Assembly (NCBI GenBank): GCA_965223545.1
Contig: OZ245006.1
Span: forward strand, 6,560,001 to 6,624,000
DNA: 64,000 bases
Reading direction: 5' to 3'
DNA from: Planctomycetota bacterium
GTDB lineage: Bacteria > Planctomycetota > UBA1135 > UBA2386
Shown here piece after piece: positions 1 to 64,000 of the stretch; positions within the stretch are counted from its first letter, which is position 1; every line of letters begins with the position of its first letter. Made by a program: the position numbers and the translations under genes. The notes beneath the pieces are model-generated. The model searched no databases. It saw nothing but the letters and a program-made list of their open reading frames with translations, and had not been told where the DNA came from.

Positions 1-2949
1 GGCGCCGACGCTTGTGTTCAACGCCATCGGAACGAACCCGAGCGCGGCAACCAGCGCCGTCATCAGGATCGGGCGCAGGCGCAGGAGTCGGGTCGCCTCG
101 ATTGCGTCCTCCACCGAGTGCCCCTCGTCGTCGATCTTGCGGCGGATCGTCGAGACCAGCACGAGGCCGTTGAGCACCGAGACACCCGAGACCGCAACGA
201 AGCCGACCCCGGCGGATATCGTGAACGGCATGTCCCGCAGCCACAGCGCGACAATCCCACCGAACGCCGCGAACGGCGCGCCCGTGGCGATCAAGAGTGC
301 ATCGACCAACGAGCGTGTGCTCAGGTAGAGCAAGAACAGGATTGCCGCCAACGCGATGGGAATGATGATCATCAGCCGGGTGCTTGCCCGCTGCAGATGC
401 TCGAACTGGCCGCCGAACGACACGAAGTAGCCGGGGGGCAGCTCGACGTCTGCCGCGATCGTCTTCTGTGCCTCTTCCACGAAGCCACCCAGGTCGCGAT
501 CCCGGACGTTGGCCTGCACGATCACGCGCCGCTTCTGCCACTCCCGGTTGATCGTCGATGGCCCCTCGACCTGGCGGAGATCGGCGAGCTCGGAGATCGG
601 AATGCGTTCGCCGGCCTCCGTCGGCACCCAGAGCTTGCGCACAGCCATCGGATCCGCGCGGTACCCGTCGGCCAACCGCACGACGAGGTCGAAGCGGCGC
701 TGGCCCTGACGCACTTCGCCGGCCTTGATCTCGCCGAGTGCCTGGACCAGGTCCAGCACGTGTTGACCCGGGATGCCGTGGCGTGCCAAGGCGTCGCGCT
801 TGAGCTCGACCTCGAGTACCGGCTGCCCGGTGACCTGCTCGGCGGTCACATCGGCTGCCCCCGGAATCCTCTCCAGGACTTCTTGGATCTCCGCGGCCTT
901 CGCCTTCAGCATCTCGAGGTCGTCGCCGAACAGCTTCACGCCGAGATCGGCGCGGATACCCGCCGTCATCTCGTTGACGCGCATCTCGATCGGCTGGGTG
1001 AAGATTGCCCGCATTCCGGGCATCACTTCGAGCGCGGTCTGCATCCTCGTCGTCAGCTCGGACTGTGTCTCCGCCTTCGTCCACTTGGAGCGAGGCGTGA
1101 GCGTGACGAACACGTCCGTGACCTCCAGCCCCATCGGGTCGGTAACAACCTGCGGAGTGCCGGTGCGACTCCAGACGTCCCGAATCTCGTCGGGGAATTC
1201 ATCCTTCAACAGCTGCTCGAGTCGTAGCCCGTAACGCACCGACTCATCGAGAGAGACACCGGCCAGCCGCACGGTGTTGATGGCGATCGCCTCCTCGTAG
1301 AGACGCGGGATGAAGGTGGTGCCGAGACGCGTCGCCAGCAGAGCGCCCACGACCAGAACGGCGAGACCGCCCAGCGCCACCGTGCGCCGGAAGCGAATCG
1401 CGAAGCGGACGACCGGGCGGTAGACCCACTGCGCGAATCGGACGATGGGGTTCCCTCGTTCGGCTGCTTTCCTGCCGAGCCCGAAGCTCGCAAGCACCGG
1501 GATCAGCGTCAACGAAAACACCAGCGAACCGGTCAATGCGAAGATGACCGTGAGCGCCATCGGCCGGAAGAGCTGGCCCTCGATGCCTTCGAGCAGCAGA
1601 ATCGGCAGGTAGACGATCAGGATGATCAGCTCACCGAACATCGTCGGCTTGCGCACCTCGAGAGTAGCGTCCCGTACGATGTCCAGGGTTGGTCTCGTGC
1701 CGCGCTCGAGTCCCAGGCGCCGCACGCAGTTCTCGATGATGATCACCGAGCTGTCGACGACGAGACCGAAGTCGATCGCGCCGAGGCTCAGCAGACTCGC
1801 GGCGATGCCGAAGCGCAGCATCGCGCTGAACGAGAACAACATGGCCAGCGGGATGGCCGCGGCGACGATGAGTCCTGCACGCAGGTTGCCGAGGAACACG
1901 AACAGGACGGCGATCACCAGGAGCGCGCCCTCCAGGAGGTTCGTGCGCACCGTCGCGATCACGCGGTCGACGAGTTCGGTCCGTTCGTAGAGGACATCGA
2001 TCTCTACGCCCTCGGGCAGGCTGTTCCCCGCCTCTAGGAGCCGCTTCTCGAGCCGCTGCGTCACGTCGTGACTGTTCTCACCCATCAGCATGAAGCCGAG
2101 CCCCAGCACGACCTCGCCCTTGCCGTTGGCCGTCACCGCGCCGCGTCGGATCTGGTGACCATCGCGCACATCGCCGACATCGCGCAGAAGCACCGGCACG
2201 CCGTCGTGTGCCGTCACGACGATCGACTCGAGCTGGGCGATCGTCGTCGCCAGGCCGATGCCGTGCACTAGATGCAGCTCTCCGGCATCGGCGATGACGC
2301 CACCGCCAACGTTCTCGTTGTTCTTGCGCAGCGTTTCGATGACGTCGTCAAGCGTCAGGCCGTACTTGATCAGCCTGTAGGGGTCGACGATCACGTGATA
2401 CTGCCGGCGCTCGCCTCCCCAAGTATTCACTTCGGCCACGCCGGGAACGGTGAGCAGCTGAGGGCGGATGACCCAGTCGTGCAGCGTGGTCAGCTCGGCC
2501 AGCGAGTGCTTCTTGCCGCGCACCACGTAATGCAGCACTTCACCCAGCCCGGTCGCCACCGGCCCCATCTGTGGCCTCGGCAAACCCGCGGGCAGCTCGA
2601 CTGCCTGCAGCCGTTCGTTGATCAGCTGCCGCGCGAAGTAGATGTCCGTCCCCTCGTCGAACACGGCCACGACCTGCGAGAACCCGAACTTCGAGACCGA
2701 GCGCACGTCGCGCAGCGCCGGCAGACCGCCGATCGTCTGCTCGACAGGGAACGTGATCTGCTGCTCGATCTCGGTGGGGTTCAGCGACGGCGCCCCGGTG
2801 TTGATCTGCACCTGCACCGGAGTCGTGTCGGGGAACGCGTCGATCGGCAGCCGCGCAAGTGACCAGAATCCCGCTCCGATGAACCCAGCAGAGAAAACGA
2901 GGACGATGAGCCGATTGCGCAGCGACCAGGAGACGATGGCGTCGAACAT
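1..2949 (-). CDS. CusA/CzcA family heavy-metal efflux RND transporter (3' end runs off the window)
   Basis: Missing from the ORF track because it has no stop in the window. Read manually from ATG at 2949: MFDAIVSWSLRNRLIVLV...ARLPIDAFPDTTPVQVQINT. Also has the SLGAIDFGLVVDSSVIIIEN motif and lies downstream of adaptor and TolC genes. Confidence 0.93.
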   Translation of the reverse strand, partial: MFDAIVSWSLRNRLIVLVFSAGFIGAGFWSLARLPIDAFPDTTPVQVQINTGAPSLNPTEIEQQITFPVEQTIGGLPALRDVRSVSKFGFSQVVAVFDEGTDIYFARQLINERLQAVELPAGLPRPQMGPVATGLGEVLHYVVRGKKHSLAELTTLHDWVIRPQLLTVPGVAEVNTWGGERRQYHVIVDPYRLIKYGLTLDDVIETLRKNNENVGGGVIADAGELHLVHGIGLATTIAQLESIVVTAHDGVPVLLRDVGDVRDGHQIRRGAVTANGKGEVVLGLGFMLMGENSHDVTQRLEKRLLEAGNSLPEGVEIDVLYERTELVDRVIATVRTNLLEGALLVIAVLFVFLGNLRAGLIVAAAIPLAMLFSFSAMLRFGIAASLLSLGAIDFGLVVDSSVIIIENCVRRLGLERGTRPTLDIVRDATLEVRKPTMFGELIILIVYLPILLLEGIEGQLFRPMALTVIFALTGSLVFSLTLIPVLASFGLGRKAAERGNPIVRFAQWVYRPVVRFAIRFRRTVALGGLAVLVVGALLATRLGTTFIPRLYEEAIAINTVRLAGVSLDESVRYGLRLEQLLKDEFPDEIRDVWSRTGTPQVVTDPMGLEVTDVFVTLTPRSKWTKAETQSELTTRMQTALEVMPGMRAIFTQPIEMRVNEMTAGIRADLGVKLFGDDLEMLKAKAAEIQEVLERIPGAADVTAEQVTGQPVLEVELKRDALARHGIPGQHVLDLVQALGEIKAGEVRQGQRRFDLVVRLADGYRADPMAVRKLWVPTEAGERIPISELADLRQVEGPSTINREWQKRRVIVQANVRDRDLGGFVEEAQKTIAADVELPPGYFVSFGGQFEHLQRASTRLMIIIPIALAAILFLLYLSTRSLVDALLIATGAPFAAFGGIVALWLRDMPFTISAGVGFVAVSGVSVLNGLVLVSTIRRKIDDEGHSVEDAIEATRLLRLRPILMTALVAALGFVPMALNTSVGA

Positions 2950-2956
2950 TGAGTCG

Positions 2957-4492
2957 CTACTTGCCGAGGTGATCGACCTCGCAGCATCCCGCGCCGATGC
3001 TGCCCTTCTTGAGCTCGGTCTTGAGCAGGAAGCTGCCTCGGGTGACCACGTGATCACCCGCGTTCAGCCCCGAGAGAACCTCGTAGTACTCGCCCGTGTC
3101 GTAGCCGAGGTGGAGCTTTCGCGGCGCAAACTCGGTTCGCGACCGCTGCACGAAGGCGACGTTGCAGCACCCTTCCCACTGCACGGCGGCCTTCGGAACG
3201 AACAAGGCTGGCTCCCCGTCACGAGTCACGATCCGGACCCGGCCGAACATGCCCGCGCGCAGCTGGCCACGGTCGTTCTCGAGCTCCGCACGCACCTTTA
3301 CCGTCCGCGTCCGCGGATCGACTTGCGTGCTGATCCAGGCCACGCGTCCCGCGAAGGTCTCGCCGGGTATGCCATCCAAGTTCAGGAGAAGCGCCTGGCC
3401 GGCGGACACACCTGCGATGTCACCCTGCTCGACGTCCGCGAGGACCCAGATGCGCGACGTGTCCGCGACCGAGACCAGCGCACCCGACGGATCAGCGAGT
3501 TGGCCAATCACCGCGCGAAGCTCGACGACGATTCCAGAGAACGGCGACACGAGCTCCAATCGCGTCGACGTGTCGCCGTTCTCCAGGACTTTCGTGATCT
3601 TCGCCGCGTCGAGACCGAGGTTGCGGAGCTGCTGCTCCGCCGCTGAGACGGCGATGCGGCTTTCGGTCAGATGCGTGCTCGACTCGAGGACGTCCTTCTC
3701 GGTCGACAGACTCTTCTCGAGTAGTTGCTTCTCTCGCGCGTGGTTCCTCTCCCACAGCTCCACGCGTGCGGACGCCTGGAGAAGATCCGACTTGGCCGTG
3801 CCGAGCGCCGCGGAGTCGACGACGAGCAGCACGTCGCCGGTCTCGACGCGATCACCGAGTCGCTTGCGCACCTCGACCACGTTGCCCGGAGCGCGCGACG
3901 CCAGCACGGCGTGGCGTGTTGCGTCGTAGTACAGCTCGGCCGGAGCGGAAAGCACCCGCCGCAACGGGGCGCGGCTCACTTCGGCGACCTCCAGTCCCGC
4001 GCGAGTGGCAACGTTGGGATTCGCGAAGCGGATGGTGCTCCGCTCCGTGGCACACGTCACCGACGGCATGCGGCGGACTCTCGGTGAATCATCTCGGACG
4101 ATCTCGATCTCAGGAGTCAGTGCCGGGAGCACGCCACCCGTAGGGTCGTACTTGCGGTACTTCTCCAGTGTGCCCGGATTGCAGAGCTCGCACTGTGACT
4201 CCGACACGCCGTGTCCCCCGCACCAATCGTTGCGTGCACGGAACACCGGCTCCAGGTCGGCTCTGCAGCGCGAGCAGATTGCCTCGGGGACCCCGTGCTC
4301 TTTGCAGAAGCCCATCGACTCGAGCAGCGCCGGATCGCAGAACGGGCAGCGCTCGATGCCATGCTCGGCGCACGCACCCGCTGCACTCTCGCTGCGAGTC
4401 GCAAAGAACTCCGTCGCCCCGAAGATACCGCCACCGATCGCGGCGACGACCGCGACGAGGAGGATGCCCAACAGCTTCGCCTTCGTGCTCAT
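2957..4492 (-). CDS. RND efflux periplasmic adaptor (CzcB/CusB-like) with N-terminal Cys/His-rich module
   Basis: N-terminal TM; lipoyl-like and beta-barrel MFP motifs (SPFSGIVVEL, VDPRTRTVKVRAEL, LRAGMFG); three CxxHG..CxxC units; ends GAGCCEVDHLGK. Confidence 0.9.
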   Translation of the reverse strand: MSTKAKLLGILLVAVVAAIGGGIFGATEFFATRSESAAGACAEHGIERCPFCDPALLESMGFCKEHGVPEAICSRCRADLEPVFRARNDWCGGHGVSESQCELCNPGTLEKYRKYDPTGGVLPALTPEIEIVRDDSPRVRRMPSVTCATERSTIRFANPNVATRAGLEVAEVSRAPLRRVLSAPAELYYDATRHAVLASRAPGNVVEVRKRLGDRVETGDVLLVVDSAALGTAKSDLLQASARVELWERNHAREKQLLEKSLSTEKDVLESSTHLTESRIAVSAAEQQLRNLGLDAAKITKVLENGDTSTRLELVSPFSGIVVELRAVIGQLADPSGALVSVADTSRIWVLADVEQGDIAGVSAGQALLLNLDGIPGETFAGRVAWISTQVDPRTRTVKVRAELENDRGQLRAGMFGRVRIVTRDGEPALFVPKAAVQWEGCCNVAFVQRSRTEFAPRKLHLGYDTGEYYEVLSGLNAGDHVVTRGSFLLKTELKKGSIGAGCCEVDHLGK

Positions 4493-5115
4493 TCCTTCGA
4501 TTCGCCGGATGCGTACTTGCGGAACTGTGCGAGGGATCCGGGGTTGCAGATCTCACAGTGCGACTCGGGCAGGCCATGTTCGGCGCACCAGTCGTTCTTC
4601 TTGCGGAAGGCAGCTTCCAGGTCGTCGCGACATCGCGTGCAGACCGCCTCGGGAACGCCATGACCACTGCAGAAACCCATCGACGAAAGCAGTGACGGAT
4701 CGCAGAACGGACATCGCGCGATTCCGTGTTCCTCGCACTTCGCCGGCGTGGAACGGCTGTTGTCGTACTGGGCAAACTTCGCGAGGGCGCCCGGGTTGCA
4801 GGTCTCGCACTGCGACTCCGGTAGCCCGTGTTCGGCACACCAGTCGTTCTTGCCTCGAAACGCCGCCTCAAGGTCGGCGCGGCACCGTGTGCAGATCGCT
4901 TCGGGGACGCCGTGTCCGCTGCAGAAACCCATCGACCCGAGGAGAGACGGGTCGCAGAACGGGCATCTCGCGACCCCATGCACCTCGCAAGCCGCTGGCG
5001 CCGCCTTTTCGGATTCGGAGCCGGACCCGAGAAACACCTTCGTGCCGTACAGGCCGCCCACCGCAGCGGCCGCTGCGACGACCAGGGCGAGGACGATCCA
5101 CATCGTGTTCTTCAT
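4489..5115 (-). CDS. Membrane-anchored Cys/His-rich tandem-repeat protein, putative metal-binding (208 aa)
   Basis: True start is ATG 5115 (MKNTMWIVLALVV), coupled by ATGA overlaps to both neighbours. Contains six CxxHG..CxxC units. Confidence 0.85.
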   Translation of the reverse strand: MKNTMWIVLALVVAAAAAVGGLYGTKVFLGSGSESEKAAPAACEVHGVARCPFCDPSLLGSMGFCSGHGVPEAICTRCRADLEAAFRGKNDWCAEHGLPESQCETCNPGALAKFAQYDNSRSTPAKCEEHGIARCPFCDPSLLSSMGFCSGHGVPEAVCTRCRDDLEAAFRKKNDWCAEHGLPESHCEICNPGSLAQFRKYASGESKE

Positions 5116-6497
5116 GGTTGTTTCCTCGGAGGAGGACTGAACAGAGTCTCGCGCGGGACACCGGTCGCGAGCTCGAGGTCGGACAGCGCGGTCGCCGCCT
5201 GCTGCAGGCGCTGGAGATGGTCGCGACGAGCCGCGAGCAGGTTTCGCTGTGACTCGAGAACGGGCAGGATCGTTGATTTCCCGACCCGATAGGACTCGCG
5301 CGCGAGGTTGAGAGTCTCTTGCGAGCGAACCAGAATCTGCTCCGCGTAGATCCGCACCGTGTCTCGACTGGCTTCGGTGCGAGCGCGCGCCACCCCGACG
5401 TCCCGTCGAGCGTCCAGGCGGAACGTCTCGAGGACTTGCTGCTGCCGGGCAAAAGAGTCCGCTGCTTTGGCGATCTGCGCCTGGTTCTGGTCGAACACCG
5501 GCAACTCGAGCCGCACGGCCGGCCCGACGTTCCAATCGCCCTCCTTCTCCGCGGCTACGCCGACGTCGAACACGCGTACAACGCGACCTCGTTGCCGTGC
5601 CAGCTCAGCGGCTGCCTCCTCCATGGCTTGCTGCGCGGCGCGCACGTCGAGGCGGTGTGCCTCTGCAAGCTCGTGCAGCCGCTCGGCTGACGGCAACGGG
5701 GCTGCTTGATCTTCGAAGTCGGTCCCCAGGGAACACGCCAACGGCAGTGCCTCGAGCCCGAGATGGTTCGCCAGCTCCTGTCGCGCTTCTAGCACAGCCA
5801 GCCGGGCATCGCGCAAGCCGACGTCCGTCGCGGCCAAGTCGAGGCGCGCGAGGTTCTCGTCGATCGCCGTGGCGGCACGTGCAGCGACGCGTTCTTCAGC
5901 CAACTGGAATAGGCGCACCGCGGTCGCCCGGTTCTCTTCCGCGATCGCGACGAGGCGCTCCGCCGTGACAGCGTCGATGTAGGTGGATCGAACCGCTCCA
6001 GCGAGGCTGACGGCGGTGTGGGCGACCTGCAGAACCTGCCGGCGGAGGGCTGCGTCCGCCGTATCGATGCGCGCGGGGAGTTGCCACAGGTCGAGGAGGC
6101 TCCCGAGAAGGTTGCCTTCGACGTCCGTGCCGCCGCCGTTGGTCGGGAAGCGCAGTGCGAGCATCAGCGAAGGATTCGTCAACATGCCCGCCTGCACTCG
6201 GTCGGCCTTGGCCATGCCAATGGTCCGGAACGCGCCCTGGATTGCGGGGTTGTTGAGCATGGCGACTTCGACCGCCTCGCGCAGCGAGAGGTCGCCGTCC
6301 AACAGCTCACGCGCACGCTGCGCGCAGGAGTCTTCTTCCCCAGGTCGGTACGCAGACTGCACGCCGGTTGCCGCACGAATCTCTTGAACCGCGCGGTCGT
6401 AGTCGGGGCTGGGATCAACGGTGGCACACGCCGTGAGCAAACACCACGAACCTGCAGCCGCGCAGGCCACGCGTAGGCGACTACTGCTGCACGCCAC
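5112..6497 (-). CDS. TolC/CzcC family outer-membrane efflux lipoprotein
   Basis: Lipobox LTAC; OEP motifs (AMLNNPAIQ, LELPVFDQNQ, YRVGKSTILPVLESQR). Start GTG 6497 is inferred; GTG 6470 is an alternative. Confidence 0.88.
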   Translation of the reverse strand: MACSSSRLRVACAAAGSWCLLTACATVDPSPDYDRAVQEIRAATGVQSAYRPGEEDSCAQRARELLDGDLSLREAVEVAMLNNPAIQGAFRTIGMAKADRVQAGMLTNPSLMLALRFPTNGGGTDVEGNLLGSLLDLWQLPARIDTADAALRRQVLQVAHTAVSLAGAVRSTYIDAVTAERLVAIAEENRATAVRLFQLAEERVAARAATAIDENLARLDLAATDVGLRDARLAVLEARQELANHLGLEALPLACSLGTDFEDQAAPLPSAERLHELAEAHRLDVRAAQQAMEEAAAELARQRGRVVRVFDVGVAAEKEGDWNVGPAVRLELPVFDQNQAQIAKAADSFARQQQVLETFRLDARRDVGVARARTEASRDTVRIYAEQILVRSQETLNLARESYRVGKSTILPVLESQRNLLAARRDHLQRLQQAATALSDLELATGVPRETLFSPPPRKQP

Positions 6498-6852
6498 CGA
6501 GCTTCCCTGCCACGGATTCCGCGATCTCGAGCCAAAACGGATCCGCGATCCGGTAGTACGCGAGCTTGCCGTCCGCGCGGAAAGCGACGGCACCGAGACG
6601 ACGCAGCTCGCGAAGCTGCTGCGACATGCCCGACATCGACAGGCCGAGGACATGCGCCAGGTCGCAAACGCAGAGCTCACGACCCTCGAGCGCCTTGAGG
6701 ACGCGCAGGCGTCCCGGGTGTGCCAGCACCTTGAGCGCGGCGGCGACCTCTCGGCTGACCTCCATCGGCGGCAGCGCCGCACGGGCCGCGGTTGCCCTTG
6801 GCCCGTCGACGCAGTCGACCTCGCACACGCCCTCTTTGACCCGTCGCTTCAT
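6481..6852 (-). CDS. ArsR/SmtB (CadC-like) metal-responsive repressor
   Basis: LKVLAHPGRLRVL, ELCVCDLA and SQQLRELR winged HTH; N-terminal CEVDC; first gene of the efflux operon. Confidence 0.92.
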   Translation of the reverse strand: MKRRVKEGVCEVDCVDGPRATAARAALPPMEVSREVAAALKVLAHPGRLRVLKALEGRELCVCDLAHVLGLSMSGMSQQLRELRRLGAVAFRADGKLAYYRIADPFWLEIAESVAGKLGGVQQ

Positions 6853-7453
6853 GATTCTTGATTTCGTAAACTGAGGAATCGTTCTTGAGCAGAATACTCC
6901 CGGATTCCGTTACCGCAACTCCGAGTGGGGGCTTGTCCCGTCGCTGTCAAGGGCGGTTCTCGTTCGTCGACGCTTCGATGCGCTCCAGGGGGGGGGAAGC
7001 GATTCCGGCTCCCCGGGCAGACCCATGGGCAGCGGTAGGGCTCCCGTCGGGGCCCGGCAGCCGGGCAGGCACCAGTTGTCCCTGAGTTGCAGGCAGGTCC
7101 TCGGGTGGAGCCACACTCCGGTGACCAGCGGGAAGCAGGGGACAGCACTGCAGTGCAAGGACCGTCGCGGAGCGCTGCGGTCGGCCTTCACGCAGACTCA
7201 TGAGCGACTTGAGGCTCTTCCTCGACTGGGCGCCCGACCATCACACGACATGTGCTCTTGGATGCGGTCGAGTCGCTAGTCGTGGTGAGGCTGGGAGTTC
7301 AGTTCGTCGACGATCCGTTGAAGCACGTAGCTGAGTGCACTCCGCTCAGGTGCGACAGCTGTTGCTCCAAACACGACACGGTAGCAGGTTACGAAGGGCC
7401 CGCAGGATGGCCTTCAAGTCTTGTTACCATGGTTGCCGACGACTAGTTTCGAG

Positions 7454-7921
7454 ATGGTGACTTCCCGTACGCACACCAAGCGCGCGACGACCTGGCTCTG
7501 CCTGGCGATTGCGGTGCTCATCGCCCTGATGCCGGCGGGCGGGCTGATGGTGTGTTGGGGTGACGACGGGCACGTGCGCGTCGAAGTTGCCAGCGAAACC
7601 GGCTCATGTCCTTGCGAGGGGGACTCGGCGGGGGAAACCGGCCGAGCAAGCGTTCATCAGCAGAGCAAGGACCGCCACCCACCGTGCGACGATGTTGCGG
7701 TTGAGGCACCGAGAGTCTTCAAGGACGCAGAGCTCGGCCAGAAGCTGCCTCGGTCCACCGACAACCAGCCAGATGACGACTCGGCAGCGGGGGCAGCCTG
7801 GGGAGCGCATGGCAGCTGGGGAACCGGGGTAGGCAGTCCGGTTGCACGCTGGTCTAGTCCGGCAGCTGTGCTGCCGCGACAGCAGCTCGACCACGGGCGC
7901 ACTGTTGTCCTGCTGATCTGA
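7454..7921 (+). CDS. Hypothetical exported protein with Cys/His residues, first gene of the second efflux operon
   Basis: Hydrophobic N-terminus, VCWGDDGH, CPC and HPPC motifs; lies directly before TolC. Start is uncertain. Confidence 0.6.
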   Translation: MVTSRTHTKRATTWLCLAIAVLIALMPAGGLMVCWGDDGHVRVEVASETGSCPCEGDSAGETGRASVHQQSKDRHPPCDDVAVEAPRVFKDAELGQKLPRSTDNQPDDDSAAGAAWGAHGSWGTGVGSPVARWSSPAAVLPRQQLDHGRTVVLLI

Positions 7922-7984
7922 TCCTCCGGGGTTCTGTTGCTTCGTCTCCGATCCGGAGACGTCCTGAGAACGCCGGAGGAAGTC

Positions 7985-9442
7985 TTGGAACTGCAGTCAC
8001 AAACCGCCACAGAGGCGGCATCTCTACAGCATCTACGAACGCCAGCGATGTGCTTGGTCGCGCTCGCGCTGACGTTGTCAGCGTGCGCAACCTACGCACC
8101 GGACCCTCTACCTCCTGACCGCTTCGAGGCCCTGTCCACGGAGCGCCAGGATATCGGTCCGAGTGGTCCGAACGACGAGCCGGGTGAGCTTTCGCTTGGC
8201 AAAGCCGCCGACTGGCTGCGAACACGAGGCCCGCGCGTTCGAGAAACGATTGCTGCGTATCGCACAGCGCTTGCGCGAGCTGGTGTCCCCACACCTTGGC
8301 CAAATCCAGGGATCGCTGTAGGGCCTGAGTTCGGCTGGGGCGCCGATGTTGACGTCAACAAGGTCGTGCCCTTTGGGAGCCTGAACTTCACGATCCCTCT
8401 GAGTGGGAGGCTGGGACGGCAAGACGAGGTGAACGAGGCGTTGGCGCACGCCGCACGTGCCGAGGCACTTGCGACGTTCCGCGAACTGTATCTGGACCTT
8501 CGAGCCCGGTACGTGCGACTCGCAGTTGCGCAGAAGCGCGAAGCAGTCAGAGGGAACGTCCTGGAGGCCGCACAGGCCTCGCTTGTCGTTGCCAACGATC
8601 TCGTTGCGGCGGGTGCGGCGACCGCGCTAGATGTTTCGCTGTTCCAGCTCGAGCACGCTCGCGAGCGAAGCCGAGCGTTGGGTGCCGCACTCCAGGTAAC
8701 CAACTCCGCTTCGGACCTTTCGGATCTCGTCGCGGTGAGCCCGTGGCGACTTGGAGCGCTTCCAGAGACAGCACTTCCCACGCCCCCAGAGGACGCCCCG
8801 GAGTTCGGCGAGCTGCGAGAGCTCATCGTCAAAGAGCACCCTACCCTGTTTCGCCTGCGGGCCGACTACGAGGTGGCCGAACGGCAGCTCCACCTCGAGA
8901 TCACCAAGCAATACCCCGATCTTACGTTTGGGTCGTCTCTCGGCGGCGAAGCTGGAGAGCGCACAACGATACTCGGGCTGAGCTTGGGGATAGAGATCCC
9001 GCTCTTTGACCGCAACCAGCAGGCCATCGCACAGGCCATCAAGCGACGAGAGGAATTGCGCATAGGGTACGAGAGCTCAGCTCACCGCATCCTCTCCGCG
9101 GTCGAACGCGCGCGCGCAACCGTGGTGCTGGCATCCGCGCAGCATCGCATCCTGCGAGATGAGGTGTTGCCCGCAGCAGAAGACAACGTCGAGATTGCGC
9201 GACAGTCGCTTGCCGCTGGCACGGCAGGTGCGCTCCAGCTTCTCGATGCCGAGCGCAGTTTCCGTCAAGTTCAAATCGAGGTCCTGGAAGCTCGGCTTGC
9301 GCAACAGCTCGCGTGGTCAGACCTCGAGAAGGCGGTCGGATTTCCGCTCGTCGAATTCCCTTCGGACCCGGCTGCCGGAGGGCGCACGCCACCGGGTGAA
9401 CTCACCGATCAACAAGGCAAGACTGAGGGAGAAGGACGATGA
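7985..9442 (+). CDS. TolC/CzcC family outer-membrane efflux lipoprotein
   Basis: GGAGGA RBS before TTG 7985; lipobox LSAC; IEIPLFDRNQ; LQLLDAER. Confidence 0.88.
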   Translation: MELQSQTATEAASLQHLRTPAMCLVALALTLSACATYAPDPLPPDRFEALSTERQDIGPSGPNDEPGELSLGKAADWLRTRGPRVRETIAAYRTALARAGVPTPWPNPGIAVGPEFGWGADVDVNKVVPFGSLNFTIPLSGRLGRQDEVNEALAHAARAEALATFRELYLDLRARYVRLAVAQKREAVRGNVLEAAQASLVVANDLVAAGAATALDVSLFQLEHARERSRALGAALQVTNSASDLSDLVAVSPWRLGALPETALPTPPEDAPEFGELRELIVKEHPTLFRLRADYEVAERQLHLEITKQYPDLTFGSSLGGEAGERTTILGLSLGIEIPLFDRNQQAIAQAIKRREELRIGYESSAHRILSAVERARATVVLASAQHRILRDEVLPAAEDNVEIARQSLAAGTAGALQLLDAERSFRQVQIEVLEARLAQQLAWSDLEKAVGFPLVEFPSDPAAGGRTPPGELTDQQGKTEGEGR

Positions 9443-11079
9443 TCAGAAAGCACCAGTGGGAGATCACCATCATCGCAACAGTGTGCACGCTCGGTGGGCT
9501 AATCTCCGGCGGCCTGGTCGCAGGCGGTTTCGGCGCAAAACCGGAGACCGCGGAGGCTGACACCGGTGCCGCCCACGGCCCGCACCTTCCTGCGGCGACG
9601 CTTGAGAACCTCGGCGTTCGTATCGACCAGGTCCAGCCCACCACGTTCTTCAGGACCGTGTCGGTCGCGGCCGTAGTCGTTGACACGCCCACCACAGAAC
9701 AACCCGTCTACGCCCCGATCGGCGGGCGCATCGAGAGCATCGATGTGGAACCCGGCACAGTTGTGGCCCCTGGCAAGGCAGTCATCACTCTGGTGCGGGA
9801 TCCACTCCCGCGTCCGCAGCTGACCCTGACCGCCGAAGTGCTGCGGCCCGCTCAGGAGAGACTGCACCAGAGCGTACTCGAGCTACGCAAGTCGGGAGAA
9901 GAGGTTCGTATCGCAAGCACGGAGCTGGAACGAGTCCAGAAGTTCACGGGCAGGGTCGGTGGACGCGACCTTCCGATCATCCCGAGGCAGCGCGCGATCG
10001 ACCTTCGCTACCAGCTCTCGAGAGCCGAGAAGGCGTACGAGCAGGCACGGCTCGAACTCAAGAAGCACGGCCTCACCGATGCGCAAATAGCCGAAGTCGA
10101 GGGTGGTGCGCCGCTGCCGGAGTTCAACGAAGAAACGTGGCAACGAGCGCTTGCCCGCAACGGCCTGTGGCCAGCCGAAGCCCAGCAGCTCAGCGCGGCG
10201 CTCCCCAAGTCACTTCGTGCTCTCCCCTGGGTCACCGCGACCGTTGGCGAACTGGCCGCGAGCGGGCTCGCGACTCCAGAGCTCGCGCAGTGGATCTCGG
10301 CGGAAGAAGCTGCTCCCCACTTCCTCGACATCGGCGTGCTCCTGCAGCGCGGACACACGCTTGAGGATCTGAAGCGCCTCCACGCCTTGAATGCACTGGA
10401 GCCAGTCGTGCGCGTCGTGGCACCCGAGCTCGAGCAGGATGGCTCTTGGGACGTGCTCGACGTGCTAACCAAGCGCGGTGCCAAAGTAGAGGCTGGCGAG
10501 AGGCTTCTCACTCTCAGCGACCCGCGACGGCTGTTCCTGCGCACTGAGCCCGTCGGCGGTGAAGTGGGATCGGTCCTCATTGCCGCCAAGGAGCGGCACG
10601 CCATCGCTGCGACACCACTCATCCGGAACTCTGGGCCGGCGCTCGAGAAGCTAACGGTCAGCTACGTGCAAAGCTCTCAGGAGAACGAGGGCACGATTGC
10701 CTTTGTTGAAGTCGAGAACTCTATTCTCTCGCAGATCGATCGAGGACGCGGAAGAAGTTCCCGCACATGGTCGCTTCGCGACGGCATGCGCTACCTACTG
10801 AACGTGCCAACCGCGAAGTTGGACAAGGTCTATGTCTTGCCTTCCTCCGCAGTCACCGAAGACGGTCCCAACAAGGTTGTGTTCCTCCAGGACGGCGACA
10901 GCTTCAGGCCGGTCCCGATCGTGATCGCGTACCAGGATGACGAAGTCGTTGTCGTCCCCACGACCAAGGAAGTCGCTCTCTTCCCCGGCGATCTCGTCGT
11001 GCAATCCGGAGCGTTCGAGCTCGGCCTCGCGATGAAGGCTGGAGGTGCCGTGGACGCCCACGCAGGTCACAACCACTAG
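9439..11079 (+). CDS. RND efflux periplasmic adaptor, long form
   Basis: N-terminal TM; VYAPIGGRIESI lipoyl half; VLPSSAV; His-rich C-terminus DAHAGHNH; ATGA overlap with TolC. Confidence 0.82.
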   Translation: MIRKHQWEITIIATVCTLGGLISGGLVAGGFGAKPETAEADTGAAHGPHLPAATLENLGVRIDQVQPTTFFRTVSVAAVVVDTPTTEQPVYAPIGGRIESIDVEPGTVVAPGKAVITLVRDPLPRPQLTLTAEVLRPAQERLHQSVLELRKSGEEVRIASTELERVQKFTGRVGGRDLPIIPRQRAIDLRYQLSRAEKAYEQARLELKKHGLTDAQIAEVEGGAPLPEFNEETWQRALARNGLWPAEAQQLSAALPKSLRALPWVTATVGELAASGLATPELAQWISAEEAAPHFLDIGVLLQRGHTLEDLKRLHALNALEPVVRVVAPELEQDGSWDVLDVLTKRGAKVEAGERLLTLSDPRRLFLRTEPVGGEVGSVLIAAKERHAIAATPLIRNSGPALEKLTVSYVQSSQENEGTIAFVEVENSILSQIDRGRGRSSRTWSLRDGMRYLLNVPTAKLDKVYVLPSSAVTEDGPNKVVFLQDGDSFRPVPIVIAYQDDEVVVVPTTKEVALFPGDLVVQSGAFELGLAMKAGGAVDAHAGHNH

Positions 11080-11090
11080 GAGGCGCGATC

Positions 11091-14000
11091 ATGTTGAATC
11101 GAATCATCGCCGCCGCGCTCCGCAACCGGGCGATCGTCCTACTCCTTGCTCTGATCGTGGGCGGATACGGTCTGTTCGAGGCCGCGCGCACACCGATCGA
11201 TGTCTTGCCGGACTTGAACCGCCCCGTGGTCACCATCATGACCGAGGCCCACGGCCTGGTGCCCGAGGACGTCGAGCGCCTCGTGACCTGGCCGATCGAG
11301 CAGGTGATGAACGGGGCCACCGGTGTGTTTCGTGTCCGCTCGGCGAGCGGCCTGGGGCTATCAGTGGTCTACGTCGAGTTCGACTGGGGCACCGATATCT
11401 ATCTGGACCGCCAGATCGTCGCTGAGAAGCTGCAGACCGCAGTGCCCAACCTGCCGCCGGACGTGCAACCGATCCTGGCTCCCATCAGCAGCATCATGGG
11501 CCAGGTCCAGATGATCGGCTTCCAGAGCAAGACCGGGGAAACCGACATCCTCAAGCTGCGGCGCATCATCGACCGCGACGTTCGGCCGCGGATCCTGTCC
11601 CTCTCGGGCATCGCTCAGATCATCACGATCGGTGGCCAACCCTCCGAGCTGCAGGTCGTCGTCGACGCGGACAAGCTGCGCACGTTCGACGTCACTCTCC
11701 AAGAGGTGGCCGACGCCACGCGCGATGCGAACATCAACGTGGCAGGAGGGTTCCTGAACATCGGAGCCAAGGGACCGCTCGTGGCGGTGTCCGGCTTACT
11801 CGAAGAGCCCGACGAGCTCTCTCGTGCAGTCGTTCGGTCGGATCCGACGCGCCCGATTCGCATCGCTGACGTCGCTGAAGTGGTCTTCGGCCCCGCCGCC
11901 ATTCCGACCGGAACGGCAGGCATCAACGGCGAGCCGGGCATCATCATGGTGATCATGAAGCAGCCTGGGGTGGACACCCAGGACCTGACGAGGCGTGTGA
12001 ACGCCGAGCTCCGCCAGATTCAGCGCGAGCTGCCGAACGACGTCGCCATCGACGATGGCGTGTTTCAGCAAGCGGCGTTCATCGAACGAGCCATCGACAA
12101 CGTGCTCGAGGCGGTGCGAGACGGCGCCATCCTCGTTGTCATCATTCTGTTTCTGTTCTTGCTGAACTTCCGGACAACTTTCATCACGCTTTCCGCGATT
12201 CCTCTCTCGGTCGCGATCGCCTCGCTCGTGTTCGCCGCGTTCGGATTGACGATCAACACGATGACGCTCGGCGGACTTGCCGTGGCGATCGGGACGCTCG
12301 TTGATGACGCCATCGTCGACGTCGAAAACGTGTTCCGGCGCCTACACGAGAATTCGAGGCGCGAACGCAAAGAGCCCGTGCTTTGGGTGCTGTTCAAGGC
12401 GTCCAGCGAGATTCGGAAGCCCGTGATGTACGGCACGCTGCTCGTGACCGTCGTCTATCTGCCACTGTTCTTCCTCACTGGAATGGAAGGGCGTCTGTTC
12501 GCGCCGATTGGACTCGCCTACATCATCAGCGTGATGGCGTCTCTCCTCGTGGCGCTGACGGTCACCCCTGTCCTTTGCTACTACTTGCTCGGCCGTCGCA
12601 CTGCGTCCGCCACGGACGAGAAGTACGGAGGATGGCTCGTTGCCAGGCTGCGCGGAGTTGCTGCGAAGGGAGTCCGCATCAGCACTCGCCACATCGAACG
12701 GATCGTTGGAGTCTGCGCAGCGACCTTTCTGATCGTCGGAGCGTTCTTCGTCACGACTGGGTCCGAATTCTTGCCGCAGTTCAACGAGGGGACGGCGCAA
12801 GCCAACCTCGTTCTGCCGCCTGATGCGAGCCTCGAGACATCCGATCGGTTCGGTCGGCGGCTCGAAGAGCTCGTGGGAAAAATCGACGGCGTCAGCAGCG
12901 TTGCGCGCCGCACGGGCCGCGCTCCTGGGGACGAGCACGCGATGCCCGTCAGCGTCAGCGAAGCGATCGTCAACTTTGATCCAGACTCGAAACGATCCCG
13001 GAAGGAACTCATCGAGGACATCCGGGCGCAGGTCTCGCACGAGTTCCCCGGCGTGGCCAACAACGTGGAGCAGCCGCTGGCACACCTGATGAGCCACATG
13101 CTCTCGGGGGTTACTGCGCAGGTCGCAATCAAGATCACGGGCCCTGACCTCGATATCTTGCGGAACACCGCGTCCGAGGTCGAAGCCAAGATCAAGGCGA
13201 TTGATGGCGTCCGAAACCTCTACACGGAGCCGCAAGTTCTCATCGACCAAGTCGAGGTGAAACCACGCCGCACGGAGCTGGCTCGACTCGGCATAGGTGT
13301 TGCTGCCCTCGCGGAGACCGTCGAGCTCGCGATGGGTGGACAAGAGGTCTCCCGGCTACAAGTCGGCCAGATCACGTATCCCATCAAAGTCCGGCTCGAG
13401 GAGGAGGACAGAAAGGATCTCGTCCAGCTGTCGGGCCTCTACCTACGGCGCGGCGATGCCTCGCTGGCCCGCATCGACGACGTTGCCGACGTCCGCGTGT
13501 CGAAGACCCCCAACAACATCAACCGGGAGAACGTGCAGCGGCGTGTCGTCGTCCAGCACAACGTTGGCGGTCGCTCGCTCGGGGAGGTCGTCACGGACGT
13601 GGAGGCTGCTCTCCAGCCCGTTCGCGAGAAGCTCGCTGCTTTACCCGGATACTCGATTCGAATCAGCGGCCAATTCGAGGCCCAGCAGGAAGCGCAGGCG
13701 AAGATCCTGGCCTTCAGCATCCTATCGGTCGTGCTGATGGTGCTGATTCTCTACATGCATTTCCGCTCCTTGCGGCTCGCGCTGCTCGTCCTTCTCACGC
13801 GTCCGATCGCGTTCATTGGCGCGGCAGCCTACGTCGTGCTCAGTGGGCAGATCCTCTCCATTGCAACGCTCGTCGGCTTCATCGCCCTTCTCGGAGTCGC
13901 TGCACGCAATGCGATTCTCCTCGTTGACCACTACGTGCACCTGATGCGCGAGGAAGGGGAGTCCTTCTCGATCGAGATGCTGGTGCGAGCCGGGCAGGAG

Positions 14001-14339
14001 AGGATAGTCCCGGTCCTCATGACCGCGCTCACGAGCGGTATCGGCTTGGTGCCGCTGGCGCTCGCAGCAGACCAGCCCGGGCGCGAGCTTCTGTACCCGG
14101 TTGCCACGGTCATCATCGGCGGATTGGTCACGAACACGCTTCTCGATTTCCTCGTCATGCCTGGCCTCTTCTGGAGGTTTGGCCGAACCGAGGCAGAGCG
14201 ACTCGCAAGAGAATCCGTACGCACCGAGGACTTCGAGCACATTCGTGCGCAGCTCCTGCCGGACGGACAGGAAGAGGAACACCTAGAACCCGCGTTGGCC
14301 GGCGGTCAGCGCCTTGAACCTGGAGACCTGGAACGATGA
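11091..14339 (+). CDS. CusA/CzcA family heavy-metal efflux RND transporter
   Basis: 1082 aa; PIDVLPDLNRP, LGGLAVAIGTLVDDAIVDVEN, ERIVPVLMTAL. Confidence 0.95.
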   Translation: MLNRIIAAALRNRAIVLLLALIVGGYGLFEAARTPIDVLPDLNRPVVTIMTEAHGLVPEDVERLVTWPIEQVMNGATGVFRVRSASGLGLSVVYVEFDWGTDIYLDRQIVAEKLQTAVPNLPPDVQPILAPISSIMGQVQMIGFQSKTGETDILKLRRIIDRDVRPRILSLSGIAQIITIGGQPSELQVVVDADKLRTFDVTLQEVADATRDANINVAGGFLNIGAKGPLVAVSGLLEEPDELSRAVVRSDPTRPIRIADVAEVVFGPAAIPTGTAGINGEPGIIMVIMKQPGVDTQDLTRRVNAELRQIQRELPNDVAIDDGVFQQAAFIERAIDNVLEAVRDGAILVVIILFLFLLNFRTTFITLSAIPLSVAIASLVFAAFGLTINTMTLGGLAVAIGTLVDDAIVDVENVFRRLHENSRRERKEPVLWVLFKASSEIRKPVMYGTLLVTVVYLPLFFLTGMEGRLFAPIGLAYIISVMASLLVALTVTPVLCYYLLGRRTASATDEKYGGWLVARLRGVAAKGVRISTRHIERIVGVCAATFLIVGAFFVTTGSEFLPQFNEGTAQANLVLPPDASLETSDRFGRRLEELVGKIDGVSSVARRTGRAPGDEHAMPVSVSEAIVNFDPDSKRSRKELIEDIRAQVSHEFPGVANNVEQPLAHLMSHMLSGVTAQVAIKITGPDLDILRNTASEVEAKIKAIDGVRNLYTEPQVLIDQVEVKPRRTELARLGIGVAALAETVELAMGGQEVSRLQVGQITYPIKVRLEEEDRKDLVQLSGLYLRRGDASLARIDDVADVRVSKTPNNINRENVQRRVVVQHNVGGRSLGEVVTDVEAALQPVREKLAALPGYSIRISGQFEAQQEAQAKILAFSILSVVLMVLILYMHFRSLRLALLVLLTRPIAFIGAAAYVVLSGQILSIATLVGFIALLGVAARNAILLVDHYVHLMREEGESFSIEMLVRAGQERIVPVLMTALTSGIGLVPLALAADQPGRELLYPVATVIIGGLVTNTLLDFLVMPGLFWRFGRTEAERLARESVRTEDFEHIRAQLLPDGQEEEHLEPALAGGQRLEPGDLER

Positions 14340-14761
14340 TCAAGACTGCTCTTGCTCTACTTGCCGCAACGGTGCTAGCTGCCTGCTCAGGCGAGGAGAG
14401 TCGCGAAGCTCCGGCGCCCTCCGGAGGTCAGGCTCATGGCCCGCATGGCGGCCACATCCTTGAGGTGGGCGCGCATGTCGCCCATCTGGAAGTGCTGCAC
14501 GACGAGGAAGCGGGGAAGCTGACGATCTACGTTCTGGGCCCCGATGAGAAGACGGCGCTTCCAGTTGCGAAGCCCCCGCAGCTCAAACTCAAAACCAGCG
14601 CCGGTCCAAGGGTCATCGACACGAAGGCGCAAGATGCAACCGGCGCGGTCTTCACCGTGACGGACGCCGCTCTGAAGGGAGGGGAGCCGGAAGGCCGCAT
14701 CTCCATCGAGGTGAACGGCAAGGTATACAATCCGGAACTCGAGCACGATCACGGACACTGA
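14336..14761 (+). CDS. His-rich periplasmic lipoprotein, putative metal chaperone
   Basis: Lipobox LAAC; HGPHGGH motif; C-terminal HDHGH. Confidence 0.75.
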   Translation: MIKTALALLAATVLAACSGEESREAPAPSGGQAHGPHGGHILEVGAHVAHLEVLHDEEAGKLTIYVLGPDEKTALPVAKPPQLKLKTSAGPRVIDTKAQDATGAVFTVTDAALKGGEPEGRISIEVNGKVYNPELEHDHGH

Positions 14762-14788
14762 AACCAACTCGACCGGGGGCGCCAGGCG

Positions 14789-15694
14789 ATGGCTCACGAC
14801 CATGTCCACTGGCACACGCGCTACAACCGAGCCTTTGCTATCGGCATCGGGCTGAACGTCGGGTTCGTTGCCGTCGAGTTCGTCTACGGCGCACTGGTCA
14901 ACTCGCTGGCGCTCATCGCAGACGCTGGCCACAACCTAGGCGACGTTGTCAGTCTGCTACTCGCCTGGGGAGCGTTCTTTGTCGCCGAGAAGCAACCTTC
15001 ACCGAACTTCACGTACGGATTGCGGAAGGCGACGGTTCTCGCCGCGTTGTTTAGCGCAATCCTGTTGCTTGTCGCCCTTGGCGCCATCGCATGGGAGGCT
15101 GTTCGCCGGTTCGGTGCCCCTCAGGCGGTCAGCGGTACAACAGTCTTGGTCGTCGCTGGAATCGGCGTGGCCATCAACACAGCCACCGGTTGGCTGTTCT
15201 TCGCGGACCGCAAGGACGACCTCAACATCAAGGGGGCGTACCTGCACATGGCCGCCGACGCCGCCGTCTCACTCGGTGTCGTCGTGGCGGGCCTGCTGAT
15301 CACGCTGACGGGATGGAGCTGGCTGGATCCCGCCACGAGCCTTGCGATCGCTGTCGTTGTCGTCATCGGGACGTGGGGGCTACTTCGCGATTCTCTCCGA
15401 CTGTCACTCGATGCTGCCCCAAAGGACATCGACTTGGCCGCGATTGAGGACTGGCTCCGGGAGCAACCTGGTGTGCAGGATCTGCATGACCTCCACGTGT
15501 GGGCCCTCAGCACGACGCAGACAGCGCTCACGGTGCATGTGGTGATGACCGGTGAAGCGCAAGATCACAGCCCGCGAGTCTTCGCAGAGGAGCTGGCATC
15601 TCGGTTCGGCGTTGAACACACCACAGTTCAGATTGAGACGGGGGCCGAGGCCTGCGTTTCAAACTGTGTCGCCGGAACCAAACGTCGGGCTTGA
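14789..15694 (+). CDS. czcD: Cation diffusion facilitator (CzcD/ZitB-like) transporter
   Basis: SLALIADAGHNLGD, LNIKGAYLHMAADA, HDLHVW, HTTVQIE. Confidence 0.93.
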   Translation: MAHDHVHWHTRYNRAFAIGIGLNVGFVAVEFVYGALVNSLALIADAGHNLGDVVSLLLAWGAFFVAEKQPSPNFTYGLRKATVLAALFSAILLLVALGAIAWEAVRRFGAPQAVSGTTVLVVAGIGVAINTATGWLFFADRKDDLNIKGAYLHMAADAAVSLGVVVAGLLITLTGWSWLDPATSLAIAVVVVIGTWGLLRDSLRLSLDAAPKDIDLAAIEDWLREQPGVQDLHDLHVWALSTTQTALTVHVVMTGEAQDHSPRVFAEELASRFGVEHTTVQIETGAEACVSNCVAGTKRRA

Positions 15695-15778
15695 GGCGGA
15701 GTGCTCGGGATGGAAAGTGGTCGGATTCTTGGGTCGAGCGGGGAGAAACCTGGCTGGGTCGGCACGGCGGAGCGCCGC

Positions 15779-16084
15779 TCAGTATTCTCCGGGCAGCAGC
15801 GCGATCGTTGCCGACCGATCCGCTTCGGTGATGACGTAAATGCGCGTTGTGGTGCCGGGGTCGGATGCGAGTGGTAGCGAGTAGACCGAGAGCAGTCTCT
15901 CGCCGTCGCGAAGTGCTCGCTGGTTTGCTTCGTGGTCTTCTTCACAGACGTCACCCCAGTCTCCTCTTGCGTGACGAGCGATGGCTTCGGCAACGTGGTC
16001 GCGGGGGACCTGCGCGAGCAAGCCGGCCGTGGCGACGACGCGCCCAAGGTCGAACTGAACTCGCTCGGGTTCGTGGCTTATCAT
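15779..16084 (-). CDS. Conserved small plasmid/ICE-associated hypothetical protein
   Basis: RHARGDWG...RLLSVY...ITEADRSATIALLPGEY pattern, recalled from mobile-element hypothetical proteins; function unknown. Confidence 0.75.
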   Translation of the reverse strand: MISHEPERVQFDLGRVVATAGLLAQVPRDHVAEAIARHARGDWGDVCEEDHEANQRALRDGERLLSVYSLPLASDPGTTTRIYVITEADRSATIALLPGEY

Positions 16085-16240
16085 CCGAGCACACTTTCGA
16101 GCTGGCGGTTGGTCGCGGGTCGCTGGTGCCTGCGAGTCGGCGGAGCTCCTTGTTCAACGTCAAAGAAGGCCATGGCTGACCGTCCCACGTTCGAAGCACC
16201 GAAGTCAAACGTCGCGGCGAGCGAGGCGAAGGGCCCGTCA

Positions 16241-16302
16241 AGAGCCCGTAGCGAAGCGAGAGCGACGAATGCGCAGGGCCTCGAGCGCTAGCGAGAGTCG
16301 CT
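16241..16302 (+). repeat. About 60-bp intergenic element, copy 1 (GA-rich hairpin, ssi/pas-like)
   Basis: AGAGCCCGTAGCGAAGCGAG...AATGCGCAGGGCCTCGAGCGCTAGCGAGAGTCGCT aligns with 17499-17557. Confidence 0.6.
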
Positions 16303-16403
16303 TTGGCATCTGCGTCAGTCAGGTCTCCTCGGCGTGTCTCCAGTTTGGTCCCCAGCTCGGGGTGAGGGACCAAGCCCTCCAACAACAACCAACGGAGACG
16401 AAC

Positions 16404-16649
16404 ATGACTACCGAATCGACAAACCGCCCCAAGCAGCAGCTTCGCGACGGCACCTGCGTGCTCTCGATCTTCGAGAACGCTACGGACAAGGGCACCCGCT
16501 ACTCGGTCACCGTGACGCGCATCTACAAGCGCGATGGTGCTTCGGAGTGGGAGCGGAGCGCTTCGCTGAACGCCGATGACTGCCTTCGCGCCGCCGAGCT
16601 GCTGCGCGAGGCGCACCGCTGGATACGCGACCAGCGCCAGGGCGAGTAG
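16404..16649 (+). CDS. Small putative ssDNA-binding protein (81 aa), paralog 1
   Basis: GGAG RBS then ATG 16404; pattern IFEN..GTRYSVTVTRIYKRDG..EW..S.S followed by a helix. Fold is inferred. Confidence 0.65.
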   Translation: MTTESTNRPKQQLRDGTCVLSIFENATDKGTRYSVTVTRIYKRDGASEWERSASLNADDCLRAAELLREAHRWIRDQRQGE

Positions 16650-16663
16650 CCCGGCGCTTCGCC

Positions 16664-16684
16664 ACCCGGCTTTGGCCGGGTTTC
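16664..16684 (+). terminator. Possible intrinsic terminator
   Basis: ACCCGGC-TTTG-GCCGGGT hairpin followed by a short T run just after the 16649 stop. Confidence 0.4.
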
Positions 16685-16745
16685 CTCTCGAACGGCATCC
16701 TCTTCCCGGTAGGCTCGCCCGGATCAGAATTCAGCCGGGAGGCGT

Positions 16746-17129
16746 ATGGCGGCAAAGAAGAAGACGGCCAAGGGCTACGAGTTTTTGGTAGCGGAGCTCA
16801 AGAAGAACAAGAACGCGGTCTACGCCGACCTTGCTGCGAAGGCAGAGAAGAAGGGCTTCACGGTCTACCCCGTGATGTTCGGCCGGGCGAAGGCCTCGCT
16901 CGGACTGGTGGCGACGAAGAAGCGCCGGAAGAAAAAGGCGTCGAAGCGCGGGCCGGGACGCCCGCGCAAGGTGGGCCGTCGTGGTCCTGGCCGTCCTCGA
17001 AAGTCGAGCGACGGACCGCTCGCTGCAGTTCAGGATCTGGTGTCAACCATGCGGGAGCAGGAGCGTGACAACGCTGCTCTGCGGGCAACGCTCGGGAAGA
17101 TCCGGGATCTCATCGACCGGGCGCTCTAG
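16746..17129 (+). CDS. Basic AT-hook protein, putative nucleoid-associated protein
   Basis: GGAGG RBS; Lys-rich; two GPGRPRK AT-hook motifs; C-terminal coiled coil. Confidence 0.75.
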   Translation: MAAKKKTAKGYEFLVAELKKNKNAVYADLAAKAEKKGFTVYPVMFGRAKASLGLVATKKRRKKKASKRGPGRPRKVGRRGPGRPRKSSDGPLAAVQDLVSTMREQERDNAALRATLGKIRDLIDRAL

Positions 17130-17149
17130 GCGGCCGGTCGTCCTCTTCC

Positions 17150-17404
17150 CTACTTCCTGCCCTGCGCGTCGATCCAGGTCTGCGCGTCGCTAAACGCCTT
17201 GGCGGCAGCCAGGCACTCAAGCCCTCTGAACGACCGTCGAGTGTGCCACTCCCCCTGCGCGTCCTTGTAGGACGCGACAGGTTGTCCTGCCTCGTAGTAG
17301 GTTCGCCCGTCCTTGGCCGCTCTCGTCCAGATGGGCACCTCGATGTTCTGGACCTTGATGTGCGTAGCGGGTTGGGTCTTGTCTTCAGTTTCTGATTGCT
17401 CCAT
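17150..17404 (-). CDS. Small putative ssDNA-binding protein (84 aa), paralog 2
   Basis: GGAGG RBS; IW...DGRTYY...SYKDAQGEW...SF pattern shared with 16404-16649. Confidence 0.65.
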   Translation of the reverse strand: MEQSETEDKTQPATHIKVQNIEVPIWTRAAKDGRTYYEAGQPVASYKDAQGEWHTRRSFRGLECLAAAKAFSDAQTWIDAQGRK

Positions 17405-17498
17405 GGGGTCCTCCCTTTTCGCGACGATGCCACAGAACGATGGCGGAGGGCAAACGCACTGGTCCTCTGTTCCGCGGAGCGACCGCTGGGCCTTCCCC

Positions 17499-17557
17499 AG
17501 AGCCCGGAGGGAGTGACAGGAACAATGAGCGGGGTCTCGAGCGGAGCGAGAGTCGCT
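17499..17557 (+). repeat. About 60-bp intergenic element, copy 2
   Basis: AGAGCCCGGAGGGAGTGAC...AATGAGCGGGGTCTCGAGCGGAGCGAGAGTCGCT. Confidence 0.6.
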
Positions 17558-17903
17558 AGGCGCTTTGCTTCTCTAGCTCTTCAAGCTGGTGCTTGATGGC
17601 GACGTTCTCCTGTTCCCGGGTTTCGTTGGTCTTCACAAGCCCGTCGATGTGTGTTGCGAGTTCGTCGAACCGGTCGTCAAGGTGGCCGCGGAGCGCCTGA
17701 GTGTCCCCACGGTTTGCCTTGATGTGGGCCTCGAGGGCGGAGGCGCGGATGCTCACGCGGTTCACCTTCGAGTCGATCTCCTTGAGTTCGCCGCGCATCT
17801 GTCGCAGCTCGTCGCGTAGGCCACTGATGTCAGCCTGAACCGGCTGAAACGTCTTGTCGAAGAGCCCGGCCAGTTGCTTCATGTCGTCATCAGTTAGCGC
17901 CAT
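17556..17903 (-). CDS. Coiled-coil hypothetical protein
   Basis: 115-aa ORF with heptad periodicity and an ATG start. Confidence 0.65.
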   Translation of the reverse strand: MALTDDDMKQLAGLFDKTFQPVQADISGLRDELRQMRGELKEIDSKVNRVSIRASALEAHIKANRGDTQALRGHLDDRFDELATHIDGLVKTNETREQENVAIKHQLEELEKQSA

Positions 17904-18166
17904 GGCTCACCATCTCACGATCGAGGCGCCGGAGTCAATTCTGGCGGCCCCCAGACAACGCCTACTTGATCCGCGAAGCATGAGTCGGAGCTGCTCCCTC
18001 CGCCTCCGGTTCAAGAGCTCCAGGAGGCGGCCCCTGCGCACCGCCGCCGCCGGCATCGGCCCTGAACGAGGCGCTGGGCGCGACCGATGCCGACGGCGAC
18101 GGAGCTCCGGGGCCCAGAAGAATCTCTCGCGTGGGTTCACGCCAGATGAGCCCTACCCCTCAACAA

Positions 18167-19501
18167 CTACCCACTAAGGCGTCGCCGGTCGATAGTGCCG
18201 ACGAAGTCAGCAAGAGTCTCGCACTGGTCGACGTGCTCGAGCGCGCGCACGAGGCCCAACCAAGCGTGCCTCGAGAAATGGTCTAATTCCTCCGTGACAT
18301 CGAATGCGGTGGCATGATGCACAAACTTGGACCGCACACCGTAGACGTCTCGAACCAAGCGCACGACGGCGATTCGACGGTCGACATCGTCCTCCACCAT
18401 CATCGCGAGCCGCTCGCCAACATTCTGTTGGATTGGCTCGTGCGGATTGACCAGGTAGAGCCCCTCGAGGGCCGCCAAGACCAACACCAAGCGAGTCTGA
18501 ACACTCACCTCCAGTGAGGCTTCTGAGTGCAGCCGGAAGGAGGTCAGCACTCGTTCTTGGAATTCCGTTGTCGGCTCCGGCTGGCGCAGCAAGAGCGAGA
18601 GTCGCTCTAGTCCGATTCGGCGATACTCGTCGAGCTCATGATCCGACAAGTTCCACGGGGGGGCGCGCTCCATGTCGATCGCACCCCGTTGTTCTCCACC
18701 GAACTTGCCATCTTGTTCGAACACGGCTCTGAACGTTTCCTTTCGTTCCCGTCCGGCAGGAACGCACGTGCTTCGAAGGTAGGGGGTCCGTGAAGCTGGC
18801 GAGAAAAAGCGCAGCATCGCAAGCGCATCGTCGACTCGTTCAAGTGCAACAACGCGGGCCTGTTGCTTTTCGGCCTCTACGACGATCGAGGCGATGGCTC
18901 GCCCCTGATGCCGTTTGGCTACGTCCTCAAAGTAAGCATCTACTGAAGGACGCTCTTCTGGCGCGAGCTTGGAGTAGCCCTCCGACTTGTGCCACGCGGC
19001 AATCCGCTCTGCGGTGAGCTCTTCGAACGTTACGTCGCCGACGTCGAAGCTACTCTGGATGCGGAGTTCGTAGACCGGAATCACGACTGTCCTGACTTCG
19101 ATGAGCTCCTGCGCCTTCCGCACGCAGTAGTCGCTGAGGCTGGTTCCGGGTTCGTCACTGAACAGCCACTCGAAAGCCACGCTCTGGAGCGAGTTGTGAC
19201 TTACCGCATTCCGTGGTCGAAGCGCTCGGTGAACGCCATCGACGACCTGGAAGAATGCTCTGGCATCAGCACCCAGCAACCCTCTGCTCGTGCTGCCGTC
19301 GTCTTGGACGATGTGATGCGGCTCATTCCTCGAGTGCAGCATCATCGGGCCTTGGAGGTCTGAGGCTCGGATGGATCGTGTGGGTAGGCTTGGAGCCCAC
19401 TCCGGACCTGCCCCGGCCTGCCGCATCACTGCCTGGACAGCAGCCCGGCCCTGCTCGCCTCGCTCATCGAAGCTGGCTTTGGCGCGTTCGTCGATCTCCA
19501 T
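18167..19501 (-). CDS. ApeA-like HEPN domain protein, candidate anti-phage RNase
   Basis: C-terminal LAALEGL...YGVRSKFVH (Rx4H HEPN motif). Start is ATG 19501 or GTG 19582. Confidence 0.72.
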   Translation of the reverse strand: MEIDERAKASFDERGEQGRAAVQAVMRQAGAGPEWAPSLPTRSIRASDLQGPMMLHSRNEPHHIVQDDGSTSRGLLGADARAFFQVVDGVHRALRPRNAVSHNSLQSVAFEWLFSDEPGTSLSDYCVRKAQELIEVRTVVIPVYELRIQSSFDVGDVTFEELTAERIAAWHKSEGYSKLAPEERPSVDAYFEDVAKRHQGRAIASIVVEAEKQQARVVALERVDDALAMLRFFSPASRTPYLRSTCVPAGRERKETFRAVFEQDGKFGGEQRGAIDMERAPPWNLSDHELDEYRRIGLERLSLLLRQPEPTTEFQERVLTSFRLHSEASLEVSVQTRLVLVLAALEGLYLVNPHEPIQQNVGERLAMMVEDDVDRRIAVVRLVRDVYGVRSKFVHHATAFDVTEELDHFSRHAWLGLVRALEHVDQCETLADFVGTIDRRRLSG

Positions 19502-19701
19502 TCGTGCTACCCGATAGGTGAGTTGTTGAGCGTGGCTTCGATGACGAAGCGCCTGCTGGGGCTCGAGATGACCTTGGCCCACTCTCGCCCTTTCTGGACT
19601 GACGCGATGATTCTTGTAGCCAAATGACCAGCCAGGGTGGAGGGCGAAGTTGCCGGACGCGTCAAGGTCATGGTCGACTCTGCTAGCATGGCGAGACGCG
19701 A

Positions 19702-19956
19702 ATGGACGCTGACGTCGAGCGAGTGCTAGAGCGCCTCCCTTCCCGCCCCGTGTGGGTCGAGCGCGGGTCGTGTGTCATGTGCGATAGCCGCATCTCGAAC
19801 GAGTGGTGCACGGCGGACGCGGACGGCAGTTGCTGTATCGAGCTTCGCCACTTCAGAAGAAGCGACGGTTGCGACAACGAGCATGCGCTGACCGACCCCG
19901 AGTTCGACCTACTCGTGGCTGCGCTGGAGCGGCAGCGAATGGCTCAACCAAGCTGA
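19702..19956 (+). CDS. Small Cys-containing hypothetical protein
   Basis: ATG with a GGCGAG upstream; fills the gap between larger genes; no family recognised. Confidence 0.35.
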   Translation: MDADVERVLERLPSRPVWVERGSCVMCDSRISNEWCTADADGSCCIELRHFRRSDGCDNEHALTDPEFDLLVAALERQRMAQPS

Positions 19957-21497
19957 AGCGCGGGTTCGCCCTCTTCCGGCACAAGCTCGAGCTCGAGGCC
20001 AAGATCCATCCCGAGTCGCTCCACGTCAGCTTCGCACCACGGCTCTAGGTGTTGCTCAAGGCGTCCCCGGGGGACGAACTCTCGCGTCTCAGCGGTTCCG
20101 CTGTGCCGGGGAGTTGCGACGAACTCCGCGAGCGGCGCTGTGTCCCGGAACGGCGCAGATGCGAACGGAGTCAGGTAGTAGCCGGTGAGGCCGTTTCGCG
20201 CGTCGGTTGGCGGGATGCTCATGAACTCGCTCGGCATGACGACATCGGCCTTGACGCGCTGCTCGCTCCTCGTGCGCTGGCCGCGTCGAAGTGGGCCGGC
20301 GCCGTTCACGCTCTCCCGAAGCTCGATCCTCTCATGCTCCCCGAAGAGGCTTGATGCCCACTTCGCAGTCGACGGGCTCTCAAGGCGCAGTATCGCCTTG
20401 TGGGAGCACATCGCCATGAGTTCCTCGGCAACGTAGTTCCCATAGACCTGCTTCATGCCGTCGTTGTCCTGGTAGCCGAGCACCGCGCAGCCACCTTTGG
20501 AGCGAGCCTTGGTGAGGAACGCCGGCAAGGCATCCAGTTCAGCAGCGTCGCGGACCTCATCGAGGAAGAGCCAGGTCCTGCGCTCAGCCGATTCTTGCTG
20601 CGCAAGGACGAGCTGCGTGATCCGTCGGAGCATCAGGCGATTTAGCACATCAAGTGATGCGCGAGCCATCTCGTTGTTGCCCAGCACGAGCACGTAGTCC
20701 GAGGTCGACCACTCGGTGAGGCTCACCTTCTCCGGTGCGTGTTCCCAGAGCGCAGCGACAACTTCGAGGCTTGCGAGGTTCGCCCGAATCGTCCCGATGA
20801 CTCCGGCGCCTTGACGCTCCGAACGACCAAGGTGCGTGTCGAATCGTTCCCTCCCCTGCGAGCTTGTGTAGAGGAGCCTCTTCAGTCGTTCCCAGGAGCG
20901 GGTTGCAAGGACCACGTCCCGAAGGGTCCAGTTCTCGCCGCAGTGGTCACATAGCGACATGACAAGGCCCCAGAGAACGTCGCGCGCGGCCGGAATGAAG
21001 TAACCGCCTTCCTTCTGCTCTTTGGCGATGAGGTCGAAGGCGAGCTGAAGAGCGAGTGCTGGCGAGTTGACGTCCTTTGCCACGTCCCAGGCTGCACCGT
21101 TCCCATCGAAAGGGTCGAGCGTTCGAACGGGGCAGCGCAGGTCCAGGCTCTGAAGGAACGGCAGGACGTCTTGCTTTGGGTCGTAGACGACCGCCCGCTG
21201 GTCGGGTTCCACGCCGATTCGAGGCAGCACGTCCGCCATGAGGCGGTGGATGGTGAGCGTCTTCCCAGATCCTGTCGTGCCGATTACGAGAAAGTGCTGG
21301 TTCTCAGCGCGCCGTAGCAGAGTCTCGCTTCCCCAGCGGACACCACGAGGTTCTCCGGTGCCGTGATGTCTCCTTCCCTTCGGGTTCACATCGAGCTTTC
21401 GCCCGCGAAGGTGACGGTCCTTTGGTGATCGGAGCGAAAGGGCGAGCGCGAAAGCGATCGCAGCGCCTGCGATCAGGAGGCGAGCCCAGAGCGTCAT
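19944..21497 (-). CDS. Type IV coupling protein (TraD/TrwB-like)
   Basis: N-terminal TM; HFLVIGTTGSGKT Walker A; VVYDPK; WLFLDE Walker B; ARSKGG; ATGA-coupled to the relaxase. Confidence 0.9.
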   Translation of the reverse strand: MTLWARLLIAGAAIAFALALSLRSPKDRHLRGRKLDVNPKGRRHHGTGEPRGVRWGSETLLRRAENQHFLVIGTTGSGKTLTIHRLMADVLPRIGVEPDQRAVVYDPKQDVLPFLQSLDLRCPVRTLDPFDGNGAAWDVAKDVNSPALALQLAFDLIAKEQKEGGYFIPAARDVLWGLVMSLCDHCGENWTLRDVVLATRSWERLKRLLYTSSQGRERFDTHLGRSERQGAGVIGTIRANLASLEVVAALWEHAPEKVSLTEWSTSDYVLVLGNNEMARASLDVLNRLMLRRITQLVLAQQESAERRTWLFLDEVRDAAELDALPAFLTKARSKGGCAVLGYQDNDGMKQVYGNYVAEELMAMCSHKAILRLESPSTAKWASSLFGEHERIELRESVNGAGPLRRGQRTRSEQRVKADVVMPSEFMSIPPTDARNGLTGYYLTPFASAPFRDTAPLAEFVATPRHSGTAETREFVPRGRLEQHLEPWCEADVERLGMDLGLELELVPEEGEPALQLG

Positions 21498-23920
21498 GCA
21501 ACCTCCAGCAAGAGCTCGGGCACGTTCGCTTCCATGGCATCAAGCGCCATCTCTTGCTGTCGGGAACGCTGCATGAGGCGAACTACGTCCGCCATGCCTT
21601 CCTCCGCAGACTCAATATCGACGTAGAGCCGGGTTTCCTCACGGGCTCTTGATGCTTGCACGTAGGTCGACTCCCGGTCGGTCATGACCCCGCCGCAAAG
21701 CACAAGGCAGCGCTCGACGCTGGCGCCCTGTGCCGAGTGGGTTGTTGAGGCGTAGCCGAGTTCAACGTGGTCGTAGTCGGCAAGGTCGACCGTCACTCGC
21801 GTGCCGGAGTCGAGCTTGGCCGTGAGGGTGCGTGCCGCTCTGTCGACTCTGGTCACCGTTGCTCGGTCGCCGTTGTTGAAGAGCCCGGTGTTCCGCCGAA
21901 AGATGATTCGGTCTCCAACGTGCGCCTCTCCGCTGCGCAGCGCTACGCACTCGGGGCTGAGAAGCCCGGACGCGAATTTTGCCTGCTGGATCATCCGGTT
22001 CACCATGGTGGATTCGGCGCGCGTTCCAGTGAGAACGAGAGTCTCGGAGAGACCGCCGCTTGCGGCAGCGCGTTGCCAGTCGGAGACGAGCCGCTGCAGG
22101 ACTTCCTTTCGCGTTTCGGCCACGGTGAGGAGACCGCGCCGGTCGAACTCTTCGAGCGCAGCAGCGGCCTTTCCGTGCGCGAAATCGTGAACCGAGCGCT
22201 TTGCCCAGTCTTGTCGCTGTCGCCGGATCTCTTCCAGCACCGCAGCGCCATGTCGCTCTGAAAGGGCCGCGAATGGAGACCCGGCGTCGATCGCCTGGAG
22301 TTGCTTCCTGTCGCCAACGAGGACGAGCTTCGCGCCCGTCTTTCTCGCCACCGCGATGATCTCGGCAGTCTTTCGTGTCCCAAGCATCCCCGCTTCATCC
22401 ACAACGAGCACCGACTTCGAGTCGAGCCGAAGTTCGCCTCGACGGATGAGGGCGAGTGTTCGATGAAGCGTGCGGCTCTCGATGCCTGAGTCTTCCTGCA
22501 GCCGGCTTGCCGCAGCGGCGGCAAGTGCAGCTCCGTGCACTCGGTAGCCAGCGTCTCCCCAAGCTTCAGCAGCGGCACGCAGCATGAAGGTCTTTCCGGT
22601 GCCGGCCATGCCCTGAACAAGCCGGAGTGCGCCGCCCGAGGTGACATGCTCGAGCGCTGTGCGCTGTTCTCGGCTTAGCGTTGACCGTCGTTGGAGGACG
22701 TCTCGGAGATCGCCGTCCCGGACATCGCGCATTCGGTGCGCGAGCTCGGAGGCGTCACGAAACAGCTGCTGCTCAACTCGGAGGAGATCACGCGTTGTGA
22801 ACTTCGGTTCTTCGCGGCGCTTCCCAAGCGCCACGAGCTCGGGTGACTGCCGCAAGACCTCCGCCACGCCCTGGCAGATCGCATCGACGCCAACGCCGTG
22901 AGACTCGACAGCATCTGCAACCGCTCGAATGAGGTCCTTCTCCCCGAAGAGGCTCTTTCGCTCGGTGAGCTTCTGCGCAGCCGGAAGAACTGCGTCACGG
23001 ACGGCGCGGCGCGGATCCGGGTGGGCCGCGGCGCCAAAGAGATCCGCTGTGATGTTGAACCCGTGCGCTTTCCCTACTTCGCGCCAGTGAGCGCGGAGCT
23101 TCTCGACATCGACCTCGGTCTTGCCAGATCGAGTTTCGAGGACCGCCTTCTGGGCGCCCTTGGCACCAGAAAGCCCCTTCTCCTGCATGTAGGTTTGGAT
23201 GGCCTTCGTGCGCTTCGAGAAGACGTCGCAAAGCTCCTTCGGGACGCCGTCGATCTCGCACCACTTCTCGCGCCTGCTAACGCCCAGGCCAAGCTCAGCC
23301 CGAAGCTGGCAGAAGAGTTCCGCGCGGTAGAGCACCCCGGCAGTCATGGCGTGCTGGTAGAGCTTCGTTCCGTGGATCGTGCCGCCACCAGGGTTCAGAT
23401 TCTGGACAAGGCAGTGGGTATGGATGTGGGGATCGGGCACGGCACCTGGGTTCTCAGGGCGTGCGCTGGAATGGTCGAAGACGGCCGCCACGAGCTTCGC
23501 CTTCTCGAGGCGCTCGCCGCCGGCGCCACGCCGGGTGAAGAGCGCGACGTCCTCGACGTAGCCAAGTGCTGCTCGCACAGCCTTCCGGTGAGCCGCCTGG
23601 ATCGCGTCGCGGAGGTCCTTGTCCGCCTGAGACCAGAGCACGGAGACAGATTTCGGAGCGCCGAAGGTGAGGTCGAAGCCTGCGCGTCTGTCAGCGCCGG
23701 CCCCGGCGTTCTTCACCATCGCGGTGCGGCCGTCGGGGGTGAATCCTCGGAGGAGGTTCGCGAGCGTCTCCTGGTCGACCTCTCCGCGGAGGCCGAGGTC
23801 AGCACTCCCCTTCCCGAACCACTGTCCGGCCGGTTCACCGGATTCGGTGTAGTAGCTGCCGCTTGCAAGGTCCGTGTAGTAGCTCTCCTGACCGGCTGAT
23901 ATGCGCCCAATGCACAGCAC
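21494..23920 (-). CDS. MOBF (TrwC/TraI-like) relaxase with C-terminal helicase
   Basis: N-terminal YY..YY; GFDLTFGAPKSVS; HUH motif DPHIHTH; GMAGTGKT; VVDEAGM; GYASTTHSAQG. Confidence 0.95.
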   Translation of the reverse strand: MLCIGRISAGQESYYTDLASGSYYTESGEPAGQWFGKGSADLGLRGEVDQETLANLLRGFTPDGRTAMVKNAGAGADRRAGFDLTFGAPKSVSVLWSQADKDLRDAIQAAHRKAVRAALGYVEDVALFTRRGAGGERLEKAKLVAAVFDHSSARPENPGAVPDPHIHTHCLVQNLNPGGGTIHGTKLYQHAMTAGVLYRAELFCQLRAELGLGVSRREKWCEIDGVPKELCDVFSKRTKAIQTYMQEKGLSGAKGAQKAVLETRSGKTEVDVEKLRAHWREVGKAHGFNITADLFGAAAHPDPRRAVRDAVLPAAQKLTERKSLFGEKDLIRAVADAVESHGVGVDAICQGVAEVLRQSPELVALGKRREEPKFTTRDLLRVEQQLFRDASELAHRMRDVRDGDLRDVLQRRSTLSREQRTALEHVTSGGALRLVQGMAGTGKTFMLRAAAEAWGDAGYRVHGAALAAAAASRLQEDSGIESRTLHRTLALIRRGELRLDSKSVLVVDEAGMLGTRKTAEIIAVARKTGAKLVLVGDRKQLQAIDAGSPFAALSERHGAAVLEEIRRQRQDWAKRSVHDFAHGKAAAALEEFDRRGLLTVAETRKEVLQRLVSDWQRAAASGGLSETLVLTGTRAESTMVNRMIQQAKFASGLLSPECVALRSGEAHVGDRIIFRRNTGLFNNGDRATVTRVDRAARTLTAKLDSGTRVTVDLADYDHVELGYASTTHSAQGASVERCLVLCGGVMTDRESTYVQASRAREETRLYVDIESAEEGMADVVRLMQRSRQQEMALDAMEANVPELLLEVA

Positions 23921-23923
23921 GCC

Positions 23924-24199
23924 TTAGCCGTGCCTGCCAGCGGCTCCCCTTTCGACTGCCTCGTTGAAGTCGCGTCGGAGTTCGCGTACTTCATCGGCCA
24001 GGTTCAGGGCCACAGAATTCTCAAAGAACATCACCAGCGCCATGCGCGCGAACTCGGATTCTCTCATGTTGAGTTCGGCGGCGCGGTGTTCAAGTAGAAG
24101 GCCATACTGCTTCGGCAAGCGAGTGCTGACCTTGTAGTCAAGTCGACTGAGCGATTTCATCTTCACGTTTCCACCGTCATCGTTTTCCCGTTGGTTCAA
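23924..24199 (-). CDS. Relaxosome accessory ribbon-helix-helix protein (TrwA/MobC-like)
   Basis: YKVSTRL strand followed by two helices (..AAELNMRESEFAR); immediately upstream of the relaxase. Start may be ATG 24160. Confidence 0.7.
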   Translation of the reverse strand: MNQRENDDGGNVKMKSLSRLDYKVSTRLPKQYGLLLEHRAAELNMRESEFARMALVMFFENSVALNLADEVRELRRDFNEAVERGAAGRHG

Positions 24200-24460
24200 G
24201 TAACTTGAAGTAACGGAAACACCGTGTCACGGATCTCCGGACACGGCAAGAGGAAGTCGTGCAGGCACTCCTCAGCCAAGCAAGAGTGGAGACAGGTAGA
24301 CCCTTGCACTGAAGTTGCTGGCAGACTTGGCAGGCGCGGCCCGATAGCCCTGTCTCCTCGCGCGTCTACGTTGTCCGCAACCTTGCCGACAGCCGCGTTG
24401 CTTCTCCCGTGCCAGCGCGTTGGATTCTGAGGGGTTCCGGCGTCGGCAGGTGTTGTCTGC
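24195..24460. promoter_or_regulatory. Candidate oriT region
   Basis: Intergenic region upstream of the accessory and relaxase genes; palindrome TTCAAG-TAA-CTTGAA (24195-24209); bulged hairpin CCGTGTC..GACACGG (24222-24246). Confidence 0.45.
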
Positions 24461-24463
24461 CCA

Positions 24464-25864
24464 TCAGCAAGATTGGGTAGCCGGCATCGTTGCGGCCCGC
24501 TTTCCCTCTCGGTCTTCCGCGACGTTGCCTGCGCCGTCTTGAAGCGATCGGGCAACGAGTCGCGCGATGTCTCGATCGCGTGGTCCGCGACCAGAAGACC
24601 CATGCTCCCGCAGAAGGCGCTCGTGCTCGGCATCCTGCTCCTCGCGTCCGAGCCGTAGCCGTTCACGCGCCGTTGCCTCTTCGTGCGCTTGAAGTCGCCT
24701 CCTCGCCCGGTCCTCATCCGCATGCGTGATGAAGTTCCACTTTGGCTCACCTCCCCACACTCCAAGCAGCTTCGCGAAGAGGCCGCCGCGGTTTCGCGTC
24801 CCGTAGGCTCGAGCGTGTTCCGCCAGGGCCACGAACTGAAGCAGGTCGGCCTTGGCGGCGGATGAGAGGCCTGATGCTACAGCAGACTCGTGCAGTTCGA
24901 GGAGTCGCCCCATTTGCTCCAGGTCTCGGGGATGAACGTGCTGAAGCCGCGGCCGGGAACGATCTCTGTTCCGATTCCGAACCCCAGCAGGTCTGCCCGA
25001 GGCGGGTTGCTGGTTCCTAGATCCCGGAACGGGTTGCCGGTCTGAATCAACGCCCCGCAAACCGCTTGTGGATACCGGTGAATCGCCCCGCGGCGTGGTG
25101 CGGCTTTCTACGTGGACCGCATCAAGATGATCGCCGTCCGTTCTTGCCGTCGGCGAATCTGGATCAAGCCATGCCAGGTTCCAGTGGAAGCACCCACCCC
25201 ATCTCCGTCGACGCCAAAGCTCCACTGATGAGGTGTCGCCGTCCCTGACGATGATGCCGAGCTTCACCATCCGTCCCCTCGCCCGCTCCGCGCTACTTGA
25301 GTCGACGCCGAAAGCGGTTGCTACCCAGCTCAGCTTGCATCGCCCCCGTGGATGAACCAGGTTCGACCGAACGTATAGCATTCGCATGGCGTGGGCCAAC
25401 GCCGTTGCGATGAGTGCTCTCGTGCCGGCGCCGGCGAGGAACCGCACGAACCTACGAGGCAGCGGCACTGCGCGAGCGCGGTTCACGAAGTGGCCCTTGA
25501 ACCACGCATCGAACTCATCCCGGGGGATGTTGAGCTCCCCAGGCGTTCGGGGCCAGGTGATGTGGTGATCCCCGGCGTTCGAAAGGCCGAGCCTTCGCAG
25601 CGAGTTGAGTTCGCGTCTGAGGTGCTCTCCGCCAGTTCCGCCGACGAGGCCCCGCAGCTCGTCGAGGGAGAACGTCGGTCGCCTCTTGGATCCGAGCCGA
25701 CATCGACGAGCTTCCATCTCCAGCAGTGCCAGCAGCACTCGCAGGCCTCGAAGGCTGAGTTTTCTCGTTCGATAGCACCACCATGCGGCTGCAAGTAGCC
25801 ACACCTTGGGTCGGACGTAGCCACCGTCGGGCCGTGGTCTTGGGTGTAGTTGATCGCTGTTCAT
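24464..25864 (-). CDS. Putative replication initiator / wHTH DNA-binding protein
   Basis: AGGAG RBS then ATG 25864; HTH-like segments (FSLDELRGLVG, KLSWVATAFGVD..SAERARGRMVKLG); sits between mob and par loci. Function is inferred from position. Confidence 0.5.
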   Translation of the reverse strand: MNSDQLHPRPRPDGGYVRPKVWLLAAAWWCYRTRKLSLRGLRVLLALLEMEARRCRLGSKRRPTFSLDELRGLVGGTGGEHLRRELNSLRRLGLSNAGDHHITWPRTPGELNIPRDEFDAWFKGHFVNRARAVPLPRRFVRFLAGAGTRALIATALAHAMRMLYVRSNLVHPRGRCKLSWVATAFGVDSSSAERARGRMVKLGIIVRDGDTSSVELWRRRRWGGCFHWNLAWLDPDSPTARTDGDHLDAVHVESRTTPRGDSPVSTSGLRGVDSDRQPVPGSRNQQPASGRPAGVRNRNRDRSRPRLQHVHPRDLEQMGRLLELHESAVASGLSSAAKADLLQFVALAEHARAYGTRNRGGLFAKLLGVWGGEPKWNFITHADEDRARRRLQAHEEATARERLRLGREEQDAEHERLLREHGSSGRGPRDRDIARLVARSLQDGAGNVAEDREGKRAATMPATQSC

Positions 25865-26207
25865 GCTCCTCCGTCCGGATGCAGAGGGGCGAAACCAGTT
25901 TCGGGGCAAGCGTCTCCTATCAACAAATGCCCTTGACCACTTTGGGCGAACCGCGCTACGGTGGCTCAAACGTCTGACGAGCCTCTCCGTGGGCATTGTC
26001 GTTATCGAGAGAACCGAGGCTGCCACCTCGGTTTTTTCGTTTCTGAAACGTTCGCTCTATCCGATAGGCCTCTCCCCAATAGTTGACTCGCGCGAAACGA
26101 ACAGTGCTGCCAATTCCGCGCTACTTTAGGTCAACTAAACCTGCTGTCGTATCAGTGCGCAAGATGCAAAAAGCGCAGTGAATGGAGGGGGTTGGTATTG
26201 AGGCGCA

Positions 26208-26810
26208 CGCGTCCCGGTATCCCGGGTAAGTGTTACCCGGGATACCGGGACGCGGGAGAGCGTGTTGTTGAGTTCGGTGTCCCGGGTATTGGATATGGTG
26301 CGTCCCGGGCAGCGATGTTTCGAATCCGCGAGCACGCTGTCCAAGTTCGTGACTACGTTGAGTTGACTCGCACCGAGATGCCGACTCCCCGAGGAGTCGT
26401 GTCCCGGGTAACCGATACCCGGTATCCCGGGACTTGCGAGTGTTCAGATCTGCGGTCGCACACGGCGTATCCCGGTATCCCGGGTGCGTGCCTCCCGGGA
26501 TACCGGGATACGTTTCCAGGGCCAAATGACGGCCGCCACTCTTGCTCTGCGGCTAGTTCGGTGGTTTCGCGGTTCCGGGGAGTATCTCAAATTGGCCTCC
26601 TGGCGAACGAGGTTGCGCCCTATGAGCGCGATTTGCCTTGGTCTGACAAAGAGGGCGAGCTCAGGCAATTTGAGGCATTACGGAGACCGCAGCAAATTGA
26701 TACCCGGGATACCGGGATACATGGCGAGGGCCGAGGTCAAGCGCCGAGGTCGGCGCTGGACAGGCGTGCTTTGTCTATTGACGAATGTCGCGATACCCGG
26801 TATCCCGGGA
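26208..26810. repeat. Array of CCCGGG-core palindromic repeats (centromere- or iteron-like)
   Basis: Ten CCCGGG cores, mostly as GGTATCCCGGG or CCCGGGATACC. Perfect inverted repeats at 26208-26254 (22-bp arms) and 26466-26512 (19-bp arms). Confidence 0.85.
26778..26806 (+). promoter_or_regulatory. Candidate sigma70 promoter of parA overlapping a repeat
   Basis: TTGACG-17 bp-TATCCC; the -10 lies inside GATACCCGGTATCCCGGGA. Confidence 0.45.
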
Positions 26811-26856
26811 GGTGCGCGTTGTCCTCTGGATCGCGCGCTACTGAAGGAGGGGCACC

Positions 26857-27813
26857 ATGCGGTTTGACCGAGCTCAAGTTATCGTCTTGTCCAATCAGAA
26901 AGGCGGATGCGGCAAGACGACCACGGCAGTGAATCTAAGTGCTGCGCTGTCGCTTCGCGGCTACAGAACGTGTCTCGTTGACATAGATGGCCAGTGCAAC
27001 GCGACGACGTCCTTTGGCATCGACCTTGACGATTTGCAGAGGCAGAAGCGGCCGAGCATTCTCGATGTCTACCTCAACAGGCGTCCCGCTGAGTCGATCG
27101 TCTTCCCTGTGGGCGGCGAGGAGCGATTCGGGGATGCGCTCTGCATCCTCCCGGGGCATCGCTCGCTTGGGGCGGTGCCGCACCGATTGGAGGCCGAGAT
27201 GCGGGCGGAGGCGATGGAAGAGGGGATGTCTTCCGAAGACGAAGATGAGATCCGAATGGACCATCGCACTCGCCTGCGCGCGTCTCTTGAGTCGCTCAAG
27301 GATGCTTTTGACATCATCATGATCGACACGCCGCCTGAGCTCGGCTTCTTGCTCAGCACCGCGCTTGGAGCGGCGGACTGGTTCATCATCCCGGTGTTTC
27401 CGTCGGCCTACGACATGGCGGGACTCGAGAGACTGATGGCGAACGTGACGAAGGTCAGGAAGCAGAGAAACCCGGAGCTGCGGCTTTTGGGTGTTCTGGT
27501 GGGGAACTTCGACAAGACGACTGTTCTCGACCAGGAGATCTATGACGCACTGAAAGCCAAGTTCAACGCGCATCTTTCGCCAACGACGATTCGAAGAGGT
27601 GTTCGGTTGCGCGAGGCTGCCGCCCACGGGTTGACGATCTTCGAACATGATCCGCAGGGCCCGATCGCGGCGGAGTTTGAAGAGGTGGCAGATCTCACGG
27701 TTCGTGGGATCCGAACTCAGATTGAAAGGCGCGCCGCAGGTGCCCAGATCGCAGAGCCACAGCCGCTTCGAGCTACGCGTCGAGGCAATGCGATGGAGGT
27801 AGCCAATGCCTAA
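26857..27813 (+). CDS. parA: ParA/Soj family partition ATPase
   Basis: NQKGGCGKTTT deviant Walker A; VDIDGQCNAT; IMIDTPP. Confidence 0.95.
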   Translation: MRFDRAQVIVLSNQKGGCGKTTTAVNLSAALSLRGYRTCLVDIDGQCNATTSFGIDLDDLQRQKRPSILDVYLNRRPAESIVFPVGGEERFGDALCILPGHRSLGAVPHRLEAEMRAEAMEEGMSSEDEDEIRMDHRTRLRASLESLKDAFDIIMIDTPPELGFLLSTALGAADWFIIPVFPSAYDMAGLERLMANVTKVRKQRNPELRLLGVLVGNFDKTTVLDQEIYDALKAKFNAHLSPTTIRRGVRLREAAAHGLTIFEHDPQGPIAAEFEEVADLTVRGIRTQIERRAAGAQIAEPQPLRATRRGNAMEVANA

Positions 27814-28393
27814 GCGAAAGGCAGGACTCCCAACCAGCTTCGACCTGCAGGTAGAGCCGTCCGCCGTTGCCGACATGGGTGACTACCTTGACGAAGTGGA
27901 CTCCGTGAAGACGGTCGGCGTTCGTTCTCAACGCGACGTCGTCGAGCGAGAGGAGCGGGGACAAGTGTCTCCGGAGGCCGCTCCTCGCAAGGGGGACCGT
28001 GCGGTGGCTACCGAACCAGAGTCGCGGTCCCATCCGCCGACGCGGAGATCCGACCCGAAGAGTCAGTCTCCACGATCGAAGCGACGAGGTGCTCGGCCGC
28101 CACGTAGCGAGATCGGGTTCGATCCAGAAACACTTGAGCAGCTGCAGAAGCTCTGGGCCGACGCGATCGCCAAGGGTGGAGAGCCCAACCTGTCTCGCTC
28201 CGACATCGCGCGGGGGTGCATCCGCGCCGCTTTCGAGGCGAAGCGCGAGATCGACTTTACCGGCATCCGGCCGCGCGGAGCCTGGCGAAGCCAGACAGCA
28301 CGCGCGCTGCAAGACACCATCACGACCGCCGTCATGAAGGGCATCGGTCGGATCTACCAGGCGCGCTACGCGGCTGACGACGACCGGCGGTAG
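27806..28393 (+). CDS. ParA partner, putative RHH centromere-binding protein (type Ib-like)
   Basis: Overlaps the parA stop; disordered N-terminal half, then RSEIGFD strand and helices (LSRSDIAR); no ParB GxxR box. Confidence 0.65.
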   Translation: MPKRKAGLPTSFDLQVEPSAVADMGDYLDEVDSVKTVGVRSQRDVVEREERGQVSPEAAPRKGDRAVATEPESRSHPPTRRSDPKSQSPRSKRRGARPPRSEIGFDPETLEQLQKLWADAIAKGGEPNLSRSDIARGCIRAAFEAKREIDFTGIRPRGAWRSQTARALQDTITTAVMKGIGRIYQARYAADDDRR

Positions 28394-28402
28394 CGTTGCC
28401 GT

Positions 28403-28438
28403 CGCCGTGTCCCGGGTAGCGATACCCGGGACACGGCG
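28403..28438. repeat. Perfect 16-bp inverted repeat with the same CCCGGG core, downstream of the par operon
   Basis: CGCCGTGTCCCGGGTA-GCGA-TACCCGGGACACGGCG. Confidence 0.85.
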
Positions 28439-28507
28439 GGCGGATCCCGGGAGATAGATCCGGCGGCGTGACCGCAGCGCGAAGGTGATGGCATCTTCTC
28501 GAAGATG

Positions 28508-30241
28508 CTACGTGAAGTCCGGAAGTAGTTCACAGCGGTCCCAGGCGGGAGTGAAGACGAGCACACCGTAGCGCGCCCTTGTTATCGCCACGCTTAGTAG
28601 GCGCCTACTTCTGGGCAAGCCATTGTCGCGCGGATCACCCGGTAGAACCAATCGGTTGTGCGGACCGAATCCGTCCACGATGAAGACCGCGTCGAACTCC
28701 TTCCCCTTGCACTTGTGGAGGGTGAGTAAGACGCGGCGCGCCCCGGCTCCAGCCGAGTCGGTAAGTCGCTCTCGCAGAAGGACGTCGTCACCGAGTTCAA
28801 CCGCGCCGGCGTAGCATCCGTTCGCGTGATAGGTTTCCGCAAGACGCTCGGTAGCTGGCTCCCTTTCGCCCGCCGGAAGACGGAGGTCCAGGGTGCGCAC
28901 GACTCGAGCGAAGTGCTTGCCCGGCAACCCGCGGAGAATCTCTCGGATCGCGCGCAGATCTCGGATGGGGTCGCCGGTGCGTGCCCTAGTAGCATCATTC
29001 ACTTTGGCGAGAAGCTGCTTCACGGCACGCATCTGGCCGGTGACGCTGTTCTGGGCAACAGCCTGGCTCCATTCGGCCAGGCGTGCAGCCTGCTTAGCTG
29101 CTTCTCCGCCTTTCCGCAGACGGTGGATGTTAGCAAGGAGCTGGAACGCATCTGCGACACAAGCCCGTTGCGGTTCCGGTTCCGCTTCGAGGAGGCGAAG
29201 GGCGATGCGCCACGCAAACACGATGCTCTCATAAGAGAGAAGGACCTGATGTCCGAATGGTCGCGGGAAGGCATCGCTGGGTGTCTTCAAGAGCCCGGAA
29301 AGCTCTCCAACACGCCTGTTTCGCGTTGCCATGATCGCGATGGTCGGAGAGGCGCCTTGCCCAAGGCGCTTCATGAGGCGCTTCTCGGTTGATACCAGGG
29401 CCTTCTTCAACGAATCAGCCAAGTCGGCGTTCTTGCGGATTCCCCAGAGTGCTACATCACTTGGCTTTTTGATCCGTGGGGCGTCGTCGAGCACGGCTCG
29501 CGCAACTGCAACCAGGTCGCGCTCGCCGCTTCGATGGTTGGTGCCTTCCAGCTTGACGACCTTGAAGCGGCCCGTGGCTTCGAGTTGCTCGAGCCGATCA
29601 TGGCGCGAGCCAGGACGGTAGTCGTAGATCCGCTGTTCTGGGTCTCCGAGACAGATGAGCTGGCTTTGAGCGGCGAGGTTTCCGATGAGGGTGTCCTCGT
29701 TGTCATCCGTGTCCTGGTATTCGTCAACGAGGATGAGCGGATAGGCGCTCGAGTAGGCGGCAGCTAGATGTTCGTGCCGTTCGATGAGGTTGAGGCAGAG
29801 AGGGGCGAAACGGTCAAAGGTCACGTGGCCCTCTTCTTGCTCCAGGCGCCCGATTTCGCCCTCGCTGTCGTCTGGATGGCTGGCCTCGACAAGTCCAAGT
29901 TCTTCGGGTGGAAACAGCTTGAAGGCGGGCAGGCCCACGAGTTTGTGATGGGACGCAAGAAGGCGATAGCAGAAGGCGTGAAACGTAGTGACGTGGAGTA
30001 AGCGCCGCGTTTCGCGTGTCAGGTTGTCGCCCGCGGCAGCGCGAATGCGTTGCACCGCTGCGTTGGAGAAGCTCACGAACAGCACGCGCTGGAAGTCCAG
30101 CATCTGCCCGCCGCGAATCAGTTTGGCGGCTTTCCACAGCGCAACGGAAGTCTTGCCCGTTCCGGGTCGGCCGATGACGAGCAAGTTCTCGTCGCTATCG
30201 AGAACCCTCTGCTGGCTCTTCGTCGGTTTCTTCTTCCCCAT
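28508..30241 (-). CDS. UvrD-like helicase, Gabija GajB-like
   Basis: GRPGTGKT, LVDEYQD, GDPEQRIYDYR, TLHKCKGKEFD, VAITRAR; directly downstream of the OLD nuclease. Confidence 0.85.
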   Translation of the reverse strand: MGKKKPTKSQQRVLDSDENLLVIGRPGTGKTSVALWKAAKLIRGGQMLDFQRVLFVSFSNAAVQRIRAAAGDNLTRETRRLLHVTTFHAFCYRLLASHHKLVGLPAFKLFPPEELGLVEASHPDDSEGEIGRLEQEEGHVTFDRFAPLCLNLIERHEHLAAAYSSAYPLILVDEYQDTDDNEDTLIGNLAAQSQLICLGDPEQRIYDYRPGSRHDRLEQLEATGRFKVVKLEGTNHRSGERDLVAVARAVLDDAPRIKKPSDVALWGIRKNADLADSLKKALVSTEKRLMKRLGQGASPTIAIMATRNRRVGELSGLLKTPSDAFPRPFGHQVLLSYESIVFAWRIALRLLEAEPEPQRACVADAFQLLANIHRLRKGGEAAKQAARLAEWSQAVAQNSVTGQMRAVKQLLAKVNDATRARTGDPIRDLRAIREILRGLPGKHFARVVRTLDLRLPAGEREPATERLAETYHANGCYAGAVELGDDVLLRERLTDSAGAGARRVLLTLHKCKGKEFDAVFIVDGFGPHNRLVLPGDPRDNGLPRSRRLLSVAITRARYGVLVFTPAWDRCELLPDFT

Positions 30242-30249
30242 TCGCTGCT

Positions 30250-32121
30250 TTACTCCGCAACATCGTCCGTTTCGCCATCCGGCTCAGCCAGGACGTCCGG
30301 AAGTAGGTCGGAGAACATCGCTGCAAGCGGGTCGTCTGCAGGAAGCAGCTTCTCCCCACACTGAAGATGGAGCTCGCCGAGGAACCCAAGTAGGGTCGGA
30401 GGGAGTTCGTCGGCAGGGCACATGGACACGAGGATTTCCGCGTAGCCCTCACCCTTGCGCGCCTTGAGAACGTCCTCGACGCAAGTGCGCCAAGACTCGT
30501 CTGCGTCGGTATCGGCGGGAACGGGCAGACTGGGGAAGTCGGTTCGGGAGCGAACGTCGCTGATGAAGGACTTCAGCACGTCGACTGGCACCTCGGCAGC
30601 GATGAGTCGCTCGAACCCGCGGTAGGAGAGCTCCCAGACTCGAGTGGCTGACCCTTCAATATCGCTCCGCATGTCGCCCGTAGCGATTGAGTCGCAGAAG
30701 ACAAAGCTCGGAATCCCGAGCTCAGCGAAGAACTCAGCCACCTTCGCGAGTTCTCCGTCGCCTCCGACTTCGACCGTGACTACTCCAGCAAGGTCGAGTG
30801 GGGCGTAGGCTGAGCCGGTGCGATGAAGAACGTCGCTTGCTGCCGGAATCGCGTAGAGCTCGGTGAGTCCTTCAACAAGCAAGACCGCCCGTCCGAGCAG
30901 TCCCTCTGCGAATCGAAGTCGAAACCCTTGCCGCAGAAACTTCTCCTTCACTCTGCCCTCAGGTTGGACGCGCGATGTAGACACACCGCCGTCCTCGGAC
31001 CGCGACAGCACGAGAATGTGGTCGGGAAGGAACTGCTCTGCTACGTAGGGGGAGTGACTCGTGGCGACCAGCTGGGTTGCGGATCGCTTCAGCTCGGAGA
31101 TGATTCGCCGTTGCGTGTGGGGGCCGAGCGCGATCTCGGGCTCCTCCATGGCGAAGATGACGTTTTGCTTGTTTGCAGCGATGGCACTCAAGAGAGACAG
31201 GACAAGAACGTTCGAGGTCCCTGCGCCAAGCCTGTCGAAGGGGAGCGAGTGGTCGCTTTCTCTGCTCGAGAGGAAGTAGCTGACGACCGTTCGCAGATGC
31301 TCACGGGTCAGCCGACTCACCTGAAGACTCGTCGAGCCGGTGTCTCCCTCCGCCAAGGCAACGAACTTGCGTATGTGCTGCTCGATGTCATTGAGCGCGT
31401 CACGGAGGTTTTCGTCTTGATCGAGCCGCTCACCCAGGTCACCAAGGCCGTCGAGAATCGACTCCCAAACACGCGGGCGCGCTGAACGCAGACGTAGCAG
31501 GACGTCAAGCAGACTCCCGCGCTGGAGGCTCGCGGCGCGACGAGCAGTCCGTAGGGACCTCAGATACAGGAACCCGATGGCCTGCTTGTGCCGCTTCGTG
31601 AGGGGCTCGAGTTCGTCTTCAGGTTTGTCGGGAGTTCGGAAGAAAGTCCGGACTGTGAACTCGTCTTCTTCGGAGTCATACCAGCCGAAGAATCCCACCC
31701 GGAGCACATACTGCTCCTCCCCGAGGGTGAGGTCATCGAGTTCAGCATGCGTGTACGGTCGATGTTCGTCCGCGTTCCATGCCTCAAGATGGGCACGAAA
31801 CCGTGTGCGCTCGTTTGCGTCGAGACGCCCCAGCACGACCTCGATCTCGATTCTGGGTGGGGTGGCGGTCTCGGTCTCCGACTGGTCAACCTCGGAGTTT
31901 GCCGCAACCTCAACCGGCTGGTAGTTGCCTCGGTGGAAGTCGTGTTCGTTGATAGTGTCGGGACCCGCGGCTCGATCAGGCCCGAGCACAAGGTCCAGTG
32001 CCTCCAACACTGTCGACTTGCAGACGTTATTCGGCCCGACAAGAAGGGCGTGCCCAGGGAAGCGGACCGTGCCGTCCGCGATCCCTCGAAAGTTTTGAAT
32101 CCTGACCTGTATCAGTTCCAT
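30250..32121 (-). CDS. OLD-family ABC ATPase/TOPRIM nuclease, Gabija GajA-like
   Basis: IQNFRGI, LVGPNNVCKST, LGAG signature, MEEPE, TSHSP, TOPRIM LLVEGLTE; ATG 32121. Confidence 0.88.
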   Translation of the reverse strand: MELIQVRIQNFRGIADGTVRFPGHALLVGPNNVCKSTVLEALDLVLGPDRAAGPDTINEHDFHRGNYQPVEVAANSEVDQSETETATPPRIEIEVVLGRLDANERTRFRAHLEAWNADEHRPYTHAELDDLTLGEEQYVLRVGFFGWYDSEEDEFTVRTFFRTPDKPEDELEPLTKRHKQAIGFLYLRSLRTARRAASLQRGSLLDVLLRLRSARPRVWESILDGLGDLGERLDQDENLRDALNDIEQHIRKFVALAEGDTGSTSLQVSRLTREHLRTVVSYFLSSRESDHSLPFDRLGAGTSNVLVLSLLSAIAANKQNVIFAMEEPEIALGPHTQRRIISELKRSATQLVATSHSPYVAEQFLPDHILVLSRSEDGGVSTSRVQPEGRVKEKFLRQGFRLRFAEGLLGRAVLLVEGLTELYAIPAASDVLHRTGSAYAPLDLAGVVTVEVGGDGELAKVAEFFAELGIPSFVFCDSIATGDMRSDIEGSATRVWELSYRGFERLIAAEVPVDVLKSFISDVRSRTDFPSLPVPADTDADESWRTCVEDVLKARKGEGYAEILVSMCPADELPPTLLGFLGELHLQCGEKLLPADDPLAAMFSDLLPDVLAEPDGETDDVAE

Positions 32122-32303
32122 CCGACGCCCACCTGCAGCTTTACTTGTCGGGATCGTGCACTCCAGCCCAAGTCCCGCGCTGACGGTCGCACCGCGGCGC
32201 ATGCGAAGTCAAGGAGTTAGGGTGCGTTTCTCTCCCGGACAGACGACGGCCCCGCGTCACGCCGACTCTGCGAAGCACCCGTGACCCGCCGGGACTACTG
32301 CTG

Positions 32304-32606
32304 GTGATCATGGCTAGCAAGGCGGTGCTCCCAGCAGACCTGGTCCCACTCCGCAGGTGGGCGTCAACGCTGGGAGTGCGAACCCGCGACCTTGCGGCTC
32401 AGCTTGACGCCGACGGAGTGACCGTGTGGGAACCGGTTCCTGGCGCACTCAGGGTCTCGGACGCTGCGATGGGGGAGTGGCTCGAGACTCGAGAAGTCTC
32501 GCGGCTTGCGATGCTGGCCGCAGCTAGGAGCCGATCAGTGCGGCGAGCTGCTCGTCCAGGCGGTGCGCGGCCCGCAGTGCTTCTTCCGCTTGGACACCAC
32601 GGCTAG
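32304..32606 (+). CDS. Putative excisionase / HTH protein
   Basis: Short ORF with LRRWASTLGV...LRVSDAAMGEWL (Xis/MerR-like pattern), convergent with the integrase. Confidence 0.5.
   Translation: MIMASKAVLPADLVPLRRWASTLGVRTRDLAAQLDADGVTVWEPVPGALRVSDAAMGEWLETREVSRLAMLAAARSRSVRRAARPGGARPAVLLPLGHHG
32523..32598 (-). repeat. Duplicate of the integrase 3' end (matches 32976-33051)
   Basis: 76 bp with 7 mismatches; both copies encode GVQAEEALRAAHRLDEQLAALIGS*. Confidence 0.92.
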
Positions 32607-32637
32607 GCCTCGAGTGCCCTGGAAAATGCGGGTGGGG

Positions 32638-32847
32638 TCATCCTTGTTCAGAAGCCGCCGTTGATCGTGGACGCTGACTGCTTCGAGCATCGACCTTGCC
32701 GAAGTCTGACACTCGGAGCCCATGCCTCTGGTGGATGCCGTCGTAGCACGCTTCACAAAGCGTCGCGCCGCAGCCGCATGGGATCGTGAAGTCTTCTTCA
32801 ACCTTCGTCCCGCAGTCGGCGCAGAAGACCGCTGGAAGATGCCTCAT
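32638..32847 (-). CDS. Small Zn-finger-like protein (69 aa) between the duplicated integrase ends
   Basis: CADC...CGC...CEAC...H..H pattern; ATG start. Confidence 0.5.
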   Translation of the reverse strand: MRHLPAVFCADCGTKVEEDFTIPCGCGATLCEACYDGIHQRHGLRVSDFGKVDARSSQRPRSTAASEQG

Positions 32848-32976
32848 GTCAGTTCGATACTGGCTGCTTGCTGTGCCGGGAGGTGCTGTTGGTTGAGCCT
32901 CCCGCGGCCCGACTCTCCACTAGTCCGGGCAGGCCCAGCGTGCTTCTTTGATTCCCGACCGACTCGCTCGCCGGTG

Positions 32977-34044
32977 CTACGAGCCGATCAACGCGGCCAG
33001 CTGCTCGTCCAGGCGGTGCGCGGCCCGCAGTGCTTCTTCAGCCTGGACGCCGAGGTATTTCTGGGTCGTCGTGAGGTTCGTGTGCCCCATCTGGTGCTGA
33101 ACCAGGCGGAGGTCGCCGACCTTGTTGAGCGCCGTCGCGTAGGTGCGCCGCAGCGCCCGCGCTGAAAGGCGTGGTTCCTTGAGGCGTCGCTGCCAGCGCT
33201 TCAGCACGACGGAAACGGTCGTTGCCCTCATGAAGGGCCCCCGGCCAGTGCGGGCCTTGAGACGGGCCATGACGCCAACCAGGCGCTTGCCAAAAGCGAC
33301 CTGGCGGAAGCGCCGGGCGGTTCCCTTGTGCTGCGTAATGCGAACCGTGCCGCCGTTCTCCAACAAGGTGAAGTCCGCCGCACGAACCCGCTCGCACTCG
33401 AAAGCCCTGGCACCGGTGAACGTGATGAACATGACAAGGTCGTGGTGGAGCTCGGCGTTCTGTCGCTCACTTGCGAGGATGCGTTCCGCGAAACCAACCG
33501 CTTCCTCGATCGTGAAAAACGGTCGCTCGGGCTCTCGGGTCTTCGGTCGCTCAACGCGCCGAGCCGGGTTCTCAGCTTCGGTGAAGCCGGCCACCTTGAA
33601 TACGCGGCCGAGCACGACGAGATCACCGCGGACGGTGTTCGGGCTCGCCTTGTGCTTCCGCCTGCGCTCGGCCTTGAACCCTTCGATATGGTCGGGAGTG
33701 ACGTCGAGAACAGGGGCCTCGGGGTTCAGAATCGTCGACCACCGCGCAAACTTCTGCCTGTAGCCCTTCGCCGTGACCTCGCTTCCTCCGTTCGCGAGCA
33801 GCGCCTCCACAGTCTTGTCGAAGGCCTGGGCGAGCGTGAGCTCGCCGATTCGCTGCGCCTGTTCGTGCTTTGCCTTCATGCGCTTCCACGCCTCGAAGGC
33901 TTCAGCCTGAGTGTCGAAGGCAGGACCCCAGAGCGACTTCCCGTCCACCTGGAGCTTGGGGCGCCACACCCATCCTCGGCTGAGCTTGCGCGGGTAGATC
34001 CCGACGTAGCCCGACTTTCGCCGTGGCTTTCTCGCGCTACTCAT
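32977..34044 (-). CDS. Tyrosine recombinase / integrase (355 aa)
   Basis: ATG 34044; TGAR..E, RALRRTYAT, QMGHTN and TQKY catalytic motifs; adjacent to the tRNA 3' end. Confidence 0.93.
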   Translation of the reverse strand: MSSARKPRRKSGYVGIYPRKLSRGWVWRPKLQVDGKSLWGPAFDTQAEAFEAWKRMKAKHEQAQRIGELTLAQAFDKTVEALLANGGSEVTAKGYRQKFARWSTILNPEAPVLDVTPDHIEGFKAERRRKHKASPNTVRGDLVVLGRVFKVAGFTEAENPARRVERPKTREPERPFFTIEEAVGFAERILASERQNAELHHDLVMFITFTGARAFECERVRAADFTLLENGGTVRITQHKGTARRFRQVAFGKRLVGVMARLKARTGRGPFMRATTVSVVLKRWQRRLKEPRLSARALRRTYATALNKVGDLRLVQHQMGHTNLTTTQKYLGVQAEEALRAAHRLDEQLAALIGS

Positions 34045-34053
34045 GCCAGAGAA

Positions 34054-34091
34054 AGTAGCCCAGCGAGTAGCCCGCCGCTTCAAAGTAGCCC
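34054..34091. promoter_or_regulatory. Three AGTAGCCC direct repeats, candidate integrase arm-type sites
   Basis: Exact octamers at 34054, 34066 and 34084, between the int start and the tRNA. Confidence 0.55.
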
Positions 34092-34155
34092 GGCGGCGGC
34101 GGCGCCTGAGCGTGCCGAAGTGCGTTTCAGACGGGCACTTCTTCGCGCTCGTGTG

Positions 34156-34231
34156 TGGTGGGCAGGGGCGGATTTGAACCGCCGACCCCAGCATTTTCAG
34201 TGCTGTGCTCTACCAACTGAGCTACCTACCC
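34156..34231 (-). tRNA. tRNA-Phe (GAA)
   Basis: GGGTAGGTAGCTCAGTTGGTAGAGCACAGCACTGAAAATGCTGGGGTCGGCGGTTCAAATCCGCCCCTGCCCACCA; 76-nt cloverleaf with encoded CCA. Confidence 0.97.
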
Positions 34232-34272
34232 GGGCCAGAGGCGCCGAAACCTAGCGCCGCCCACCCCGCAGT

Positions 34273-35232
34273 TCAAGTCGCAAGCACCCGCCGCGCCCGC
34301 CCCACATCCTCGCGAATCTGCGCCGCCAACGCCGCCGCATCCGCGAACCGCCGCTCGTCGCGCAACCGCGCCGCGAAGCACACCTCGAGCACCGCGCCGT
34401 AGACGTCGCCGTCGAAGTCGAGCACGTGCACTTCGAGCCGCGCATCCCTTTCTCCACCCCCGTCCTCGAACGTCGGCCGCACGCCCAAGTTCGCGACCGC
34501 CGCGTGGCTCTCGCCCTCGAGCAGCACGTACACCGCGTACACCCCCCCCGGCGGCAGCACATCCGTATCCGGCGCGACGTTGGCCGTCGCGAACCCCAGC
34601 CCCCGCCCGCGCCCATCCCCATGCACCACGCGCCCCAAGACCGAGGGCCAGCGTCCCAGCAAGCGATGCGCGGCCGTCAGGTCCCCGCCCAGAATCGCGC
34701 TGCGAATGCGCGTCGACGACACCGGAGCCTCGTCCACCGTGAACGGGGTCGCGACCCGGACCGCAAACCCCAGCTCCTTGCCCAGCTCTCGCATGCGCGC
34801 GGGCGTGCCGTCGCGGTCGCGGCCGAGGGCGGCGTCGTAGCCCAGCAGCAAGCCCTCGGTGTGCAGGCCGTCGCGGAGCACGGTGCGCGCGAAATCCGCG
34901 GCGGTCAGCGCGCGCAGCGCGTCGTCGAAGTCGAGCAGCAACACCCGTTCGACGCCGGCGCGGCGCAGCAGGCGCAGGCGGTGGGGGACCGACACCAGCA
35001 ACGGCGGTGCTTGGCCGCGCAACAGCGCATCCGGGTGTTCGCGAAAGGTGACCACCGTCGGCACGCCCGTCAGTTGCGACGCCATCTCGACCAGCTCGTG
35101 CAGCAGGCGTTGGTGGCCCAAGTGCACACCGTCGAAGACGCCGACGACGACGACCGAACGGGCCTCGAGGCTGTTGCGGGCGTGGGCGCGGGGCAGGGCG
35201 CCGAGCGCGTCGAGGCCTTCGATCACGCGCAT
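34273..35232 (-). CDS. ribF: Bifunctional riboflavin kinase / FAD synthetase
   Basis: GVFDGVHLGHQ, VSSTRIR, GRGLGFATAN, NLGVRPTF; ATG 35232. Confidence 0.95.
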   Translation of the reverse strand: MRVIEGLDALGALPRAHARNSLEARSVVVVGVFDGVHLGHQRLLHELVEMASQLTGVPTVVTFREHPDALLRGQAPPLLVSVPHRLRLLRRAGVERVLLLDFDDALRALTAADFARTVLRDGLHTEGLLLGYDAALGRDRDGTPARMRELGKELGFAVRVATPFTVDEAPVSSTRIRSAILGGDLTAAHRLLGRWPSVLGRVVHGDGRGRGLGFATANVAPDTDVLPPGGVYAVYVLLEGESHAAVANLGVRPTFEDGGGERDARLEVHVLDFDGDVYGAVLEVCFAARLRDERRFADAAALAAQIREDVGRARRVLAT

Positions 35233-35258
35233 CGCGGTTCTTGGCGGGGGCGCCGGGG

Positions 35259-35774
35259 TCAGGAGCTCGCCGCCTGGTAGGCGCGCTCGAGCTCGAGCAA
35301 CTTGGCCTTGACGCGGATGCGATCGGCGGGCGTCAGGCGGTCGATGAACAGCACGCCCTGCAGGTGGTCCATCTCGTGCTGGACGATGCGGGCCAAGAAG
35401 TCCTCGAGCTTGAGCGTCTGGGGGGCGCCTTCGAGGTCTTGGTACTCGATGACGATGTTCTGGAAGCGCTCGACTTCGGCGTAGATGCCGGGGAACGACA
35501 GGCAGCCCTCGTCGCCCCATTCGCGGCCCTTCTTGCTCTTGATCTTCGGGTTGACCAGGACCATCTCCTGGTCGCGGTCGGCGGCGTCGCCGCTGGGGTT
35601 GAGCACCAGGAGGCTGATCTCGAGGCCGACCTGGGGGGCCGCCAGGCCGACGCCCTGCATGCGGTACATGGCTTCCAGCATCGCCGCGGCGGTGTCGCGC
35701 AGGGTCTGGTCGAAGGCCTCCACCGGCTTGCCGCCGCGGCGCAGGACGGGGTCTGGATAGCGGACGATCTCCAT
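35259..35774 (-). CDS. def: Peptide deformylase
   Basis: GVGLAAPQVG, EGCLSFP, QHEMDHL. Confidence 0.97.
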   Translation of the reverse strand: MEIVRYPDPVLRRGGKPVEAFDQTLRDTAAAMLEAMYRMQGVGLAAPQVGLEISLLVLNPSGDAADRDQEMVLVNPKIKSKKGREWGDEGCLSFPGIYAEVERFQNIVIEYQDLEGAPQTLKLEDFLARIVQHEMDHLQGVLFIDRLTPADRIRVKAKLLELERAYQAASS

Positions 35775-35932
35775 GATGGGGGCCGGCGGCCGGCGCCGGT
35801 CTCGAGGGAAAGGGTGGGCTGCGGTCCGCTCTTGCGGGGCCGGGGAGCTGTCGGTACCTTGCTCCGCCCTTTGCCCGGCGTCAAGACTCGCCGACCAGCC
35901 GCCCCGCGGCGAGGCGCCGGCCGGATCCCCCT

Positions 35933-37279
35933 ATGGACCTCAGCAAGCACCTGGACAACGCCAAGGATGCGATCTCGCGCCGCAACTACAAGTTGGCGGC
36001 GCAGATTTGCAGCCAGCTGCTGAGCATCCAGCCGGACGCCGGCGAGGCGCGGACGCTGCTGCGCCAGGCGCTCTACAAGAAGGCGGAGACCAAGCCGACG
36101 CCCAAGGTCGCCGCCTGGCTCGGCGGGGGCGTCCACCTGTTGACGCTGACCCTCACCCGGGCGATGGGGCAGCACGCGGCGGCGGCGCGCGCGGCCGAGC
36201 GCTACTTGGCGCTCGATCCGCTCAGCGAGTCGGTCAACCTGCGGCTCGGCGACTCGCTGTCGCGCGCCGGCCACGACCGCTCGGCGCTGGCCGTCTACCG
36301 GGCCTACGCCGACCACCAGCCGCGCTGCGCCGAGGCCTGTCGCAACGCCGGCGCCCTGCTCTACGAAGCCGGTGAGCTCGATGCCGCGCTCGAGATGTAC
36401 GAGCGCGCGCTGCGCGTCGACCCGCGCGACCAGGAGGCGCTCAAGGCGCGCAAGAACCTCGCCGCCGAGGGCGCGCTGCGCTCCAGCGGGATCGAGCACG
36501 CGGAAAACTCGCGCGAGCTCTTGAAGAACGCCGGTGCCCAGGCGCAGCTCGAGCGCGACAGCCGTCTGCAGCTCGACAAGGACGAGATCCAGGACGAGCT
36601 CGCCAAGCTGGAAGAGGCGTTGAGCGGCGGCGATGTCGACCTCAAGACGCTGACGCGGGTCGCCGAGCTGCGGCGGATGGACGGCGACTTCGAGGGTGCA
36701 CTCGACTGTCTCGAACGCGCGCTCGAGCTCGACGCCACTCGCTCGGACTTGGCCGACCAGGCCGGTGACCTGCGGCTGCGCATCCAGGAGAAGCGCGTCG
36801 AAGAAGCGCGGGCGCGCGGCGACGAGGCCGCGCTGGCGCGCGTCGAGGGCGTGTTCGCCGAGATGCGGGTCGCCGAGTTTCGCCGGCGCATCGAGGCGCG
36901 GCCGACCGACTTCGGTCTCCGCTGCCAGCTGGGCGAGGCGCTGCTGGCCACCGGTGACGTCGACGGCGCGATCGCCGAGCTGCAGCAAGGGGTCAAGGAC
37001 CCGCGGCGCAAGAACGACGCGCGCCTCGCGCTCGCCACTGCGTTCCGCAAGAAGGGCTTGCCCGAGCTGGCCGCCAAGCAGCTCGCGGCGGCGCTCGACG
37101 ACATCGGCGACTTCGGCCAGAAGGCGCGGGGCATCATGTACGAAATGGGTTGCGTCGCCGAGGAGGCGGGGCAGCACGAGGAAGCGCTGGCTCACTTCTC
37201 GCGCGTCTTGGAGCAGGATATCGGCTACAAGGACGTCGCGCAGAAGGTGGAACAGCTCAAGGGATCCAAGTCCAGTTGA
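35933..37279 (+). CDS. Tetratricopeptide repeat protein
   Basis: Repeated helical TPR patterns (ALEMYERALRVDP, ALDCLERALELD). Confidence 0.85.
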   Translation: MDLSKHLDNAKDAISRRNYKLAAQICSQLLSIQPDAGEARTLLRQALYKKAETKPTPKVAAWLGGGVHLLTLTLTRAMGQHAAAARAAERYLALDPLSESVNLRLGDSLSRAGHDRSALAVYRAYADHQPRCAEACRNAGALLYEAGELDAALEMYERALRVDPRDQEALKARKNLAAEGALRSSGIEHAENSRELLKNAGAQAQLERDSRLQLDKDEIQDELAKLEEALSGGDVDLKTLTRVAELRRMDGDFEGALDCLERALELDATRSDLADQAGDLRLRIQEKRVEEARARGDEAALARVEGVFAEMRVAEFRRRIEARPTDFGLRCQLGEALLATGDVDGAIAELQQGVKDPRRKNDARLALATAFRKKGLPELAAKQLAAALDDIGDFGQKARGIMYEMGCVAEEAGQHEEALAHFSRVLEQDIGYKDVAQKVEQLKGSKSS

Positions 37280-37301
37280 AGGCAGACGAGCCAAGAATCG
37301 A

Positions 37302-37565
37302 ATGGCACACAGCAAGCAGGCGAAGAAGAGAATCCGCCAGGACGAGCGCCGGCGGTTGCGCAACAAGGCGACCGCGTCGGCGATGCGCACTCAGTTCAAG
37401 AAGCTGATGACCCAGGTCGAAGCCGGTGATCGCGAGGGCGCTGCGGCGCAACTCGGCGAGACGCTGTCGCGCATCGACAAGGCCGCCAAACGGCGGGTCA
37501 TCCACCCCAACGCCGCCGCCCGCAAGAAGGGCCAGGCGATGCGCGCCGTGCACCGGCTCGCGTAG
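37302..37565 (+). CDS. rpsT: 30S ribosomal protein S20
   Basis: MAHSKQAKKRIRQ...IDKAAKRRVIHPNAAARKK. Confidence 0.96.
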   Translation: MAHSKQAKKRIRQDERRRLRNKATASAMRTQFKKLMTQVEAGDREGAAAQLGETLSRIDKAAKRRVIHPNAAARKKGQAMRAVHRLA

Positions 37566-37573
37566 CTTCGACT

Positions 37574-38539
37574 CTACTGCGGCGGGCGCACGCGCTCGAC
37601 GCGGACGCCGCGCGCGCGCAGTAGCTCGATGACGTTGCCGGGGCCGCCGAGGTGGCCGGCGCCCACCGCGAAGAAGTGGCTCTGTCGCGAATGCGTGCGC
37701 GTGCGGTCGTCGATGCGGATCGCCATGCGCAGGTTGCGGCGGGTGACGACCGCGTCCACCAGCCGCCGGCGCAGCGCCTCGTCCGCCGGCAAGAATCGCA
37801 AGGCGTCGGCGGCCAGGCAGTCGGCGTCGCCGTCCAGATAGCACTGCACCAGCCGGTCGTTGGGGTTGCCCTCGCCGTCGGCGGCTTCGCGCGCGCAGTG
37901 CAGCGCCGACTGCAGCAGCGACTGGGCCTCGCTCTCGCTGAGCATGCGGAATGGCGTCAGCTGCTCTTTGACGGTTTCCAATCCCTCGCGGCGCAGCCGG
38001 AGATCGCCGGCGAGATCCCAGAGCGCGTCGTCGAGCGGCTTCACCGGGTGTTCGCTGCGCGCCAGAGGTGCGGCCATCAGCTGCAGGGCGATGGCCCATA
38101 GCTGCAGCGGCTCGACCGCCGCCAAGCTGCTCTGGCCGGCGTTCAGATGCGCTTCGAGCTCCTCGTACAGCTGCGTGGACAGCCGGTGCCGCAACGGCCG
38201 GAAATCGGCCTTCGGCATCTGCATCGCTTCCTGGATCTCCTCCTGGCTGGCCTCGTCGAGCAGGTGCTCGGTGACCAGCACGTCGGCCTGACGCAGGGCG
38301 TCCGCCGCTTCGGGTGGCAGCTTGGCGACGCGCGGGTCCGACAGGTGGATCGTGCCGAACACCCAGCTCGGGCGGCGGCCTTGGATCTTCCACAAGAGCG
38401 GCGCCCGTGGCTCCTCGGCGGCCGGCGGATCGATCGAGTCCAGCGTGATCTGCGCGGGCGCGGTGGCTCCCGAAATCAGTAGCAGGCCGAGGAGCAGCCC
38501 GGCGGCGTGCGTCTGCAGGGGCGTCGGGATGCTTGGCAT
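37574..38539 (-). CDS. TraB/GumN family protein
   Basis: Signal peptide; LLWKI..SWVFGTIH; GLET..EQL; RRNLRMA; FFAVGAGHL. Confidence 0.9.
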   Translation of the reverse strand: MPSIPTPLQTHAAGLLLGLLLISGATAPAQITLDSIDPPAAEEPRAPLLWKIQGRRPSWVFGTIHLSDPRVAKLPPEAADALRQADVLVTEHLLDEASQEEIQEAMQMPKADFRPLRHRLSTQLYEELEAHLNAGQSSLAAVEPLQLWAIALQLMAAPLARSEHPVKPLDDALWDLAGDLRLRREGLETVKEQLTPFRMLSESEAQSLLQSALHCAREAADGEGNPNDRLVQCYLDGDADCLAADALRFLPADEALRRRLVDAVVTRRNLRMAIRIDDRTRTHSRQSHFFAVGAGHLGGPGNVIELLRARGVRVERVRPPQ

Positions 38540-38753
38540 CGGTGTCGGCAAGATGTAACCAGGCGGCGGGCGAGCCGTAAAGCCCGTATGGCCAAGCGGG
38601 GTGCGCCCGATGCGCGCGGCGGTTGCCGCCCAGGGGTCGCGGAATCCTCGGTGTAACGGGCGCTGCGGGCGGAGGTCTCTTCGGGCGAGGACGGCGGTGG
38701 TCGCGGACTTCCCGCGCCCAAACGACCGTCCATGTTCACGAAGAGGAAGAACG

Positions 38754-39215
38754 ATGAGACGTTTCTCCATGCTCGCAGGGATCCTCCTGCTCACAAGCGC
38801 TGTCTCCGCGCAGATCAACCTGACCGGCCGTGAGCTCGCGGCCACCGCCAACGGCGTCACCGTCGGCGCCGGCTGTGTGTCGTCGGCGTCCTGCCCCGGC
38901 TCGACGCTGAGCCAGCCGGGCGCCCCGCAGTTGACTCTGCGGGTGTCGGGCAAGAAGAGCAGCCCCTACGTCATCTTCTACAGCGTGTCCGGCATCGCGT
39001 GCACGCCGGCCAGCCCGGTGACCGGAGCCATGTGGCTCGTCAACCCGCAGACCCTGGTCAGCGGCACCATGCCGCTGGGCTCGCTGGCATCGGGCTGCCC
39101 TGGCGCGGCAGTGCACACCTTCAGCGCCATTTCGGGGGTCTTCTACGTGCAGGCGACGATGCTCACCCCAGGCGGGCAGTCGGTCTACACCAGCCCGATC
39201 ACCATTCAGCTGTGA
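38754..39215 (+). CDS. Secreted hypothetical protein
   Basis: GAGG RBS; signal peptide MRRFSMLAGILLLTSAVSA; C-terminal FYVQA-type beta domain. Confidence 0.75.
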   Translation: MRRFSMLAGILLLTSAVSAQINLTGRELAATANGVTVGAGCVSSASCPGSTLSQPGAPQLTLRVSGKKSSPYVIFYSVSGIACTPASPVTGAMWLVNPQTLVSGTMPLGSLASGCPGAAVHTFSAISGVFYVQATMLTPGGQSVYTSPITIQL

Positions 39216-39368
39216 CCTCCGCCTGATGGCCGCGGGCACCGCTGGCGGCCGTGAGGAAGAAATGCCGTAACGTCGTCGTCGCGCTGGGATCTCGACGCGT
39301 CGTGGTTGCGCCGCGAGTGTCGCCGCCAGCCGATCCGCCGCTTGACTTCCAACCGACGACGACGATTC

Positions 39369-40589
39369 ATGCATCGATTTGCACGCTTCCGGCCGGCAGG
39401 CATCACGCTGCTGGGGGTGCTCACGGCCCTTTCTCCGGCGTTCCTGAGCGCGCCCGGCGCCCCGCGCGCCTGGGACCAGCTCGCGCCGCTGTCATTGCAG
39501 TGGCGCAGCACGAACAACCCGATGTGGACCTCCGACGACCCGTTGACCTCCGACGAGTTCATTTGGGTGCGGGTCAAGGGCGCGCTGGAGCACGCCGGCG
39601 TGTACGTCGAGTTGGTCGTGTTTCCCTACTTCCACCAGCCTCCGGTCGGTGTCCTCGGCTTGGAGAAGTTCGCCGGCCTGAGTGACGTCGCGCCGACGCC
39701 GCTCGTCAACATCGATCCGAGTTGGGATCCCGGCGGCACCGGCATGGTGAGTGTGCTCGAGCCGCTGGCGCTGCTCGACCTGCACGACAGCATCTGGACT
39801 GGCGATGGTGTGAATCCGCACTCCACGCCCGAGCTGGTGCACGACCGGTGCCAACCGATCTACAAGCCCGGCCAGGGTTCGGTCACCATTCGGCGCTGGC
39901 GCACCGATCACCCGTATTTCTCGCAGCCCTTCGTCGACAAGTGGGACCGTGTCCGCAGTGCTGACGACGCGCGCGAGCTCATGACGATGGAGGGGTTGAT
40001 CAAGCTCGGCATTCTGGATCGCGTGATCCACCAGGGACACAACGCGAACCCAGGCGACGTCGAGGACTTTTGGGAGTCGGACTGGTTTCGCAACCACGCG
40101 ACCGGCAACCTCGCCGCGCGAATCCAGGCGGTCTACGTCTGGACCGACGACCACGACCCGGCCAACTTCGAGAACGGGCCGGACGACGAGTTCGAGCCCG
40201 ATGGGCTGTTCGGCGTCATCAGCACGCTCGGCAGCACCGACTTCTTCCGGTTCGAGTACGCGTACACCTCCGGGGCCGGCAAGGACTACCCCTACAACTA
40301 CCCTCCGCAGGGCAACATGGGGCAGTTCTTCCAGCCCGGTGACCCCTTCGACATCCGCGCGCGAGGCATCCTGCACGACTCGTTCGCGGTGGTCGAGTTC
40401 AACGGCAGTCCGGTGATGCCGATGATCACGCCCATCCTCCCCGGCGACGACGACGACTTCCTGGCGGCGACGATCACGGTGCCCAATCGGCCGGCGGGGA
40501 CGACGTTCGCCATCACCGGACTGATCGTCGATGGTCAGCACACGGCGATTCCACCGGCTCACCAAGACTACGGCGCCATTGCGCCGTAG
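39369..40589 (+). CDS. Secreted hypothetical protein
   Basis: Signal-like N-terminus; strong GC3 codon bias in this frame; no family recognised. Confidence 0.72.
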   Translation: MHRFARFRPAGITLLGVLTALSPAFLSAPGAPRAWDQLAPLSLQWRSTNNPMWTSDDPLTSDEFIWVRVKGALEHAGVYVELVVFPYFHQPPVGVLGLEKFAGLSDVAPTPLVNIDPSWDPGGTGMVSVLEPLALLDLHDSIWTGDGVNPHSTPELVHDRCQPIYKPGQGSVTIRRWRTDHPYFSQPFVDKWDRVRSADDARELMTMEGLIKLGILDRVIHQGHNANPGDVEDFWESDWFRNHATGNLAARIQAVYVWTDDHDPANFENGPDDEFEPDGLFGVISTLGSTDFFRFEYAYTSGAGKDYPYNYPPQGNMGQFFQPGDPFDIRARGILHDSFAVVEFNGSPVMPMITPILPGDDDDFLAATITVPNRPAGTTFAITGLIVDGQHTAIPPAHQDYGAIAP

Positions 40590-40613
40590 TCGGTGCGCGT
40601 CGCGCTGTGCCGT

Positions 40614-43397
40614 TCACGGGCGGTCGAGCTGGTCCAGCGCGTCTGCCAACTGCGCGGCCACGGCGGCGCGCTGCTGCGTGAACCAGCGGCGGGGTGCGCC
40701 GTCGGGGAGGCGGACGGTGGCCAAGTCCGCGATGCGCAGGGCGGCGCGCCAGCTCGACGCGCGCCGCGCGAACTCGAACGCCGCCCTCAGGATGTCTGGC
40801 TGCGATGCGGCCGTCGTCTGTTGGAGCCGGTACTCGATGCCGGCGACGGTCTCGATGCCCCAGTGCAGGAGCGTGGTTTCGACGTCGGCGCCGAGGCTGT
40901 CCCGATCCAACGTCTCGGCCAAGGTCCCCAGCAGATCCGATTGTCGGCGGGCGTTGTTGGGCTCGCTCCGCAGCGCGCGGTCCAGGCGCTCCAAAGCGAC
41001 GCCCGTCCGGCCGAGCTCGTGATCGATCCGGGCCAGGGCGTGCTCGACGTAGCCGCGGGCGCGGCCGTAGCGCAGCCGGTCGAGGAGCGCGGTGCCCTCC
41101 TCGTGCAGCTCATCCAAGGAGGCTGTGGCGTCGGGGCCTCGGACCTGGCCGCGGCGAATCCGGTAGCGAAGCCAGTCGACCTGCCGGGTGAACAGCTCCC
41201 CGGTTGCGAGCTCGCGCTGGGCGGTCGCCGGGCTGTGCGCGATGGCTTGCTCGAACAGGGCGAACGCCGCCTCGCCGTCGCGGCGGATCGCGAAGGTCCA
41301 CTGTGCTCGGGCGCGCAGCAACGGAGGGTGGCGGTCGCCGAACCGGTCGGTGGCGCGGTCGAGAGTTGCCACGGCCGCTTCGGGGTCGCGCCGATGCATG
41401 TGCACCACGAAGTCCAGCGCGACTTCGAGGGGAGACCAGCGGTCGCGATCGATGCGCTGCAAAGTCGCCGCCGCGCGGTCGGTGTCGCCGGTGACCAGCC
41501 ACGAGCGGGCCAGGTTGCGGTAGAGGATGCGCGACCATGCGCTCGTCGTCGGGCCGGCGTCCAGCTCGTCGGCCATGGCCTGCAGCAGTGCGCGGGAGGC
41601 CTCGTGCTGGCCGGCGTCCTGCAGCACCGCAGCGAGGAGATAGTGGGTGCGCCTGCGGGTCGCACCGCCGCGGTCGAGGCCCGAGTCTTGCGCGGCCTCC
41701 AGCTCGGAGAGCAGCTCGTGGATCGGCCGTGAAGCCAGTCGGCAGACGGCCACGGTGAGCAGGTGCTCGTCGGCGCTCCGGCCGCCGGCCGGGGGTAGCT
41801 CCCATTCTGCGCCGGGGCCCGCGAGCCAGGCGCGCAGTGCCGCTTGGCCGCGCGGAGCGCCGCGGCCAAGCGCGGCGCATTGCTCGGCCGCCGCGAAGTC
41901 GCCGAGGAGCACGTGCGCGAAGGCCATGGCCAAGTGGGCGGCGTCCGATGTGGGCTGGGTGGCGGCCACGGCTTGCAGCTGGTGGCGCGTCACCGCGGCG
42001 TCGACCGCGTCGATCGGTTGCACGACCGTGTCCAGCAGTCGCTCGACGGCATTTGCCGCCAGCGCTCGCCGGCGCAGGGCGTCGAAGCGGTCATCGCCGG
42101 CCCACAGCGCGGTCAATCCGCGCAGAGTCTCGAGTGCGCGGTCCGGTCGGCCGTCGATGAGCGCAGTGTTTGCCCGCGCCAGCCGGTCGGCGAACAGCTG
42201 CTCGGCGCGCTGTGACTGCAGCGTCGCGGTCACGGCCGCTGCCGACAGGGCGAGCACGCCCGCGGCGATCGCAGCCGTGGTGCGCGGGTTGCGACGCGCG
42301 CGGCGCCACAGGCGCGGCAGTAGGCCGACTCCGCGCACGCGCACCGGATCACCGCGCAGGTACTGCCGGAGCTGTTGCGCCACTGCGGCCGCCGTCTGCG
42401 GCCGGTGCTCGGGGCGCTTGGCCAGCAGCGTCAGCACGATGAGGCCCAGGTCGCGGTCGGCGGGCGCCAAGCGGAGCACGGGCGGTTCTTCGAGCACGAT
42501 CCGGGTCACGAGCCGCTCGGGATCGCCCGAGACGAACGGTGGGTGGCCGGCCAGCAACTCGTACAGCGTGGCGCCGAGGCCGTACAGGTCGACGCGGGGA
42601 TCGAGTCGGGGACCGCTGCCGGTGAGCAGCTCCGGCGCCACGTACGGCAGGGTGCCCGGCACGCTCCCCGTCGTGGTGACGGTGCCGTCGGTGTGGCCGC
42701 GCGCCAGCCCGAAGTCCACCAGCACCGGCCGGTCGCCGTCGATCAGCACGTTGGAGGGTTTGACGTCGCGGTGCACGACGCCGGCGACGTGCGCGGTCTC
42801 GAGCGCTTCGGCGATGGCGGCTCCGATCTCGGCGCAGCGCCGGGGTGGCAGCGGCAGCGGTAGCTGGTGCAAGCCGGGGCCTTCGATGTAGCGCATCGCC
42901 ATGAAGGCGAAGCCCTCGGCTTCGCCGGTGGCGTAGACCGGGACGATGCCGGGGTGCTCGAGGCCGGCGGTCAGCTCGGCTGCGCGGTGGAACCGACTGC
43001 GCGTGCGGGGCTCGCTCCACTGGCCGGGTCCGATCAGCTTCAGCGCGACCGTGCGGCCCAGCGACTCCTGGCGGGCGAGGTAGACGGCACCCATTCCGCC
43101 GCGGCCGAGGAAGCGCAGTAGGCGATAGTCGTCGATGCGTTGGAGTGGCAGCGCCTCGATGGGTGGCAGCGGGGTGTCGTCACCGTCGATCGCGTGGTCG
43201 GTCGTGCTGTCCCTGGGCGCCAGGCTCTCGCGGATGATGTCCGGCTCGGCCTCGATCAGCTGCCGGACCTGCTGCTCGAGTTCCGCGTCGCCGTGACACA
43301 GCGCCAACAGGTCCGGTTGTTCGCCCGCTTCGTTGGCGAGGAACCACTGTGCCAGGATCTCCTCGGCGTTGGGCCGGGAGTCCCGGTCAGCAGTCAC
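40614..43397 (-). CDS. Hanks-type Ser/Thr protein kinase with TM and C-terminal helical repeats
   Basis: LGRGGMGAVY, VALK, HRDVKPSN, DFGLA, GTLPYVAPE. Confidence 0.95.
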   Translation of the reverse strand: MTADRDSRPNAEEILAQWFLANEAGEQPDLLALCHGDAELEQQVRQLIEAEPDIIRESLAPRDSTTDHAIDGDDTPLPPIEALPLQRIDDYRLLRFLGRGGMGAVYLARQESLGRTVALKLIGPGQWSEPRTRSRFHRAAELTAGLEHPGIVPVYATGEAEGFAFMAMRYIEGPGLHQLPLPLPPRRCAEIGAAIAEALETAHVAGVVHRDVKPSNVLIDGDRPVLVDFGLARGHTDGTVTTTGSVPGTLPYVAPELLTGSGPRLDPRVDLYGLGATLYELLAGHPPFVSGDPERLVTRIVLEEPPVLRLAPADRDLGLIVLTLLAKRPEHRPQTAAAVAQQLRQYLRGDPVRVRGVGLLPRLWRRARRNPRTTAAIAAGVLALSAAAVTATLQSQRAEQLFADRLARANTALIDGRPDRALETLRGLTALWAGDDRFDALRRRALAANAVERLLDTVVQPIDAVDAAVTRHQLQAVAATQPTSDAAHLAMAFAHVLLGDFAAAEQCAALGRGAPRGQAALRAWLAGPGAEWELPPAGGRSADEHLLTVAVCRLASRPIHELLSELEAAQDSGLDRGGATRRRTHYLLAAVLQDAGQHEASRALLQAMADELDAGPTTSAWSRILYRNLARSWLVTGDTDRAAATLQRIDRDRWSPLEVALDFVVHMHRRDPEAAVATLDRATDRFGDRHPPLLRARAQWTFAIRRDGEAAFALFEQAIAHSPATAQRELATGELFTRQVDWLRYRIRRGQVRGPDATASLDELHEEGTALLDRLRYGRARGYVEHALARIDHELGRTGVALERLDRALRSEPNNARRQSDLLGTLAETLDRDSLGADVETTLLHWGIETVAGIEYRLQQTTAASQPDILRAAFEFARRASSWRAALRIADLATVRLPDGAPRRWFTQQRAAVAAQLADALDQLDRP

Positions 43398-44049
43398 GCA
43401 CGCCTCCGTCCTGCGCCATTTGGCTGGCCAGTGCTGCCCGCGCGCGCGCCAGCAACACGCGCGAGGCGCCGACGCTGCGTCCCAGGATGCGCGCGGTGTT
43501 CTCGTGTGTCTGGTCCGGCTCCATGTGCAGCATCAGGATGCGGGCGTAGTCCTTCGGCAGGCGGTTCATCGCCTGGGCGATGCGCACCAGCTCCTCGCTG
43601 ACCACGGCCGCCGAGCTCGGGGTGCCGCCGGCCTGCGGGATCTCTCGGGCGTCCGCGCCGCCTTCCCGACCGAGGTCGCGGCGCTGGGCGCCGTGGAAGC
43701 GCAGTCGCTTGCGCAGCGTGCGGTCGAGAATGCGCAGCACCCACGCCGAGAACTCGCGTTCCGAGGTGCCGCGGAAGTCGGGCACCGTGGTCACCACGCG
43801 GAGATACGTCGACTGCAGGATGTCCGAGGGCTCGACGCGGCGTCGCATCTGCGGGCCGACGCGGTGTCGCAGCGCGCTTTCGACGCGGTCGCGGACGCGA
43901 TCGAGCAGCTCCTCGAGAGCGGCGCGGTCGCCGCTCCGGGCGCGGTCGAGCAGGTGCAACCCGCCGCGGTCGGTATCGCCTCGGTCGATGGCGCGCTCGG
44001 CGGCGTCGTGGTCGTCTGGAGGGGGGCCTTCTCGGGAGGCCTCGGTCAT
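43387..44049 (-). CDS. ECF sigma factor (kinase-associated type)
   Basis: GDRAALEELL, SDILQ, FSAWVLRI, region 4 LPKDYARIL; overlaps the kinase start. Confidence 0.9.
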   Translation of the reverse strand: MTEASREGPPPDDHDAAERAIDRGDTDRGGLHLLDRARSGDRAALEELLDRVRDRVESALRHRVGPQMRRRVEPSDILQSTYLRVVTTVPDFRGTSEREFSAWVLRILDRTLRKRLRFHGAQRRDLGREGGADAREIPQAGGTPSSAAVVSEELVRIAQAMNRLPKDYARILMLHMEPDQTHENTARILGRSVGASRVLLARARAALASQMAQDGGVRDC

Positions 44050-44174
44050 GAGGTGGGTCTTCGGGGCGGGCGTGGGGGAGCGAATCCAGGGCTCTCCGGC
44101 TTGGATGCCGGGAGCTCCCGCACGTTACAGGAGAATCCCGCCGCCGCCGATTCGGGGAGTGCCAGGATCCCCTG

Positions 44175-45695
44175 TCAGCGCACGAAGACGCGGGAGTATC
44201 GGTAGTAGGCCTCGAGGGTCAGCACCAGGACGGCGGTCGAGTACACCCGGCCGCCGTCGCTTCCCCAAGCACCGATCGGGTCCCACGACCCCTCGTAGTT
44301 GCCGTCCTGGCGCTGTGGCTTGATCACCGCAGCAGTCAGAAACTCGGACCACTTCTTCCAGTGCTGCCGGCCCATTTGGTACAGCGCGTAGGTGGCGTAG
44401 TACCAGTAGTAGTGGTCGATCTCGCCGGTGTCCGGGTCCCACACCGGGGGCTTGGCGAGGATCGTGTCCGCCGCCCGTTCCATCACCGGGTACTCCTCGG
44501 GATCCTGCCCGAGGAAGAAGCGACTCATCAGGCCGACCGCGGTCAGCGCTTCGCCTTTGGCTGCCGGGAACCTGGTCGCGTGCTCGGTGTCGTGGCGTGA
44601 AGACGGCTCGCCGCGCTTCTCGTAGCCGCACTGCCCGGTGGCGGGGTCGGTGACCTGGTCGAACCACGCCTCGCACAGCTTGAGTGCCTGGGTGTTGACG
44701 GTGAGGTCGAAGTCCTGCGCCGACTTGTAGGCCATGACCGCCCAGCCGGTGACCGAGGTGTCGTTGGCCCCCGAGCGCGGTTGGTAGCGCCACACGGCGT
44801 AGGGGTTGCGGTGCGCCTCGAGATAGTTGAGGCCCTTCTGCGCGTACTTGCGCAGCAGCTGCGACTCCGACAGGCCGTAGGCCTCGATGATGGCCAGGGT
44901 GGCGATGGCGTGGTCGTAGATGAAGTGGCTCGACGTGTCGGAGCCGAACAGGCCGTTGGCGGGCTCTTGTTGGCTGCGCAGCCAGCGCACGGCGAGCTTG
45001 ACCTGGTCCTTGTAGGGGCCGCTGCGCAGGGTCGAGCCGTCACCCAAGAACGCCAGCAGCGCCAAGCCGGTGACGCCGACGTCGTGCACCGGGTTGCCGG
45101 CGCCGTCGCACGGCTCGCCCTCGTGGTCGTGCTTGGCAAAGTCGTCGGCGTCCCAGCGGCCGTCTTCGTCCTGATGGTTCTTGAGCCACTCGAGACCGGC
45201 GACGATCGCCTTGGCGGTGTCGCGGCCCTTGGCGCCGAGCCGCGCGCGCCCGGTGCCGCGCCGGCCGAACTTGCCGCCGCCGCCGCCACCCAGTCCCAGC
45301 GCCGTGTTCCACTGATCGTTGTCGAAGGCGGACTCGACGGTCGAGTCGAGGTCGTCGAAGGTCTGGTCGGTGACCTCCTCGGTGACGATCTCCTGGTCCT
45401 GCAGGACCGGCTCGTCGGGCGTCTCGGGCTCGGGTTCGGGCTCCGGCTCCTCTTCTTCCGGTATCTCCTCCGGCGGCTTGGGCTGCTCCATCTTCACCGA
45501 TTCGTCCGTCGTCGACGGTGGAGCCGCGGGGATCAGCAGGAGCACGAAGATGACGACGCCGTGGATGAGTACCGACAGCAGCAGCCACGGCGCGTGCCGC
45601 AGCTGATCGGCCATCATCTCTTGAAAGGTCGGGGAGCTGTCCCAGATCGGCGGTGTGTGTGACTCGACCCGGTAGCTGCTGGGATCGATGGACAT
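44175..45695 (-). CDS. Prenyltransferase/squalene-oxidase repeat membrane protein, paralog A
   Basis: TM, acidic linker, then repeated WLxxxQxxDGxW motifs. Confidence 0.85.
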   Translation of the reverse strand: MSIDPSSYRVESHTPPIWDSSPTFQEMMADQLRHAPWLLLSVLIHGVVIFVLLLIPAAPPSTTDESVKMEQPKPPEEIPEEEEPEPEPEPETPDEPVLQDQEIVTEEVTDQTFDDLDSTVESAFDNDQWNTALGLGGGGGGKFGRRGTGRARLGAKGRDTAKAIVAGLEWLKNHQDEDGRWDADDFAKHDHEGEPCDGAGNPVHDVGVTGLALLAFLGDGSTLRSGPYKDQVKLAVRWLRSQQEPANGLFGSDTSSHFIYDHAIATLAIIEAYGLSESQLLRKYAQKGLNYLEAHRNPYAVWRYQPRSGANDTSVTGWAVMAYKSAQDFDLTVNTQALKLCEAWFDQVTDPATGQCGYEKRGEPSSRHDTEHATRFPAAKGEALTAVGLMSRFFLGQDPEEYPVMERAADTILAKPPVWDPDTGEIDHYYWYYATYALYQMGRQHWKKWSEFLTAAVIKPQRQDGNYEGSWDPIGAWGSDGGRVYSTAVLVLTLEAYYRYSRVFVR

Positions 45696-45834
45696 GGAGA
45701 TGCCTCGTCGCTTGGCGCAGGGTGTACGGACTCCGGCCCCTGCGCGGTGCTCCGCCGCACCGCCGTTTGCACAGCAGCCCTCGTCGCCTGACGTCCCCTA
45801 GGAACGCCCAGCGTCCCCGCCGGTTCAGAATGGG

Positions 45835-46019
45835 CGCGGCGAGACGTACGGAGTCAGGCTCGATTTTCTCGCTTGGCGGCAGCCGCCAAGCGAGAAAATC
45901 GAGCCTGACTCCGTACGTCTCGCCGCGTGCTAAGCGAGAAAATCGAGCCTGACTCCGTACGTCTCGCCGCGTGCTAAGCGAGAAAATCGAGCCTGACTCC
46001 GTACGTCTCGCCGCGTGCT
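45835..46019. repeat. REP/BIME-like cluster: 46-bp-arm palindrome plus three tandem 44-bp copies
   Basis: Unit AAGCGAGAAAATCGAGCCTGACTCCGTACGTCTCGCCGCGTGCT at 45888, 45932 and 45976; inverted copy at 45835-45880. Confidence 0.9.
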
Positions 46020-47539
46020 CAGCGCACGAAGACGCGCGAGTAGCGGTAGTACGCCTCGAGCGTCAGGACCAGCGTGGCCGTCGAGTAGACGCGGCCGCCG
46101 TCTTCACCCCATGCGCCGATCGGGTCCCACGAGCCGGCGAAGTTGCCGTCGTCGCGCTGGGTCTTCACCACCGCCTTGTTGATCTCCTTGGACCACTTGT
46201 TCCAGTGGTGCTTGCCCATCTGATAGAGGGCGTAGGTGGCGTAGTACCAGTAGTAGTGGTCGATGTCGCCGGTCTCTTCGTTCCAGACCGGCGGCTTGGC
46301 GAGGATCGCGTCGGCGGACTTCTCCATGATCGGCGTGGACTCGGGGTCCTGGCCCAGGAAGAAGCGGCACATCAACGCGACGGCGGTCATCGCCTCGCCG
46401 CGGTTGGCCGGGAAGCGCGTGGCGTGGTCGCCCTCGTGGCGCGACGACGGCTCGCCGCGCTTGGAGTAGCCGGCCTGGCCGGTGACCGGGTCGGTGACCT
46501 GGTCGAACCACGCCTCGCACAGCTTGAGCGCCTGCGTGTTGACGGTCAGCTTGAAGTCCTGCGCCGACTTGTACGCCATCACCGCCCAGCCGGTGACCGA
46601 CGTGTCGTTGTCGTTGTCGCGCGGCTGGTAGCGCCAGACGGCGTAGGGGTTGCGGTGCGCCTCGAGGTAGTTGAGGCCCTTCTGCGCGTACTTGCGCAGC
46701 AGCTGCGACTGCGACAGCCCGTAGGCCTCGATCATCGCCAGCGCCGCGAGTGCGTGGTCGTAGATGAAGTCGTGCGAGGCGTCGGTGCCGAACAGGCCGT
46801 TCTCCTGCTGCTGCTCGCGCAGCCAGCGGACCGCCATCTTGACCTGGTCCTTGTAGGGGCCGCTGCGCAGGGTCGAGCCGTCGCCCAAGAACGCCAGCAA
46901 CGCCAGCGCAGTGACGCCGACGTCGTGCACCGGGTTGCCGGGGCCGTCGCAGGGCTCGCCGTCCTCGTCGTGCTTGGCGAAGTCGTCGGCGTCCCACTTG
47001 CCGTCCTCGTCCTGGTGGTTCTTCAACCACTCGAGGCCCGCCTCGATCGCCTTGGCGGTGTCGCGACCGCCCTTGGCTCCCAGCTTGCCGCGGCCACCGC
47101 CGCGGCCGCCGAACTTGCCGCCGGCGCCGCCGCCGAGACCGACGGCGGTGTTCCACTGGTCGCTGTCGAAGGCCGACTCGACGGTGTCGCTGATGTCGTC
47201 GAACGTCTCCTCGGTGACCTCCTCGGTGACGATCTCCTGATCCTGCAGCACCGGCTCTTCGGGCTCCTCCTCCTCGGGCTCCTCCTCCGGCTCTTCTTCC
47301 TCCTCGATCTCCTCCGGAGGCTTGGGCTGCTCCATCTTCACCGACTCGTCGATGTTGGTCGGCGGGGCGGCGGGGATCAGCAGCAGGACGAAGATCACCA
47401 CGCCGTGGATCAGCACCGACAGCAGCAGCCACGGCGCGTGCCGCAGCTGGTCGGCCATCATCTCCTGGAAGGAGGGCTCGTTGTCCCAAATGGGAGGCGT
47501 GTGCGACTCGACGTGGTATTTGCTGGGATCGATGGACAT
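46019..47539 (-). CDS. Prenyltransferase/squalene-oxidase repeat membrane protein, paralog B
   Basis: ATG 47539 (MSIDPSKY); colinear with and highly similar to 44175-45695. Confidence 0.85.
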   Translation of the reverse strand: MSIDPSKYHVESHTPPIWDNEPSFQEMMADQLRHAPWLLLSVLIHGVVIFVLLLIPAAPPTNIDESVKMEQPKPPEEIEEEEEPEEEPEEEEPEEPVLQDQEIVTEEVTEETFDDISDTVESAFDSDQWNTAVGLGGGAGGKFGGRGGGRGKLGAKGGRDTAKAIEAGLEWLKNHQDEDGKWDADDFAKHDEDGEPCDGPGNPVHDVGVTALALLAFLGDGSTLRSGPYKDQVKMAVRWLREQQQENGLFGTDASHDFIYDHALAALAMIEAYGLSQSQLLRKYAQKGLNYLEAHRNPYAVWRYQPRDNDNDTSVTGWAVMAYKSAQDFKLTVNTQALKLCEAWFDQVTDPVTGQAGYSKRGEPSSRHEGDHATRFPANRGEAMTAVALMCRFFLGQDPESTPIMEKSADAILAKPPVWNEETGDIDHYYWYYATYALYQMGKHHWNKWSKEINKAVVKTQRDDGNFAGSWDPIGAWGEDGGRVYSTATLVLTLEAYYRYSRVFVR

Positions 47540-47801
47540 GGGCCTTGGTCCTGGCGGCCTCTTTGGGGGGGCCTCGTGGGGGGATGCGACCGAGCGTCGA
47601 CGCGAAACGCCTCTCGTCAGGAGGCTTCGGTCGGGCCGGTCTCGTACCGCGGAACGCAACCGGGCAACGAGGGCAGTGGCCCGCCGGTTCAGTACGAGTT
47701 GGGCAAAGTAGCGACGCGGCGCGCCGTTGCCAAGGATCGCGCGGCGCGCTGTTTTCTGCTGTGCGCAAACCCGCGATGGCGGGGGCCGCCGGCCGCGCCG
47801 A

Positions 47802-48875
47802 TCAGCGGTAGGGCGCGCGCCGGGGAACGGCTTGGAACGCCTTCTGGCTGGCTTGGATCATCTCCTGCAGCAGCACCAGCCGGCGCTCCGCGACGAGCCA
47901 GACCTGGATCTCCTGCTGCACCGTCGGATCGTCGAACGGACGGTGCACGGCCTCGATCCGACGGGCGATGCGCAGCACCCAGGAGTTGTTGCCGACCGCG
48001 ATCGGCTCCGACACTGCACCGGCCGTGCCGTTGGTCGCGAACTGCTTGATGTAGGTCGCTCGGTCGTCGTCGGGGTGGTCGCGGACGTTGGTGCGCGGCG
48101 CCAGCGCCCGGCCGCCGAACTCGGCCGCGATGTCGGCGGCGGCCGCGTCGCGCTGCCGCCAAGCCGCGGCCGCTGCCGTGGCGCGCTCGGCGGCTGCCGC
48201 CGGGTCGTTGCCGCCGGGGAACACCACGACCTCGACGTCGGCGGCCGCCTCCTGGTGGAAGCGGTCGCGGTGGCGCTCGTAGTAGCGCCGCATCTCGGCC
48301 GGCGTGACCCAGAGCGCGCGCAGATCGCGGTAGCGCTCGGCGAAGGAGCGCTGCTCGGCGAGCTGGGCGAGGGCCGTCGTGCGGCGCTCCTCGCGCACCG
48401 TCGGCCAAGTCGTGCCCAGCAGATCGAGCTGCTGGCTGTACTTCGTCAGACTGCCGGCGTTCTCGATCTCGGCGCGCTGCTGATCGGCCAAGAACTGCTC
48501 GAACACCTGGTCGACCTGCTGTGGCGTGCTGCCGCGCTGGATGCGGGCGGCCTGCGCCATCGCCTCGGTCTGGAAGATGTTGCGCAAGAACTCGAACTCC
48601 CAGCGCTCGATCTCTTCGCGCGTCGGCCGGTGGCCCTGGCCGAGTGCACCCTGGATCCGCGCTTGGATCTCGCGGGCGATGCGGCTCTCGAGGATCGCGG
48701 TGTCGCCGACGGTGGCGGCGATCGCGTCGAGGCGGATGCCCTTGTTCCGGTCCGCCGCGGGGTCCTGGCCGGCGGGCGGCGAGGGATCCTGGGCGCGGCC
48801 GGCGAAGCCGCATCCGAGCAGCACTACGATTGCCGCGAGCGTCGCTCGCGGCGCGGTCGCTGGGCGCGCTGGCAT
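47802..48875 (-). CDS. SurA/PpiC-like periplasmic chaperone
   Basis: Signal peptide; DAIAATVGDTAIL; VTPAEMRRYY; GAVSEPI; directly downstream of mfd. Confidence 0.7.
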   Translation of the reverse strand: MPARPATAPRATLAAIVVLLGCGFAGRAQDPSPPAGQDPAADRNKGIRLDAIAATVGDTAILESRIAREIQARIQGALGQGHRPTREEIERWEFEFLRNIFQTEAMAQAARIQRGSTPQQVDQVFEQFLADQQRAEIENAGSLTKYSQQLDLLGTTWPTVREERRTTALAQLAEQRSFAERYRDLRALWVTPAEMRRYYERHRDRFHQEAAADVEVVVFPGGNDPAAAAERATAAAAAWRQRDAAAADIAAEFGGRALAPRTNVRDHPDDDRATYIKQFATNGTAGAVSEPIAVGNNSWVLRIARRIEAVHRPFDDPTVQQEIQVWLVAERRLVLLQEMIQASQKAFQAVPRRAPYR

Positions 48876-51800
48876 GATTGGCGCATCTTCTCCGCGGCGG
48901 CGGGCCCGAGCAAGGCGCGCAGCAACAACGCCAGCACCGCGTCCCCGGTCCACGGCGATCGGCCGCGGCGGCGGGGCAGCACCAGGTGGGTCTTGCCGGC
49001 TTCGACCTGGCGCACGTCGGCGAAGGCATCCAGCCAGGCGCCGCCCGGCGGCTCGCCCGGTGGGGTGCGCACGATGACGCGGTCCTCGCCGGTGAACTGC
49101 AGGCCGACCACGGCGTGGTCGATGAGCGCGTGCTTGAGCAGGAACACGCACAGCAGGTTGGTCACCGGTGCCGGCAGGGTGCCGAACCGGTCGGTGAGCG
49201 ATCGCAGACACTCGAGGGCTGCGTCGACGTGCACCGCGCCGTCGAGCTCGCGCAGGAGCTCGAGCCGCTCCTTGGGATCCTGCGCCAGCGCATCGGGCAG
49301 ATAGGCCTCGACCTGCACGTCGACGTCGACCTCGGCCACCATCGGCGCCAGCGTCTCGGCGCGCTGTGCCGCGTCGATCGCGCCGCGCAACAGCTCGCAG
49401 TACATCTCGTAGCCGACGGCGGCGATGTGGCCCGATTGCTGCGGGCCGAGCAGGTTGCCGGCGCCGCGGATCTCGAGGTCCTTCATCGCCACGGCGAAGC
49501 CGGCACCGAGGTGCGAGAACTCCTCGAGGGCTTTGAGCCGCTTGCGCGCGTCGTCACGCGGCGGGTTGGCGCGGTCGAGCAGGAGGAAGCAGTAGGCCTG
49601 GCGGTCCGAGCGGCCGACCCGGCCGCGCAGCTGGTGCAGCTCGGCCAGGCCGAAGCAGTCGGCCCGTTCGATCAGGATCGTGTTGGCGCGCGGCAGGTCG
49701 AGGCCGTTTTCGACGATCGTCGTGCTGACCAGCACGTCGAAGTCGCCGGCGACGAAGCGCCGCACGGTCTTCTCCATCTCGGTGGCGGTCATCTTGCCGT
49801 GGCCGATCGCCACCCGGGCGCCCGGGGCCAGCTCGCGCACCGTTTGCGCCGTGTGCTCGAGGGTGTCGATGCGGTTGTGGATGACGAACACTTGCCCTTC
49901 GCGGGCCAGCTCGCGCTGCAGTGCGTCGCGCAACACGACGGGATCCCAGAACAGCACGCGGGTGTCGACGTCCTGGCGGCCGGGCGGCGGCGTCGACAGC
50001 GTCGAGATGCCACGCACGCCGAGCATCGAGGCGTGCAGCGTGCGCGGAATCGGCGTCGCGCTCAGGCTGAGGACGTCGATCTCCAAGCGCAGGCGCTTGA
50101 GGTGCTCCTTGTGGCGCACGCCGAAGCGCTGCTCCTCGTCGATGATCAAGAGGCCGAGGCCGGGGATCTCGACGTCGTCGCTGAGCAGGCGATGGGTGCC
50201 GATGACGACGTCGACCGCACCGCGCGCCATGGCCGCGAGGATCTCGGTGCGCCGCTTGCCGGTGCGGTAGCGCGACAAGACCTCGGTGCGCAGACCGAGC
50301 GGCCCCAGGCGCCGCTCGAACGTCTCGCCGTGCTGTTCGGCCAGCACGGTGGTCGGCACCAGCACCGCGACCTGCCGCCCGTGGATCGCGACCTTGCAGG
50401 CGGCGCGCATCGCCACCTCGGTCTTGCCGAAGCCGACGTCGCCGCACAACAGCCGGTCGGAGATGCCGGCGTCCTCCAGGTCGGCCTTGATCTCCGCCCA
50501 CGCGCGCGCCTGATCGGGGGTGTCGGTGAACGGAAACGCGTCGAGCAGCTCGTCCTCGAGGGGATCGGCCGGATAGGGCTCGCGCTGCACGCGGGCGCGC
50601 TGGGCCATCAGGTCGAGCAGCTCGGCGGCGAGGTCGTACAGCGCCTCGCACACCTCGGCCTTGCGCTTTTGGAAGCCGCGGCCGCCGAGTCGATCCAGCT
50701 TGGGCGCCACGTCGCTGCCGGCGCCGACGTATTTCTGGATCAGATGGATCTTCGACGACGGCACCAGCAGCCGAACGTCGTTGGCGAAGCACAGCCGCAG
50801 GTGGTCCTCGACCGCCGCGCCGCGCTCGACGCGCTCGATGCCCTCGAACTGCGCGATGCCGTGCGCGGCGTGCACGACGGTGTCGCCCGGACCGAGCTCG
50901 AAGAAGCTGGCCAGCGCCTTGGTCGGCAGCACCGGTCGTTCGCGCACCCGGGTCGACTGGCCGGCGCCGGCGAACTCGACGTTGGAGATCACCGTCAGCG
51001 AAAGGTCGGGGATCCGGAAGCCCCGGCTCAGGGCACCGACCGCGAGCTGGACGTGCTCGGCGGCCAGGTCGACGTCCTTGCGCGCGAAGATCCGCGCCAG
51101 CCGCTCGCGCTCGTCCTCGTTGCGGCAGAGGATGCGGACCGCGCCCTTCTTGACACCGCGGATGCCGTTGAGCCGGCCGAGCGGGTCCGCCTCGCCACAG
51201 CCGGTCGCGCTGCCCGCCGACAGCACCTTGAAGTCGAGGTCGTGGCTCGGCAGCGACGACACGTCGAGCCGCGGGATGCGCGCGATCGAGTCGGCGAACG
51301 CTGCCAGGCGGGCCGCGCCGTCGTCGCGGTGCAGAGTGATGGCGGCGCGCTGCTCGTCGATGCGCAGCGGTTCGACCTGGACCACCAGCAGATCGGGGCG
51401 GCCCAGGTGTTCGATGGCATGGCCGGCGGCGCCGGCGTCGCGCGTGTCGGTGGAACCCAGCGGCAGGGTCACCTGCTCGAGCACGGCGAGCGACCGCTGC
51501 GTGCTCGGCTCGAAGCGTCGCACGGACTCGAGCACGTCGTCGAACAGTTCCAGGCGCAGCGCATCCGGCGCGCCGAGCGCGAAGACGTCGACGATGTCGC
51601 CGCGCACACTGATCTCGCCCGGGCCGAGCACGACTGGCACGCGGCGCAGGCCCGCGGCTTCCGCCTTCGCCAACAAAGCGGCTTGTTGCAGCGGTGCGCC
51701 CGCGCGCAGCACCAGGTCGCCTCCGCGCAGAGCAGCCGGCCGCGGCACGGGATCGATCAGTGCGGCGAGACTGGCGATCGCGGTGAACGCGTCGTTCTCG

Positions 51801-52147
51801 GAGATCGTCAACAGGGCGGCCAAGCGCTGCTGGGTCGACGACGGTTCGGATTCGCCCTGCACGTCGCGGACCTGTGCGTCGAGTCGAGTGATCGGTCGAT
51901 CGCTGAAGCTGTGCAGGTCGGCCTCGAGCGTCGCCGCGTGCTCGTCGTCGGCGCAGACGACCAGCAGCGGCCCCGGCCGGCGTTCGACGAGCGTCGCCAG
52001 CAGCAACGCGGCGCTGCCACCCCACAGACCGCCGGCCGCGCGCTGCTGTCCGCTGCGGACCGCTGCCAGCACGCGCCCGGCCTGCTCGAGCTCGGCGAAG
52101 CGCGCCCTCGGTGTGGCGGTGAGACGAGAAGTGACGGGCTCGACCAA
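48824..52147 (-). CDS. mfd: Transcription-repair coupling factor
   Basis: RLLCGDVGFGKTEVA, DEEQRFGV, QLRGRVGRS, DLEIRGAGNLLG. Confidence 0.97.
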   Translation of the reverse strand: MVEPVTSRLTATPRARFAELEQAGRVLAAVRSGQQRAAGGLWGGSAALLLATLVERRPGPLLVVCADDEHAATLEADLHSFSDRPITRLDAQVRDVQGESEPSSTQQRLAALLTISENDAFTAIASLAALIDPVPRPAALRGGDLVLRAGAPLQQAALLAKAEAAGLRRVPVVLGPGEISVRGDIVDVFALGAPDALRLELFDDVLESVRRFEPSTQRSLAVLEQVTLPLGSTDTRDAGAAGHAIEHLGRPDLLVVQVEPLRIDEQRAAITLHRDDGAARLAAFADSIARIPRLDVSSLPSHDLDFKVLSAGSATGCGEADPLGRLNGIRGVKKGAVRILCRNEDERERLARIFARKDVDLAAEHVQLAVGALSRGFRIPDLSLTVISNVEFAGAGQSTRVRERPVLPTKALASFFELGPGDTVVHAAHGIAQFEGIERVERGAAVEDHLRLCFANDVRLLVPSSKIHLIQKYVGAGSDVAPKLDRLGGRGFQKRKAEVCEALYDLAAELLDLMAQRARVQREPYPADPLEDELLDAFPFTDTPDQARAWAEIKADLEDAGISDRLLCGDVGFGKTEVAMRAACKVAIHGRQVAVLVPTTVLAEQHGETFERRLGPLGLRTEVLSRYRTGKRRTEILAAMARGAVDVVIGTHRLLSDDVEIPGLGLLIIDEEQRFGVRHKEHLKRLRLEIDVLSLSATPIPRTLHASMLGVRGISTLSTPPPGRQDVDTRVLFWDPVVLRDALQRELAREGQVFVIHNRIDTLEHTAQTVRELAPGARVAIGHGKMTATEMEKTVRRFVAGDFDVLVSTTIVENGLDLPRANTILIERADCFGLAELHQLRGRVGRSDRQAYCFLLLDRANPPRDDARKRLKALEEFSHLGAGFAVAMKDLEIRGAGNLLGPQQSGHIAAVGYEMYCELLRGAIDAAQRAETLAPMVAEVDVDVQVEAYLPDALAQDPKERLELLRELDGAVHVDAALECLRSLTDRFGTLPAPVTNLLCVFLLKHALIDHAVVGLQFTGEDRVIVRTPPGEPPGGAWLDAFADVRQVEAGKTHLVLPRRRGRSPWTGDAVLALLLRALLGPAAAEKMRQSCQRAQRPRRERRSRQS

Positions 52148-52169
52148 AGGGAGGACTCCGGGTCGTGCC

Positions 52170-52922
52170 TCAGTCTTGTCCGGATTCGCGCCGGCGCTGC
52201 TGCAGCAGCTGCAGCGCGCGGGCCGCCGCCTGCTTTTCGGCGGCTTGTTTGGTGCGGCCGGAGCCGTCGGCGACGCGCTCTTCGCCCACGATCACCGTCA
52301 CGCGAAACCGCAGGTCGTGATCGGGTCCCCAGGCGTCATCCAGCTCGTAGCGCGGCTGGCCCATTTCGTGGATCTGCGCGAAGTGCAGCAGCCGGCTCTT
52401 GGCATCGCGTTCGGTCGGTCGGGGTAGGTCGTTGTCCGCGGCAAGCACGTGCCGCCGCACGAATCGGCGCGCCGGCTCGATGCCGCCGTCGATGTAGATC
52501 GCGGCGACCACCGCTTCGACGAGGTCGGCGAGGATGCGCGGCGATTGGCGGTCGCGCTCTTGCAGCCCGCGGCCGCCGACCAGGTAGCGCCCGAGCTGCA
52601 GGGAGTTCGCGACCGCGGCCAGGGGCGCGCGGCTGACGATGCGGGCGCGGCGATCGGTGAGCGCGCCCTCGGGGATCTCCGGCGTGGTGTGGAACAGGGA
52701 GTCGGCGACCAGAAAGCCGAGGATCGCGTCGCCGAGGAACTCCAGCCGCTCGTAGTTGTCCCGCCCTTCGTTGCCGGTCGAGGAATGGCACAACGCTCGC
52801 TCCAGCAGGGCGATGTCCGCGAACCGGTGGCCCAGGCGGCTGGCCAGCTGCTGCAGCTCGCGGCCGCGCGCGTCGTCGTCGGTCGGGTCGGGGGCGGTGG
52901 GGTCGGGGTCGGCGTCGTTCAC
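52170..52922 (-). CDS. rnc: Ribonuclease III
   Basis: NYERLEFLGDAILG signature; C-terminal dsRBD (AEKQAA). Confidence 0.96.
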   Translation of the reverse strand: MNDADPDPTAPDPTDDDARGRELQQLASRLGHRFADIALLERALCHSSTGNEGRDNYERLEFLGDAILGFLVADSLFHTTPEIPEGALTDRRARIVSRAPLAAVANSLQLGRYLVGGRGLQERDRQSPRILADLVEAVVAAIYIDGGIEPARRFVRRHVLAADNDLPRPTERDAKSRLLHFAQIHEMGQPRYELDDAWGPDHDLRFRVTVIVGEERVADGSGRTKQAAEKQAAARALQLLQQRRRESGQD

Positions 52923-53001
52923 GAGAACCCGTCCAAGCTACGGCGGCGCGGGGCGAAAACAGTGGCTCCTTTTGGCCGAGCCATCGCCCGGGGCCGAGGG
53001 C

Positions 53002-53050
53002 TGGACAGCGGCCTTCGAGAATGTTAGAATCTAATTCTTTAGAACTCGAA
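53002..53050 (+). promoter_or_regulatory. Sigma70 promoter with overlapping palindromic operator for the BlaI-like repressor
   Basis: TGGACA-17 bp-TAGAAT with an extended TG; concentric dyad TTCGAG..AGAAT-CTA-ATTCT..CTCGAA centred on 53032. Confidence 0.65.
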
Positions 53051-53077
53051 GCGCGGTTTCCGAACAGAGCAGCGGAC

Positions 53078-53467
53078 ATGCCGAGACCCATCCACCGAGA
53101 GCCCACCGACGGTGAGCTGGAAATCCTCAACGTGCTTTGGAGCCGCGGTCCCGCCGAGCTCGGCGTGGTCTGCGATGCGCTCCGGGCGCGGCGCGAGGTG
53201 GCGACCACGACGGTCGCGACCATGCTCAAGATCATGCTCGACAAGCAGCTGGTCGAGCGCGAGCGCGGGCCGCGCGGCTACCGCTGGAGCGCGCGCGTGA
53301 CCCGCCGCGGCGCCCGCCGCGCGCTGCTCGACAAGCTGCTGGCGAACGCGTTCGGCGGCTCGGCGCAGGGGCTGTTGGTCCACCTGGTCGAGGAGGGCAA
53401 CCTGTCCATCGAGGACTGGGAGCAGGTGCGGGCGCTGCTGGATCGCGAGCCGGAGAGCCGCCAATGA
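53078..53467 (+). CDS. BlaI/MecI/CopY family repressor
   Basis: PTDGELEILNVLW, TTVATML, FGGSAQGLLVHL. Confidence 0.93.
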   Translation: MPRPIHREPTDGELEILNVLWSRGPAELGVVCDALRARREVATTTVATMLKIMLDKQLVERERGPRGYRWSARVTRRGARRALLDKLLANAFGGSAQGLLVHLVEEGNLSIEDWEQVRALLDREPESRQ

Positions 53468-55059
53468 CGCCGCAAGACACGGTGGGGTGGCTGGCTTGGC
53501 TGTGGTGGAACGCCGGCTGGATCGCGATCCACGGCGTTTGGATCGCCGCCGCGATCGGCCTTCTGACGCTCGCGGTCGGCCGGCTGGCCCGGCTCGGAGC
53601 GCGCGGCCGCTACGTGCTCGCTTCGGCCGCGCTCGGCGGCCTCGCCGTCGGTCTGCCGCTCGTCGCGGCGTGGACCGCGCGCCAAGCGGACCGGCCCGCG
53701 GTGGTGGGCACGGCGCCGATCGCCGTTGCGAGGTCGGACGTGCGCGCGCCACGAGTCGCCGACGCCGCCGTCGTCGCGCCGGCATCGACGGGACGCTGGC
53801 TCGCCGTCGGGCGGCAGGCGTTTGCCTGGCTGTGGTTGTTGTCCACCGCGATCGGTTGCCTCTACATCGCTCGTGCGGTGGTGTCCGCGCGCCGCCTCTC
53901 CGCCGGCGCGCGGCCCTGCGAGGATCCCGTCGTGCACGACGGGGTGGCGCGCGCCGCGGCCGCGCTCGGTCTGCGCCGGCCGCCGCGCGTGCGCTGCAGC
54001 CCGCAGCTGAGGGGACCGGTCGTGATCGGCGTTTGGCGGCCGACGTTGCTGTTGCCGTCGTCGATGGTGACCGATTGGACAGCGGCCGATCTCGATCTCG
54101 TGCTGCTGCACGAGTGCGCGCACGTGCGGCGGCGCGATCCGTTGGCGCTGTGCCTGCAACGCGCCTGCGAGCTGTTGCTCTGGGCGCATCCGGCGGTGCG
54201 TTGGCTATCGCGCCAGATCTGTCTCGAGCGCGAGCGCTGTTGCGACGCGCTCGCCGTGCGGCACAGCGGCCGCCCGCACGCCTACGCCCGCGCGCTGGTC
54301 GCGCTGGCGTCGCCATCTCATCCAACCATCGGGCTGGCCATGGGGCGCAGCCCACTCGTGGAACGCGTAGCGTCCGTCCTCAACCAGGAGATGTCTGTGA
54401 TGCAATCCTCTCGACGTTCGATTCTCTCGATGACCGCGCTCGGCGTCCTCGGACTCGCCGCGGTCGCCGTCCGCGCACAAGATCCGGCGCCAGCTTGTCC
54501 CCGGGCCTGCTGCCGCGCCGCCGCGGAGACTCCGGCGGAGACGCCGGTCGCGACGAGTGGCGAACAAGCGCAGTGTGAGCGCGAAGAGAAGCGGCAACAG
54601 GACCAGCGCGAGGCGCTGCTCGCGTACATCAGCGCGCACGGCTTCGCGCACGGGCAGATGCCGCCAAACGTCAAGTGCTCGGACTGCCACACCGTTGGCA
54701 GCGTCGGCAGGGCCTACACGGTGCGGGCCGGTGATTCGCTGATGCGGATCGCCCGCAACGAGCTCGGAGACGCCAGATACGTCGAGCGATTGGCGAAGGC
54801 CAACGCCCTTGTCGATCCGCGACGGCTCGCGGTCGGGCAACAGCTGTGGCTGCCGCCGGTGCACGAGGCGCGCACCGAGAATCCGCTGCTGCAAGAACCG
54901 GCCGGTGGCGATCAGGCCGCGGCTTCGGCCGAGCGCGCGATCGCGCGCGACGACGAGACCGCGGTGTTGCGCGAGCGCATCACCAAGTTGGAGGAGACGG
55001 TGCGTCTGCTGCAAGAAGAGCTGGCGGCCAAGCGCCGCGGCCGTCGCAAGGGGCGTTGA
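53464..55059 (+). CDS. BlaR1-like M56 metallopeptidase with C-terminal CxxCH and LysM
   Basis: TM segments; HECAH; ERCCD; later CSDCH and YTVRAGDSLMRIA LysM; ATGA overlap with the repressor. Confidence 0.9.
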   Translation: MTPQDTVGWLAWLWWNAGWIAIHGVWIAAAIGLLTLAVGRLARLGARGRYVLASAALGGLAVGLPLVAAWTARQADRPAVVGTAPIAVARSDVRAPRVADAAVVAPASTGRWLAVGRQAFAWLWLLSTAIGCLYIARAVVSARRLSAGARPCEDPVVHDGVARAAAALGLRRPPRVRCSPQLRGPVVIGVWRPTLLLPSSMVTDWTAADLDLVLLHECAHVRRRDPLALCLQRACELLLWAHPAVRWLSRQICLERERCCDALAVRHSGRPHAYARALVALASPSHPTIGLAMGRSPLVERVASVLNQEMSVMQSSRRSILSMTALGVLGLAAVAVRAQDPAPACPRACCRAAAETPAETPVATSGEQAQCEREEKRQQDQREALLAYISAHGFAHGQMPPNVKCSDCHTVGSVGRAYTVRAGDSLMRIARNELGDARYVERLAKANALVDPRRLAVGQQLWLPPVHEARTENPLLQEPAGGDQAAASAERAIARDDETAVLRERITKLEETVRLLQEELAAKRRGRRKGR

Positions 55060-55100
55060 GATCGCCGCGCGCTGCGCTCTCCGCCGTCGTTCGCAGCCGC

Positions 55101-56912
<1,812 letters not shown>

Positions 56913-57213
56913 GGTTCGGGCCTTCAGGGCGTCGGAGAAGCGGCGGAGCATGCCGGCGGCCGGCGCCGGGAGCAAGGCCGCGATTGCGGGCTTCGCCCTG
57001 CGGGTGGTTGCCTCAGGGCTTCGCCGGAAGGAGTCGCGGATCGAGACCGCGCCCGGTGGCTGCCGTTTGGCGCCATGCCGTGGGGGCAACTGTGGGTGCG
57101 CGGCGCACCGGTCCATCTTCGCGGTTGACGGCCGCGCGCACGGCGCCGCGCCGTGGAGCACGCTTCTGCGGGGCGTCCCGGTGGTCGACCGGGGCGTCGT
57201 GTTTCGGCTTCCG

Positions 57214-58503
57214 ATGTTCGTTTTGGGGATTCCACCGTTGCGTCACTCTCTCGTCACTCTCTCCGCTCTCGCCACCCTCAGCTTCGCGCCACCGGCCTTT
57301 GCCGACGGCGATGAGAAGCTCGGTCCTGCCAGCATCGCCATCGCGCCCGGCACCGGCATCCTGGTCGCCGGAGTGGGCTTGCACAACACCCAGCCTGGCG
57401 TCGTCGATCTGACGGTCCCGGGCGGCGCGAGCGTCGTGCAGGTGCTCGCCTACTGGGAGGGGCAGGCGCGCGATGCCGCCGAGCAAGGCGACACCGACGC
57501 GATCCTGATCGGCGGCAACTTGGTCACCGGCCAGCGCATCGGCGGCCCGACCGAGTTCTTCTTCGGCGCCTGGACCTCGACCTATCGCGCCGACGTGACC
57601 GCGCTCGGACTCGTGTCGCCGGGCAGCAACTTCGTCGCCGTCGGTGGTCTCGACTTCTCGACCGCCAACAACGGCTTCGGCCTGCTGGTCGTCGTCGACG
57701 ACGGCACCGGCGCTGCCGATCTGCGCGTGCACGACGGCAACGACTGCGCCTACTTCAACTTCGCGTCGCCGCTGGATGCAACCGTGCGCCAGACCTACGA
57801 CTTCGCGCCGGCCGCCGCCGACCGCACGGCGACCTTGAGCCACTTCTTCGGCAGCGTCGGCACGCGGCGCCCCAGCGTGATCCGCGTGTTCGTGGACGGT
57901 CTGCTGGCGGACGAGGTCGTCGACGCGCTGGGTGACACCGCCGGCGACGAATGGGACGTGCTGCAGCACGACATCCTGGTGCCCGCGGGCGCGACTTCGG
58001 TGTCGGTGCAGGCCTACTCCGAGGACCTGCGCACCGGCCGCTTCGCCTGGGAGCACCCGGCGTCGCTGACCTGGGTCACCGCCGCGCTGGCGCTGCCGGT
58101 GGCGCGCACCACGGGAGGCGGCGGCGAGGGCTGCACGCCCGGCAAGTGGAAGACCAAGAAGGGGCGCGCGCGCTGGGATGGCGTCGGCACCAACGAGGTG
58201 ACCACGACGATCAAGACGTTCAACCTGTTCAACGCCACCTTCGGCGTCACCTCCGCCGAGTCCGGTCTGGCCGACAGCATCACTCTGCTCGAGGCCTTGA
58301 GCGACAACACCAACGGCGAGCTGAGCGCTCTCAACCGGCACGCGGTGGCGGGCCTGGTCAACGCCGACGCCTCGGTGGTCAACTACCGCTACACGGTCGC
58401 CGAAGTGATCCAGATCTACCTGGACGGCATCAACGGCGTGATGAGCTTGGGCGAGGCGAAGACCCTGCTCGAGACCGAGAACGAGCTCGGCTGCGAGTTC
58501 TGA
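57214..58503 (+). CDS. Secreted hypothetical protein with C-terminal GCTPGxWK domain
   Basis: Signal peptide ending AFA-D; beta-rich body. Start is 57214 or TTG 57238. Confidence 0.75.
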   Translation: MFVLGIPPLRHSLVTLSALATLSFAPPAFADGDEKLGPASIAIAPGTGILVAGVGLHNTQPGVVDLTVPGGASVVQVLAYWEGQARDAAEQGDTDAILIGGNLVTGQRIGGPTEFFFGAWTSTYRADVTALGLVSPGSNFVAVGGLDFSTANNGFGLLVVVDDGTGAADLRVHDGNDCAYFNFASPLDATVRQTYDFAPAAADRTATLSHFFGSVGTRRPSVIRVFVDGLLADEVVDALGDTAGDEWDVLQHDILVPAGATSVSVQAYSEDLRTGRFAWEHPASLTWVTAALALPVARTTGGGGEGCTPGKWKTKKGRARWDGVGTNEVTTTIKTFNLFNATFGVTSAESGLADSITLLEALSDNTNGELSALNRHAVAGLVNADASVVNYRYTVAEVIQIYLDGINGVMSLGEAKTLLETENELGCEF

Positions 58504-59280
58504 TCACCACACCACGCCCATGGTGAAGGCCACGCCGCGGAAACCGTAGGTCGTGGCCGGCATGGCAGCGTTGGTGAGCGCGCTGTCCGATTCGTCGACG
58601 TCGGTGCGGCTCCACAGGTAGCTCGCGCCGCCGAAGAAGCGCGCCGCGCGGAACCGCAGGCCGGTTTCGAAGCCGTAGAGCACGGCGTCCGTGTCGAACG
58701 AGTCGTCGACGCCGCCGGACTCGACGTCGACGTAGGCCGCGCCGGCGCCGATGTGGCCGGTGAAGAACGCGCTCAGCGCGGTGCGGTCGCGGCGGAACAG
58801 GTCGAACTCGGGTTCGACCTCGAAGCGCGCGGCAAACGTGGTGTAGTCGCTGCTGCCCGGGCTGGTGTCGAAGTCGGTGACGTCGATTTGAGGACCGACG
58901 CGCACGCCGACGTGGCCGCGCGGTCCCGCGGGGAAACGGCCGGAGAAGTGGCCGTAGAAGTTGATGCGGTCGACGCTGGTGCCGAACTCGTCGTCGTCGC
59001 TGGTGGTGCGCTCGATGCGCACGCCGCCGCCGGCGGAACGGCCGAACTCGGCGGAGAAACGCACCGTGCGCGCATCCGGGTCGGTGTCGGGGCCGGGGCG
59101 ATCGATGGCGAACTCGCCCGGCGCGATCGCCATCGTGATCACCCCGCGGCGCGCGTCTTGCTCGGCGTGCGCGCGGGCGCGGGGCGACTGTTGGCTCGCC
59201 TCGAGGGGGATCGAGCAGCCTGTGGCGGCAGCGGTGAGGGTGACTGTGGCGATGCGGTAGACGCGGCGGGTTGGGAGCAC
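58504..59280 (-). CDS. Outer-membrane beta-barrel (lipo)protein
   Basis: GGAGG RBS then GTG 59280; lipobox-like ATGC; alternating beta strands; terminal aromatic residue (GVVW). Confidence 0.65.
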   Translation of the reverse strand: MLPTRRVYRIATVTLTAAATGCSIPLEASQQSPRARAHAEQDARRGVITMAIAPGEFAIDRPGPDTDPDARTVRFSAEFGRSAGGGVRIERTTSDDDEFGTSVDRINFYGHFSGRFPAGPRGHVGVRVGPQIDVTDFDTSPGSSDYTTFAARFEVEPEFDLFRRDRTALSAFFTGHIGAGAAYVDVESGGVDDSFDTDAVLYGFETGLRFRAARFFGGASYLWSRTDVDESDSALTNAAMPATTYGFRGVAFTMGVVW

Positions 59281-59352
59281 GAGTGGCCTCCGTGGCTGGA
59301 CGGGGGCCTCAATCGAACGGCGCGCCATCGCCGTGGGCAAGAGCCCGGACGC

Positions 59353-61050
59353 TTACTGCCCGTCGATGATCAAGGCGTTCGCGACGCGCCATTGGCCGGG
59401 CGCGTCCTCGACGATCGCCTGCAGCGTGAGCTGCACCGCCGCCGGCAGCGGCGGGAACCCGTAGACCTGTGGGCCGGTGCCGACGCTCCAGATCGCAGCC
59501 GGCGGGAAGCACAGCGTGCCCGCGCCGAGCGGCAGGTTGGTGGCCATTGCGAAGGTGGGCACGCCGACGAAGCCGAGAATCGCCGAGGTGGCGGGCTGCG
59601 GGTTGGAGGGTGGGTTGTCCAGCCGGATGGTGAGCGGCGCGCCGCGCGGCAGCACGACGCGTCGATCGACCCACCCGTCGTCACCATTGATCGTGAGGAG
59701 TCGGAATGGGCCGCCGTTGCCGACCCCGGCGCTGCCCTCGGCGCACGCGCCGGCGAGATGGGGAGTGGCGAGCGGCCCGAGGTGGAATACCCGCACCATG
59801 CCGGCGTCGAGACCGTTGTTGTCGTTCTTGCGGGCGCCGACCAGGAGGTCGGCGCGGCCGTCGCCGTTGAGGTCGCCGATCCGCGCCAGTTTGCGGCCGA
59901 AGACGTCGTTGTGGCGGTCGCCGCCCATCTCGTGCAACAACGAGCCGTCGGCACCGGACCAGACGCGGACGTAGCCCGGTGCGTTGGCGGGTTGCAGCAC
60001 CTGGCACGCTCCCACCGCGAGGTCGTCGTGGCCGTCACCGTCGACGTCGCCGATGCCAGCCACCGCGATCCCGTACCAGTCGTTCGTGCTGATACCGGAG
60101 AACGTGTGCAGTACGCTGTGATCGCTGCCCGAGCGGACACTGGCGTAGCCGGCGCCCACCGGCGTGGCCGTGGTGAACTGGTATTGGCTGGCGCCGACGA
60201 TGAGATCGGGGAGTCCGTCGCGATCGACGTCGCCGGCGGGGTCGACGAAGATGCCGTAGTTGTCGCCGGCGCGCGCGCCGGCCGAGCCCTGCAGGATCGT
60301 TCCGCTCTGGCCGGAGACCACGGCGACGTAGCCGATGCCGGCTCCGAATACCTGCGGCGCGCCGACCGCGTAGTCCGCCCGCGCGTCGCCATCGATGTCG
60401 CCCAGCGCGCTCACCGCCGCGCCGAAGCGGTCGTCGGCGAACAGGCCGAACAGGGTGGTCAGCACGCTGCCGTCGCGGCCGGAGAAGACCCGGGCATAAC
60501 CGCGGTCGTTGCCGGCCACGTCGGCGCCCGGCGCGCCGACCAAGACGTCGTCGTGACCGTCACCGTCGGTGTCGCCGGCGCTCGCCACCGAGCTGCCCAA
60601 CTCGTCGCCGGCGGCGATGCCGACGAACGTGTGCAGGACGCTGCCGTCGCGGCCGGAGAACACCCGCGCCGCGCCACTGTCGGCGCCCGCGCCGTCGTGG
60701 AACGGCGCGCCGACGACCAGATCGCCGACTCCGTCGCCGTCGACGTCACCAGCCTCGCGCACCGAGGTGCCGAACTGGTCGCCGGCGGCGTCGCCGTCGA
60801 AGCGGTAGAGCACGCTGCCGTCCGCGCCCGAGAACACGGTGACCCGGCCGGAGTCGGCGCCGGCGAAGTCGGCGCGCACCGCGGCCGCCATGAAATCCGG
60901 CACGCCGTCGCCGTCGAGATCGCCGACGCCCGCCACCGACGAGCCGAAGCGGTCGTCGGGTGCGTCGCCGTTGATGGTGGCGTACGGGTTCTGTCCGCTG
61001 AGGGCGGGCGTCAGGGCGAGGAGGGCGAGCGCGAGCCTCGGTGGGTGCAT
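59353..61050 (-). CDS. FG-GAP (integrin-alpha-like) repeat protein
   Basis: Seven FG...GDxDGDGxxD...VGA repeats; signal peptide. Confidence 0.92.
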   Translation of the reverse strand: MHPPRLALALLALTPALSGQNPYATINGDAPDDRFGSSVAGVGDLDGDGVPDFMAAAVRADFAGADSGRVTVFSGADGSVLYRFDGDAAGDQFGTSVREAGDVDGDGVGDLVVGAPFHDGAGADSGAARVFSGRDGSVLHTFVGIAAGDELGSSVASAGDTDGDGHDDVLVGAPGADVAGNDRGYARVFSGRDGSVLTTLFGLFADDRFGAAVSALGDIDGDARADYAVGAPQVFGAGIGYVAVVSGQSGTILQGSAGARAGDNYGIFVDPAGDVDRDGLPDLIVGASQYQFTTATPVGAGYASVRSGSDHSVLHTFSGISTNDWYGIAVAGIGDVDGDGHDDLAVGACQVLQPANAPGYVRVWSGADGSLLHEMGGDRHNDVFGRKLARIGDLNGDGRADLLVGARKNDNNGLDAGMVRVFHLGPLATPHLAGACAEGSAGVGNGGPFRLLTINGDDGWVDRRVVLPRGAPLTIRLDNPPSNPQPATSAILGFVGVPTFAMATNLPLGAGTLCFPPAAIWSVGTGPQVYGFPPLPAAVQLTLQAIVEDAPGQWRVANALIIDGQ

Positions 61051-61153
61051 GGGGACCTCGGAGCCGTTGTGATGGGCGGCGGGGGCCGCCTCGAGCGAGC
61101 GGTTGCCTACGCCGCGCGCGCCCTTCGGTTGCGGGGACTTCTCCCGGGCAGGG

Positions 61154-62389
61154 CTATCGCTGCCAGAGGATCTGCGCCAAGCCCAGCTTGCCGGCCGCGA
61201 ACCCGCCTTCGCAGTACGCCAGATAGAACTCCTGGGCGCGGAGGAATCGCTCGCCGTAGCCCCGGGCACGCAGCGCGAGCCGGTGTGTGTGGAGATTGTC
61301 CCGCCACTGCCGCAAAGTGCGGGCGTAGTGCGGGCCGAAGTCGCGCAGCGCGTGGATGCGCAGCCGCGAGCCGCGCGTCGCGGCCTGCGCGAGCGCCGTC
61401 ACCGAGGGGATGAAGCTGCCCGGAAACACGTGGCGTTTGATGAAGTCGACGCGCTGGCGCGCGGCCTCGTAGTCCCGGTCTCGGATCGTGATCGCCTGCA
61501 TCGCCATGCTGCCCCCGGGTGCGAGCAGGCGGTCACAGCAGGCGAAGAACCGGGGCAGGTATTGGTGGCCGACGGCCTCGACCATCTCCACCGAGACGAT
61601 CTTGTCGTAGCGGCCGGCGACGTCGCGGTAGTCCTGCAGGCGCACCTCGACGCGGTGGTCGAGGCCGGCGCGGGCGACGCGCCGTCGCGCCAGGTCGTGC
61701 TGCGCCGCGGACAGCGTGATGGTCGTCACCCGACAGCCGAAGCGGCCCGCGGCATGCACCGCGAGGCTGCCCCAGCCGGTGCCGATCTCGAGCAGATGGT
61801 CGGTGGGGCGCAGCCGGAGCAGACGGCACAGGCGCTCGAGCTTGGCGGTTTGCGCGTCGTGCAGGGTCGTGTCGGCGGTGGCGAACAGCGCGCAGGAGTA
61901 GGTCATCGACTCGTCCAGCAGCAGTTCGAAGTAGTCGTTGCCGACGTCGTAGTGTGCGGCGATGTTGGCGCGGCTGCCCGCCCGGCTGTTGCGGCGCAGG
62001 GCGTGGCGCAGCCGGCGCAAAGGTGCGGCCAGGGTGACGGCGCCGCGATCCAAGCGTGACAGCGTCGCCGGCCGGCGCGCCAGGGCGGTGGTCAGGGCGG
62101 CCAGATCGCGACAGTGCCAGAGGCCGTCGACGAAGGCCTCGGCCGCTCCGAGCGTGCCGCCGCACAAGACGCGTCGATAGAACGCGGGATCCTCGATCTC
62201 CAGCGAGAGGCGGGCGGGTCCACGCCCCAGCACCCAGCTCCGGCCGCTGAAGTGCTCACGCAGCTCGATGCCGTCGCCGTCGATCGCGCGGGCGCGGCGC
62301 AACAAGACGGAGCGCGCCAGCCGGGCGGCCGGCGGTGGGTGGGTCGCCGCAGCGGCCGAGGGTGCGCGTTGCGTCCCGAACTCGGTCAC
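61154..62389 (-). CDS. cfa: Cyclopropane-fatty-acyl-phospholipid synthase family methyltransferase
   Basis: NIAAHYDVGN, MTYSCALF, LEIGTGWG, SVEMVEAVG; GTGA overlap with the upstream gene. Confidence 0.92.
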   Translation of the reverse strand: MTEFGTQRAPSAAAATHPPPAARLARSVLLRRARAIDGDGIELREHFSGRSWVLGRGPARLSLEIEDPAFYRRVLCGGTLGAAEAFVDGLWHCRDLAALTTALARRPATLSRLDRGAVTLAAPLRRLRHALRRNSRAGSRANIAAHYDVGNDYFELLLDESMTYSCALFATADTTLHDAQTAKLERLCRLLRLRPTDHLLEIGTGWGSLAVHAAGRFGCRVTTITLSAAQHDLARRRVARAGLDHRVEVRLQDYRDVAGRYDKIVSVEMVEAVGHQYLPRFFACCDRLLAPGGSMAMQAITIRDRDYEAARQRVDFIKRHVFPGSFIPSVTALAQAATRGSRLRIHALRDFGPHYARTLRQWRDNLHTHRLALRARGYGERFLRAQEFYLAYCEGGFAAGKLGLAQILWQR

Positions 62390-63186
62390 GGTGGGCTCCC
62401 CGATGCGGTGGACGGGTGCGGGTTTCGGTGCACGGGCACGCGCTTCAACCAAAGGCGGAGCGCCTGCCAGTGGATGCCGAACGTGATCTTGGCGGTCATC
62501 CACGGATGCCGCGTGAGCGCTCTCGCCAGACTGCCGCCGGTGATCGGCTGCCGTCGCAGCGCGAGCGTCGTGTCGAGCACCAGTTGGCTTTCCGAGTGGC
62601 ACCGCATGTGCACGCCGAGCCGGGTCCCCGGCGTGCCGAATCGCCAGTCGTAGTCCTGACGCATGCTCAGAAACGGCGAGACGTGGAACTCCTTGTCGAA
62701 GCGACGACGAAGGTTCGCAGCGCTGTCGCCCGCGGGCCGGTCGACGGCGTAGTCGTGCCGTTGCTGCCACGGCGTGTTGGTGATTTCGGCGAGGACGGTC
62801 TGCAGGGACTCATCTCGGTCGAAGCAGTAGTAGAACGTCACCGGGTTGAAGCAGTAGCCCCAGTAGCGCGGTTGGGTCAGCATCCTGATCGGCCCGCGCG
62901 GCCGCCGGCCGGTGTGCTCCTCGACGCGACGAGAGACGGCCTCGCGCAACGGCAGGTCGTGGGGCGCCAGGTAGTCGCGGCGCCGGATCCAAGCCGGGGC
63001 CGGCTTCTCGGTCGACCACAGCCACCGGTCATCGAAGACGCGCTCCAGTTCGTCGAGGTCCAGGTAGACCGCGAACAGCGCGTAGCGGAACTCGTGCCGC
63101 ACCGGCCGGTGGCGTCGGTGGCGCACGCAGCCGCGGTAGATCGCGCTGTGCCGGCCCGCGGCGGCGGAGAGGGGCGCCGTGCTCAC
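62386..63186 (-). CDS. DUF1365 family protein
   Basis: VRHRR..P..HEFRY, FNPVTFYYC, EITNTPW, KEFHVSPF. Confidence 0.92.
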   Translation of the reverse strand: MSTAPLSAAAGRHSAIYRGCVRHRRHRPVRHEFRYALFAVYLDLDELERVFDDRWLWSTEKPAPAWIRRRDYLAPHDLPLREAVSRRVEEHTGRRPRGPIRMLTQPRYWGYCFNPVTFYYCFDRDESLQTVLAEITNTPWQQRHDYAVDRPAGDSAANLRRRFDKEFHVSPFLSMRQDYDWRFGTPGTRLGVHMRCHSESQLVLDTTLALRRQPITGGSLARALTRHPWMTAKITFGIHWQALRLWLKRVPVHRNPHPSTASGSPP

Positions 63187-64000
63187 GCGGCGTCTCCCTC
63201 CGCCAGCGGCACCTCGTCGACGCCCAGGGCGCGGCAGACCGCGAGGGCCGCGCGCACTCCGTCCTCGTGAAAGCCGTAGCCGCACCACGCACCGCAAAGC
63301 CAGACGCCGCCGCCGCCGTTGATCCGCGGCAAGAGCGCGCGCTGCCGCAGGCCGTCCACGGTGAACACCGGGTGCGCGTAGCGCGCGCGATGCAACACTC
63401 TGTCGGCGGCGATGCCCTCCGCTCGGTTGAGCGTGACGCAGAACCGCACCGGTGCCGAGAGCTGCTGCAACCGGGTCAGGTCGTAGGTCACGGTGGCGTG
63501 GTCGGCGCCTTCGTGCAGGTGGTAGTTCCAGGCAGCGCGCGCTGCCTGGCGGCGTGGCAGCATCCGCTCGTCGACGTGCAGCACCGCGTCGTTCTCCTGA
63601 TAGGGCACGGCAGCGAGGACCCGCTGTTCGCTGGCCGACGGGTCGGCCAGCAGCGCGAGCGAGCGGTCGCTGTGAGTGGCGAGCACGGCGGCGTCGAAGT
63701 CGCGCGGCCCCCGCGCCGTGTGCACGCGGACGCCGCGCGCCTGCCGCTGCACGCGCGTCACCGGCGTGGATAGCAGGAGCTCGCCGCGGAAGCGCTGCAG
63801 GAGCGCGTCAACGTAGGTCTTGGCGCCGCCGCGCACGACGTGCCAGGTCGGCCGGCCGCGCACCGCGAGCATGCCGTGGTTGTGAAAGAAGCGGACCACG
63901 AAGGAGATCGGCATCGCCCGCATCTGATCCGCCCGCGCCGACCAGATCGCCGACCCCATCGGCAGCAGATAGTGTGAGCCGAAGGCGCGGCCGAATCCGG
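63183..64000 (-). CDS. FAD-dependent (amine-oxidase-like) oxidoreductase of the cfa/DUF1365 operon, 5' end off the window
   Basis: FFHNHGML, AAWNY, YAHPVF, GAWCGYGFHEDG. Confidence 0.9.
   Translation of the reverse strand, partial: GFGRAFGSHYLLPMGSAIWSARADQMRAMPISFVVRFFHNHGMLAVRGRPTWHVVRGGAKTYVDALLQRFRGELLLSTPVTRVQRQARGVRVHTARGPRDFDAAVLATHSDRSLALLADPSASEQRVLAAVPYQENDAVLHVDERMLPRRQAARAAWNYHLHEGADHATVTYDLTRLQQLSAPVRFCVTLNRAEGIAADRVLHRARYAHPVFTVDGLRQRALLPRINGGGGVWLCGAWCGYGFHEDGVRAALAVCRALGVDEVPLAEGDAA

Follow-up and report, generated by a model that had tools for sequence, protein, structure and literature searches.

Some integrase genes carry the attachment site of the element that encodes them. 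SSV-type integrase genes contain their own attP, and recombination alters or splits the 3' end of the integrase; the integrase gene of Myxococcus phage Mx8 reportedly contains its own attP as well. Islands in which a tyrosine integrase targets a tRNA gene, and the integrative mobilizable elements among them, follow another plan, for which the Islander work gives a definition (PMC4383910). In them the integrase lies beside the tRNA gene, a displaced 3' tRNA fragment marks the far end and the crossover region falls at the anticodon loop, and integrative mobilizable elements bring a relaxase, a coupling protein, and defence and metal-efflux cargo. Two described systems leave a second gene end behind. 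In E. coli icd, where prophage e14 is inserted, two gene 3' ends (icd and icdC) that differ synonymously bracket the inserted DNA (PMC13626634). In the T6SS arrays of V. cholerae and in Rhs arrays, an incoming homologue replaces the resident one and pushes back its 3' end together with the linked downstream gene; homology-facilitated illegitimate recombination, described as rare, was proposed for such displacement (PMC5361080).

The window analysed here is a stretch of 64,000 nt from a Planctomycetota bacterium, and it holds an integrase gene whose 3' end occurs twice. The locus agrees with the tRNA-targeted islands in all of the traits above and differs in that its integrase tail is duplicated, which parts the integrase from an excisionase (Xis)-like partner. 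Unlike the Mx8 and SSV types, its attachment pair is a tRNA-Phe repeat upstream of the integrase gene.

The island and the predicted target of its integrase

By its gene content, the locus forms the integration module of an integrative mobilizable island that targets tRNA-Phe (Table 1). The start codon of the integrase lies 112 bp from tRNA-Phe, and the last 46 bp of this tRNA recur exactly (46/46, same orientation) at C1:6538427-6538472, beyond the window. The island between the two attachment repeats measures about 55.7 kb and has a GC content of 0.60-0.66, compared with about 0.70 for the genome. An 8-bp motif found next to the tRNA recurs four times, once with a mismatch, close to the far attachment repeat; we take these copies, by analogy with lambda-type integrases, to be arm-type sites of the integrase. 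In the 800 bp around the spacer that separates the duplicated gene ends, no copy of this motif was found, and the best inverted-repeat match at either spacer edge is 6/9, against 7/9 at the tRNA core. The attachment repeat is the 3' half of the tRNA and lies outside the integrase gene, and the coding tail of the integrase bears no att features. The four best genomic relatives of the integrase (39-44% identity) are all located beside tRNA-Phe. These observations suggest that tRNA-Phe is the integrase's own target, and they argue against the original prediction that the integrase gene itself serves as the attachment site.

Apart from the Gabija pair and the mobilisation genes in Table 1, the cargo includes RND efflux genes, ArdC, a weak second relaxase/coupling pair and a second tyrosine recombinase. 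In its genes the island is composite: it carries two modules for mobilisation and a further recombinase. A scan of about 20 of its ORFs found no complete mating-pair apparatus.

Several other features of the island were observed. The second tyrosine recombinase is encoded at L026:3711-4808 (+), directly left of the window and within the island, and is 23% alike with the second recombinase of the island in another genome, G059. The far end (L025:4299-14808) contains a DNA methylase, ArdC, weak Replic_Relax and TrwB-like genes, a YhcG nuclease, and a trio of kinase-like, vWA and PP2C genes. A 265-bp direct repeat (84%) at C1:6538797 and C1:6540503 suggests another accreted module. Long palindromes (47 bp at 26208-26254 and 47 bp at 26466-26512, both in 26192-26600, and 36 bp at 28403-28438) surround the ParA region and adjoin a 520-aa ORF without a Pfam match; they are possible origin or partition sites. 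Positions 1-14339 hold several RND efflux sets, probably metal resistance cargo, and membrane-fusion-like proteins with repeated Cys/His-rich units are encoded at 4145-5000.

Table 1. Features of the integration module and neighbouring island genes (window coordinates)
Feature	Position	Strand	Remarks
TrwB-type coupling protein	19944-21497	-	E 4e-53
TrwC (MOBF) relaxase-helicase	21494-23920	-	E 4e-72
ParA-like ATPase of island	26857-27813	+	sequence match
gajB (UvrD-like helicase), cargo	28508-30241	-	PADLOC GajB E 2e-126; adjacent to gajA
gajA (Gabija OLD-family nuclease/ATPase), cargo	30250-32121	-	PADLOC GajA E 2e-190
Excisionase-like (predicted winged HTH) gene, 98 aa	32310-32606	+	convergent on integrase
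Distal copy, read as tail of a sister integrase allele	32523-32598	-	on + strand, Xis-like codons 72-97
41-bp identical block	32546-32586 = 32999-33039		exact match inside both copies
Spacer, 377 bp	32599-32975		GC 0.62; 367 bp unlike partner gene; no recombinase, no arm motif
Weak gapped look-alike of tRNA-Phe attachment repeat	32622-32659	+	inverted relative to tRNA; overlaps end of zinc-finger ORF
Cys/His zinc-finger-like ORF, 69 aa	32638-32847	-	real protein family
Proximal copy, working integrase 3' end	32976-33051	-	codons 332-355, stop, 1 bp
Tyrosine integrase, 355 aa	32977-34044	-	PF00589 E 6e-12; catalytic Tyr is residue 330
8-bp motif, three copies	34054-34091	-	between tRNA and integrase start
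tRNA-Phe(GAA)	34156-34231	-	left attachment repeat = 34156-34201

Duplication of the integrase 3' end

The two copies of the integrase end are 76-bp direct repeats spaced 453 bp apart with 7/76 mismatches, and all seven mismatches are synonymous in the integrase frame (GGC/GGT, CAG/CAA, GCT/GCG, CTG/CTC, GCG/GCA, TTG/CTG and TCG/TCC), so that both the coordinates and the codon pairs originally reported are confirmed. The repeat sets in at G332, two codons past the catalytic Y330 as had been noted; in tyrosine recombinases the helix following the Tyr is important. The likeness runs 10 bp beyond the integrase stop codon (86 nt, 88%), reaching 32966 on the proximal side. Setting aside tRNA and coding-repeat matches, this repeat (E about 1e-24) is the only match of such strength in the region. 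The duplicated gene end brackets the insert and leaves the integrase intact.

The probability that seven random substitutions are all synonymous is 1.1e-4 to 4.2e-4, depending on the weight given to transitions, which upholds the original view that both tails were under selection at the level of the integrase protein. In the Xis-like frame on the opposite strand all seven mismatches are non-synonymous (six codons), whereas the integrase protein has no change; this is a poor fit to long divergence in place. Had the distal copy stood outside an integrase while the seven changes accumulated, some of them should alter the integrase reading, and none does. We therefore infer that both tails come from recently working integrase alleles. 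In gene orientation, three mismatches fall in the first 12 bp and four in the last 23 bp, with 41 identical bp between them. At least 13 consecutive unchanged codons are seen in 1.3% of random mismatch placements (p about 0.013, a post hoc test), and mismatches flanking an identical block fit a crossover or conversion within the repeat.

An excisionase-like gene convergent on the integrase

The distal copy is not an orphan tail. It also codes on the plus strand, which had been overlooked: the whole of it is spanned by an Xis-like ORF whose stop codon begins 5 bp beyond the copy. AlphaFold (7-row alignment) models residues 11-60 of the 98-aa protein with pLDDT 87-91 as beta-alpha-alpha-beta-beta-alpha, and gives the overlapped tail a pLDDT of about 50, so that the protein may not need this tail. 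In Foldseek the top row for the model is Pukovnik Xis (4J2N; prob 0.99, E 0.06), followed by BldC, with prob 0.98-0.99 and E 0.06-0.2 among the leading rows and none at E 0.001 or better. Neither Pfam (0 families at E<=10) nor a word search returned a homologue of the ORF, and the NCBI/ENA gene calls do not include the exact 98-aa protein. Its Atlas row has HTH_17 on 43% of members at 0.90, which is a lead only. The protein is thus predicted to be excisionase-like by fold and position. It resembles the MerR-like/winged-helix excisionases (Pukovnik Xis 4J2N, HTH_17) in predicted fold and in being convergent on the integrase, but has no significant sequence match and no structure match at E<=0.001.

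The same arrangement is seen in relatives. In all six of the closest relatives an Xis-like ORF is convergent on the integrase; four of these pairs overlap (128-221 bp), one abuts (+11 bp) and one is separated by a Dam gene. A profile built from these six relatives, which are therefore not independent of it, detected another 12 ORFs (E 1e-10 to 0.012) that are convergent on integrases outside the profile and lie at most 2.5 kb from them; five of these ORFs overlap the integrase. The relative frame of overlapping integrase/Xis-like pairs is that of the distal copy in 7/9 cases, although this common frame may partly reflect the scarcity of stop codons in GC-rich antisense frames. These results suggest that in this family the integrase and its convergent Xis-like gene often have common 3' ends.

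It was also observed that the Dam methylase between the integrase and the Xis-like gene of G059 lies at L022:13991-14962 (+). The source genome has a second integrase of the wider family at L027 (G000:C1:7842000-7858000), and a small convergent ORF overlaps its end. Integrases of the tRNA-Phe family described here also stand at the head of two other elements (L021 and L024): one in G027 is prophage-like and has a phage tail protein, and one in G010 brings a tRNA-Met of its own.

The spacer and its zinc-finger-like ORF

The small Cys-rich ORF reported in the 377-bp spacer is borne out as the 69-aa ORF; a search of 1.84 billion representatives yielded 13 related proteins at E<=0.001. A 9-row alignment that includes 8 of the 13 has 11 invariant columns, among them C9, C12, C24, C26, C31, C34, H39 and H42, and from this Cys/His pattern the protein is expected to bind zinc. 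Members of the family occur alone, fused to a Dam methylase or, in one case, fused to a CHC2 primase finger; one of the Dam-fused records is named Planctomycetes, and in P0020 the domain is fused to the same Pfam methylase family as the intervening Dam gene of G059. The ORF has the look of an accessory domain in mobile DNA. The family was absent from all 338 other class genomes searched, which leaves no sign that it moves as a cassette. In viral contigs one weak locus was found (E 4e-4), Pfam gave a weak B-box row below the cut-off, and the Atlas gave unnamed clusters only. No methylase remnant was detected behind the zinc finger in three minus-strand frames.

No sigma-70 promoter was found, and one terminator-like site compared with 0.7 expected; the 129 nt ahead of the zinc-finger ORF show no more folding than shuffled sequence does (z -0.21). 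The look-alike of the attachment repeat has 28 matches in 38 columns, a score reached by 10-32 of 1500 shuffles and by 0-15 of up to 1500 island windows. It was first spotted by eye, at a distance of about 20 bp from the junction, and may be due to chance, but it is an oddity that counsels caution. Since the likeness between the copies runs 10 bp past the integrase stop, neither edge of the spacer is homologous, which is what an insertion would produce.

Sister alleles in metagenomic runs

We compared contigs, which drop rare forms, from four of 14 listed metagenomic runs. In run X12, which may be the source sample, contigs covering 29800-32575, 32557-33028 and 33010-34185 show no difference from the window, and the breaks between them are those expected from a 41-bp exact repeat. 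The middle contig (472 bp) runs from one copy of the identical block to the other at a depth of 21.8, against 21.9 for the integrase contig. The duplication is real DNA and not an artefact of merged haplotypes, an origin that the original prediction had kept in view and that this contig, spanning copy to copy at single-copy depth, contradicts.

In run X1, from an independent study, the contigs break at 32575 and 33010 too, so the block branches there also. The left contig differs from the window by 15 letters and four gaps and the right contig at 25 of 1175 nt; no middle contig was obtained. Of these 25 differences 21 were listed: 17 of them fall within 33079-33343, a 265-bp stretch directly before the tail, and four in the rest. 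The listed differences include 20 coding changes, and 16 of these are synonymous. From such patchiness near the tail, sister islands seem to have exchanged this end of the gene by homologous recombination. For the spacer, X1 has a word share of 0.60 (79% of the run read), which lies between the values expected with no spacer (0.46-0.52) and with an identical spacer (0.68-0.74); the missing spacer cover in X1 is not evidence of absence. Run X7, from a third study, contains 235 bp (32596-32830) unchanged with the junction unbridged, run X6 has three short unchanged pieces, and runs X5, X8 and X9 show word shares of 0.05-0.13. A further sister integrase, P0012, differs at 7/177 residues, three of them in the tail. 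It is evident that sister integrase alleles circulate and that mosaic alleles occur in X1.

Frequency of comparable duplications

No relative of the integrase exceeds 44% identity in the 91 family genomes searched, and none exceeds 51% among 8000 scored proteins; a single-protein scan of genome contigs confirmed 0 of 113 stretches. When 401 genomes of the phylum were searched at the DNA level, all matches outside the source genome were short, and a 21-nt piece of the repeat has no exact match in viral contigs.

We then searched the 3 kb behind 157 tyrosine-recombinase ORFs, that of the window included, for a copy of the last 300 bp of each ORF. The window alone is positive (E 4e-26), with a comparable duplication in 0 of the 156 others, which are mostly distant XerC/D-like ORFs, in part repeats of each other, and include only six fair comparisons. 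Marginal matches of 19-40 nt (E 1e-4 to 7e-4) in seven other ORFs were not counted as duplications. ORFs with less than 600 bp of downstream DNA were skipped, and the survey left out L001-L009, L011-L020, L025-L026, L028-L037, L118-L120 and L171-L187; of these, L001-L009 and L011-L020 are mostly covered by larger stretches, except L014, L015 and L019. In L082 and L061, matches of 22 and 28 nt to the recombinase gene end lie about 1-1.3 kb downstream (E 1e-4 and 7e-4), and these may be chance.

In the four relatives with DNA between the integrase and the Xis-like gene, the best few rows per locus contain no decayed integrase tail. Neither an empty site, a circle or other cargo, nor a single-copy or donor allele, was seen in the contigs of the four runs and behind the 156 recombinase ORFs, among which no close allele is readable across the junction.

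Origin of the duplication

We consider it probable that a sister allele gave way to an incoming integrase allele that brought its own downstream DNA, and that the last 25 codons of the displaced allele survive as the end of the excisionase-like gene. Two sister alleles would have met, and the incoming one, with zinc-finger DNA behind its stop, would have replaced most of the resident. This could have occurred in two ways: homologous recombination on the integrase/tRNA side coupled to an illegitimate join at codon 331/332, or tandem integration at tRNA-Phe and a subsequent deletion with its end at that codon pair. The last 25 codons of the resident would have been kept because their opposite strand is the end of the resident excisionase gene, which would have acquired its present stop 5 bp downstream. 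The seven synonymous differences would then represent the divergence of the alleles while both tails worked as integrase ends, not later selection on an orphan copy. The outcome would be a hybrid module in which the overlap of the two genes is uncoupled and each keeps its own end. As in the case of the V. cholerae T6SS arrays and of Rhs (PMC5361080), an incoming homologue would replace a resident one and push back its 3' end with the linked downstream gene; unlike that case, the stranded piece is the antisense end of a retained gene, the genes are an integrase and an excisionase-like gene, and there is one event and no array.

An origin from a 453-bp circle of a sister element (86 bp of integrase tail plus 367 bp) is unlikely, though it leads the remaining explanations. 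A RecA-type single crossover in the 41-bp block would have inserted the circle and made both copies mosaic, which would account for the central identical block and for the 86-nt repeat that brackets the spacer on both sides, and short-read contigs cannot separate a linear duplication from a circle plus an empty site. Against this, a circle would have to form, be transferred and recombine within only 41-86 bp; the spacer in X12 has the depth of the integrase, and none of the 15 contig joints shown (of 16) skips or repeats 453 bp.

The original proposal, that a satellite remnant or non-autonomous cassette integrated site-specifically in the integrase 3' end and brought a replacement tail in the manner of icd/icdC, is slightly less likely still. 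Its geometry is that of e14 in icd as given in PMC13626634, the likeness sets in close to the catalytic Tyr and breaks off shortly after the stop, the island holds a second tyrosine recombinase, and a weak att-like stretch lies near the junction. But that stretch is inverted and off the junction, the spacer contains neither a recombinase nor an arm motif, its edges are poorer in inverted repeats than the tRNA core, and the resident integrase has a complete att pair at the tRNA. Moreover, neither the duplication nor the zinc-finger family recurs in the recombinase ORFs and class genomes surveyed. In the same source, e14 is a 15-kb prophage that excises, whereas the insert here measures 377 bp, has no recombinase and was not observed to excise, and the antisense strand of the distal copy is coding. 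Were the cassette reading correct, islands would have a novel means of gene capture and of governing when they excise. A wider form of reuse has a slender chance only: the integrase/excisionase overlap would be a reusable entry point, with spare-tail cassettes entering and leaving via the 41-bp block, so that the island switches between overlapped and uncoupled states and the excisionase transcript keeps about 80 nt complementary to the end of the integrase mRNA; the integration module would then contain a switch for both cassette capture and regulation.

Still less credible is an exact duplication at insertion, selected for saving both overlapping genes, whose working copy was later converted by sister alleles. 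Any insertion into the overlap must duplicate it to keep both genes, and X1 shows patchy exchange in this part of the integrase, but conversion would have to hit both ends of the proximal copy, including the end beside the non-homologous spacer, and spare the middle. An assembly artefact from merged strains is very improbable: sister alleles do exist in metagenomes, but the 472-bp X12 contig joins both ends with no differences, X1 has the same break points in an independent study, 235 bp of the spacer are identical in a third, and the window sits in an 8.07-Mb contig.

Against displacement weigh the identical central block, the two edges of the spacer, the low modelling confidence of the overlapped Xis-like tail, the rarity of the recombination route in PMC5361080 and the failure to find a single-copy or donor allele in the data surveyed. 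The displacement of one allele by another remains our preferred reading, and the duplication is most likely an ordinary one-off recombination scar between sister islands, not a reusable site or a new capture system.

Significance

We found no description of an integrase-tail duplication that uncouples an integrase from its excisionase gene, a weak negative from a literature with limited coverage of subscription papers. The new detail is that the stranded integrase tail doubles as the end of an excisionase-like gene, and the lesson is that the antisense frame should be inspected before a duplicated gene end is named an attachment site. Two protein families that lack annotation, one Xis-like and one with a zinc finger, also emerge from the locus, in what is probably Planctomycetota mobile DNA. 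If the displacement reading is true, it offers a clean, small example of the swapping of integration modules between sister islands, in which the overlap of two genes constrains where DNA can be inserted and an 'orphan' gene end is kept for its coding on the opposite strand.
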